A stretch of 63,121 nt of DNA, the filler included, from Hausera hauseri (Eukaryota), in the NCBI GenBank assembly GCA_046269625.1. It is 12 parts of 12 records of this genome, joined end to end, with 100 filler letters (N's around TTAATTAATTAA, not from the genome) between each part and the next. Parts side by side here need not be neighbours in the genome. Positions count along the whole stretch, not along the records: positions 1 to 4,628 come from JBJURY010497352.1; 11 more parts are not named here. The stretch is one strand, 5' to 3'. Position numbers and translations under genes: made by a program. The stretch's first letter is position 1; each line of letters opens with the position of its first letter. The notes under the pieces are model-generated. The model was not told the DNA's origin, searched no databases, and saw only the letters and a program-made list of their open reading frames with translations. Positions 1 to 63,121 of this stretch are shown here, in pieces.

Positions 1-1266
1 GGCACTAATCTAGTAACTGAACGTGTAATAATCGGTGCACTATTTGGTTGACTTCGGCTGTATTTAATAATTGTTTTATTAGACGATAAGCATAGTAATT
101 TAGTGTACATGGATCCAAGGTAATGTGTTTTTTTTTTAATTTCTGTTTTCACACCCATCAGTAAGATCTTTAGTTCCCAGGACACGGTAAGATGAGTCAT
201 GTTTAAGTGACAAAGAAACGAAAATGGCTGGGGGGCAAAAAGTTAAAAAAAAAATGTGGCACTTAGTTAAAGTCTAAAGCTACCCATATTTCCCCACCCA
301 ACAATGAAACTAATTATCCCTTCATTTTTTCCCTAGCTTGGTGCAATCCATGTCCACATTCCAGTCACCTAGCCACGCCAGCGGTGAATACTACAGGTGC
401 ATCAAGGTTCGACGATCAATTTCACGTTCAAAGGTCACTTCCATGACCAGCCTTCGTCGAAACAAATGACACTTCTCACGGTACAGCACCTGACCATTGA
501 CCCGTGACCCACATCTATCAATTGTTTCCAGCGTCACTATCGTCATTCTCCATGGTTTCTTCTCAAACCACATGGCACTCTATTTCTTATCAACGTTTCA
601 AACTCGTTTCATTTGTTTCAACGTATCACACATACAGTATCACAGTCGTCAAGATCAAGTTACCGTACAGCTATTTGTATATTTAGACACCAGGACTGAT
701 GGACACTAGCTATTACTTTTCAGATTAATGGGACACCTCGTGTACTAGCGGACTACAGAAAGAACTAGACTATAAATAATGGACCATTGTTACTACCGAC
801 CCAAAGCGCAAGTTTTCGGATGCCAAGATGGTCAAGTTTAATGACATTTTAGTGTTGCCAAGACATTCTCATTTTTTTCTCGTTGATATCATCACATGTT
901 TTAATTCAATTTGTCATTGTTGCATTTTTTTCATTCTCATTTTATTCTCGTTTATCTGCATGACTGACATTTATTATCATAAGTTTGTTTAATATTTTGT
1001 GTTGATATAATTCATATAATTTTTAGTTTCAATACTATTTTGCTTGTCCTAAGTCCTGTCAAGCCTAGCCTACTATAGATCACTGTCTATCCTGGACTCT
1101 ATTTCTATTGTTATTATGGACTGCATTTTTAGTATTTCTTTTAATGTTTTGATGTTGACATGTTAATTAAACGACCTTGTAAGGTCAGAGTGAAAGTTAA
1201 CTACGTGAGACACCTGAAGGATGCCAGATTTTGTTACTTGTAGCACATAAGATGGATCAATGTGCT

Positions 1267-1286
1267 AAAAGAGGCATGGGGGGAGT
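1267..1286 (+). promoter_or_regulatory. Polypurine tract (plus-strand primer site)
   Basis: AAAAGAGGCATGGGGGGAGT immediately precedes TGTTGTGA, the LTR start. Confidence 0.7.
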
Positions 1287-1850
1287 TGTTGTGAGGAGGT
1301 GTTGGATAAATGAGTAGGGGAGTAAAGAGGTGGGCGAAATCAAATGACCAACGCCATTAACGGGGGGTCATGGCAGGACACGCCATCTGAGGGGGGACAG
1401 CGACAGGTATAGTTTATGGGTTATGGGCGTGAGAAAGGATAGCGGACTGAACTATGTTAGACAGGGGGGTACGTGAGAAAGAGGGAGTACGGACAACTGG
1501 GGACAAGTTATAAGGACGGACAGTCGGACAGTCGGGGAGAGATTGTTGTCGGGGCTAGAGAGCGTTGCCCGTTGACGGGGCTGGAGTGTAGAGACGGGGC
1601 TGTAGAGCGGAGCCAGTTTTAGTAGAGGGGATTTGAGGACAAGAGACTGAGTGTTGTAGAGTGGATTTGCATTTATGAACTGAACATTACTTTCATTATT
1701 GTGTTTGGCATTTGCCTTGATTTGATTAAACATTATATTTGTTGTGAAGCCCCAGCCTTATTCATTGATTGTCTGGAGTGTTTGTCGAGTTACTAAGATC
1801 CCTGGTGATTGTTACGTGGAGCCCCAAATTCATCACGTAAAATCACAACA
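1287..1850 (+). repeat. LTR, about 564 bp, TG...CA with an 8-bp terminal inverted repeat
   Basis: Starts TGTTGTGA (1287) and ends TCACAACA (1843-1850). PPT lies upstream and a TGG-initiated PBS downstream. The 3' end could alternatively be the TCACAACA of a later repeat copy. Confidence 0.75.
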
Positions 1851-2017
1851 ATGGTGGAGCAGCAGACGTCTTAAGAAGACGAAGTGGACGACGTAAAATC
1901 ACAACAACTGGCGGAGCAGCAGACGTCTTAAGAAGACGTAGTGGACGACGTAATATCACAACACCCGGAGGAGCAGCAGTCGTCTTAAGCAGACGGAGGA
2001 CACGTTTATTCACAGCA
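1835..2017 (+). repeat. About 3.3 tandem copies of a 56-57-bp unit spanning the LTR end, the PBS and a hairpin
   Basis: Units start at 1835, 1891, 1948 and 2002 (partial). Approximate consensus ACGTAAAATCACAACA-N-TGGYGGAGCAGCAGACGTCTTAAGAAGACG-NNGTGGACG. Confidence 0.9.
1852..1859 (+). promoter_or_regulatory. Primer-binding site (TGGTGGAG, tRNA-Ala-like)
   Basis: Lies 1 nt after the LTR end and is complementary to a tRNA 3' end ...CUCCACCA. Only 8 nt match, so tRNA identity is tentative. Confidence 0.5.
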
Positions 2018-2812
2018 GTTATTGAGATATTGCAGAGAAGCAGAAGTTAAGAAGACGTCGCAGACATTTGAGAGACTTTTACGTTGTGTAGCAGGTCGTA
2101 TTACGCCTGAGTTTCTGAACTTTGAGGAAGTTAAGCAGCCTGTACCGGTCCCTGTGTTCCTTGAGACGGTTTACAGTGTGCAGTGTCGAGTCTACCCACT
2201 GGAGGCGAGCTGGTGGCTGACTGAGCTAGTGGAATCCTGAATCCCTAGACTAAGATAAGTGCCACATTTCAGTTTTATTACATTTTTGGAGACACCTTTA
2301 GACTCAGTTACTTAAATTGACTCTTTAGGTTATATGTTTGTCTATCGTCACTAGATAATTCTTTGCTAGGCATTAGAGTAAACCACAGCTTGGGAAATAA
2401 CCTAGGGTTAGAGGGGTGATTTCAAAATTTATTTTGTTCTCACTAAGGTTTTCCCTGTGTTTTATTTTAATATTGCTCGTTAGTTGTGATTGTTTCGTTC
2501 GTAAAACGTTTATCTCTGTCATCATCATCATCATCCTGTGTATGGTGTCATTGTTTTCTTGTTGTTCCTTCCAGTTATTTCTTCTATCGTATCACTGTCC
2601 TCAACTCATAAGTCTCACCAACAGTTCATTTTGTGTTAATTCATTCAACTCATGACAGTTTAATTTTTTTAAACTAATTCCTTGATTGTACTATAAACTG
2701 AAAGTCAGTTATTTTGTAATGTTGGTGTCTTTGTGACACAGAAGTTTAATTACGGGTTGTCTAAGTTACTAAGTTGTGCCTCACATTCAGAAAGATATAA
2801 ATAGACAGAGAA

Positions 2813-4435
2813 ATGGACCCCGATAAACTTGAGATACTTTATGATTTAGGTATGAAAATGGGCTACAAAAAGGAGGAGTTAGAAAATTGGGTGACGAAAA
2901 AGCAGGAAGAATATGAAGCCCGGGAGATAAGGAGAGAAGAAAGAGAAGCGGCGAGATTAAAAGAAGAACGAGAAGCAGCAGAAATGAAGGCAGAAAGAGA
3001 AGCAGCAATTAATCTCGATCTGCAAAAACTCGAGAAAAATAAGGAAATACAATTAAAGAAAATCGAAGCAGACAAGGAGGTTTCAAAATTGAAGATCGAG
3101 AATCAACTCAAAGAAATAGGAGCTGATCATGATATAAATTTAAATTTTTCAACCAGAAAAATTAGAGATAGAAGTAGAGAACCTCTTACTCCAAAATGGA
3201 GCCAACAAAAACAACAACATCAGCAACGTTCAAGATCGAACTTTAGAAATAGATTAAGATGTTACAGTTGTGGATCACTGTCCCACATTATGCGACATTG
3301 CCGTAAGCCTGATTACAGCTTTCAAGATAGTCAGCAAAAGTATATTTCACCTACACCTAGACAGAATAATCAAACGCACAAGTCATTAGTTACAGTCATT
3401 GAAGGAGAGCGAGAAACACTTCCCACAGTGACCACTTTTGTTAATGATAGACGAGCGGTCGGCATTCGTGATTCTGGTACTACAGTAATAGCCGTTAGGG
3501 ATACTTTAGTCCGACCACACCAATATACAGGTCGTACTAGGGGAATAGAAGTTTTTGGAGGAAAGATAAATTATTGGCCAACCGCTAGAGTTTTTGTTAG
3601 ATCACCTTACCTCATAGGACAGGTAGAGGCAGTGGTGTTTTCAAAAGGTCCTTATGACGTTATTATAGGTAACGTACTCAGTGTCAAAGTACCCACACAA
3701 CACGATAAAGAGATTTGGGAAAAATTTTACGGAAACACTAACGAGGCAAAAGCAGAAGTCAAAACTGGCGTCATTAATTTTGCTCATACGAGAGACAGAA
3801 ATGAATCTATTCAGATAAGAAGAGACAATGTTCCCATTAAAGTAACACAAAACGATGTAGCAAAAGAAGAGTCTATTTTAAGCCCAGCAGCGTGTCGCGA
3901 AATGCAAAATACCTATCTAACTATAGCAGCGATTGAAAAGTTAGTAGATCTAATCAAAGAGTTTATATGCAAGAAAGATTCACAAGTAGATCAGAAAGCA
4001 TGTGTTGAGCAGAAAGCGAGTGTAGAACAACAGAACGTTAGTGGAGAACAGAAAACTAGTCCAGACAAATTTACTGATAGCGAAGAAACTCTAACAATCA
4101 TAAGTGATAAAGAAATAACAAGACAGAGAAATAATAATCCGAAACAGGAGTTTAACATTGGAGACAACGTCTTAGTACTTTTGAGAGAGAAAATCGACAT
4201 TAAGCACAGAACATGGCAAGGCCCATATGAGGTTAAGAAAGTCTTGAATGCGGGAAAATATGAGATTGCCTTGCCAGGACAGACAACAATATTTCACAGC
4301 AATCTTTTAAAACCGTGTAATCAGCGACCCAGAGTGACTACACGTGATAGACCGTCAGTAACCGATTATGAATTAGATGATGATGAGTATAGTATAGAGG
4401 AATACACTTCAGAATTCAGACGAATGATCGACTAA
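2813..4435 (+). CDS. Deleted Gag-protease-integrase C-terminus polyprotein (540 aa)
   Basis: N-terminal E/K/R-rich coiled coil; zinc knuckle CYSCGSLSHIMRHC (3260-3301); aspartic protease motif GIRDSGTTVIAV (about 3470) with DVIIGN; integrase C-terminal module FNIGDNVLVL...WQGPYEV...FHSNLLKP (about 4150-4315). No DDE core and no RT YxDD. Confidence 0.85.
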   Translation: MDPDKLEILYDLGMKMGYKKEELENWVTKKQEEYEAREIRREEREAARLKEEREAAEMKAEREAAINLDLQKLEKNKEIQLKKIEADKEVSKLKIENQLKEIGADHDINLNFSTRKIRDRSREPLTPKWSQQKQQHQQRSRSNFRNRLRCYSCGSLSHIMRHCRKPDYSFQDSQQKYISPTPRQNNQTHKSLVTVIEGERETLPTVTTFVNDRRAVGIRDSGTTVIAVRDTLVRPHQYTGRTRGIEVFGGKINYWPTARVFVRSPYLIGQVEAVVFSKGPYDVIIGNVLSVKVPTQHDKEIWEKFYGNTNEAKAEVKTGVINFAHTRDRNESIQIRRDNVPIKVTQNDVAKEESILSPAACREMQNTYLTIAAIEKLVDLIKEFICKKDSQVDQKACVEQKASVEQQNVSGEQKTSPDKFTDSEETLTIISDKEITRQRNNNPKQEFNIGDNVLVLLREKIDIKHRTWQGPYEVKKVLNAGKYEIALPGQTTIFHSNLLKPCNQRPRVTTRDRPSVTDYELDDDEYSIEEYTSEFRRMID

Positions 4436-4628
4436 CTAAACTGTCAAGCAGAAGGTGTATAAATATGAAGTAGTATAATACTACTGATAGTAACGTAAAA
4501 ATATCCATTTCTCAGTCTTTTACTCATTCATAATGTATTTAGGTTTTTGGTTCTATGTTTGGCACTAATCTAGTAACTGAACGTGTAATAATCGGTGCAC
4601 TATTTGGTTGACTTCAGCTGTATTTAAT

Positions 4629-4728
4629 NNNNNNNNNNNNNNNNNNNNNNNNNNNNNNNNNNNNNNNNNNNNTTAATTAATTAANNNNNNNNNNNNNNNN
4701 NNNNNNNNNNNNNNNNNNNNNNNNNNNN
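4629..4728. other. Artificial contig spacer (N44-TTAATTAATTAA-N44); also at 10581, 14901, 19285, 23381, 33658, 39400, 43871, 48989, 54034 and 58415
   Basis: The same 100-bp structure occurs 11 times, has stops in six frames, and separates unrelated sequences. Confidence 0.98.
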
Positions 4729-7700
4729 AGATGTAATCGTCACAGGTAGTCGTCACATGTAGTAGTCATATGTAGTCTTGACATGTAGTCGTCACATGTA
4801 GTCGTCATATGTAGTCTTCACGTGTCGTAACATGTAGTCTTCACATATAGTGGTCAGATGCAATCGTCACATGTAGTCGTCGTATGTAGTTGTCACATGT
4901 CGTGTTAACATGTAGTAGTCTCATGTTGTCGTCAGAAGTAGTCATCACATGTAGTCGCCACATGTAGTCGTGACATGTAATTGTCACATGTAGTCTTTAC
5001 ATGTATTCGTCATATGTAGTCGTCACTTGTAGTCTGTACATGTAGTCGTCACATGTAGGAGTCGCATTTAGTCTTCACATATAGTCGTCACATGTCTTCA
5101 CGTGTAGTCGTTACATGTAGCCTTGACATGTAGTCTTCACATGTAGTCATAATATATTATCGTCATATATTCGTCATATATTATCGTCACATATAGTCGT
5201 CACATATTCGTCACATAGTCATCACGTAGTCGTCACATATTCTTCACAAGTAGTCGTCACATTTATTTGTTACAGGTAGTCGTCACATGTAATCATCACA
5301 TGTAATCCTCGCGCGTAGTTGTCACATGTCGTCGAATGTAGTCGGCGCATGTACTCGTCACATCTAGTAGTCACATGTGGTCGTCACATGTAATCTTCGC
5401 ATGCAGTCATCACATCTAGTCGTCACATAGTTGTCACATATTGTCTTTACATGTAGTCGTCACATGTACTCGTCACATGTACTCTTCACATGTAGTTGTC
5501 ACATGTAGTCTTCACATCTAGTCATCACATGTATTTCTCACACGTAGTTGTCACATGTCGAATGTACTCGTCACGTGTAGTCTTCACATGTACTCGTCAC
5601 TTGTAATCCTTACATGTAGGCGTCACATGTAGTCATCACATGTAGTTGTCACATGTAGCCGTCACATGTACTCGTCACATGTCGTCACATGTAGTCGTCA
5701 CATAGTTGTTACATGCGTCCTCAGATGTAATCGTCACAGGTAGTCGTCACATGTAGTAGTCATATGTAGCCTTGACATGTAGTCGTCACATGTGATCGTC
5801 ACATAGTTGTTACATGCGTCCTCAGATGTAATCGTCACAGGTAGTCGTCACATGTAGTAGTTATATGTAGTCTTGACATGTAGTCGTCACATGTAGTCCT
5901 CACATGTAGTCGTTATATGTAGTCGTCAGATGTAATCGTCACGTGTAGTCGTCAGATGTAATCGTCACGTGTAGTCGTCACATGTAGTCCTCACATGTAG
6001 TTTTCACATGTAATTACATGTAGTCGTCACATGTAGTCTTCACATGTAGTCTTCACATGTAGTTGTCACATATCGTAACATGTAGTCTTTACATGGTCGT
6101 CACGTATAGTCTTCATATGTAGTCCTCACATGTCGTCACATTTATTTGTCACATGTAGTCGTCACGTAGTCGTCACATGTAGTCCTCACATGTAGGAGTC
6201 ACATGTAGTGTTTACATGTAGTCGTCACATGTCGTCACATGTAGTCGTTACATGTAGCCTTGACATGTAGTCTTCACACGTAGTCGTCACATATTCGTCT
6301 CATATACTGGTCACATGTAGTAATCATATATTATCGTCATATTCGTCATATATTATCGTCGCATATAGTCGTCACATATTCGTCACATAGACATTACGTA
6401 GTCGTGACATATATTCTTCACATGTAGTCGTCACAAGTAGTCGTCACATTTAGTCGTCACATGTAGACTTCACATGTAGTCATCACATGTAGTCCTCACA
6501 CGTAGTTGTCACATGTCGTCGAATGTAGTCGTCACATGTAGTCGTCACATGTAGTCTTCACATGTAGTCGTCACATGTAATCGTCACATGTAGTCGTAAC
6601 ATGTAGTCGTCAGATGTAATAGTCACAGGTAATCGTCACATGTATACTTCACATGTAGTCCTAACATGTCGTCATATATAGTCGTCACATGTAGTCGTCA
6701 CATGAGATCGTCACATAGTCGTTACATGCGTTCTCAGATGTCATCGTCTCAGGTAGTCGTTACATGTAGTAGTCACATGTAGTCTTTACATGTAATCGTC
6801 ACATGTAGTCTTTATATGTACTCGTCAGATGTAATCGTCACGTGTAGTCGTCACATGTAGTCTTCACATGTAGCCGTCACATGTCGTCGCACGTATTCGT
6901 CACAGTCTTCACATTTAGTCGTCATATGTAGTCTTTACGTATCGTATCATGTAGTCTTCACATATAATCGTCTGATGCAATCGTCACATCTAGTCGTCGT
7001 ATGTAGTTGTCACATGTCATCTTAACATGTAGTAGTCACATGTTGTCGTCAGAAGTAGTCTTCACATGTAATCGTCACTTTTATTCGTCACATTTAGTCG
7101 TCACATGTACTCGTCATATGTAGTCGCCACATATAGTCGTCACGTGTACTGGTCACATGTACTCTTCACATGTACTCGGCACGTAGTAATCACATGTGAT
7201 CGTCACATGTAGTCCTCACACGTGGTTTGCACATGTTGTCGTCAAATGTAGTCGTCTCGTGTAGTTGTTACATGTAGTCTTCACATGTAGTGGTCACATG
7301 CAGTTGTTACATATAGTCGTCACATGTAGTTGTCACATGTGATCTTCACATGTTGTCACATGTAGTCGTCATATATAGTCGTCACATGTAGTAGTCACAC
7401 GTGATCGTCACATTTTGTCGTCACATGTAGTCGCCACATGTGATCGTCACATGCAGTCGTCACATGTAGTCATCACGTGTAGTCACCACAGGTACTCGTC
7501 ACATATAGTCTTCGCATGTAGTCGTCACATCTAGTCGTCATATAGTTGTCACATATTGTCTTCACATGTAGTCGTCACATGTAGTCGTGACATATAGTCG
7601 TATCATGTAATCGTCACGTGTAGTCTTCACATGTACTCGTCACATGTACTCGTTTCATGTAGTTGTCACATGTAGTCTTCACATATAGTCATCACATGTA

Positions 7701-10580
7701 ATCTTTACATGTGGTCGTCACATGTAATCTTTACATGTGGTCGTCACATGTAGTCTTCACGTGTAGTGGTCACATGTAGTCGTCACATATAGTCGTCACA
7801 TGTAGTCGTCACATGTGATTGTCACATGTAGTCGTCACATAGTCGTCACGTGTAGTTGTGACATGTAGTCGTTACACGTAGTCGTCACATGTAGTGGTCA
7901 CATATTGTTGTCACATAGTCGTCACATGTAGTCGTCACATGTAATCGTCACATGTAGTGCTCACATGTAGTTGTCATATGTAGTCGTCACATGTAGTTGT
8001 TATATGTAGTCGTCACATGTAGTCATCACATGTAGTCGTCACATGTAGTCTTCACATGTAGTCGTCACATGGAGTCGTTACATGCAGTCGTCATATGTAA
8101 TCGTTACAGGTAGTCATCACATGTATACGTCACATGTAGTCGTCACATGTCGTGACGTGTAGTAGTCACATATAGTCGTCACATGTAGTCGTCACATGTC
8201 GTCACATATATTCGTCATATGCAGTCGTCACATGTCGCCGTCGTATGTAGTCGTCACATATCGTCTTAACATGTAGTCGTCACATGTCGTCAGAAGTAGT
8301 CTTTACATGTAATCGTAACATTCGTCACATTTAGTCCTAACATGTAGTCGTCACGTAGTCATCACATGTAGGCGTCACATATAGTATTGAAACGTACTCG
8401 TCACATGTACTCATCACATGTACTGGGCACATTTAGTTGTTGCATGTGGTCGTCACATGTAGTCTTCCCATGTAGAAGTCACATGTAGTCGTCACATATA
8501 GTCTTCACATGTAGTGATCATAGGCATTCGTCACATGTAGTCATCACGTGTAGTCGCCATATGTACTCGTCACATAGTCTACGTATGTAGTCGTCACATC
8601 TAGTCGTCACATATATTTGTTACATATTGCCTTCACATTTAGTTGTCACATATAGTCGTATCATGTAATCGTCACGTGTAGTCTTCACATGTACTCGTCA
8701 CATGTCGTCACATGTAATCGTTACATGTAGTTTGACATGTAGTCGTCATATATTCGTTACATAGTCATATCATGTAGTCGTCACATATTTCTCACATGTA
8801 GTCGTCACATTTAGTCATCACATGTAGTCTTCATATGTAATCATCACATGTAGTGTTCACACGCAGTTGTCACATATCGTCGAATGTAGTCGTCACGTGT
8901 AGTCGTCACATGTCGTCACATGTAGTCGTTACATGTAGCCTTGACATGTAGTCTTCACATGTAGTCGTCACATATATTCCTTACATGTAGTCGTCACATT
9001 TATTCGTTACATGTAGTCGTCACATGTAGTCATCACACGTATTTGTCAGACGTAATTGTCACATGTCGTCGAATGTAGTCGGCACATGCACTCGCCAAAT
9101 CTAGTAGTCACATGTGGTCGTCACATGTAGTCTTCACATGTAGTGATCATATGCATTCGTCTCATGTAGTCATCACGTGTAGTCGCCACGTGTACTCGTC
9201 ACAGCCTACGCATGTAGTCGTCACATTTAGTCGTCACATATAGTTGTTACATATTGTCTTCACATGTAGTCGTCACATATAGTCGTATCATGTAATCGTC
9301 ACGTGTAGTCTTCACATGTAGTCGTTACATGTAGTTTGACATGTAGACGTCACATTTAGTCTTCACATGTACTCGTCAAATGTCGTCACATGTAGTCGTT
9401 CCATGTAGTTTGACATGTAGTCGTCACATATTCGTCACAGTCATATCATGTAGTCGTCACATATTCCTCACATGTAGTCGTCACGTGTAGTCGTCACATA
9501 TCGTAACATGTAATCGTCACATAGTCACACATATAGTCGTCATATGTAATCGTCACATATAGTCTTCACATGTAGTGATCATATGCAGTCGTCACAAGTA
9601 TTTGTCACATGTAGTAATCACATGTGTTCGTCACATGTAGTCCTCACACGTGGTTGGCACATATTGTCGTCAAATGTAGTCGTCACGTACTCGTCACATC
9701 TAGTCGTCACATGTAGTCGTTACATGTAGTCGTCACATGTAGTCATCTCATGTAGTTGTCACGTGTAGTCGTCACAAGTACTCGTCTCATGTAGTAATCA
9801 CATGTGGTCGTCACATGTAGTCCTCACACGTGGTTGGCACATGTTCTCGTCAAATGTAGTCGTTACATGCAGTCGTCACATATAGTGGTCACATGTAGTC
9901 GTCACATATGATCGTCCCATGTGGTCGTCACATGTAGTCGTCAGAAGTATTCTTCACATGTAGTCGTCACATGTAATCGTCACATGTCGTCATATGTAGT
10001 CGCCTTATGTAGTCGTTGCATGTTGCCTTGACATGCAGTCTTCACATGTAATCGTCACATATATTCCTTACTTATCGACGTCCTGTGGTCATCATATATA
10101 ATCGTCACATTCGTCATATATTATGGCCACATAATCGTCACATATTCGTCACATAGTCATCACATGTAGTCATCACAGATATTCTTCACATGAAGTCGTG
10201 ACATTTAATCGTCACATTTAGTCGTCACACGTAGTCGTCACATGTCGTCACATGTGGTCGTCACATGTAGTCTTCACATGTAATTGTCACATGTAGTCTT
10301 TACATTTAGTCGTCATACGTAATCGTCACAGGTAGTCGTCACATGTAGACGTCACATGTAGTCTTCACATGTGGCCGTGACATGTCGTCACATGTAGTCG
10401 TCACATATAGTCCTCATATGTAATCGTCACATATAGTCTTCACATGTGATCATATGCAATCGTCACAAGTACTCGTCACATGTAGTAATCACATGTAGTC
10501 GTCACATGTAGTGGTCACATATAGTCGTCACATATCGTAACATGTAGTCTTCACACATTCGTCACATATAGTCGTCACAT
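4729..10580. repeat. 13-bp satellite, consensus GTAGTCGTCACAT, about 5.85 kb (roughly 450 units)
   Basis: Continuous degenerate tandem array filling the whole contig; ACATGT palindrome at unit junctions; no ORFs. Confidence 0.97.
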
Positions 10581-11699
10581 NNNNNNNNNNNNNNNNNNNN
10601 NNNNNNNNNNNNNNNNNNNNNNNNTTAATTAATTAANNNNNNNNNNNNNNNNNNNNNNNNNNNNNNNNNNNNNNNNNNNNCCTACGTGAATGGGGTCTAG
10701 TTAGAACAAAATTTAAAGTTTTTAATCCAACTAATTTATCAACAATGTGTTTTCTCCAAGTATAAATTGTCGCAATTTCATAGTAAACAACCACTTCAGT
10801 TGTGTTTTTACAAATATTTACAATGTTTTTACCATAAACAACGGTACAAATATCTGGTAACGACATAATGAACTTGTTTATTTTATCTTCTACATGTAAG
10901 TATATGAGTCTTTTAATTATATAATATTTGTTTAACGGATTAAACCTTCCAACAGATAGTTAGTTACTTTTTTGTATTTAATTTTTCCAACTATCTGTTG
11001 CAATGATTTTATAGGTCTGGCGCGATATAAATATATAAAAATTTTTGTAAAGAATTTTGAGAAGACTGGAATTATTTTTATAGCATTTAATGCATAGTTT
11101 AAGAAGACAACATGAATATTTTGCAATTTTTGCCAATGAATTTTTACGCAATATTTATCAGAGGGGAATCTAGAGTGGGGAGCGGGGACGGCTAACGATA
11201 ATATATAAAACAATGTAGAATAACTGACCTTTCTTTTGTTTAACGGCTCACTCTTTCCTTTGCCCTGGTGTTCCGTGGTTCCGGTTGTAAATTCGTTCCT
11301 TTCACTTCGGCTTGGATTAACGTGAAAAGAAGCACATTCAAAGGTTTTCCCGGTATTGGTTCGAATTTTTGTACATCTAGAATTGTAGATTTAGATCGTC
11401 TTCGCAAGCTCTTTTAGTGTCAGCTGAAATAAAAATTATATCGAATTTTTAAGGGGATTCGGAACCCATCCAAATCAATCATTGTGGCTCTTAAGAAAGC
11501 CGTTAACATTCCAAGAGCTCTTCTGAATCCGAATTCGGTTGATGTTTATTAATTTTAGGTATTTCGGATCGAATAGTGTCGATACTTTTTTGCCATCAAC
11601 AAGACTAGTCATACAATTGGCCGATAGCAAATTCATCGACTCCAAGTGATCCGAACAAAATTTTACATGGAATCTTGTTACGGGAACCGCTAAAACTGT

Positions 11700-13267
11700 T
11701 TTGTCGTTGATTTTCTTGTCCTTTTTGTGCGCCAGCAATTTTCTTGTAATCCCATTTGCAATATTCACTTCGTTATTCAGTTCTTTTTGCCGATACGCTT
11801 GATAATCATGTGCTACCGGATACGAAATGACAGACGCTAACTTCATCGTGTTCCGGATCTCGACGATGAAACTCCCTGGGATAATTCCTCTGTGATGGAT
11901 AGCATTATCAGATGTAAGAGTTGCAAGAAAACGCCCAGACATTCGTAAATAACGGTGAAAATATAGCTTTTCTTGTCACAGCCTTCGAATTGTTTGGCAT
12001 ACTCGATATAAACATCACAAAATTCGTGTAACCAGAATTGGTACATGGTTTTTGTAAGATTGGATAAATTGTAAATCTCGAACAATGCATTTGTTTCACA
12101 AGCAGTTCCACTCAACCGGGAAAAATTCATTTGTCTACGGACGACAATTGACAATAAGTGTCACTCATGTCTTAAGGCACGAATGTTTTCACCGAACTCA
12201 ATATGTGACAGAATCGAAACAATTGCCAAGTCTTATTGCAAAAATTCCAGTATCCATTAACAGCAAGAACGTTCAAATTGAAATCTTTCACTTGTTCCGT
12301 GTAATTTTTCAACGCAATTCGCAACGCATCTATATCGCACTGCGGAATACCAGTTAGGAAATCTTTTGCTTGACACAATTTGCTTTTTTCCAATTCTTTG
12401 TGATCGAGATCATCAAAATTCAACGGATTTTGAAGATCGGCCAGACTTATTCTACGAATGCCGTTTAGGGGAACGAGTACGTTTCCTAATGACTTACTCA
12501 CTTTCTTTGCATGAGTATCACGAACCATAGCATGCAAATAAATGGTGCTGAATGGTAATTCATCAGTCAATTTCAGACCGGTCATGACCACCCGGGCAAC
12601 CCAAAGGAAGGGAATATCATGGCCAGTCTCCATGAGACGTCCAGGATAGAATTTATCTAAATCTCCTGTAGTTTTTGGCTCACCCATTGTAGCTAATAGA
12701 AACAATTGTCATGCGAATCAAGCACCCAACACGTCTGCATCCTGTATCAGATTTGTTTCCGATTCTGGAATATTAAATTGTTTTGCAGTGTTCCGTATGG
12801 CTTCTCGTCCACGTCGTCCAACAATCCATTTGGTATTTTCATCGGATATTTCAGTACCATCCATTCCATTGGTTACTTTGTATATTGGAATCTGACGACC
12901 CCACCACAGTTGTCGGGGAATATACCAATTATGACAATCACTTAGACATTGAACCAAATACAATCGTGAACACTTTCCGGCAAGATTTTCAATGGACCAT
13001 ATTTAAAAACCTGCTTAGTTGTGTTTACCATGTCCGGGCATCTCACAAACCACTGGTAATTTATCATAAGTTCGATAGCATCTTCGCTTTTTTATTGTAC
13101 TGCGAACTTGTCGTTCGTTTGAAGGTTTCGTTCCAAAATTGTTGCCGTCGGAATCCTATCCGTGGCAAAGTCGGTTATCAACACATTTCGATTTCTCGGA
13201 TAGAAAACGAAATTTTTATGCAAAGAAATCCTGTCCTTGCGCCACGAACTTCCCAACGTTCTCCATG
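11700..13267 (-). pseudogene. VARS: Valyl-tRNA synthetase pseudogene (central and C-terminal part, intronless, several stops and frameshifts)
   Basis: YQWFVRCPDM; WYIPRQLWWGRQIPIY; QDADVL; FYPGRLMETGHDIPFLWVARVVM; KMSKS motif changed to KVSKSLGN; anticodon-domain GYWNFCNKTW and YQFWLHEFCDVYIEYAK. Fragments lie in different frames. The 3' boundary is approximate. Confidence 0.9.
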
Positions 13268-13523
13268 ACATGTTGATTATTACTGTCGGTATTATCTGGA
13301 ATCTTCAATGATGATGATGTCAAAAAATCTAACACATCCTTTTCCAGTTCTCGCATACAGGGTGTTGTGTCGAGTTTTGACGATATGGAAAACAACGCTG
13401 ATGATAGCGACTGCTGTTGTTGGATTGAAGAATCGACTTTTTCTCCGTCGCTTTTGACAATTGCACGGGTCGAAACATCATCTCTCGACGGAAGCCGGAT
13501 GTTTTGATAAATTCGTCGATGTA

Positions 13524-14189
13524 TCATCGACTTCCAGTAAAATAACTGTAAGTTGTATTTTGTTTGCTTGGTTCGTTTTTAACGGGTTTCGACTGACTAT
13601 TAAATGGATTCGATGCAAATATATGAATGTCACCGTCGCTACCGGATTTATTCACACAACATTTAAAACAAATAAGTTGATACTCCAATTGGCAGTTCGA
13701 ATCACTTTCCTTCGACATCGATACCCAGCATTTGTTTTCTGTACCATGAGCAACAACACGCAACGGTTTATACTTGGAACACTGATCGCCAATTGTAATA
13801 TAATACAACCATGATTTAAAACCGTGAGTTAATTTTGAATTCTGAGAATGAGTGTCTTCGGAAAACAATTGGGGAGAAAGTGTTATTAAATTTCCGTCTC
13901 GATCTATATCGAATTTTTCAAACTTTGGAAACGGATATTTTTTCACACAGATCATAGTATTTTCGTCAAATTCATACTTCACAATCAGATATAGAACGGT
14001 ATCCGATTCGAGATTGATTGAGCAGTTGACATAAATACCAGTATCATTTCCACAAATTTCAATTGGTGTTAGTGAACAATAATGCACTTCCAGCAACCAA
14101 ATACTATCGAATGACACTTCCATTTCCTTTAAATTTGAAACTAAATTCTGATGTTCACCTTGAACTATATAATTCACTTTTAAACACAT
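13524..14189 (-). CDS. Hypothetical protein, probably a fragment of a longer decayed gene
   Basis: 221-aa ORF with protein-like composition, on the same strand as the adjacent fragments; no motif recognised. Confidence 0.35.
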   Translation of the reverse strand: MCLKVNYIVQGEHQNLVSNLKEMEVSFDSIWLLEVHYCSLTPIEICGNDTGIYVNCSINLESDTVLYLIVKYEFDENTMICVKKYPFPKFEKFDIDRDGNLITLSPQLFSEDTHSQNSKLTHGFKSWLYYITIGDQCSKYKPLRVVAHGTENKCWVSMSKESDSNCQLEYQLICFKCCVNKSGSDGDIHIFASNPFNSQSKPVKNEPSKQNTTYSYFTGSR

Positions 14190-15509
14190 GACAACATTTC
14201 ACTTGCCTTTTATTACATCCGAAGGTCGATTGAAAATTAAACAACAAATTTCCTTGATACTATAGATTATCAAAATTTTGCAACAACGTTTTCGAATACC
14301 GTTCTTGGATGATGGTTTCCGATTCTTCATTAAACGTTAATAAAATCTTATCTGAATCATCATTTGGTACGTAAACACTGACAATTTTTGAAATTCGATC
14401 TTTCCGTGTATTTTTTTCATACACTTTTTAATTGGAGTTGTTGATCGGTTTGCATCAGTTGTTTCAGTCATTAACTTGTAGTCGAATTCATCGGACTCTT
14501 TTGCCGAATTGGTATCATCGAATTTTCCATCGTAATTATCCTTATAATGTTGGTTGCAATTGTATTTATGATTTATATATATTCAATATTTCTGCAAAAA
14601 GTAGGGTAAAGTTGACAATTTGTAACAGAGAACGTTCAGATGTTTCATTAATGAACATATACAATTTTTTCATCTTCAATAGATCAATTTCCAATGCGGT
14701 AGAGAAAATTTTACGTTTAATGCATTTGAACTTCTGATAGAACATGATAGTAGTTTCTGAAATTGACTGGTAATTATAGGTTAAGTACAACACTGTAACT
14801 TGTCTCGAGTGATATCGGTATTCCTGGAAGTAATGAACTCATTGAGAGTATATCTTTTTTATGAGTCCCACCTGAGATGCTATTTATTGTTTGTCTCAGA
14901 NNNNNNNNNNNNNNNNNNNNNNNNNNNNNNNNNNNNNNNNNNNNTTAATTAATTAANNNNNNNNNNNNNNNNNNNNNNNNNNNNNNNNNNNNNNNNNNNN
15001 ATCGAACAATTAGAACTCAAACGAGAACTAGAAAATATTTAGCACTTGAAGAATTTCCAATTTATACAACCCTACATTTAGTACCTAGTCCCACTACTCA
15101 AACTAATATGTTCAAAATCTTAGTAGCCTCTATAATAATAATACTCCTCTTACTGCCTATATCCACACCCATCGTAATAATAGAGATAATAAGATTCTCT
15201 AAAAAACGAGCCATTATGAATAAGACTCTATTGCTAACCACCAATATAATATCTTTAATGGGTTGTGTTGTGGAGTGGACAGTCGACGTCGAGACGATTA
15301 GGGTAATTAAAAATTCTAACATTATATACATCAAAAAACACAAACAAAGTGTAAAACTCGTACATGCATCTACACTAGCACATGCAAACAAATCTAAACC
15401 AATATATTTGCACCAATACAAACAACAAATAAAAAATCAAAGAGTAACCACCTACTCTTCGAACAGGCCATTAAAAGCGACCTGCTATCAATTTATCTTT
15501 CTTTTCAGC

Positions 15510-17455
15510 ATGGATACACTAACCTATGTTCCTGAATTACAAGAGACAAATTTCAATCCAGATCTAGATGGATCAGATACAGACAGTAATAATTCAGTCA
15601 TATCAGTAGTCCCTAACCCTAAAAGAAGGGTTATACTGCCCCAAAACCAGACTACCACCTCTTTCACATTCCAGAATCCGATTCAAGCATTTCCAATCAC
15701 CAGAGGAATTTTGAGCACAACCATTCCAAAAAAGAAGCTGAAAAATATAAAAACATTTGAATGTCAAGGTGAAATAAGAAAAAAAATCTTTTAACTTCGA
15801 AGACCTTCCCGAAAATAAAAGAATGAAATTAGGAGAACAAATCACCAAAAATCTGCAAGAAACAGAACAAGATAGATTAAAAAATCGTACATGGGAAGAA
15901 ATGTATACAAAATTTGTTCTGATATATGATGCCCATAACAATTTATACTCCTCCAAATTCTATAATAGGTTAATCCAGCTCATGGAAAATTCATCCGATT
16001 TGATGTATACTCAATGTCGCTATCTAGACAATTCGTTAAAAACTAACACCATAAACGAAAGACTATTCAGAATTATTAAATTAGAAAAACCGTTATATGA
16101 CGTTGATTTCGTCAAAATGTTCCAACTAGAACCACCATTTGAGAAAGTCTTAATACATGTTGCCTGTGGAAAAATCCAATGGCGAGCTCAAAACGAAAAT
16201 TACGATGCAATTAATCCACAAACGAATACAATAGGACCAAAAACAACAATAAAGATGAAGTCTATGATGTTTCACACTGGTATTCACTTCAGAGCGCTAC
16301 TAACCCCACTTGTACTTGGAGTAGAAATCTGTCAGTATATAGACAACAATATAGATCTAGCAGAACGAATATTCTATAAAAGACCAACGAGAGAAGTAAA
16401 TAATTATCAGCTAACAAAAGCTGTTAACCAACGATATGTGGCCGTCTCGCTGGCATATGGTATGAATGGCGACCCGTTACCAGTCGAGGTGATTATTGCA
16501 AATCAAGAACGGTTAATTATTTATCAAGCTTATATTAACCCCAGGAAGAAAATATCTAACACTAATGAACATGTGCACGGACTATCTCTCCCAATAATTC
16601 AACAGTCCGAAGATGAAGAAGACGTCAGAATCGAATTAATCAAGTACTTAATAGGATACTCCGTTATTAGCGCAAATACCAGATTCGTCCTCCAGGCATT
16701 AAGAATCCCCGAACATTTGTTTGGAATGATTGACCTCTTGCCTATAGCTAATACAAAAATTAGATTCAAAGAAAATCAAAATGTCAACTTAACCCAGTTA
16801 CCACGAGTGTATGGTTACACATGATTCTCCAAAAAATGCAGAAAGTATAATTCAGATAATAATAGATATCTACGATAAACTAACCAATACCTGTTCTAAT
16901 GAAAAAATAGAGCCAGAATGGACATCTCCACCAAATAATCTTATTGATTATGCAGATTTTAAGAAGATACCCGGGAAATATCACGAAAAGTATCAATATG
17001 AGAATCTACAAATAGAAAAAGGGACCGATACCAAAATGATATCACCTATTCAACAACTAAAAGATCAATGTTCGATAATGAAATCTAAAAAGGAAGTATT
17101 ATCAACCAAATTATCCATTTTAATATATGGAGAAACAAATCGAATAATCAATACCACGTTTATGTCAGAGCCACAAACGACTCAAAATCAGGATAATCAG
17201 ATTTTACCGAGTGAAAATCATGGCCATTTAATAGGATTTGTCTATAGAAGTCTAAAATGCAACACGCTGCACCTAGCATTAATCGGAAATTGCGCAGAAA
17301 AACTATTAAATCGAAAAGATCAACCCATACTGACACAGCAGCCGATTGCACTTCAATTAGATACAGTATCAATTCCAAAACCAAGACAAGGAAGAACGTT
17401 AAAGTTGAAAAATACAACCAAACAAAAAATCAAAATGCTTTTATTCGCCAAATAA
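15510..17455 (+). pseudogene. Probable single gene of about 650 aa, split by two frameshifts, containing an inactive DEDDh (REX4/ISG20-like) exonuclease fold
   Basis: ORFs 15108-15794, 15823-16824 and 16811-17455 join through frameshifts at an A-run (about 15780) and at about 16820. YVAVSLAYG...IIYQAYINPRKKISNTNEHVHGLS...VRIELIKYLIGYSVISANTRFVLQALRI...HDSPKNA follows ExoI/II/III spacing with the acidic residues replaced. Confidence 0.55.
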
Positions 17456-17710
17456 GACGAACTCATTTTAGAAAACTTGTATAGAATGCCCAGTGTTACA
17501 ACAACAAAAGAAGATCCGAAAAATGACTGTAAATACGTTATCCAAGTATAACTATATTTGACCTATCTTTGTGTATTCTTATTTTGTATCTTCTATTCTT
17601 TTATATGTTAGCTGAATTTGTATGTTACTTTCGCTTTTGTATTTATTTTTAATTGTTATCTTGAATGAAATCGATTTTATACCAAATTTTTCTGAGATGA
17701 AAAATTTCCT

Positions 17711-18319
17711 TTAAGGGGGGAAGATGTTGGTATTAATGATCCACAAAAAATAACAATATTTTTACATAAAATCAAAAATTCATTAACCATACGTTTCAAG
17801 TGAAATCTTGTGCGCAACATGAAACAACCGTTTTCTTGTTTGAAAACGTATGTCACTTGACTGTTTAGAACAGATGCATTTAATATCTGTTTACGTGAAA
17901 TATTGTACCACTTCTGACGACCTTTGCATGGCAGTAAGAGCTGTTTCATTTTAGTAATTACAAAGTGCAATATTGACTCATTCAATATTTTAAACGCAGA
18001 TTTACATTCTAAGTAAAATGTCAGTGACAATTTTTGTAGCAATTCACATCGGCATTCAATAAACTACCTGTATATATTAAGCATTTTAAACATTTCAGAG
18101 TTGTTTATATGAATGAAATAAAACTGCTGCTTGAACAAATGCATCATTAATAATGAATAATGATATGATGACTTATATCAAAAGCAGCATTAGTTTAGCA
18201 CCTTGAAATTAAGTGGTTACTAAAAAAGGTCACTAAACACCCCCAGACACAAAAAGACACTCCTACCAAATTCTGGTTACTAAATTAAGTAACAAACCAC
18301 CCTCAGTAGTCTACCAACA
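17711..18319 (+). mobile_element. Putative PPT and 3' LTR of a Gypsy-type element
   Basis: TTAAGGGGGGAAGA is followed by TGTTGGTA (17725); the inverted copy TACCAACA is at 18312-18319. No second LTR is present in the contig to confirm. Confidence 0.45.
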
Positions 18320-19659
18320 ACCCCCAACAGTCTATTAATTGCCTACAAAATATAAAACAACTATATAAACTAAAGAAGTTAAATAAGAAGAGAGCAAATC
18401 ATAATACAACAAAGAGAACCTCTCAGTGTTTTAAAACCTCCGTGTTTGTTTGAGATTTTTTCAAAAAGGATTGAAATAGGGTGTGAAATGGATTTCATTT
18501 AGGTTATAATTGTTTATTCAAAAATACAAATTTTCAAAGACTTTTATTCCTGATATTTGGAATCCACAAAAGAAAAGTAAATTTATATTTTTTTGTGAAT
18601 TATTCTATTTCGTGTTATTTTATCTTCTTCATAAAATAACATAACTTTATCCCACTAACTAAAAGCGGTCGCAGCCGAAAACACAGTAGGCTACGCGGAA
18701 AACATAAAAATAAATAAATTAATTCAGTAAGGGAAAATAAATTCTTTCCTTAGTATAAATACTTTTCCTTCAAATCCATTTTATTTGGATCAGATTAAAT
18801 CAAACAAAAGATCTCGAAAAAACAAAATTCATTAACAGTTAATGTGCATTAAAACTCTTCTAAGACGTCTAAAAATTAGAATTGAGTACTTGATTTGGAG
18901 TATCCAAGAGCGATTGGAATTCTTCTTTGCAAGAGAAGCTATCGCAAAAGAAATTAAACACCAACAAGAGTTAAAACAGCAACAAAGCTTTCTTAATCAA
19001 CAAAATTCAAAAAAGCGAAAAAGATTTTTTCAAAAGAGACAAGAATCCGAAATTTTAAATTCATAAATATTTTGAAATTTTGGACAGTAAACCAACATGA
19101 ATAAATATTTTGGACTATATCGTGTTGTCCTTTTATTCTATTCCATAGTTTTCTAACCAGTAAGTTCATAAATAAACTTATTAAAACCTCTAAAGTGGCT
19201 GATTAATAATATAAAAAACATTTGCCAAAATTCCAAAAGACGCATTTTGAGCTTTTAAATGTAACAGAATTTCGCGCTAGTACANNNNNNNNNNNNNNNN
19301 NNNNNNNNNNNNNNNNNNNNNNNNNNNNTTAATTAATTAANNNNNNNNNNNNNNNNNNNNNNNNNNNNNNNNNNNNNNNNNNNNATTGAAGTTGAAATGA
19401 TACAAGGATCTGCACGGCGTTAAATCACCAAAATGGAAGCTGGGAAAGTTTACGCTGATTTAATTTACTTTGTTTTTGATTTTAGCTTATGATGATTAAT
19501 AAATTTTATTAGTTTTGTTTGTTTGTTTTTCATATTGTTTCTCGTTACATTAAGTGAAATATAAAGGTACATTAAATGATAATAAAATAATAAAATAAAA
19601 GGCAAAACATGGAACAGTATACATTATTTATAAAACACAGATCACAACAAAATGTCACA

Positions 19660-22600
19660 GTTAATTGATCTGTCTGTACCGATTTCTTCTGTGCGTACCC
19701 AACTATTATTCCGCCCTACCAACTTACGCTTGTTATCACTGCATGATAAAGCGACTTTTGAATTTGTCACCGTATACAGCCGGTGCTCAATCGATCGTAT
19801 GATCATTTGTAACACAACAGTCTTTGATTGTCCTCCGTCTCCTCCACCTTCTTCATAGACACGGCGATAATCACCGTGGTCGATTTCCGTCTAAGCCAAC
19901 TGAACTCCTTTGGCGCGCATTTTCAGTCTACAGTCAATTAAAAAGCTGTAACATTTTGGCCGTAGAAATATCCATTCCCAATACCGGACACGACCTTTAC
20001 TTTAATCCTTTAAACAGCCGATTTTGTTTGTGATGGCATTGCTGTACAATGGGTGATTCTGTGGGTAGTTGGACGTGTCCAGTAATCCGTCTGCCATCAT
20101 TTGATGCAGAAGTTGTTCGCGATTGACGTTTTCCAGTTCCAAGAAAAAACTGTTTGTGTTACCGGCAATTATATTGATCCTGCCGCCTCCGTCGGCGCCG
20201 CCAAACATTTGCCGGTAACGTGCCAAATCGCGATATTGGAGCTCATACATTCGCAACTTGCTCAGATCCAATAACACTTGTCCTATATAACTTGACCGGT
20301 ACAGTACGATTTCTTCTCTGTTTAAAAGCACGGCAACCAATCCATCGACAATGTGCATTGATCGCCTGAATTGCGTCTTGCTCGTGAACGTGACCAACCG
20401 CTTTTCGATATTACATAGGCGTACATTGAGCCGTTTTTTCAAATTCTTTGCTGTTTTTCGTACAGGGAATTGTTTTTTCAGCTTGTATTAGTCTTTTTCA
20501 AACTTTGTACAAGCTGCGGCTCGTTTTTCCGAATTTCCATCTATGTACGCCTCGAATATGGTAACCTGAGCAAATCGTGTTGCGCGATGTAGCCGTGTAG
20601 CATAAACCCAACTGCATGTAAAATTGCAACAGATGCCAATGAACTATGTAATTTTGCTTGGGTTCGTGCGTCATAAGCAGCTTCTTCATCTTAAAATCCG
20701 GCGGACATTGGCTAATTTGTTCGACTGGTAATTCATCCAGAAAGTCATGCAGCTCATCTGGTACCACGAGATCGATTTCCATCAGGTATCCGATTGAGCT
20801 GTTTTCTGCTGTTGTCGTATCTGCCCTCGATAGATTTTTCATTATTGTGTCCAGGTCCTGTTTGTCGACTACTCATTCGAATAAACTGTACGACAAGGGT
20901 TGTGAAAGCGCCCAGCCGTAAAGGTTATTAATGTCGATATACAACAATGATGTGGTATCATCACTGGTTACGTAATGCTTGTTGACAAATGTCATGCCGC
21001 CACGAATAACAAAATCAAACATTCGGTACATTTCAGGGTCTTGGAATAGCTTGATATTTCGATCCACTGACATCAAAGCTGACGCCCAACTCATTCCAGG
21101 TATTGAGTAAAAGTTAAATGGCTCCAGCCTATCTTCTGCCAACGATTTAGCTCGAAATGTCTGAAACACATCGGCTAATAGGTACACGTCCAATTTCAGA
21201 TACTGAAGTATGTAGTCCAACAGGTTTCTGCAACCAAGCTCTGCCAAAAACAACTGTTCTTTGTGGTATTTTTCTTCTGTGATACCGGGCCATTGCGGTC
21301 GCAATTCCTCTGTTGTCTGGAGCCGCTCGTACGATATCGAAAAGTCATACGGGAATATGCCTTTGCTGCATGCAATATGTGTGGGGAACTGAGTCAATGT
21401 TAGCGGAACATCTGGCAAGGTATTTACCAGCATTGCCAGAGATTCATTGAGAAATTGCAATGAATGAAGGAAGCGTACCTAAAACCAGTTAATACGAGCA
21501 GACAGTGACAAGTATTTCTCCATCGTAGTAGGAATTATAGATAGTTTTCAGTGTAGATATCCGTTTTTGGCCCATTTTAAAATATAGTGACAGTCACAAC
21601 CCCGGAAGTTATAAAATACTACCAGCAGAAATGGCTTCACACGCCTTGCCAAATTGCACGAATTGTATGCTGCTCCGAGATATCAACCAGTAAAGTGGTA
21701 GTGAGCCAGTACGAGCCGTTTGTGTGCATCAAACGGTAATATTTTGTGGCACAAGTAACATTCATCTGTGACTCAAACGTCTGGCGTTCGTTTTCATTTG
21801 TTCACATCAAAGGTTTGTTGCTATTTCTACTGTACCAGGGTGCGATTTCCGTTTCTACTATTGTTTCCAACTGTTGCAGGAAATCACATACACAGTTCCA
21901 GCCATGAAAAACGTAATATCGTTGTTAATCTGCGGATTTTATTGGGACAACCAATATATCGACGGCGATTGGAACATGTTTTTGGTCATATATATTGTTC
22001 TGTGGTAAGATAGCTTTGATATTGGCATATACTACACATACCGGACTTTCTGTTTTTGATCAATCAGTGAACCTTAGTTCCTTTTTGATGGGCATGACAT
22101 ACAGTGTTGTTCCCGATGAATTTTGTCTGCATAGTGTCACGTGTTTCTCTTATGTTGTTTCCGACATGAATCCATGCAGACATACAGGACACCATTTACA
22201 ACGTATACGCTTTTCGATGAACTGGTCATGTTCCATGTTAAACAGTCTGTCCAAATTTGTCACGGCCACGTAATAAAATTTTTCCCCATCCTTTTTCACT
22301 AACAACAACAAATTTATTGGGCGTCCATTCGGGTTCTGACATCTATAGATTACGTCTACATAAGGATTCTTGTAAATCTCTTTGTCTGTCGATATTTCTA
22401 CAATTGTGTTGTACCGGAAAACGTTAATTGACAGTGTCCGGTTACGCCGTTCAAAAGTCGGAATGGTTTTCAGTTTCATCGGCATCCAACATTCATCAAA
22501 GCCCAATTCGGAAAAATACTGCCGATACTGATTTGGACGATATGCATTACGTCTATCCACTTGGTCATATTTTAACCCGGCAAGAATACTGTAAATGAAA

Positions 22601-23208
22601 TAGTATTCGTTGTCAGAATTTTTTACATTTGCTACCGCATAAGAATGCTTTAGAGCTCTAGGTGTCGCTATGAATGATTGCCCGGACAAGTAAATTATAT
22701 CACTCGACTTTGTTATAATAAAGCCAAGAGTGACAATTTTTATAATTTGCCATTCACTATCCTTTTCGGTGTAGTTGGCGATTTTTTCGTCGAGCTTTTC
22801 GCTTACATCGGAAATAAAATAGTGGGAATACGGTTCGACTCGATGTGACAGGTACCATTGTTTCCTGACACCCTGCAGATTTTCTAATTCTGCAAGTGCA
22901 TAATATTGCACTTTGCAATGGTGATGTTGTTTGATTTTCTCCACTTCGGATTCCGACCGGTTGCGCACACTATGCGGAACATATCTCAACTACGTTGTTG
23001 TTATTTTCGCCACCGACATGTTTGCTTTTATATCCACGTACGATCTGTTCATATCGTACTTGACTGTATTATTGGACAGATTGACATCCTGTTGCTCCTG
23101 TTGTTGTTGATGTTGATGATGCTGTTCCTGCTGCTGCTGCTGCTCGGTACTGTTTCTGATTAAGACATCAAGACTTGTTGAGGCCTGACGTTTCCTACTG
23201 GTTGTTGA

Positions 23209-23244
<36 letters not shown>

Positions 23245-23253
23245 TGAGTCCAT
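19660..23253 (-). pseudogene. Polinton/Maverick (adintovirus-like) protein-primed DNA polymerase B, fragmented
   Basis: NVKNSDNEYYFIYSILA; FERRNRTLSINVF; KGIFPYDF; YLKLDVYLLADVFQTFR; IRGGMTFV; LLYIDINNLYGWALSQPL; GYLMEIDL; IGQVLLDLSKLRMYE; NTNSFF (degenerate DTDS); LDTSNYP; KIGCLKD; C-terminal LYTVTNSKVALSCSDNKR. N-terminal poly-S/poly-Q tract at 22990-23253. Confidence 0.9.
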
Positions 23254-23480
23254 AAATAGTTTTTTTTCGACCGCTTAAACTGGTTTAAGTGGTCCTTGTG
23301 AAGTTTATAAAATTGTTCATAGTTGATTTCAGCAACTATTGAACAACAACCGGGACAAACGTAGGCCCGTTTATTGTGCANNNNNNNNNNNNNNNNNNNN
23401 NNNNNNNNNNNNNNNNNNNNNNNNTTAATTAATTAANNNNNNNNNNNNNNNNNNNNNNNNNNNNNNNNNNNNNNNNNNNN

Positions 23481-26400
23481 TTTATTGCGTTATACATACA
23501 CGAAACGTTGCAAATACAAGGAATATATGTGCGGAAATTTGGGTAAAATTTGGAAATAAAGCAAACTTGAAATGAATGAGCAAGAAGGCGGTGGTTTCTC
23601 TTGTTGCAAGCGTTTAAATTCTCTGAATTTCTTGCTTTATACATGTATAACACTGTGCAAATACAAGGAAAACATGCGCGGCAATTTGGGAAAAATTTGG
23701 AAATGAAGCAATATGGAAATGTAGGAGCAAGAAGGCGGTGTTTTCTCTTCTTTTAAACGTTTACATACGCTGCATTTTTTGCCCTTTATATGTAAAAATC
23801 GTTGCAAATACAAGGAAAACATGCAAGGCAATTTGGATAAAATTTGGAAATGAAGCAAAATGGAAATGAAGGAGCAAGAAGGCGGTGTTTTGTCTTCTTG
23901 GAAACGTTTAAATGCGCGGCATTTATTGCGTTATACATACACGAAACGTTGCAAATACAAGGAGAACATTTGTTGGAATTTGGATAAAATTTAAAAATGA
24001 AGCAAAATGGAAATGAAGGAGCAAGAAGGCGGTGTTTTCTCTTTGTGCAAGCGTTTAATACGCTGATTTATTTTGTTGTACATATATTATACGTTGCAAA
24101 TACAATGGATGCATGTGCTTCAAATTGGGTAAAGTTTGGAAATGAAGCAATGTGGAAATTACGGAGCAAGAAGGCGGTGTTTCTCTTGTTGCAAGCGTAT
24201 AAGTGGGCCGCATTTTTTGCGTTATACACACACGAAACTTTGCAAATACAAGGAAAACATGTGCGGCAATTTGGATAAAATTTGGAAATGAAGCAATATG
24301 GAAATGTAGGAGCAAGTAGGCGGTGTTTTCTCTTCTTTTAAACGTTTAAATACGCTGCATTTTTTGCCCTTTATATGTAAAATACGTTGCAAATACAAAG
24401 AAAACATGCACGGCAATTTGGATAAACTTTGGATATGAAGCAAAATGGAAATGAAGGAGCAAGAAGGCGGTGTTTTGTCTTTTTGCAAACGTTTAAATGC
24501 GCGGCATTTATTGCGTAATACATACACGAAACTTTGCAAATACAAGGAGACCATGTGCTGCAATTTGGGTAAAGTTTGAAAATGAAGCAATATGGAAATA
24601 AAGGAGCAAGAAGACGGTGTTTTCTCTTCTTGTAAACGTTTAAATACGCTGCATTTATTGCGCTGTACATGTAAAAAACGTTGCAAATACAAGGAAAACA
24701 TGCACGACAATTTGGATAAAATTTGGAAATGAAGCAAAATGGAAATGATTGAGCAAGAAGGCGGTGGTTTCTCTTGTTGCAAGCGTTTAAATGCTCTGAA
24801 TTTCTTGCTTTATACATGTATAACACTTTGCAAATACAAGTAAAACATGTACGGCAATTCGGGTAAAATTTGGAAATGAAGCAAAATGGAAATGAAGGAG
24901 CAAGATGGCGGGGTTTTCTCTTGTTGCAAACGTTTAAATGCGCTGCATTTATTGCGCTCTACATGTATAAATCGTTGCAAATAGAAGGAAATCATGAACG
25001 GCAATTTGGATAAAATTTGGAAATGAAGCAAAATGGAAATGAAGGAGCAAGAATGTGGTGTTTTCTCATGTTGCAAATGTTTAAATACGCTGCATTTATT
25101 GCGTTATACATACACGAAACGTTGCAAATACAAGGAATATATGTGCGGAAATTTGGGTAAAATTTGGAAATGAAGCAAGCTTGAAATGAAGGAGCAAGAA
25201 GGCTGTGGTTTCTCTTGTTGCAAGCGTTTAAATGCTCTGAATTTCTTGCTTTATACATGTATAACACTTTGCAAATACAAAGAAAACATGTGCGGCAATT
25301 TGGGGAAAATTTGGAAATGAAGCAATATGGAAATGTAGGAGCAAAAAAGCGTGTTTTCCTCTTGTTGCAAACGTTTAAGTACGCTGCATTTATTGCGTTG
25401 TGCATGTAAAAAACGTTGCAAATACAAGGAAAACATGTACGGCAATTTGAATAAAATTTGGAAATGAAGAAAAATGGAAATGAAGGAGCAAGAAGACGGT
25501 GTTTTGTCTTCTTGCAAACGTTTAAATGCGCGGCATTTTTTGCCCTTTATATGTAAAAAACGTTGCAAATACAAGGAAAACATGCACGGCAATTTGGATA
25601 AAATTTGGAAATGAAGCAAAATGGAAATGAAGGAGCAAGAAGACGGTGTTTTGTCTTCTTGCAAACGTTTAAATGCGCGGCATTTATTGCCTTATACATA
25701 CATGAAACGTTGCAAATACAAGGAAAACATGTGCTGCAATTTGGGTAAAGTTTGGAATTGAAGCAATATGGAAATAAAGGAGCAAGAAGGCGTTGTTTTC
25801 TCTTCTTGCAAACGTTTAAATCCGCGGCATTTATTGCGTTATACATACATGAAACGTTGCAAATACAAGGAAAACGTGCACGGCAATTTGGATAAAGTTT
25901 GGAAATGAAGCAAATTTATTGTGTTGTACATATATTATACGTTGCAAATACAATGGATGCATGTGCGGCAATTTAAGTAAAGTTTGGAAATGAAGCAATA
26001 TGGAAATGAAGGAGCAAGTAGGCGGTGTTTCCTCTTGTTGCAAACGTTTAAATACTCTGCATTTATTGCGTTATACATACACGAAACGTTGCAAATACAA
26101 GGAGAACCTGTGTTGGAATTTGGATAAAATTTGGAAATGAAGCAAAATGGAAATTAAGGAGCAAGAAGGCAATGTTTTCTCTTGTTGCAAACGTCTACAT
26201 GCGCTGCATTTATTGCGCTCTACATGTATAAATCTTTGGAAATACAAGCAAATCATGTACGGCAATTTGGATAGAATTTGGAAATGAAGAAAAATGGAAA
26301 TGGAAGAGCAAGAAGGCGGTGTTTTCTCTTGTTGTTAACTTTTAAATACGCTACATTTATTGCGCTATACATAAAAAAAAACGTTGCGCATTAAAGAAAA

Positions 26401-29400
26401 ACATGTATTGCAATTTGAGTAAAATTTGGAAATGAAGCAAAATGGCAATGAAGGAGCAAAAAAGCGTGGTTTCCTCTTGTTGCAAACTTTCAAATACGCT
26501 GCATTTATTGTGCTGTGCATATACTACACGTTGCAGATACAAGGAAAACATTTGCGGCAATTTGTATAAAATTTGGAAATGAAGCAAAATAGAAATGAAG
26601 GATCAAGAAGGCGGTGTTTTCTCTTGTTGCAAACATTTTAGTGCGCCAAATTTATTGCGCTATACATACATTAAACGTTACAAATACAAGTAACACATGT
26701 AAGGCAATTTGGATAAAATTTGGAAATGAAACAAAATGGAAATGAAGGAGCAAGAAGGAGGTGTGTTCTCTTGTTGCAAACGTTTAAATGCGCTGCATTT
26801 ATTCCGCACTACATGTGGAGAACTTTGGAAATACAAGGAAAACATGTACGGCAATTTGGATAGAATTTGGAAATGAAGCAAAATGGAAATGAAAGAGCAA
26901 GAAGGCGGTGTTTTCTCTTGTTGTAAGCGTTTAAGTGCGCTGCATTTATTGCGTTGTACATGTATAAAACATTGCAAATACTAGGAAAACATGTACGGCA
27001 ATTTGAATAATATTTGGAAATGAAGCAAAATTGAAATAAAGGAGCAAAAAAGCCTGGTTTCCTCTTGTTGCAAACGTTCAAATATGCTGCATTTATTGTG
27101 TTTTGCATATACTACACGTTGCAAATACAAGGAAAACCTTTGCGGCATTTTGTATAAAATTTGGAAATGGAGCAAAATTGCAATGAAGGATCAAGAAGGC
27201 TGTGTTTTCTCTTGTGGCAAACATTTTAGTGCGCCGAATTTATTGCCCTATTCATACATCAAACGTTGCAAATACAAGGAAAACATGTACGGCAATTTGG
27301 GTAGAATTTGAAAATGAAGCAAAATGGACATGAAGGAGCAAGAATGCGGTGTTTTCTCTTGTTGCAAACGTGCTAGTTTGCCGACTATATTGCGTTATGC
27401 ATATACGACTCTTTGCAAATACAATGGAAACATGTGCTGCAATTTGAGTAATGTTTGGAAATGAAGCAATATGGAAATGAAGTAGCAAGAAGGCGGTGTT
27501 TTCTCTTGTTGTAAACGTTTAAGTGCGCTGCATTTATTGCGTTGTACATGTAAAAAACATTGCAAATACTAGGAAAACATGTACGGCAATTTGAATAATA
27601 TTTGGAAATGAAGCAAAATGGAAATGAAGGAGCAAGAAAGCGGTGTTTTCTCTTGTTGCAAACGTTTAAATGCGCTGCATTTATTGCGCTGTACATGAAA
27701 AAAACGTTGCAAATACAAGGAAATCATGTACGGCAATTTGGATAAAATTTGGAAATGAAGCAAAATGGAAATGCAGGAGCAAGAAGTCGATGTTTTCTCT
27801 TGTTGCAAACGTTTAAATGCGCTGAATTTTTTGCGCTATATATGTATAAATTTGTGCAAATACAAGGAAAACATGCGCGGCAATTTTGACAAAATTTGGA
27901 AATAAAGCAAAGTGGAAATGATGAGCAAGAACGCGGGGTTTTCTCTTGTTGCAAACGTTTATTGCGCGAATTTGTTGCAATATGCACGCATGAAACGTTG
28001 CAAATACAATGAACTCATGTACGGAAATTTGGATAAAATTTGGAAATGAAGAAAAATGGAAATGAAGGAGCAGGAAGGTGGTGTTTTCTCTTGTGGCATA
28101 CTTTTCATTGCGCCGAATGTATTGCGCTATGCATACATGAAACGTAGCAAATACAAGGAAAAGTGTGCGCAAATTTGGGCAAAATTTGGAAATGAAGCAA
28201 AATGGAAACGAAGGAGCAAGAAGGCGGTATTTTCTCTTCTTAAAAACGTTTAAATACGCTGCACTTATTGTGCTATATATGTAAGAAACGTTGCAAGTAT
28301 AACGAGAACATGCACGGCAATTTGGGTAAAATTTGGAAATGAAACAAAATGGCAACGTAGGAGCAAGAAGGCGGGGTTTTTCTTGTTATAAACGTTTAAA
28401 TACGCTGCATATATGGTGCTATATATGTAAAAAACGTTGCATATATAAGGAAAACATGCACGGCAATTTGGATAAAATTTGGAAATGAAGCAAAGTGGAA
28501 ATGAATCAGCAAGAAGGCGGTGGTTTCTTTTGTTGCAAACATTTATGTACGTTTGTTTTAATGCACTGTCACGTAAAAGCTTTGCAAATACAAGGAAACA
28601 TGTTCTGCATTGGGTAAAATTTGGAAATGAAGGAGAATGGAAATGATTGAGCAAGATGGAGGTGTTTTATCTTGTTGCAAACGTTTATATGCACTGAATT
28701 AATGGCGTTATAAATGTATAAAACTTTGCATATACAAGGAATACATATACAGCAATTTGGGTAAAATTTGGAAATGAAGCAAAAGGGAAATGAAGGAGCA
28801 AGTAGGCCGTGTTTTCTCTGGTTGCAAACGTTTAAATACGCAGCATTTATTGCGTTATACATATGCGATACGCTGGAAATACAAAGAAATCATATGCTGA
28901 AATTTGGATAAAATTGGGAATGAAGCAAAATGGAAATGAAAGAGCAAGATGGCGATGTTTTCTTTTATTTAAAACCTTACATACCCTGCCTTTATTGCGT
29001 TATACATATGCGATACGTTGCAAATAAAGGAAATAAGGTGCGGCAATATTGGGTAAAACTTGGAAATGAAGCAAAATGGAAATGAAGGAGCAAGTAGGCG
29101 GTGTTTTCTCTTGTTGCAAACCTTTAAATACACAGCATTTATTGCGTAATACATATGCGATACGTTGGAAATACAAGGAAATCATAGGTGGAAAATTGGG
29201 TAAAATTTGGAAATGAAGCAAAATGGAAATGAAGGAGCAAGATGGCGGTGGTTTCTCTTGTTGCAAACGTTCAAATACACTGCACTTATTGTACTATATA
29301 TGTAAAAAACGTTGCAAATACAAGGAAAACATGTGCGGCAATTTGGGTAAAATTTGGAAATGAAGCTAAATGGAAATGAAGGAGCAAGAAGGCGGTGGTT

Positions 29401-32014
29401 TCTCTTGTTGCAATCGTTTAAATGCGCTGCATTTCTTGCGTTATACATGTATAATACTTTGCAAATACAAGGAAAACATGCGCGGAAATTTGTGTATAAT
29501 TTGGAACTGAAGCAAAGTGGACATGAAAGATCAAGAAGACGGTGTTTTCTCTTGTTGCAAACGTTTAAATTCTCTTCTTTTATTGTGTTAAATATGTAGT
29601 TACGTTGCAAATACAAGAAAGGCATGTAAGGCAATTTGGGTAAAATTTGGAAATGAAGCAGAATGGAAATGAAGGAGCAAGTAGGCGGTGTTTTCGCTTT
29701 TGAAAACATTTATATAAGTTTCTTTTAATACTCTGTACATGTAAAAGCGTTGCAAATACAAGGAAACACGTGCTGCATTGGGTGAAATTTGGAAATGAAG
29801 CAAAATGGTAAGGAAGGAGCAAGATGGCTGTGTTTTCTCTTGCTGTAAATGTTTATATGCGCTGAATTAATAGCCTTATACATGTATGAAACGTTGCAAA
29901 TGCAAGGAAAACATGTGCGAAAATTTGGGGAAAGTTTGGAAACAAAGCAAAGTGGAAAAAAAAGACCAAGAAGGAGGTTTTTTCTCTTGTTGCAAACGTT
30001 TAAATGCGCTGAAATTCTTGCGTCATACATGTAAAATACATTGCAAATACAAGGAAAACATGTTCGGAAATTTGGGTAAAATTTGGAAATGAAGCTAAAT
30101 GGAAATGAAGGAGCAAGAAGGCGGTGTTTTCTCTTGTTGCAAATATTTATATACGTTTCTTTTAATGCGCTGTTCATGTAAAAGCGTTGCAAATACAAGG
30201 AAACATGTGCTGCGTTAGGTAAAATTTGGAAATGAAGCAAAATGGAAATGAAGGAGCAAGAAGGCTGTGTTTTCTCTTGTTGCAAATATTTATATACGTT
30301 GCTTTTAATGCGCTGTACATATAAAAGCATTACAAATACAAGGAAACATGTGTTGAATTGGGTGAAATTTTGATATGAAGCAAAATGAAAATGAACGAGC
30401 AAGAAGTCTGTGTTTTCTCTTGTTGCAAACGTGTTACTGCGCCGATTATATTGCGTTATACATACACGACACTTTGCAAATACAAGCTAAATATGTGCGG
30501 CAATTTGGATAAAATTTGGAATTGAAGCAAAATGGAAATAAAGTAGCAAGAAGGTGGTGTTTTCTCTTGTAGCATACATTTTATTGCGCCGAATGTATTG
30601 CGCTATGCATACATGAAACGTTGCAAATACAAGGAAAACATGCACGGCAATTTGGATAGAATTTGGAAATGAAGCAAAATGGAAATGAAGGAGCAAGAAT
30701 GCGGGGTTTTCTCTTGTTGCAAACGTTTAAATTTTCTTCTTTTATTGTGTTAAATATGTAATTACGTTGCAAATACGAGGAAAACATGTACGGCAATTTG
30801 TGCAAAATTTGGAAATGAAGCAAAGTGGAAATGAAGGAGCAAGAAGGCGGTGGTTTCTCTTGTTGAAAACGTTTAAATGCGCCGAATTGCTTGCGTTATA
30901 TATGTATAATACTTTGGAAATACAAGGAAAACATGTACGGCAATTTGTGTAAAATTTGGAAATGAAGCAAAATGGAAATGAAGGAGCAAGAAGGCGGTGG
31001 TTTCTCTTGTTGAAAACGTTTAAATGCGCCGAATTTCTTGCGTTATATATGTATAATACTTTGCAAATACAAGGAAAACATGTACGGCAATTTGGGTAAA
31101 ATTTGGAAATGAAGCAAAATGGAAATGAAGGAGCAAAAAGGCGGTGGTTTCTCTTGTTGCAAACATTTATGTACGTTTGTTTTAATGCGCTGTCACGTAA
31201 AAGCTTTGCAAATACAAGGAAACATGTGCTGTTTGGGTGAAATTTGGAAATAAAGCAAAATGGAAATAAAGGAGCAAGAAGGCGGTGTTTTCTCTTGTTG
31301 CAAACATTTATATACGTTTCTTTTAATGCTCTGTACATATAAAAGCATTGCAAATACAAGGAAACATGTGTTGAATTGGGTGAAATTTGGAAATGAAGCA
31401 AAGTGGAAATGAAAGAGCAAGATTGCGGTGGTTTCTCTTGTTGCAAGCGTTTAAATGCGCTGAATTTCTTGCATTATACTTGTATAATACTTTGCAAATA
31501 CAAGGAAAACAAGTACAGCAATTTGGGTAAAATTTGTAAATGAAGCAAAATGCAAATGGAGGAGCAAGAATGTAGTGTTTTCTATTGTTGCAGACGCTTA
31601 AATTCTATTATTTTAGTCTGCCATATATGTAATTACGTTGCAAATACAAGGAAAACATGTGTGGCAATTTGGGTAAAATTTGGAAATGAAGCAAAATGGA
31701 AATGAAGGAGCAAGAATGTAGTGTTTTNNNNNNNNNNNNNNNNNNNNNNNNNNNNNNNNNNNNNNNNNNNNNNNNNNNNNNNNNNNNNNNNNNNNNNNNN
31801 NNNNNNNNNNNNNNNNNNNNNNNNNNNTGAAGCAAAATGGAAATGAAGGAGCAAGAATGTAGTGTTTTCTATTGTTGCAGACGCTTAAATACTATTCTTT
31901 TAGTGTGCTATATATGTAATTACGTTGCAAATACAAGGAAAGCATGTGTGGCAATTTGGGTAAAATTTGGAAATGAAGCAAAATGGAAATGAAGTAGCAA
32001 GAAGGTGCTGTTTT
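23481..32014. repeat. 147-bp satellite array, about 58 units, with a 100-N gap at 31728-31827
   Basis: TGCAAATACAAGG recurs at 23509 and 23656 (period 147). Unit core AAATTTGGAAATGAAGCAAAATGGAAATGAAGGAGCAAGAAGGCGGTGTTTTCTCTTGTTGCAAACGTTTAAA. Confidence 0.96.
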
Positions 32015-32328
32015 GTATTGCCTGTGGTTACATTGTTCCTAGTGGTGAAAATGCATTAAGAAGAAGTCCAAATTATGTAGTCAACAACAGTGTAATATGG
32101 AAAATGTAAGTAAACATGAGGAGAATACAGAGCAAATCTCTGTCACCAAAACCAGGAGGTCAGGCTGTATTTAAATATTGATCTTGCACAAGCACATGTA
32201 ATGTGAACTTCATCTAATCCAAGCGCTTACAAGATAAACACACTTATTTGGTAAAATTATTGACTACTATTACAAGAAAAACCTCAGAAAAACTTTGCTC
32301 TCTCTCCAGCTGGAGCATTCAGACCTAC

Positions 32329-33618
<1,290 letters not shown>

Positions 33619-34958
33619 CTAACTGACTGATGTGTTTTCTTGAGGACTTGATTATTTNNNNNNNNNNNNNNNNNNNNNNNNNNNNNNNNNNNNNNNNNNN
33701 NTTAATTAATTAANNNNNNNNNNNNNNNNNNNNNNNNNNNNNNNNNNNNNNNNNNNNATTACGCAGGAAGTCCGTCTTTAATCCGGTTCATATACATTTC
33801 TATGTCTATGCATAAACACTTGTAAAACGATATGATTTTAGTTTCCGATTTCGTTTTCCCACATCTTAATTTTCCATTAAAGGACTTTCTTTTAATAATG
33901 TTCATGAAACTGAGTTTGACCCGGCTGGCTTAGATCAAAACCGTTCATATGTTAGAATGGCCTAATTAAAGTCATGGCTGAAAACCAACTGAGATTAGCT
34001 CACATTCAGTCAGACAATCGGCATAAAATGGGGAAAACAAAAACAATCAGTCTATGGATTTGCAGACCTTAGCAAAATGTCCCTAGGCTCAAACTGTTTT
34101 CCTTTTCTAAAGTCTTGTCACTGAACACTTCAGGACATTCTTTGTCAATACCCAAACTCATCAGAGGGATTTGGTAACAGAAGATGGACCACAATATTGG
34201 TTACATTACCATAATAATATGGCTGATTGGTACAAAAAAAAGTATTTAAGAATAAAAATAAACTCCTACAGGCTCTTCTCATCACTTACTCTGCAAATTG
34301 TTAAATGGTTAAAGTATTTCTATAATTGCAGCAGTAAAGCCAACATGAACAATAAAAATGGAAATTCGATTTAACAAAATACTGTTTAAAAAGAAACGAA
34401 AAAATTATTTTTGAAGTGTGAAAACATCGCAACATTTAGAAAAGTAAATGTTTCTTAAATAATTTCATATTTTGTAATGTGCAGTTGATACACAATTAAA
34501 TATTTGAGAAAGAAATTCAGATATCTACAATGCAGTTAACGATTTTGAACTTAAAATAGTTAAATTTTCATATTATTAGTCAGCATAAAACTTTGTACTT
34601 AAAAATGGATTCTTTCAAAATCCATATATTTAACAATTCTCATACTGCAATATTTATATTTATATATTAAGGTGTTTCACGCTCAGATTTACAACCACTT
34701 TCAATTGCTTTCGAATGAACTTTTACTCTGTTTTTATCGTAATAAAACGGTTTTGATGGACAGTATAGAAAAGTTTTGTCCAAACAGTTTTGTAATAATT
34801 AATAAAACTCATTTGTGTATTCCAATACATACAGTAAGAATGAAAAATGAATTTTTGTCATTATTAAAGTAGTGGAAATTTGTCATTTGAAGACAAATAA
34901 TGTACATAAAATCAATTACTCACAATTACTTTCAATGAAATTATTTAGTCGTACTAGG

Positions 34959-35272
34959 TTCTATGGAACAATGGGGTACATTGCTCCAGAAATGATTCAA
35001 CCTATTACTTAAAGCACCAAAGTAGGCATTTGGTCGTGTGATATTTCTTTGTATAAATTCATAATGGGATGTCTGAATGTCATTCGGCTGTGACAAAAAT
35101 CCAATTGGGAAATGTGGACTCTACTTGTGACAAATTGTGTGAAGATGTGACGAATCTCATTCGAAAGAATATTTAATATTAATATGAATTGTACATTACT
35201 TGGAGTAATTCAGATATTAAAAGGCAATCCAACAGACAAGCCATCTATTGATCAAATTCTTTCACATCGATT
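34959..35272 (+). pseudogene. Ser/Thr protein kinase C-lobe relic
   Basis: FYGTMGYIAPEMI..*STKVGIWSC (subdomains VIII-IX) and NPTDKPSIDQILSHRF (subdomain XI), with stops and frameshifts. Confidence 0.65.
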
Positions 35273-35899
35273 TGGTGAAACATTTACCGAAAAAGACCTG
35301 ACGTAGTGCAAAGCTGGCGAGGAATGTTTCCAATCTATTCTTAATGAATTAAAGAATTATTGATGATTTTCAGATGTCCTATTATTTTGCTCAATAAAAT
35401 TCCGTGTTTAATTTCTTTTTATTTTGTTAAAAATAAGTATTTTAATTATTATTTGAAANNNNNNNNNNTTTTGTTGCGAGGGGATCAAATACTTGTGTTC
35501 TAGGGTCTTTGTTTTAGGGGATTGGAATAGTGAAACCCATTTGGCACCAAATGTCTATGTTTTTTGGGGGTCTACCGAACGCTGCTTTCTAATTGGCTGA
35601 TTTCCATACCCCCGGTGACTAGTCCCCCTGATAGGTTACTTTCCTTCCGTGGGGAGGTTGGTGCTACGTCCGCACTTCTATCTACTCATAATATAGACGC
35701 CTCGCGATCTGACCATTGTAAGATGGCGAAAAAGGACGCGAAACGCCTTGTTAAAACTGTGTAACTGAAAAATCTGTCAAACTGTACGAAGTTTTATTGT
35801 CACTGTACGTCAACGACAACGGCGTAATCTGAATCTAATAGTAAAGTGGAATTATGAGGAAACCATCATAAGCATTAACGCCTAACAAAATGATATATT

Positions 35900-36230
35900 T
35901 CAACTACACAAAGCTGTTGTACAAAAAAAACAAAAAGCGTTCAGCAATTGTTGCTCATACAAGTGTTTGTAATGTAACCCACAATAAACTGTAATGATGG
36001 ATAGTAAAATACTGGCCGGTCGAATACTTTGACGATGGTCGGATGTACGTAAACAGTGTACGTAACCAATGTTCGCCCGGTAACGATGCCGTGTGTACTG
36101 ACAAGAAAACAACCAGTTTGTCGTAAGTCACGTGGCACACGGTCCAGTGGAAACACCACGAAAATTCACACCCATAAGCAGTTTTCCGCAATGATTGAGA
36201 TCAGTGGAGCTAAATTTAAAACGTGATTTA
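35900..36230 (-). pseudogene. Polinton adenain-like cysteine protease relic
   Basis: FRGVFPLDRVP...GCFLVSTH / SLPGEHWL / VKVFD pieces in alternating frames, directly downstream of the major capsid gene. Confidence 0.6.
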
Positions 36231-36291
36231 AGCATAATAATGATAATAAATTACTTCATGGTACTAAGGAAGAAGAGACATCGCATTTTAT

Positions 36292-37290
36292 TTACACAAT
36301 GACGGTTCCACTTTGCATTATTTCCACTTCGGCATCAAATAAACCGTAAAAGTACATTACGGTAGACTCTTCTAGCGCTTTAGCAAGGTGAACTTCTAAT
36401 TTCGGGTTTCCCTGTTGCGGTAGTTGAGTCTGTTCAACGTTATAATCTGGAGTCAAAACAAATGTAAAGAACTGATATGCGGATGTTAACAAATCCATTG
36501 ACATGCCATTGTTGTGATTTTTGTTCAGCAAGCTCATGTTGCGTACGATAGATTGCATATGTACAAACATGATTATCAGTCTCAAAATTTTGCTTATACG
36601 TCTCAACGAAATCCTCATTCTTGCCCAAACTGATATAATTCACATTACTATGGGTAAACGTTTCTGACTCTGTGGTGTAACTGCCGGTTTGTTGAGTAGT
36701 CGATTGAAATGTAACAAACACAAATTTTGGCAATCACATATCGCCAAACAGCGCGTCCTTATAAAACGATGTCGAACTTTTGGGTTTGGTGTAAAACACA
36801 AGTTTTGTGCATTGTAATAGGTAACAGGCGTTTTTTGTTTCCAAACCCAATTGGTGGTCCATGAGCACAGATGATTCTACCTTTACACGACGTACATATT
36901 ATCATGCCTCTGTTATTTTCGGTATGGGCTTAAGATTTGCAACTGTAGTTTTCAGCCAAAGACATTGTCGCTGCGTTTGAAGAGAATCATGGCTTTAACA
37001 CCAGGCAGTAGGCATTTCGACTGATCAGAAACGTCAAAATGCAGTGGTCCACACATTGTAAATGCTTTCGATTCTGCCACCCATTTCTGACGGTTTGCTG
37101 CTACAGCATCGTATTCGATGGCTTTCAAATGAGTCGTTTTAGTGCGTGTACTGTAATTAAACGCCGTTTCAATGCGATATTTTATACTATACAGACTGGT
37201 ATTGCCTTTGATTTTAACACTGTTCAGAGTCACTGAAGCTTGCTGAAACAGTGTGAGGAAAAAGTAATTGGCCAACAGTTGTGACAATGT
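36292..37290 (-). pseudogene. Polinton/adintovirus major capsid protein (hexon-like double jelly-roll), fragmented
   Basis: NYFFLTLFQQASVTLN; IETAFNYS; GPLHFDVSDQSKCLLPGV; YVRRVKVESSVL; LPKFVFVTFQ; FTFVLTPD...QQGNPKLEVHLAKALEES...FDAEVEI. Confidence 0.85.
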
Positions 37291-38019
37291 CGGTTGCAGC
37301 GAGAACCGTTGATTGCACGGAGTAGCGGTACACGTACTCCACCGACCAAAATCGGTTCGGCGACATTCGTTTAAATGTACATTAGATGTAGTCCGTTTTT
37401 CAGTTTTGGTTTAAGCGTCGCAACATGTATTTTGTTCCTCTCAAACCGCTGTTTTTCAAAACCGAATACCATGGCCAAAGCTTTATACAATGAAATTTCG
37501 ACCACGTCCTTACACAGCTCAAATGTGATAGTCATTCGTATCTGACGTTAAAGCTTTAAATGTGTATTGGTACTTTTTAGCGTAAAAATGTCGAATGAGA
37601 TACACTAAAGATTCACAATACACACATTATCCTCAATTTCGATAGATGCATCATGCACCGTTGATATATCTTGTCCACTAAATATAATGTTCACATATGT
37701 TCCTAGGTATGTATTTTGTGCGATGACATCATCAGCAACAATGCTTTCACTTTGATTTCTGTAGTTTTGAATCCAATTTTTTTACAACTTCAATAGAATT
37801 GAAGAGGACCGTAAATTCACTTTTCTAATAAAACTGTACTTTTCCACATTTTAATTACACGGATTTTGTCTTCTTTTGTACTCTTAATAAAGTCGCTCGT
37901 ACAAACATAAGAGGTTCTGACCCACAGTTTATTATTTTCACATATTAGTTAGCATGGTTCACTTGCCTTGGCCCGGTAAATTGTGCAGTTATGTATTTTC
38001 ATATTGCCTTTAAATGTCA

Positions 38020-38170
38020 ACGGTGCGTAAGGAAAGTTAAATTCCGTTAGTGCAACCTTTCATTGACCGGATAAATCTATCGAATTATCTCAGTATACAA
38101 CATATTGACTAGCCGAATTGTTCAGACGAGTCGTCGGACAACTGCTGCTCGACAACACCATGTAAAGACT
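38020..38170 (-). pseudogene. Second penton/minor-capsid-like gene, N-terminal relic (absent from the ORF track)
   Basis: Manual translation: SLYMVLSSSSCPTTRLNNSASQYVVY*DNSIDLSGQ*KVALTEFNFPY. Confidence 0.65.
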
Positions 38171-38651
38171 AATATGCACACTGGTGATGATGATGTTTGT
38201 TTACTGTCGATGCCAAAAATATAGCGTTAAATGTGTCGTTGACCCGAAAAGAAATTTACCGGGTTTCCAAAATTCGTCTAGCATGTGCACCAAAATACTG
38301 TGCACAACATTGTAAGATAACGATAAATACATAGGTCTGATTGTAGAAATGTGAGTAGTTTCGCCGGCTGTTTTGTACGTGTCAGAATCCAGTGCAATAA
38401 AAGCCAGTAGTTGTTTACGTTCTCCGTCAACAAACAGGTTCGGTCAGATCCGTTAAAATGTTGATTTGATGAAATGCTTCATAGAGTCGTGATTACTATT
38501 TAAAGAAAATAGCTCGACCGCCGCCGGTTTGACCGAATTCGCGTTTCTTAAAGCCAAGATTCCGTGTCAATAGTTCATAGAAGTCAAAATATCATGTACT
38601 GTAAACGAAATACGACCGTCAGTGTTTAATTCAAATGTCTTTAGAGCTAAT

Positions 38652-39260
38652 CTAGCCACTTCTCTTATGATATACACACAATTCCGTTTCTGATTCCAAC
38701 CGTAAACCGTATCCAGTAGTATACGAGTAAAAGATTGATTTTATCATTTGCCAGTTCACCTTAATATCGGTTTTCATGGGTTTGGAAAATTTAAATTTTA
38801 CGTCACTAGCTATGACATGTCTACCTAGATTCAAACCTATCGAGCACACATTGATGGGTTGAAAACCCCTTGTTTGAGCATCAGCTATGGATTTAAATAG
38901 CATTTCAATTGGATATCGGTGTTTCAGAAACAAACGACTGTTTAAATAAAAAATATAAATCGGGAAATATTGACCTTGGTAATTGCGAACGTGAAATGTT
39001 CCATTAGAGTCTCGGACTAACTGTAAACGCCTAGATGCAGAAGACTGTCTTACTAGTGTATAGTATATTACACTGTTCTCAAGTATTGTTATTGGTGAAA
39101 ATGTAAACGCGAATTCCACCAAAGCTACTTCCCAGGTTCCCTGGCGTAAGTCGAGCGACTGGTCCAACACCGTGATAAACCGTTCAGCGGTATTTTTGTT
39201 GTTGTTGTTGTCATCTTCTGATAATCTGTTACTATCAAGTATCAAATAAATGCTCATCAC
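38652..39260 (-). pseudogene. Polinton penton/minor capsid protein (N-terminal part)
   Basis: IYLILDSN...NTAERFITVLDQSLDLRQGTWEVALVEFAF matches the Maverick minor-capsid N-terminal pattern (YxxLxSN...N...F...L.L.G.WEVAL.E). Confidence 0.75.
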
Positions 39261-39399
39261 TCAATCTGCGATGCAAATATCCAACTCGGTTTATTGTATC
39301 CATGCCACTTGAGGAAATATTATTTATTCGAACCTTTGCCACGTGAACGTAGAATTTCCTGAATACGATATACATCGGGTTTCTCGGGCAGTACCTGCA
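39260..39399 (-). pseudogene. C-terminal chromodomain of the Polinton integrase, truncated by the contig edge
   Basis: Manual translation: QVLPEKPDVYRIQEILRSRGKGSNK*YFLKWHGYNKPSWIFASQIE*. Confidence 0.7.
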
Positions 39400-39499
39400 N
39401 NNNNNNNNNNNNNNNNNNNNNNNNNNNNNNNNNNNNNNNNNNNTTAATTAATTAANNNNNNNNNNNNNNNNNNNNNNNNNNNNNNNNNNNNNNNNNNNN

Positions 39500-40489
39500 G
39501 GAACCGGGAGAGGTTTTAGATCCTGCACTCATAGAAGTAATGCCCACGTCAAAAATAGAGTCCCGAAAATACGCATTTTCTCTTGTAGAAAAACTTAGCT
39601 CTATATCTTCTTGAAAAAGTCTCCAAGCAGCAATTAACTGAATGAAATTTTTGTCAGGAATTGTTCCAAAGGGGTCTGAAGAACTGGCTGTCTTTTTAAT
39701 TCGAGGAAAAGATATACAGTATTTTGTTTTCCAATATCTTTTTTTTAGATATTCCACGTGAGCACCCAAAAAAACATTCTCCACTCTAAAGTCTTCAAGA
39801 CCAAGTAACACTCCCAGTCCCATTTTCCTAATACCTGCTTTCCCTGTGCGGTCAGCTGTTTCTAGGCGGTAGATAAAGTTGGACTTTTTTCCTTTCAGAT
39901 GGTATTTGGAGTAATTTTTTTCATGATAGGTTTCTTGGTAGCAGTAGACGGCATCAAGCCCCTTTTTTGTCAAGGTTTCGTAGGCTGATAAATCCAGTGG
40001 CTGAACTTCAAAAGCTACAGAGGAGAACTCTTTTCTAGCTATTTTTAAGACCTTGCTTAGGTAGCTTAGACCTGCTTCTTTGGCATTTTCTCCTGTTAAA
40101 ATAACGACTTGATCGTGCCCCATGTCTTTAATGGCTTTTATTTCTTTATAAATTTCTTCTTCAGATAAGGCTAACCTCTGTATTTTATTGGTATAGCTAT
40201 ACCCACAGTAGGTACAGACGTTGTTACAATAATTCGAGACATAAAGGGGGATATAGAGTTGGATGACATTTCCAAAGCGCTTTTTTGTGAGGAGGTGACT
40301 TTGGCTTGTCATAATGCCTAGGTAATCCTCTGCTGTTTTAGAAAGAAGGACAAGGAAATCGTCTAAAGATTTCTTTCCTTTTTTTTCCAGCACATTTTCT
40401 ACCTCATGAGGCTTGACATTTTGTAATTTATCAGATATTTCTTCCCAAGAAAGTTTTGAGGAAATATCATAAAAAGTTTTTATTTCCAT
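39500..40489 (-). CDS. thiH: 2-iminoacetate synthase (radical SAM), 3' end truncated by the contig edge
   Basis: LYIPLYVSNYCNNVCTYCGYS (CxxxCxxC); ILTGE; YQETYH; GVLLGL; ISFPRI; FSTRE; SMSAGSKT. Start overlaps the upstream stop (TAATG). Confidence 0.88.
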
Positions 40490-41052
40490 TAAACAGCAAG
40501 CACCACGATTTCTGGATCGATCTCGTCTCGTAAAATTCCTTCAATGCTATAAAGCGTTCCTGAAGTAGAGGTGGGGCAGCCCCCACAAGCTCCTTCATAA
40601 TGGATAAAAACTCTTTTTTGTTCATCGTATTTGAGCACTTGTAAGTCTCCTCCATCCATTTGTAGGGCAGGTCGAATGTGTCGGTCTAGGATTTCATTGA
40701 TCTCTCGTAACTCTTTAGGCATATTCTCATAACTTGCTTGTCTTTTTGATTCTTCGGAGGGCAAAGTAAAGTCTGGGTCGTGGCTATCAAGCATGGTTTG
40801 TAAAATCTCTACAGCTTTTTCTTCTATAGGATCCCAGTCAAAGTCCTCTACCTTCGTAATAGTAATAAAGTTTTCAAAAAAATATACCTGTACCACCCCT
40901 TGTATGTCCAAGAGAGCCCCTGCCAAAGGAACCTCCGTACAGTCTAAAGGCGTATTAAAGCTTGCCTTTTTTCCATTAGAGATAATATCAAACCCTAGAA
41001 CAAATTTTCTAGCATCTGGGTTTGGGGTTCCTAAAACTTCAATATCAAACAT
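40489..41052 (-). CDS. NifU/Nfu-family Fe-S carrier protein (Nfu_N plus NifU C-terminal domain)
   Basis: TPNPDARKF; IRPALQMDGGD; YEGACGGCPTS. Start reassigned to the ATG at 41052, which has an AGGAG RBS. Confidence 0.88.
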   Translation of the reverse strand: MFDIEVLGTPNPDARKFVLGFDIISNGKKASFNTPLDCTEVPLAGALLDIQGVVQVYFFENFITITKVEDFDWDPIEEKAVEILQTMLDSHDPDFTLPSEESKRQASYENMPKELREINEILDRHIRPALQMDGGDLQVLKYDEQKRVFIHYEGACGGCPTSTSGTLYSIEGILRDEIDPEIVVLAV

Positions 41053-41060
41053 GTTGTCTC

Positions 41061-41510
41061 CTATTTTTCTCCCATCACAAGATCTTTTTTTCCTTCTAAG
41101 GCATACCTTAGAGCATGCCAGGGAAGAAGAGCACATTTTACTCGTGCAGGATAATTCCATATACCGGAAAAAACGGCTAATTTTCCTAGAGAAGAACTTT
41201 CTTCTTCACCTATTTCGTGTTTCACCAGTTTTTGAAATTCCGTAAAAAGATGCTCTACTTCTTCCAAAGATTTCCCCTTAAGAACCTCTGTCATGAGAGA
41301 GGCAGAGGCAACAGATATAGAACAGCCGTAACCTTTGTGCTTTATATCTTTTATGCGTTTTTCTTCCACGTCTAAGGTAACGTGTATCTCGTCTCCACAA
41401 AAAGGGTTATAGGTGGTGTTCGAGTGGGTAAAATGATCTAAAACGCCTTTATTTTTGGGAGATTTATTGTGTTCTAAAATAAGTTGTTGATATAGTTCTC
41501 TATCTATCAT
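41061..41510 (-). CDS. sufU: SUF-system sulfur-transfer/scaffold protein SufU
   Basis: LYQQLILEHNKSPKN; NPFCGDEI; GCSISVASAS; PARVKCALLPW; GGAGG RBS. Confidence 0.92.
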   Translation of the reverse strand: MIDRELYQQLILEHNKSPKNKGVLDHFTHSNTTYNPFCGDEIHVTLDVEEKRIKDIKHKGYGCSISVASASLMTEVLKGKSLEEVEHLFTEFQKLVKHEIGEEESSSLGKLAVFSGIWNYPARVKCALLPWHALRYALEGKKDLVMGEK

Positions 41511-41525
41511 AAATTACGTCCTCCT

Positions 41526-42734
41526 TCAAAAAATTTCATGGACTTTGTGTAGTGCCCGAGCTAACTGAACAACGTCTTCTTCCTCATTGTAAAAAGCAAA
41601 AGAGGCTCTTGTGAGAGATGGTTCATGAAAGCTATTTAAAAGTGGCCATGCACAGTGTTTACCCGTCCGCACACAGACTCCTTCGGAATCTAAAATAGTT
41701 CCTACGTCATGAGGATGAACTCCTTCTACACTAAAAGAATAAATAGGGGCTTTATGGTCTTTTTTCCCGATGACACGTACGCCTTTGATGGGGTAAATAA
41801 TCTCTTGTATTTTTTTCTCCAGAAACTGCAGTTTATTACTGATGCGTTCGTATCCTATGTCTAGGAGGAACTCTACGGCAGCCCCGAGACCTAAAATGCT
41901 TTCAATAGGGGGAGTCCCTGGCTCAAAACGATTTGGGAGGTCGCAAAATACGGTTTTTTCTTTGGTCACGTTTTGGATAGCTCCTCCTCCAGAAAAAAGC
42001 ACCGGAAGATTCTCTAGTCTCTCTTTTTTTCCGTATAAAACCCCAGACCCACTGGGGGCACACATCTTGTGGGAGGAAAAAACAAGAAAATCCACGTCTA
42101 AGTCTCTCACATCGATAACGTGGTGTAAAACGGCTTGGGCTGCATCGGTGATAAATATAGCTCCTACCTCATGAGCTAAAGACGCCATTAATTTGATAGG
42201 GTTTATGGTTCCTAAGACATGGGAAGTGTGAACGATAGAAACTACCCTAGTTTTTGGAGACAGGAGTTTTTTATAGGCTTCCATATCCAGATCTCCTGTT
42301 GGTAAAACAGGAACATAGTGTAGGGTTAACTTTTTCATATCTCTAAGAATTTGCCAAACCACCATATTGGCATGATGCTCCATTTCAGATAAAATGATCT
42401 CGTCTCCTTCCTTAAGGGACTGACAAAGACTGTGAGCTAAAAGATTGAGGGAGGCAGTGGCACCACTGGTAAATAGTATTTCTTTCTCGGACTTGGCACC
42501 AAGAAATTTCTTTACTTTACTTCTTGTTTCATCAAAAAGCCGATCGTTTATCTGAGCAAAGTAAAAGTCGCCACGGTGTATATTCGACGTGTGCTTTTCA
42601 TAGAATTCTACGACTTTATTGATAACTACTCTTGGTTTTAAGGCAGTAGCAGAGTTATCTAAATAGGCTAATCTTTTACCATGAACTTTTTCCTTTAAGA
42701 TGGGAAATAATTCAGAAAAAGTGATATTTTTCAT
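41526..42734 (-). CDS. sufS: Cysteine desulfurase SufS
   Basis: YLDNSATALKP; EHHAN; DAAQ; FSSHKM (PLP lysine); FEPGTPPI; RTGKHCA (group II); RASFAFYN. Confidence 0.95.
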   Translation of the reverse strand: MKNITFSELFPILKEKVHGKRLAYLDNSATALKPRVVINKVVEFYEKHTSNIHRGDFYFAQINDRLFDETRSKVKKFLGAKSEKEILFTSGATASLNLLAHSLCQSLKEGDEIILSEMEHHANMVVWQILRDMKKLTLHYVPVLPTGDLDMEAYKKLLSPKTRVVSIVHTSHVLGTINPIKLMASLAHEVGAIFITDAAQAVLHHVIDVRDLDVDFLVFSSHKMCAPSGSGVLYGKKERLENLPVLFSGGGAIQNVTKEKTVFCDLPNRFEPGTPPIESILGLGAAVEFLLDIGYERISNKLQFLEKKIQEIIYPIKGVRVIGKKDHKAPIYSFSVEGVHPHDVGTILDSEGVCVRTGKHCAWPLLNSFHEPSLTRASFAFYNEEEDVVQLARALHKVHEIF

Positions 42735-43870
42735 AAAACCTCCTCTAAAGTTTTTTTTATTTTATCATAGGCAACAAAGCTTGGTAGCACTTCTTCTACG
42801 AAACCTTCAGTAAAGAGTTTAATTGCTTGTTTGGGGGATATTCCACGACTTTGCATGTAAAAAAAAGGCTCTTTCGGAAGCTTCCCTATAGAGGTTCCAT
42901 GAGAACTCTCGACTTCTTCGCAGTTTATGTCCAGTTGTGGTCTACAAAAGGCTCTTGCTTTCTCTGAGAAGCTAAGGACTTGTGCTAGTTGAGAAGATTT
43001 GGAAGTATCGGCATTTTTTGCAATATGAACTTCTCCGGTAAAAACAAACTTACTCTCGTCTTTTATAATACTCTTATACAGCTGTGAACTCGTTGTTTTT
43101 GGGGCTTGGTGGCTTACAAAAGTGAAATAGTCAGAGCTGGATTTTTCCGAAATTAAAGACACCCCCTCTGCCTCAAAAGTAGCCTCTTCTTCTTTTAAAG
43201 CCACGTATAAAGAACTTCTAGAGTAAGGGCTTCCTAACTGGACTTGCTTTACTTTTAAAGAACTTCCCCGTTCTTGGAACACCCGATGCTGAATGCTGTA
43301 AAAAGATGCAGAGGCATATATATTTTCTTCAAAATGGAGACTTGCTTTTTCTTTTAAAAGAGTCCGTAGGGTGAGACTACTGAAGTTCTTGGAACTGTCT
43401 TTGGAAGAGACAAAAGAAAAGACAAGCCTTAACTGAACGCCCTTTTCCACGATAATCTCGAAATTTTCTGGGAGTAACTCGTCTTTAGTAGAAATAAACC
43501 ACAAGATATGAATATTTTTGGAGGGACTTTTTTGTACCTCGAGATGAATACCTTTTTTACAGTAGAAAAAATTGAGGGCTTCAAAAAAATTGAGAGGGGA
43601 TTTTTTCCCAAAAACAGAAAAATCTTTTCCTTTTTGAAGCTCTTGCCCATACGTTAAAAATAGAGAGTTTTCTAGGCCGTCACTTAATTCTTCGTTTAAA
43701 AAACCATCTAAAAAAACCAGATTGAAGCTTTCTGCAAGTTTAAACTCCTCGATAAGGTTTTTGTCTTTTTCTTGTAAAAAAGGCTTTTTTCTTTGTAAAA
43801 AAAAAGGAGTGCTAGCAAGGAGCCCAAATTCCGCATAACGAAAATCTTCACTTTTTCTATCCGGAAAAGA
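42731..43870 (-). CDS. sufD: Fe-S assembly protein SufD, 5' end truncated by the contig edge
   Basis: The frame appears open from the contig edge (FPDRKSEDFRYA) through the listed ORF; HQAPKTTSSQLYK; FTGEVHI; PQLDINCEEVESSHG; FYMQSRGI. Confidence 0.88.
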   Translation of the reverse strand, partial: SFPDRKSEDFRYAEFGLLASTPFFLQRKKPFLQEKDKNLIEEFKLAESFNLVFLDGFLNEELSDGLENSLFLTYGQELQKGKDFSVFGKKSPLNFFEALNFFYCKKGIHLEVQKSPSKNIHILWFISTKDELLPENFEIIVEKGVQLRLVFSFVSSKDSSKNFSSLTLRTLLKEKASLHFEENIYASASFYSIQHRVFQERGSSLKVKQVQLGSPYSRSSLYVALKEEEATFEAEGVSLISEKSSSDYFTFVSHQAPKTTSSQLYKSIIKDESKFVFTGEVHIAKNADTSKSSQLAQVLSFSEKARAFCRPQLDINCEEVESSHGTSIGKLPKEPFFYMQSRGISPKQAIKLFTEGFVEEVLPSFVAYDKIKKTLEEVL

Positions 43871-45176
43871 NNNNNNNNNNNNNNNNNNNNNNNNNNNNNN
43901 NNNNNNNNNNNNNNTTAATTAATTAANNNNNNNNNNNNNNNNNNNNNNNNNNNNNNNNNNNNNNNNNNNNTCCCTAATTTCTTATCTAAATACATTGGAT
44001 TTATGGACGCGCTTAGAGCATTTAGGGCTTGATGGATTACTCAACGTAAAACTAAGGATTACATACACGGCAACCTTGCTTTGATTTAATGCAATTATAA
44101 GTATTTCAGTCATATTTGTTTCTATTGACGATATATTGATTTGGTAAATTTGTATACGTACGATAAAATGTTTGTGTGCATGTAGTGGGGTATCTATTAA
44201 GCCTATTCACACTGTATATTGTTTAAATAAAATGAAATAAATTAACAGACATTTGTACAGTATTGCCCCCATCCATCCTAAAACCAAAAATTACGTATAT
44301 TTTAATAGACCTTTAATTTATTCTAATTATTCTGTAATAAGTAAACAGCATCGTCGCTATGGAAAATTTGTTTTTGTATGTTAAATTTGTGTGCATGTTC
44401 AAGGGGTCGTAACTGTATACGTGCCAATTAACATTATCATATTCATACAATTGTTCTTCGAGTAGACGTCACATGGTATTTACACAGATTAAATTTTGAA
44501 TATCCTGTACATATGCTGGAGGTTAATACATACGAAATCTGTTTTCAGACATAAAAAATTTAATTTATATGAATTTTTGGAAATTTTCATCATTGCAGCG
44601 TTACTGTTTCTGTGCCTGTTTTAAACTTTGTTTAAATAATATGAACTTATTTGAGTTTTCTTGTTTCAGAATATTTTTCATCGCTCTACGTAGTCTAATA
44701 ACACTATAAATTTTACGTAATAATTTTATAATTTACGTATTGTTTCATTTTAGTCACCCGAAGATCAATCACCAAACAGTACATTTTCGGTTCAAGAGGA
44801 TCTAAGTTATCTCGATAAATTCAGAACTCCAGTCAATTTCAAGAAGTTAATCGAAAAACCCCCAGAATTATCCTTTGGCAACACACCAGTTAGTCCACAA
44901 CAGAACTTTCGTCATCTAATTTGATCTCCAATTGACTACGGATCGTCGGATAATTGTTTGTTAAATAACTCTATTTCTAACGAACACAGAAATATTCCAT
45001 GTCGGAAAACTTATCCCAAGTTAGATTTTGCCGTCGAAGATTTATTCGGTAACATTTTTTTTAATGCCAATGCTGTTCATTCCAAAGAAATGTTCCCCAC
45101 TCTACTAACCAAACCAACTCATCATCCACCTTTACAAAAACCGTGGAAAGTCCATTTGGAGGAACTCAAATGACAG

Positions 45177-45911
45177 ATGGAAAGAGAAAAAATCGAAGCA
45201 GCATTAAGACCAGACATTTTCGGGGAATTCAGCAGAAACATCGCAGCAAAATTGATCGCATTCAAAAACGAATATTTTCCCACACCCGATGGTGGAACTG
45301 CTGCTGCAGTCGGCGACACGACGGAACCCACGAAACCCGTTGAGAAAACCCAAGAACTTCCAACAGAACAGTCGAGAAATTATCTCCGCGAATGCGAACT
45401 CGCCCATCCGCCATTTAATTATGAGAAGTATAAAAAGCAGCGAGATGCGGATTTAGCGGCCGGTATTGTCAGAACTCCTTGCTACATTGAGCCTCTTATT
45501 TCTGCCGAACAGGCACAGGCGATGGAAGAGAAATTTCGACAGTTTGCCGCTGAAATGCGTAGAGAAAACGCATGGATGAATGAATCACCAGATGAATCCA
45601 AATCGAAGGTTACGTCGACAAGACGGAATGTCACTCCCGCTGCCGTTACAAGACCAATTGTACGGCGGAATATCACACCGGCTGCCGCTGTCAGCAAAGA
45701 AAACGTCCGGCCACGACGGAACGTTGCTCCTTTGGCAGACGTCCGAAAGCCAATCGAAAGATCGGAACGTCGAAATGTGCCAGCAACAACAAATCCGATC
45801 AAATCAGTCAGAAATGCAGACAAAACGAGTTCCGCCAAAGTCCAATCGAGAACGAAATTGCCGGTTTCGTCGTCACTACCAGTTGCCAACAGAAATGCCG
45901 CTTGGAAGTGA
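45177..45911 (+). CDS. Hypothetical protein with a basic, disordered C-terminus carrying four RRN(V/I) repeats
   Basis: 244-aa ORF with higher GC than its flanks; probably the last exon of a longer gene; no family recognised. Confidence 0.5.
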   Translation: MEREKIEAALRPDIFGEFSRNIAAKLIAFKNEYFPTPDGGTAAAVGDTTEPTKPVEKTQELPTEQSRNYLRECELAHPPFNYEKYKKQRDADLAAGIVRTPCYIEPLISAEQAQAMEEKFRQFAAEMRRENAWMNESPDESKSKVTSTRRNVTPAAVTRPIVRRNITPAAAVSKENVRPRRNVAPLADVRKPIERSERRNVPATTNPIKSVRNADKTSSAKVQSRTKLPVSSSLPVANRNAAWK

Positions 45912-46868
45912 AATTTATATGCCGTTATTGTAAATGATTTCGTTTTCTTTGTGTTTGATTTGAATTTCTTTACATTGCTGGATTCGTTTGCATGGCTTGT
46001 TTGATGTGGATTGTGTCGATCCTTCTCTCTGTTCGAATTCCCTTGCCATAGTGGGGGGGGTACTAATGCAAACTGTACTCCCAACGAATAGAGGGAGTAC
46101 AAAAAAGTACTCATCCTAGTTAAATGCAAATTGTAAAGGAAGCAAAATGTCAAACCCTCAAAGCTAAATATCTTACACGTTTGACTCATGAAGCGGGTGG
46201 GGGATGATGTAAACTGTGTTCACGTCAACTCACTCCTCAATTGAATTATTTAATTTGCAGTCGTAAATAGGAAAGTCCTATATTAATATCGTCGCATCTT
46301 AGAAATCATGGGAAAGTAAAGTCATTCTGATTAATTCGATTAAATTTATTTTTCCCGATTGGCAACTTTCACAACGAAACTAAAACAAAGTTCTGGTGTG
46401 ACAAATATTTATTTGAAAAAATGAGCAGAAATTTTATCAAAGTTCAAAAGATTTGTGCAATACAGGAGCCTCGAACACAGGTATCCGTGCAAAAAATTTC
46501 GGGTAAAATTCACCAACTTTTCACAGTCCTTTTTTTCTGTCTGTCATATCATAACTTCAAAAGAAATAATTCTGACGATTCTCTGAACGAGGTTCCTCTT
46601 TGCGATATCGGGCATTACAAAATATCCTCAAAATGGGAAATTTAAACTTTCGAAAATAGTCATAAAATGGTATTGGCGATAGGAAAATTACGAAAATAGA
46701 TTTTGCATATAGTCTGAAAAAATCAAGAATTGTCAAAGTTATACCATTACAATGTTAAAGAAAACGTTTCGTTCAAATTTATGAAATAGATTACATTTCT
46801 ACTGTACTTTATGACCTTGAACCTCACAAAATAATAAATAAAACAGAATAACTAAAAAGCAGTATAAA

Positions 46869-48904
46869 TTAATATTCATTGAGCCAATCGCTGGCTGCTC
46901 GTTCAAAATCATCGAATCCAGTCAGAGTCTGAGTTTCATCGATATCATCTGGAAACTCAAGTTTATTTTCTTCAACCCAAGATGTTGTTCCATCTCCGTT
47001 ATCAACTCGAATTCTTTGTCGAACTTTGTTGGGTAATTTGGCTGTGACTTGTGCTAAACTGTCTTCATCACCAAAATTCTCCTCAAACTCTTTCCATTGA
47101 TTCAACAGCAATTCCCGCTGTGCATTGTCCATATTACGCAATGACGTATTCGCCCTACGAAATATCTCCCGTCCACGCGATACCGCCAATTCCGCACTGT
47201 CATCATCATCCGGATCGAATGTTATGAGCTGCATTCGTGCGTAACTAATCCAAACCAATGCATGTTCCTCAATCTCCAACAGTCGCTCATGAAGCCGCCA
47301 ACATCGATCATACTCTTCCAGACTCGCTTCAAAATCGATGTAACTTTTCCACACAAACGACGGTTTCTCCAAATCCGTTTTCAAAGCATTCTCATAAATC
47401 TCACGAACTCGTTCGTTTTCCTTTACTCTCTGTTCAAATTTCGCATATTCAATCCATGACAAATGGTATGATGGACAGAATGTGATGAATTTCACAAATA
47501 ACTGCCGCACTCGGTCAAATTCCAGCAATGTCGTTTCCATTTCTATGTAATGACGAAAAAGTTTATTTTTCGGACATCGACCCAATGCATTGCCAAATAT
47601 TTTACGAGCAGCACTAAAATTTTCTTGACGAATTTCCAATTCAGCGAGGTAAATCCAAATTTTGGCGAATGTGAATTTTCGATGGGGAATGTGAGTCAGA
47701 CAAACAGTGTAGATTTCTCGTGCGCGACTGGGATTTTCGCATCGTAATTCTTCAAAAATTGCATATTTTATCCATAGATAAATATATCGACGCCAGTAAT
47801 ATTTTTTCTCTATAAGCGGTTTGTTCGCGATTGCTCGTTCGTATAGAGTTCGTATTTCATAGGGATCCTGTTTCTCCTCTTCCATCATCGATAGGTAACT
47901 AAACCATTCGTCGTAATTGTATTTATCTTCTGCAACCACCTTCTCGTAATGATATTTACGTTTGATCACGATCGAATCTTGAATCGTCATTTTATCACCA
48001 AACTTTTTCTCGTATTCGTGATATGCCTTGTAAATTTCCTCTGACAGACTTTTTGGTAAATTGTCCAAAGCATATTTGAATATCGCTTTTACACGTTCGT
48101 GTTCTCTCTGTCGTTCTTCGAACTTCGCGAATTCGATCAAAATGAGTGCTGGGGGATTTTCTTTGCCGAAATAATTCACCGCGGACTCGTAAACACTTCT
48201 TGCTATATCAATTCGACGACTTCTCTCTTCAAATTTTCCCCATTTGACCCAATTCTGTTCTGTCTGGTGAACTTGCACGAACTTCTTATAGATCTCATGA
48301 GCATTGTCTAATTCACCATAGCGAGTTTCCATATTAATAAATGTTTGCCATGCTTGTTCGTCTGGTTCCCAGCGCATCCAATTTTTGAAAATCCTTCTGG
48401 CCACTTCAATATTTTTCATTTTCTGTTCCATATATACGTATTTATACCATAGTTGATTTTTTCTGGGTAAAATTTTCAATGCTCGATCAAGAATATTTCT
48501 AGCATGGTTTATTTGCTTACACTCTATTTCCATCTCAGCATACTTGACCCATAATTCAACGTGTTGATAACGCAAATTGAACGCTCTTTCAAATACGTTT
48601 CGAGCTTTTATTATTTCACCCTGTGATTTTTCAAATTGGGCATATCTCTGAAATGTTGACAAACTCTTTTCACTTTTTCTAAGGTTGTTTTCGAAGTTTT
48701 GTCTCTTCTGTTGTTGATATTCTCTTTTCTCAGCATCTGTTGTTATTTTTGTTGCGGTGGTTTTGGTGTGGATTCAAGTTCACGCTCTTTGGCTTCGCGC
48801 AAAAGCTGTTCCGCGGTTATTTGAATTGGAGCTGGTGTTTTATTACGAACTTTCATTGTTTTCGGTCGTTTCCCAAGGGTAACATTTTCGTCATTAAAAT
48901 TCAT
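46869..48904 (-). CDS. CRNKL1: Crooked-neck/Clf1 pre-mRNA splicing factor (HAT repeats), with a one-base frameshift near 48745
   Basis: KVRNKTPAPIQITAEQLLREAKER; ARNVFERA; LWVKYAEME; NQLWYKYVYME; YWRRYIYLWIKYAIFEEL; IPHRKFTFAKIW; GRCPKNKLFRHYIEME. No introns apparent. Confidence 0.92.
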
Positions 48905-49090
48905 GGAAAAGAATTGTTTAGATTTGTCCAAATTTAATGTGTACATAATATCTATTGACTAATGGTACTTTCTACCCTATTATAATTCNNNNNNNNNNNN
49001 NNNNNNNNNNNNNNNNNNNNNNNNNNNNNNNNTTAATTAATTAANNNNNNNNNNNNNNNNNNNNNNNNNNNNNNNNNNNNNNNNNNNNGA

Positions 49091-49928
49091 ATGGGAGAGA
49101 CTATAAAACGAGTTATTCAAGAGTACGGAATTTGCAGAAAAATGAAAGCAGACACAACAGCAACCAAGGAAGCATTTCTGCCCCTAGAAGAAATCAAGCT
49201 TTTTCATCAGATAGTCATGGATATCGCACATTTTTCATTATCGAAATGGGGTTCCAGGTACCTATTAGTAATGGTGGATAGTTTTAGCAAGTTAGATTCG
49301 TTAGCGGTGATAAACTTACAATTTTAACAGATAGCGGGAAAGTGTTCGAAAGTGCAAAGATGCGACATATGTGCAAACAGCTGGGAATTAAACAGGAATT
49401 TACTGCACCTTATCAACATCAAACAAACGGTCTGGCAGAACGGACGATACGGACAATAAGAGACATAATTTATGCGACTTTGAAAACAGATGAGGATAAA
49501 TAAAGCTGGGACATCATAATCACGAGAATAGAGTTCGCCATAAATGCAACTTGGCAGGCAACAATTGGAATGAGCCCCTCTGAAGTATTGTTCGGAAAGA
49601 AACTGCTTTGCATGGGTTGCATCAAGATGCGGGAGTCCAAACAAACCTGACAGCGAAGCAGAATAGTAAAAAGGTCGCCGAAAGATTACAGCTATTGGAA
49701 GATCGAAAACGCGGACACCGAATGTTTCTAGTGGGGAAAGAGGTATTATTAAAAAAATACTCGCATAAAAGAAAGAAAGATGTGGATAGATACGAAGGAC
49801 CATACCGAATAGTTAAATTCCTTACTCCACATCAGGCAGTACTACAATTCCCGAATAGACTGAAACGCAGACAAATCGAGTGGTTAAGAGTGATGTCAAA
49901 CGATAAAACAGAGAAAAAGGGAAGTTAG
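49091..49928 (+). mobile_element. Gypsy integrase relic (frameshifted), followed by a PPT-like tract
   Basis: IVMDIAHF...YLLVMVDSFSK; ILTDSGKVF; PYQHQTNGLAERTIRT; RYEGPYRIV. GAGAAAAAGGGA is followed by AGTTA at about 49923. Confidence 0.85.
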
Positions 49929-50566
49929 AAAATGATAATTTGGTTAAATAATGTGAGTGTTATGGTAGTTTAATAAATTGATATGGAGTCTTCTAGTTTT
50001 CTTACTCTTAGTCAAAGTCAAAAAAACATTGGTGTAAAGTTTTGATTCAAGAAATGGTTCCTCGATTTTTATGTTTGNNNNNNNNNNAACTTTCTTTAGA
50101 TTTAGGGTTAGGTTTAGAAATATGTTTAGAGTTAGATGGACACAATGAATCTTAGTAAAATTGGTGTTTTGTGTTAAGGGAGAATTATGTACAAGAGTCA
50201 AATATAAAAATCAAAAATTCAAAATTCTATTGAAATTCATTCAAATAATGTATTTAAACAAGGCAATGTATAGAAATTTATCAATATCTAAAAATACTGG
50301 ATAATCCGCATAAACTTCGATTTTGTAATATAAAATCAAAAAATTTTTTTCAACCAAGATTTTTAAGTTTTTCGTCCGCTGATTTATTTGATAGCTCAAT
50401 TTTGTTTTTTAGAAAAATTCTAAGATTTACCGAAATCGGGTGAATCTACCTTATATAGTTTAATGAAATTCCAATTTTCTTATTCAAAACATTTTCGAAT
50501 GTTGTTTTAATTAACCACAGATTTCAATATCTTTGTTTCACGACTTGTAATTCTTACACCGTTTCA

Positions 50567-52164
50567 ATGTCTGAAAATAGAAGAAACCAATACAAGAATT
50601 GCGACCGGGATTATGAAGTTTGCATTTTTTTATTCTCGAAGTATTCTTTCATTTTGTTAGAACGAAAAAAGACTCCGTCAAGATCATTCAGTTGAATTGA
50701 GAAAAGCCAAGAAAGAAGAGCATTTGTTGAAAAGACGTAATATTGAATCGGACGATTTGGAAACAAGCCCAGTTAAAACTACAACAATTGCTGCTCCGTC
50801 ATCAATCGAAGCCGTTTGTCAACGAATGAAGAGTAATGTGTTAAAGGAGAAAGTCGATGCTGTTGTTGAATGTAGAAAGATGTTGTCCAAACAGCGAAAT
50901 CCTCCAATTGAAGAGTTCTATCAAAATGGGGCTGTACCACTTCTTGTGGATATATTCAAATCATCAGACGATGAAGTTTTGATTTTCGAAAGTGCATGGG
51001 CATTAACGAACATAGCATCCGGTGAAAGTAAGCACACAAAGGCTGTTATACAGGCTGGTGCAGCACCTCTGTTCATTAAAAAAATGAGTCATCCCAGCAA
51101 CCATATTTCTGAACAATGCATCTGGGCTGTGTCTAACGTTGTTGGTGACAGCGCAAATGATCGAGATTATGTACTCGAGTGTGGTATTATTCCGGTAGTT
51201 ATAACGATCACGAAACGTTTTTGGAGTAAAGCCGAAACTCTTGGGCAAGTCGCGTGGTTGGTGTCGAACATCTGCCGACATAAAACACCTAACTATCCAA
51301 CTTCTCAAATCATTCAATTGTTACCGATCATTAAGGAAATACTCCAAAAAGTTCAATTCGTACCTGCATTGACTGATATGTGTTGGGCACTCATGTACTC
51401 AACTGATGCCAGTAGCAGTATTATTAATGCAATTATTGATGGAGGTTTCATTCCGATTCTCATCACAAATCTTTCGTTATCTTTGGAAATTGTTGCACCG
51501 TCTTTGCGAACTCTAGGTAACATTGTGGCTGGTACCGATGTGCAGGCTGAGTTCGTTATTAATGGTGGTGTGTTTGGAGCGCTGAAACAACTTATGACTA
51601 AGGACAATAACAGAATTCAGAAAGAATGTTGTTGGGTTGTTAGTAACATTGTTGCTGGTACAGATGAGCAATTGAAAGCCGCTATTGACAGTGGAATCGT
51701 TCTTTGTGTGCTGGATGCCATGAAAAATGTAGGTTTTTCTTATTTGTTTTTCCTTAAAGTCTGAATTCTTTCTTTAGGCAGAATTTAAGACACAAAAAGA
51801 AGCCGCATGGGTCATTTGTAATATGGTCAACAACAAATCGGATTATCCAAAATCATATTTACTTAGTAACGACGTTTTCAGTGCTATGATGCCTCTACTC
51901 AATTTGGATGACACCAAAATTATTTGCATGATATTGGATGCCATTTATGATTTGTTTTCCGCAGCCGATAGCTACGGACAATTGGAACAGTGTGCTTACA
52001 TTTTTGAACAGTGTGGTGGTGTCGATATTTTGGAAACGTTGCAAAACCATGAGTCGGAGGATGTGTATAATAAGAGTTATGATTTGGTGAAGCAGTTTTT
52101 GAATGGTGAGGAAGATGTTGAGCAAGAAGCGCAACAAGCAAACGTAGGAGAATTTGCATTTTAG
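50567..52164 (+). CDS. Importin subunit alpha (karyopherin alpha), 3 exons: 50567-50617, 50661-51728, 51778-52164; about 501 aa
   Basis: IBB domain (RRNQYKN...VELRKAKKEEHLLKRRN); ARM repeats FESAWALTNIASG, EQCIWAVSNVVGD, KECCWVVSNIVAG, KTQKEAAWVICN. GT-AG introns of 43 and 49 bp keep the frame. Confidence 0.93.
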
Positions 52165-52889
52165 ATTATTGCTAAATAATAATATAATTGTTGAATGTTT
52201 ATTGCTTTTGTTCGTGAGGATGAATTCGTGATTTCGGTATCTTCTAATATGACACATTCATTTACAATCTCCTATTGACGTAGTTTTTCTCAATTTTGTT
52301 TTATTTGTCCTAGTATTGTTGATCTGTATATTTGATAAAAAAATATTCGGATGAAGGTTGAATGGCGGTCGACTGATCTGTCGAATATTAGGTAACTGGT
52401 TATTATAATACTTTGCAAAGTATGTTCAAGATACTGTCTGAAAATGGAAATAAACATTTGATGGGAGGAAAAATGAACAATTGCTACAAAATTTATGCCA
52501 ATTCCAATTGCAGATCGATGCGGAATGGTTTTAATTCAATGAACATAGCTGCCAGTTTCGTGCATCGAATTGACCCATAATTGACGACAACATTTGTGCA
52601 CTGAATTGTGAAGTAAGTCTTATCTAATTTCTCTTCAAATTTCGCCAAGAATCTATTACATTACTCGTTTTTTTTTCAGTGGGGTATGGTGTTATTATGC
52701 CGTAACATATTGTTATTTGTTTGCACAATTTCCCATGAAAGTGTACATTCAAACAATCCCTTTCATTAATCTGTCATAAACTTAAAACATGATATTTAAT
52801 TAAAAATAAAAATGAAGTGAACCCCGGTCCCTCCTACGGATAACAATAAAAATGAATAGGAAACACAATCATCGATGGCATTGATCTTC

Positions 52890-53252
52890 TATTTAGGAAA
52901 TGATGCTGTAATTTTTGAAGAGATTCGTTCATTGTTAATGGAGAAGGTCGAGACAGCCTTAGAACAACTTTGATAGCATCGTGGATAAATCACTACAAAC
53001 CAATAAAGTGTCTGTCATAAGTATCCCACTCCATATTACTAATAATCCCAGATTTCGATCAACTTTGAACAATCTGCGGCTGAGAAACCGGCAGCATAAC
53101 TATTAACAAGCTGCTCAGATTTGGTTTTGAAACGACGTATTTTATAAAGTGTTTCTAACGTTCTTTCGAAGTATGTAAATGTCATTATCGCATAAGGAAT
53201 TTGTCTACTCCACAAAGAAACAATACCCTCATAAAATACACGAAAACCATCC
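52890..53252 (-). pseudogene. SLC25A3: Mitochondrial phosphate carrier relic (C-terminal half, internally deleted; absent from the ORF track)
   Basis: Manual translation: DGFRVFYEGIVSLWSRQIPYAIMTFTYFERTLETLYK...KSEQLVNSYAAGF, then FIHDAIKVVLRLSRPSPLTMNESL. Confidence 0.75.
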
Positions 53253-54133
53253 NNNNNNNNNNNNNNNNNNNNNNNNNNNNNNNNNNNNNNNNNNNNNNNN
53301 NNNNNNNNNNNNNNNNNNNNNNNNNNNNNNNNNNNNNNNNNNNNNNNNNNNNNNNNNNNNNNNNNNNNNNNNNNNNNNNNNNNNNNNNNNNNNNNNNNNN
53401 TGAAAAGTAAATTGTTATTAAACCATGATGCCTATTTTGACCACAGCAGAGACTCCTTCAGACTCTGAGGGGGGTCCTGGAGCCCACATGGTGTTGATCT
53501 CTGTGTTAGCAGAGATCAAGAGAGGGAATTGAAGGAAATTGAACTGTTTAATTACATTTTGTCTTTTGTAAAATCACAGGTTATAATGTGCTCATAGCTT
53601 TCAAGATAAGTGATCAATCTCATATAATTTGACCTGGGTAATGACATGCTTAACGTGTCAGGCTGCCCCGGACAAACTGGCCTGATACATGTTTGAAGAT
53701 CAGGGTCAATGTCCAATCTCCTCAGCCACAGAGGACTGTGCAAATAGGAGGATACTAGGGAACCAATGGTATGGACCGAGGGCCACGTAAACAGGCTGAA
53801 ATCCAAACACCTGGTATGATTCTCAGAAATTACATAAGAGGAGGGCTTTGCTATAAAAAGGTTAGACTCACAAGAATTAGACGAGACGCTGTGGAACGAC
53901 TTAAAATGGAAGTATCGTTCTTCTAAGTGTTCTCCAGATTGCAATCTTATTGGTGGGTTATTGCATGTAATCTTTAATATATTCTGTGTTCATTTTCATA
54001 AAGGTTGTTTCCTGTTGATTCCTTCCGATTTACNNNNNNNNNNNNNNNNNNNNNNNNNNNNNNNNNNNNNNNNNNNNTTAATTAATTAANNNNNNNNNNN
54101 NNNNNNNNNNNNNNNNNNNNNNNNNNNNNNNNN

Positions 54134-56298
54134 GTCGATTTTACTTTGCTCCTTTTGTCCAGGCGAATTATCTGTCAAAGATAGCGTAACCGTTTTCAGT
54201 TCCGTGGGTATCATTATTTCAATTGATCGATTTTCTGTGAGGGGTAAATTCATCGTATGTATTTGCACTGAATAAATGGATCCATGTGTAACTTTACAAC
54301 AATCATTTTTATCTGTGGACATAGACGTACACATGCCCTTTGATTTTCTGTAAAGTGTTAGTGTTCCCCAATCTTTGTTTATAAATTTGTTGTTGTTTGT
54401 TTTATTCTGTTGGAAAGAAGAATTTATAAATAGACACTTATTTTTATAATTATACTGGATGAAGAGATTTCCTGATGTGGTTGCTTTGATATCCCATGGT
54501 TCTGTTTTCGGAATTCTTTTTAGATATTTGATGAAATCTGAAAATATATCCAATGATGTCTGATTAAACAAGTTTTTTTGTTATTTTCTGAGGGCTTATA
54601 GTTAGCTGTCTTAATGAATTCGGTATACAGCAAACTAATATACTCAATGGTAGAATCATTCGATAAGTTTTTTGGCCGTGTCTAATTCGCATTTGATAAG
54701 AGTTAAGGTATTTTCTAGTCCGTCGACATCGTCTGATACATAAAAACAGTGCTGGTTTTAATATAATTGTAATGACAAGATTGGGTACAATAATTAGTAC
54801 TAATTAGGACCTAAAGTCCTGACTTGCTGTTATATTGGGCAATCTATTTTTTGTCAATTTTTTGTTTTCAATAGTTATTGTTTATGGTTTTATGCGAAAG
54901 TTGTGACATTCTTTGCTGGTGGTTATATGTCACGAGGCTAATGTTCTTTGTTTGTGGGATAATCCGTAAGATTGGCGTATTATCTGTACCATGTAGAGGT
55001 ATTGAGGTTTGTGATCGTCACACTTGATGGATGTATTTGTAAGTGGGAAACAATTGACGGTATCGTCATCGAATTAGACCGTATAATTTTTGTTAGGAAG
55101 GTTAAATATAGCATATTTATCATATAGATGGAATGAAATATATAAAGGATTAAATCTAACTATCTTAATATGCTCGGTAAGTTGTATGCCATCATAGGAT
55201 GCACGCAGTGGTGAATTGAGGGTGTTAATATGGATATTGCTTATCCAAAATGTATCGGGACATGTAGATGGTAGTTGTAAGATCAGTAGTATTTGTCGGT
55301 CATTACCTGGAACACAGATCCTTGATGGTTCTAAGCTAGAATATTCTATAATATAATCCTCCTCGCTTGCCCGTTTCGCTGTGCAGGTTATTATATAAGA
55401 AGTATTTTTTATTCGAGGTATAATTTCTATGAATTCGATAAAATTTTCCACATCTGCATTTATTGACTGATCATATTCGGGTATCGGGCTGCATGGAATG
55501 TCGGTTGATTTATTATTACTTTCCTTAGTTAAATTTTGCATTTTGAATTTCGTTTTTATTAGTTTAATAGTTGTTATTTCCACGGATATCGTGACAAAAA
55601 TAGTTCTTCGCATAATAATATTATAACCTAATCCGTTTACTCTATTAGTCAGTTTCGATGCTTGGAACATTAAAGAGTATGTACGTCCTTGGGAAACATG
55701 ACAACATTTATTTTCTTTTAGTTCGGAATATGCGGTGCAAATGAGTCCATGCGATATAAACAATATTTGCTGCTTCTTGTTATTGTCTGTTTGGTTTATT
55801 TACGTAAGTTATTATCAAACATTTTTTCTCGAAATTATAATGAATGGAAAAAACCTTAAATGTGAATCGTTGATTATCTTTTAATTCGAATCTGGTATTT
55901 TCTGGTAATTTCGCATAATCTTGGAATATGGTTCGTACTCTTTGTTGACTTGGAGTAGCGGAAATTAGATTAAACTTTAGTGGAGGTACTGGATTTATTT
56001 GTGCCATTATACCAGGTATATACATTGGTAATATACATCGGGATTTATTTTTACATAAGGTTATACCCACTATGATGGTAAGGGTATTGACAATTATTAA
56101 TAGAACTTTCCCTTGATTTATTGGAATATGCTTATTAGTTTTTATTGATACTACATTTCTTGAACATAGTGGATTCATTTGCTTCTGCAAGTAACTCGAT
56201 TGTAAGGGTGGCTGTCTAGTATGATCGATGTAAGCGATTGCTGATTGTCTCACAGTTTCTGAGGATTTTATTGATGACTGCGCCGATACGTTCGTCAT
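54134..56298 (-). pseudogene. Cluster of unknown ORFs (55780-56298, 55074-55763, 54134-54571) sharing a duplicated Cys-containing domain
   Basis: IHYNFEKKCLII...CTAYSELKENKCCHVSQGRTYSL versus IQYNYKNKCLFI...CTSMSTDKNDCCKVTHGSIYSV. Confidence 0.45.
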
Positions 56299-56327
56299 GC
56301 ACCGAACTAAAATACACGAAAATATTA

Positions 56328-58414
56328 CTACTTCACTAAATGTGGTTTCATTCCTTGTTGGTTTATTGAGACACTTTCGGTATTTTGTTGGTTATCCATT
56401 TTAGCAGAGTTTTCATTTGTATTGGACTTTTTATTTGATGTGGAATTTAAATTATCTGGTTCGATAGGGTTTTCATTTGTAACAGACTCTGCTTTTTCTA
56501 TGGAATTGGATTTTACTATTTCAATAAAATTTTTGTTTGTAATTAATTCTGCTTTTGAGGTGGAATTTGAGATGAGCTGGCTTAGTTTTTTAATATTATT
56601 ATCCATTTTTCCCAAGATTTCTTATCTCTAACCTGGCCTATGAATATACTCTTCTTGTTCTTTAGGTGTTGGTTTATATCGGAGATTTGTTTATGCATTT
56701 TTGTAAGATATTGCAGATAGGGTATCGTAGTCACTGGAATCTCTTCAGCTGGCGAGCCTATGTAATAATCTAATAAATAACCTCTTTCATTTTGTATTAA
56801 GTCTACTTGGGTTAATCCTAAGTAAGTTGTGATTCTATTGATCCATCTGGTATAAATTACTTCTTTGGATATTACTCCGTATTTTAGAGCAAGCGTGACT
56901 ATTCTCGTGTCCCGTAGTTGTACTGATCGATGGCAAATTTCCATGGTATTTGCTAGTGTCAGGTTTATTGCTTCTTCATCAACTATTTTTATCCCTTTGG
57001 GCTGATCCTTGTTTCTGTTAAAACAGCGAAAGAGAACTTGTATCATGTACTGTCGAATTTCTTCTGTATCAAAATCGGGTGCCAGTATAAAATTATTGAT
57101 ATCGAAATGGTCTACAATTTGTTGTAGTAGGTTTTGTTGGTTGTATTCATTGAGGGTATGAAAGAAGTCCAAATATTGACTTTGAATCCACATAATAACG
57201 CCACACGATATGTCGCGATGACTCATTCCCAACTCCCACACAACTTGATATACCCACCTATTTATTTCGGAGGTTGATTCCGATAGAGTCTCTAGGCATT
57301 TATACAAAAGTTTGGTCCAAATAATTTCCATATGGGTTATTTTTGTCGATAGTATCTGTGTGTTTCGTACTTTATTTTTGCAACATTTTATATTTTGCAC
57401 ATCGGGGTCTTCTTCTGTTATCATCCCTCTTCTAATCAAGATGTCCAAATAATTATCACCACATCTTTTCATCATGTCATAGTAATCGAAATCAAGGCAT
57501 AATATAGGGTTACATGATCAATATCTCTCCATATCAAATAGGTAATTTAGCGCGGATTGTTTCTCCTTTGTAATTTCAAGATGTTCTTCCTCTATGCAAT
57601 GGATAAATAGTCTTTGCCATTCTCTTTTTATAGTTTGGTCTTTTTCCAGTTCTTTAATATTGTCACGGTACACACAGTGGTCAGGTTCATGTGTTTTTTG
57701 AGTTTGTCTTTGAATTCTACTCAATGTTACTTTTTTATCAGGTTTAGTTTCATCTAAAGATTAATTAAAACCTGTATTAAAATCACTAATTATTGTTTAG
57801 ATCATTCGCTCATATCTAGCGCACCTTGAATAACCTTGGAATTCCAACTTAGTATTATTAAAGGCTCTCATGCATGAATGCATTTGTATGTATTGCTACA
57901 TAGTTGGTTTATATATATTTATCTGATGTAATAAGCGGGTTGTCCAAATTTGATTTTGGTATTCTTCCTTATGGTAACCATGTCTATTGGCTAGGACGAT
58001 AATCTTCCTATCGTAATATTTACGTATTCTTAATCTATAGATGGCTTCATGGAACTGTCCTCTTTCATAAATTTTCTTTTCCATCTGTAGATATAGCGTA
58101 CTACTACCTATCATTATTCGTGTGTTATGTACATATTTATTTTGCCATTCTCTATCGAGATGTACTATTCCTAATGTCAGTTTATCCTTCAGATATCCAT
58201 CGTTAGTATTTCTACCTCGTGTTGCAGTTCTTCTAAAATTTGTATTTTTGATTTTATTAATGTCTTCTAATATTCTGTTTTCTCCATCACATCAGTGATA
58301 ACTTCAATCAATTCTATCGTAAGGGGTTCATCTTCTAATCCAGCTTCCCATAACAACCAATCCATCCATATATGCTTCTTGTCTTCCTCAGTATCGTTCC
58401 CAATGTTTTGCATT
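56328..58414 (-). pseudogene. Two tandem paralogous unknown genes (about 58414-57896 and 57724-56328), frameshifted
   Basis: WMDWLLWEAGL versus WVYQVVWELGM; DRKIIVLANRHG...IWTTRL versus DTRIVTLALKYG...RWINRI. Confidence 0.4.
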
Positions 58415-59059
58415 NNNNNNNNNNNNNNNNNNNNNNNNNNNNNNNNNNNNNNNNNNNNTTAATTAATTAANNNNNNNNNNNNNNNNNNNNNNNNNNNNNN
58501 NNNNNNNNNNNNNNATTTTTTGAGGCTGCTTTCTTCTACACAATAGCGTACATATAGGGGTTGCAAAGGGCCATATGCATCCCCAAGAATTTCTTCTCTA
58601 GTATTCAAAATCAGTAATTGTTGCTCTAATGGGAGCCGTTACAATTTTATAAAGGACCATGAACTTTTCTAGTATTTCTTGTTGAAACTCGAATGTATAC
58701 TAATTATTTTCTTTTTCGTATTTTGAATCGAAATACGCCTCGTTACCATTTGGACTCTCGGGCCCAAGTAATACAATTCCATTCGAACTTTTAGGACCTT
58801 TTGGTGGCTCATCAATTTGATAACAAATTTTATCATGGATGTTTTCCTTAATGTCAAACATTTCTGACGAAGGAATGGAACTACTACTATCACCACTTAC
58901 CATTGTCATGTCCTTAATATCATTAGTGGCATCGGTTAACTGATTTCCAGAAACTGTTCCGTTAGCAACGAAGGCCTCGTTAATTTTACTTTTTGCATAA
59001 AAGGCACTACGATAAAGACAACTTTTGTAATGAAGACAACTTTTGTGATATTTGCTTTG

Positions 59060-60672
59060 AACTGTTTGTAAATTTCGTTTTTCATAAACACCAGCAACTG
59101 CTTTTAGAAAAATCGTGTAGTCAGCCTGTGGCAGAACCACACCGAGAACAATTTGGAGATAATCCTTCTGAACAGATATTTCATGGAATAAAAACTTTGA
59201 AAGATTAACATATAAATTTGGTCGGAGAAGTATAATATTTTCATCTTCATTTGGGAATTTTAATTTTAAATTCCCGGCAGCTGATAGTATAGCTTTAATG
59301 GCTCGCATCCTGTAATCATAATGGAAATGGGATGACAACTGTTCCGAACATAACCTGTATGTCGTGACTATTTTTACGGCCAAACTACGAACATCCACAA
59401 AACTAAACGAATAAAGCGATATTTCTCCGATAATTACATAATCCGGGACCGTCATTGTCACTGGACGGAAGAGAACCTTCAAGTTATCTAGTAATTCTGA
59501 TCTCCCAGAACAACCAGGATTCATTGTAATACATACATAACAATTTGGATTTAATTGTAGCTTGGTATCTTCAAAAACAAACATTTCGACATTACCTTGT
59601 GCATCACGTACAACGCACAAAATTTATTGAGCATCTACACTCAAAACTTTCAATTCAATTCTACCAAATGCGTCGAAATATGCCCAATCACCAGTTGGGG
59701 CAAGATCTTCGAAAAACTTGCCCATGGCGATGTAATTCAATCCATCTGTACAGTTAAATACCATGCATTGTGCTGCCAAGGCTTTGGCTAATTCTTTTGT
59801 CGTCTCTGTCTTTCCAGTTTTAACAGGACCTCCAGGTGCACCGTTCAAATTAAGATGGCATGCACTGGTAAGTGTTCGATAACATCGATCTGCAGAGAGC
59901 GTTATATCAATTCGACAGGTATTTCCAAGGTATTTGTATTCGTATCGATCAGTGGCGTTCGTCAATCTTACCAAACAATCTTCCTCCTCCCAATAATAAC
60001 GAAGTTGTAATAGCCAATTAAATTCATTTTCGGATTCGACCGACTTTTCAAACATATCTTCGACAACGTCCTGAGCATGAACTTCAATAACAACAAGAAC
60101 TCCAAATGTCATTCGTTGTTGAGCATTCAATTTTACCCGAACCAACTTAACTATTTCGTTCATTTGCGTGTTGCATTTGTCATGGTACAATCTCGAAGCC
60201 GAAACAACGCCTCTCGTTGACATAAGCATGAAATCTTGGACTTGAAGTAGCCCTTTTTCAACTACACCTCGAACTTCTGAAGTTGATATAGTCTGGCTAA
60301 GTTTAATTTTTTCACTTTCACTAGAAAACATCATATGAATATCCTGTTGATTATTAAATTCCAATTTAACAACTCCTTCGAAACACTCTTTTAAACGCGG
60401 TTGTACTCTTAACGGATCCTTCATTTCTGATAATATTTCAAGCATTTCGCCGTTTGACAAGAAAAATCGTGGGAAATACAGTCGTTCTTTTTCAAATACG
60501 CACTGAGATCTTTATTTATTTTCTTCAAAAGACCATTACTATCATCAAATCTTTCCAGAATATTTGGCAAATCGGTTGCCTTCAACGCATTTGGATCGTG
60601 TACGGTATCTCGCATTATATCTTTCCAATTTCTGTCGATAGCCTCAAATAATCTACATTCCTGTGGCATCTG
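59060..60672 (-). pseudogene. Axonemal inner-arm dynein heavy chain fragment (DNAH3/7/12 group, closest to DNAH12 by eye): end of linker plus AAA1
   Basis: QMPQECRLF; FFLSNGEMLEILSEMKDPLRVQPRLKECFEG; WLLQLRYYW; GAPGGPVKTGKTETTKELAKALA (P-loop); VFNCTDGLNYIAMGKFF; ITMNPGCSGRSELLDNLKVLFR; CSEQLSSHFHYDYRMRA. Contains stops, frameshifts and deletions. Confidence 0.92.
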
Positions 60673-63121
60673 TGGTATCCTATGTTCGAATCCACCAACT
60701 TTATAGACGGCATCACTAAAAGCTAAATAATTAATATCATCCCGAATGCCAACGGGATGTCGAAATCTTTTGTAAAGAACAGCCAAATCGGATTCGGACA
60801 AACTGGCAGCCAGATCGAGTTCCATTAGAACTCGACGGAACTGATTCTGTGATATAGTCATTCGATGGTTGATATTGAAGTCGGCAAATAACGGATGGAG
60901 TTGGATTTGTTTTTGACGTACTAGGTCCACAATTAGCTTTATATCATACTCACAGGCTTGAGCTTCTTCGATAATAAGCGGATCTTGACAATATTTGGGA
61001 TCTGGTTTGTAGACTTGCGGTTCAATTAACGGATTTTTTTCAAGATGGGGTGTTGTGAAAATTGTTTCAATTTCGCTACAAAATGATTGATAGTCCACAG
61101 AATATGGAACCGGACCTTTGAATTTGTCTTCAATTAGGCTGACTTCAGTTTCCGGCAAATGAATGGTAGCAGTGTCAAGGGCTCGTCGAAATGTAACATT
61201 ATTAACGGTACCTTTTCTTAGTTTATCATGGTGTCTAAAGAAGTCGATCATTCTGAGACATCGCCGGAATACCTGAGCTGTAATTTTATCAATAACCGCT
61301 TCAGTATCCCTCAGAACATGTTCAACTTCCAAATTTCCCTTCTTTGAATTTACCTATCACAGATCGATCAAACGTTTTTCGTATCGATACTCAGGAGGTA
61401 TGGTAGGATCCAAATTCTCCAGAAATTCAAAATAATTGAAGTCCTCATCACTCGCAATTCGAGCTTGTATAATATCCATCTCTTCTTCATTCAATTTCAT
61501 ATTCATCACGGCCATTAGTTGACGATAATTTAGCAATGTGCAATGACCATGATTGAGTTTATCAAAAGCCTGAAATTCCGCCTTCACGAGCATCCTTCTC
61601 TCCATAACCTTTCGTCTCAAACGACCCATTGCAGTTTCGAAACGGTTTTTCATATCTTCTGTGGCATTACTCCAATCCATCGTTCCTGGTTTGGGCTGTA
61701 AAAACTCTTCACCCGGCAAAACAATAGCCCGTAGTCGAGTTTGTAAATTTGTTTCAGTGAAAACCGAGTCAACATCATTGACAAAGTCCATCCATCGAAT
61801 GAATAGCGGATTTTTTTGGATCTCCGTAATAGTCGGCGATTGTTTTGAATTGAGACGGTGTTAAGTCATGTTGACGAATCTTGCTGAGTCCAACAGAACT
61901 CAAGCATCTGTAAAATTGACATTCTGTAAGTGTTCCATGTCGTAGATCATCAAAATCTTCGAAAAATGGCTTAATTCGAATTCGATTGGTGAAAACCAAA
62001 TGTCGAATACGAGACATTAAAACATCAGTTGGCAGGTTATCTCCTTCTGTTTTACCAACCGGCGTAACTAATGTCTTCCAGTCTTTTCCTTCGAGCATAA
62101 CTGGAGGTAACGCTTCTTCCTCAACAATATGTGCCACGTAATTCGGATCAATCAATTGAGCGAATGCTGAATAGTTCACTTCTCCGGTTGTCGGATCAAC
62201 GAATTTTTTGGCTAAAAGTCTCGCATCTTCGGTTGTGACATCCAAGTCAAGGATGTGTGAAGTTCGTGAAATTTGATTAGAGGTAACGAGTTGGGTATAC
62301 GCAGTACTCATATCATAATCCTTGAAGAACGGAGTCACATCCAATCTACGTTGTTTAACAACTTCCCTCATTTCATTCAAAATGTTAGATACTTTCTTCT
62401 CATCATCCAATGGAAGCATTTGCAATGCTCGGGATAATGTTTCATTCGCAGAATATGGAACCTCTTTCAACGGATCTTTTTCCAAATGAAGAACATGGAA
62501 TGGACTATCCATATTGTAACAGAAGTCTCTATAGGCAATATTTCCATCCGGTCGTCGATAGTAATTTGCCAATCTCTGTATTTCTCATCGTCCAAGACCG
62601 CACTCTTTCCCAATGGCCAAACTCATTGCACAAACGTATTGATTCTCCGTGACAGAATCATGTTTCAATTTGTCGTAGTCCACAAAGAAATCCATAAGTC
62701 GAATACCACGTTTCATAATCGTAAATCGAATTCGATCTTCAATCATTTGCACAAGTGGACTATCACAACGTTCTTGTGGAAGCATCGATTTGTCATCTTT
62801 CATTGGGATTTCTTTTCGTTCTTCTTGACTCTTTCTAATTTATGCGATAGCCACCAGTTCGTTATGCAGATTTAAATAATTTATTCGAGTTGGATTTTCT
62901 GGATTTCGATATTTCCTGACGAGTAATGTCAATTCCGTGTCAGTGATATCTTTTGGTCCTGGAAATGTTCGATAAAATTGAGTTTCAGTTATCAATCCAA
63001 TTTTGTGGATATCGAAATCTCTGTACGAATTTCGAATAGTAATACCATAATAATCATAGAATTGGTTCATTCGCTGTAGAATGGGTAACAATCTTGATTC
63101 GGATTCTGTACTTAATGGTCG
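60673..63121 (-). pseudogene. Multi-EF-hand repeat protein (ciliary EFCAB/CFAP115-like), with stops and frameshifts
   Basis: Repeated unit R-I/L-xx-FF-x-D-Y/F-D-xxxx-G-x-I/V-T-xx-QF-x-R...INY-xx-F, e.g. RIRIKPFFEDFDDLRHGTLTECQFYRCL, IRLMDFFVDYDKLKHDSVTENQY, YRDFDIHKIGLITETQFYR. Confidence 0.7.

Follow-up and report, generated by a model that had tools for sequence, protein, structure and literature searches.

A putative non-autonomous Gmr1-type Gypsy element that lacks a capsid and keeps an open Gag-protease frame

Within the window, the whole 63,121-nucleotide stretch of Hausera hauseri DNA (assembly GCA_046269625.1) that was analyzed, we identified an LTR element that appears, from its sequence, to be an internally deleted, non-autonomous derivative of a Gmr1-type Gypsy element. 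Its single ORF is missing the capsid, the integrase core, RT and RNase H, and these losses are likely old. With these domains missing, the element cannot move alone, nor can it be placed by its RT. We tentatively favor the reading, at a probability of roughly 45%, that this is a helper-dependent element with old losses, whose ORF is selected because the protein helps its own RNA to ride in the particles of an autonomous relative.

Architecture and cis signals of the element

Short contigs with linkers of N between them make up the window, which has 16 N-free segments, and the element is the first of these (positions 1–4628; all of its features lie on the + strand). The first 68 bases of this contig (1–68) are a direct repeat of the last 68 (4561–4628), with 67/68 identical, a property unique among the 16 segments; the contig is a circularly permuted or collapsed element. 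It holds one 564-bp LTR without flanks. A contig with one LTR and a 68-base end repeat cannot display two LTRs and a target-site duplication. Read as a circle, the contig comprises 4560 bp in the order LTR, PBS-like site, leader, ORF, non-coding interior, polypurine tract (PPT) and LTR again, and the element measures ∼5.1 kb when both LTRs are counted. The contig may stem from an insertion whose two LTRs were collapsed, from tandemly arrayed copies or from a one-LTR circle.

The LTR (1287–1850) starts with TG, ends with CA and has a perfect 8-bp terminal inverted repeat, with TATAA at 1509 and ATTAAA at 1725. Its 3′ end is independently fixed, since a contig of sequencing run X1 that carries a related LTR (4 substitutions and 2 gaps relative to that of the window) departs into another flank exactly at 1850. 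The PPT (1267–1285; 17/19 purines) lies one base 5′ of the LTR, and the PBS-like site (1852–1859), which starts with TGG, lies one base after it. Thus, the cis set of a non-autonomous LTR retrotransposon is present. An earlier note on this DNA had called the cis signals intact, and this stands for the LTR ends and the PPT, although the contig has only one LTR and the PBS is recognizable only as a TGG-start motif. A tRNA gene search of the whole window found none. At 1835–2014, the LTR end and PBS recur in tandem, in approximately three copies of 57 bp (TRF period 57, 2.8–3.2 copies, 85–91% matches), the later copies being degenerate. The second one retains TGG at its start and might offer an additional site for priming.

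From the stop codon to the LTR, the element is non-coding for ∼1.41 kb. This interior begins at 4436–4628, ending there in the 68-bp terminal repeat, and continues at 69–1266; six-frame and tblastn searches found no RT or RNase H remnant in it, and an Rfam search gave no match. We also considered a captured host gene, and rejected it when a Pfam scan of 12 of the 25 short ORFs in the non-coding parts gave no match above cut-off.

Other contigs of the window hold a variety of sequences. At 49321–49823, another Gypsy integrase remnant, broken and comprising the end of the core and SH3, belongs to a different element and draws at least 35 tblastn matches from the homologs. Long tandem arrays extend over 4729–10580 and 23481–31727, with periods of 13 bp and 147 bp, and broken pieces of a protein-primed-type DNA polymerase B (PF03175) at 20002–22989 suggest a Polinton-like relic. 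Fragments without introns, derived from a class I tRNA synthetase and a dynein heavy chain (11475–12708 and 58700–62584), look like decayed retrocopies. Two long ORFs without interruptions, one encoding a crooked-neck-like HAT protein and the other an importin-alpha-like protein (46869–48773 and 50661–51764), could be intron-poor genes, retrocopies or another organism's DNA. Finally, the bacterial-looking contig at 39500–43870, dense with genes (a radical SAM/BATS protein, a class V aminotransferase and Fe-S assembly-like ORFs), is likely a contaminant or symbiont.

Domains retained and lost

The unbroken 540-codon ORF reported in the earlier note was confirmed at 2813–4435, and its profile alignment is that of a capsid-less Gag-protease-integrase-tail fusion. 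A homolog search against 1.84 billion representatives returned 796 matches, the best 150 of which were used. Full-length homologs among these best 150 of 796 have the order Gag(SCAN-type capsid)-CCHC-PR-IN-RT-RH. Against a profile of 41 Gmr1-type homologs, the ORF aligns in three colinear blocks, with aa 5–93 corresponding to profile positions 4–89, aa 120–378 to 298–553, and aa 432–523 to 874–965. The gaps between the blocks reveal what is missing, namely ∼208 positions of capsid and ∼320 positions comprising the integrase H2C2, core and connector. Everything from profile position 966 on, corresponding to RT and RNase H, is absent as well.

The first block carries the short helix and the long charged helix of a Gmr1-type Gag N terminus (aa 3–104; 2819–3124), a predicted coiled coil modeled with a pLDDT of ∼90 or more. 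This is followed by a CCHC zinc knuckle with all four ligands present (aa 150–163; 3260–3301) and by a retropepsin-type aspartic protease (aa 205–291; 3425–3685) with catalytic D220 in a DSG motif. An AlphaFold model based on a 76-row alignment places only helices 3–15 and 20–104 before the knuckle, a confident protease at aa 201–300 (pLDDT ≥90), and a beta domain at 441–500 that represents the SH3-like tail. Single-sequence prediction is poor past aa 104. A two-copy fold prediction of aa 1–104, for which the alignment was not used, scored 0.01. The top matches of the predicted protease in a PDB structure comparison are retroviral proteases, and the domain looks intact and normal in the model. 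Pfam gave only sub-threshold matches, to the knuckle and the integrase tail (PF22938 and PF24626 for the latter), and the leads from an ESM Atlas search with the ORF were all under 0.9. The earlier note had characterized the ORF as a set of interaction modules; the predicted coiled coil, CCHC, protease and integrase tail are indeed there, but the description overlooked that the best-kept part is the protease.

Downstream of the protease, a spacer and helix remnant (aa 292–378; 3686–3946) precedes the site of the lost integrase zinc finger. This remnant had been described as short, yet the profile match extends to ∼aa 378, beyond the 13 aa quoted previously. In place of the integrase zinc finger and core is an unalignable linker (aa 379–431; 3947–4105), which includes four to five diverged in-frame 18-bp repeats at 3986–4075. 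The integrase C-terminal SH3 (GPY/F) tail (aa 432–505; 4106–4327) is strongly diverged and keeps its core motifs (48 bits to the profile), with 13/18 conserved columns preserved as compared to 10/10 in the protease. The acidic end (aa 506–540; 4328–4435) that had also been pointed out is present, and it matches the normal IN-RT linker, of which it is a remnant reaching profile position 965 before the stop.

After the protease come the SH3 tail and the IN-RT linker, an arrangement shared with PR-IN-RT homologs that supports the Gmr1-like origin proposed previously. The available text of two papers on the Gmr1 clade of Ty3/Gypsy places integrase upstream of RT (PMC8220671, PMC6238403), and the colinearity of the ORF with Gag-CCHC-PR-IN-RT-RH homologs is its likeness to that clade, whereas the absence of capsid, integrase core, RT and RNase H sets it apart. 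With no RT left, it is the protease tree, which includes no named Gmr1 reference, that places the element among those with PR-IN-RT order. The SCAN-type capsid expected of a Gmr1-type Gypsy element is absent, and the element is therefore a derivative rather than an autonomous Gmr1 member; without RT, RNase H or catalytic integrase, it is also non-autonomous.

Several searches confirm that the ORF leaves no room for a capsid. A capsid-only profile (87 rows) gives −5.3 bits with the ORF as compared to 180–189 bits in 4/4 capsid-bearing controls, and the first CCHC motif begins at aa 150 rather than at the 276–510 observed in 65/65 full-Gag homologs. The AlphaFold mapping that the earlier note had suggested agrees, as it shows no capsid fold beside the confident N-terminal helices, protease and SH3-like tail. 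Likewise, the integrase-core profile (69 rows) finds no domain in the ORF, and this profile, the homolog profile and the six-frame search confirm the claimed loss of integrase core, RT and RNase H. Outside the ORF frame, six-frame and tblastn searches of 1–4628 detected nothing left of capsid, IN or RT, the sole off-frame exception in the six-frame search being a 2-bit match over the coiled coil.

The 53-aa junction linker aligns to neither parental flank (27/200 shuffles score as well), which is unlike a fresh cut. For the same reason, we set aside the idea that aa 375–431 form a diverged integrase connector. A post hoc comparison of aa 419–438 with the region preceding the zinc finger in P0003 was matched by 25/500 shuffles, and other targets aligned elsewhere.

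It could be argued that the assembly collapsed a longer element and merged parts of it in this contig, as the earlier note had cautioned, and the circular permutation with its 68-bp end repeat does indicate some repeat collapse. However, among contigs of a single run, X1, which may or may not derive from the window's own sample, one of 736 nt crosses the capsid junction (capsid-loss zone aa 94–119; 3092–3169) with 1 difference and no gap, and another of 224 nt extends without difference from the post-protease region to 146 nt inside the linker. X1 contigs have no loose ends within the ORF, and the frame is open across both junctions. X1 cover is absent in bins 3256–3410 and 4186–4340, and no listed contig bridges aa 428–432. 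With contigs over the capsid junction and into the second linker, an assembly artefact is very improbable.

Age of the losses and maintenance of the frame

Single losses are common among homologs. Among the best 150 of 796 matches, 4 of the 76 with N terminus and protease lack a capsid (two of these four are NCBI gene models, which may skip broken parts as introns), and the integrase core is missing from 10 of the 84 that have both protease and SH3. In-frame deletions alone are thus weak evidence of selection, although the earlier note had used them to argue for selection rather than decay. These frequencies agree with the element being an ordinary young deletion derivative, a copy of some unsampled parent that suffered two in-frame cuts, lost its 3′ part and has a functionless frame that is open for lack of time. 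Nonetheless, both deletions together occur in 0 of the same 150, and the unalignable junction linker and the lack of RT or RNase H remnants in the 1.4 kb that follow the ORF also count against recent origin.

A comparison of evolutionary rates between the protease and the SH3 domain points to greater age. In a branch test using a fixed tree of the query and 68 intact homologs, the protease branch of the query has a length of 0.64, which is ordinary in that 32/68 intact homologs have branches as long or longer. In contrast, its SH3 branch of 1.46, from an alignment of only 58 columns, is equaled by 0/68. The resulting SH3/PR ratio of 2.3, versus 0.70 tree-wide, is reached by 0/62 tips with a protease branch >0.3, and it exceeded the tree-wide ratio in 24/25 bootstraps. 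Similarly, the best SH3 identity of the query to an intact element is 45%, lower than that of any of the 68 intact elements (minimum 48%). Nine other integrase-core-less homologs have ratios of 0.25–1.12 in eight cases and 2.19 in one, with the query at 1.97 in this comparison, where P0096 and P0127 were aligned with gaps and P0057 was left out. The ratio of 2.19 belongs to P0127, an integrase-core-less ORF with a strongly accelerated SH3 tail. The nearest relatives of the query also have a fast SH3 (distance ratios 0.80–0.90 vs 0.94), and its long SH3 branch could stem from recombination with an unsampled lineage.

An ordinary protease rate combined with an accelerated SH3 points to an old deletion whose frame was kept open, and an SH3 so unlike the tail of a working integrase argues against a recent core cut. 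The SH3 excess of ∼1 substitution per site would correspond to >10% nucleotide change. In neutral simulations (n = 1000), the frame stays open in 2 at 10% divergence and in 0 at 5% with indels, such that the SH3 excess implies drift far beyond what a neutral ORF of this size would withstand. Thus, the ORF is likely kept by selection, as judged by this comparison of sequences, and the rate asymmetry and neutral-survival estimate lend indirect support to that part of the earlier claim. We interpret the SH3 tail as a relic under relaxed constraint, not as a functional module.

Some observations favor a young derivative instead. At 0.5% neutral divergence, the frame remains open in 37–67% of simulations. 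The 4 ORF differences detected in run X1 are all amino-acid changing, which fits neutrality (chance 0.40) and counts against selection, with 3 of them coming from depth-2 contigs and maybe being errors. X1 depth is 3.5–5.9 for ORF contigs as compared to 21.5 at the LTR start, a ∼4-fold difference that is not a copy number and that does not provide the satellite-like copy-number support sought after the earlier note; it gives a weak hint that copies of the element are few. Weighing this evidence against the SH3 divergence and the absence of double deletions among the best homologs, we consider a young derivative unlikely.

The same frame could also be retained for the sake of the RNA, with a late stop codon guarding the transcript from nonsense-mediated decay or licensing its packaging and the amino acids being of minor importance. 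This would explain the in-frame junctions, the drifting SH3 and the 18-bp linker repeats, in which 6 synonymous and 26 non-synonymous codon differences reveal no synonymous excess. However, a protease with all 10 conserved columns and an ordinary rate, and a knuckle with its four ligands, speak against an ORF whose residues are of little consequence, and the stop codon is in any case followed by 1.41 kb of non-coding 3′ sequence. We therefore regard this explanation as improbable.

Run X1 also holds variant LTR, leader and 3′ pieces. Just past the stop codon, at 4476–4531, an X1 variant has 8 differences in 56 bases beside long difference-free stretches, a patchy pattern that may be due to copies having recombined. 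Protein and metagenome searches turned up no parent or close relative, the best protease identity being 43%, and the same searches revealed no autonomous partner sharing LTR ends and PBS, such as the earlier note had anticipated. Metagenome scans gave no locus, and word-index protein searches with the ORF returned only P0002 and nothing longer. The homologs indicate an animal host, and the nearest named capsid-bearing relatives are from the snails Physella acuta and Biomphalaria glabrata.

Capsid-less relatives, known counterparts and possible function

Two other lineages, represented by P0153/P0021 and P0028/P0155 from ENA contigs, have a coiled coil, knuckle and protease with no trace of a capsid, and their ORFs have a predicted helical tail after the protease. 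The query, both lineages and capsid-bearing Physella proteins form one protease clade, with support of 98/89 in a 52-row tree, whose rows were chosen from 143 with a full protease, and 88/89 in an 18-row tree. The sister pair P0153 and P0028 (support 100/98–99) has only 53/86 protease residues in common, and hence the capsid-less state is probably long-lived in these lineages. Each has two open variants (287/297 and 596/602 identical). The best trees require two capsid losses within the clade, and a single common loss, though not demonstrated, is not rejected either (AU p = 0.106, 18-row tree). The five capsid-less rows did not form a single clade in the 52-row tree, with 5 changes versus a shuffled mean of 4.9.

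The catalytic motif of P0028 is DTR, and its protease is probably inactive, judging from this sequence. P0153 and P0028 both lack the SH3 tail, and a word-index search with the P0153 region found only P0021. Given the missing tail, the DTR motif and the fact that they are known from ORFs without DNA context, these lineages may be host genes. A broader proposal, which we find doubtful, is that Gmr1-type elements repeatedly gave rise to long-lived capsid-less satellites consisting only of the Gag N-terminal docking helix, knuckle and protease, with the query, P0153 and P0028 as members. The N-terminal helices would then be a capsid-independent assembly handle, sufficient to bring a passenger RNA into a helper particle.

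Selected ORFs in non-autonomous LTR elements have precedent in the available text of PMC2410132 and PMC11302176. TR-GAG and GAG/PROT-only elements of plants, in the portion of PMC13570524 at hand, are non-autonomous LTR elements that encode a Gag-protease ORF and lack RT, RNase H and integrase. The query resembles them in keeping an ORF of the Gag-protease type without these enzymes, but it belongs to an animal Gmr1 lineage, its capsid is gone, and it carries an integrase SH3 tail as an in-frame fusion. RLG_Quinta, the partner of RLG_Cereba, keeps GAG, is proposed to contribute it, and has 935 full-length copies (PMC11302176, as excerpted). Like the query, Quinta is a long-lived non-autonomous element with an intact ORF, LTR ends, PBS and PPT. 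Unlike Quinta, with its GAG, known partner and 935 copies, the query has lost the capsid, keeps the protease, has an apparently low copy number, and has no partner found. With the capsid part of Gag gone, it cannot supply particle protein as TR-GAG elements or Quinta could. In pol-less Athila, gag or env ORFs were found by codon models on close copies to be under purifying selection (PMC2410132, in extract). These copies are likewise non-autonomous with open frames thought functional, whereas the evidence for the query is a rate asymmetry between two domains. What is new, relative to the passengers as these papers describe them, is that the capsid is dropped instead of kept, the reverse of elements that retain the particle protein.

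A further possibility is that the host has kept the ORF as a restriction factor at a low-copy, possibly fixed locus, with the capsid-less Gag-protease poisoning or prematurely cleaving related Gmr1 particles. The low apparent copy number and the signs of an old, kept frame agree with this idea, and truncated Gag proteins that restrict retroelements are known, including Ty1 p22 (PMC4599808) and DRT2 (PMC10951436). Like these, the query protein is a truncated Gag derivative that could act on the particles of a related element. However, as the sections of those papers available to us describe them, p22 and DRT2 consist of or contain the capsid C-terminal domain and act through it, and that domain is absent from the ORF, which keeps only the parts on either side of the capsid. 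Moreover, an old domesticated gene would presumably have no need of intact LTR ends, PPT and PBS-like site. A host-kept restriction factor is thus quite unlikely.

In the helper-dependent reading that we prefer, the LTR would drive one transcript, and the protein would use its CCHC knuckle to bind, in cis, the RNA that encodes it. Its N-terminal helices of Gag origin might then join the homologous region of helper Gag. Within the particle, the protease could dimerize and cut the passenger protein or add processing capacity, and a passenger protein that is cut would, we propose, not block the lattice. Helper RT and integrase would finally copy and insert the RNA by means of the retained PBS, PPT and LTR ends. 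Assembly of retroviral-type Gag proceeds mainly through the capsid, which counts against the entry of a capsid-less protein into particles.

In the literature searched, which left most subscription journals outside and is no proof of absence, we found no capsid-less, protease-keeping Gmr1 element and nothing on the Gmr1 Gag coiled coil. Known non-autonomous LTR elements, as presented in the papers cited above in part, keep Gag, and the explanation given is that they donate particle protein to their helper. If the element is merely a young wreck, it matters little. If it is selected, a capsid-less element with knuckle and protease needs another explanation, such as cis hitch-hiking or interference. 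Elements lacking both RT and capsid would presumably escape domain-based annotation. If our reading is true, this one would be a natural deletion experiment, pointing to a role for the uncharacterized N-terminal helices of Gmr1 Gag.
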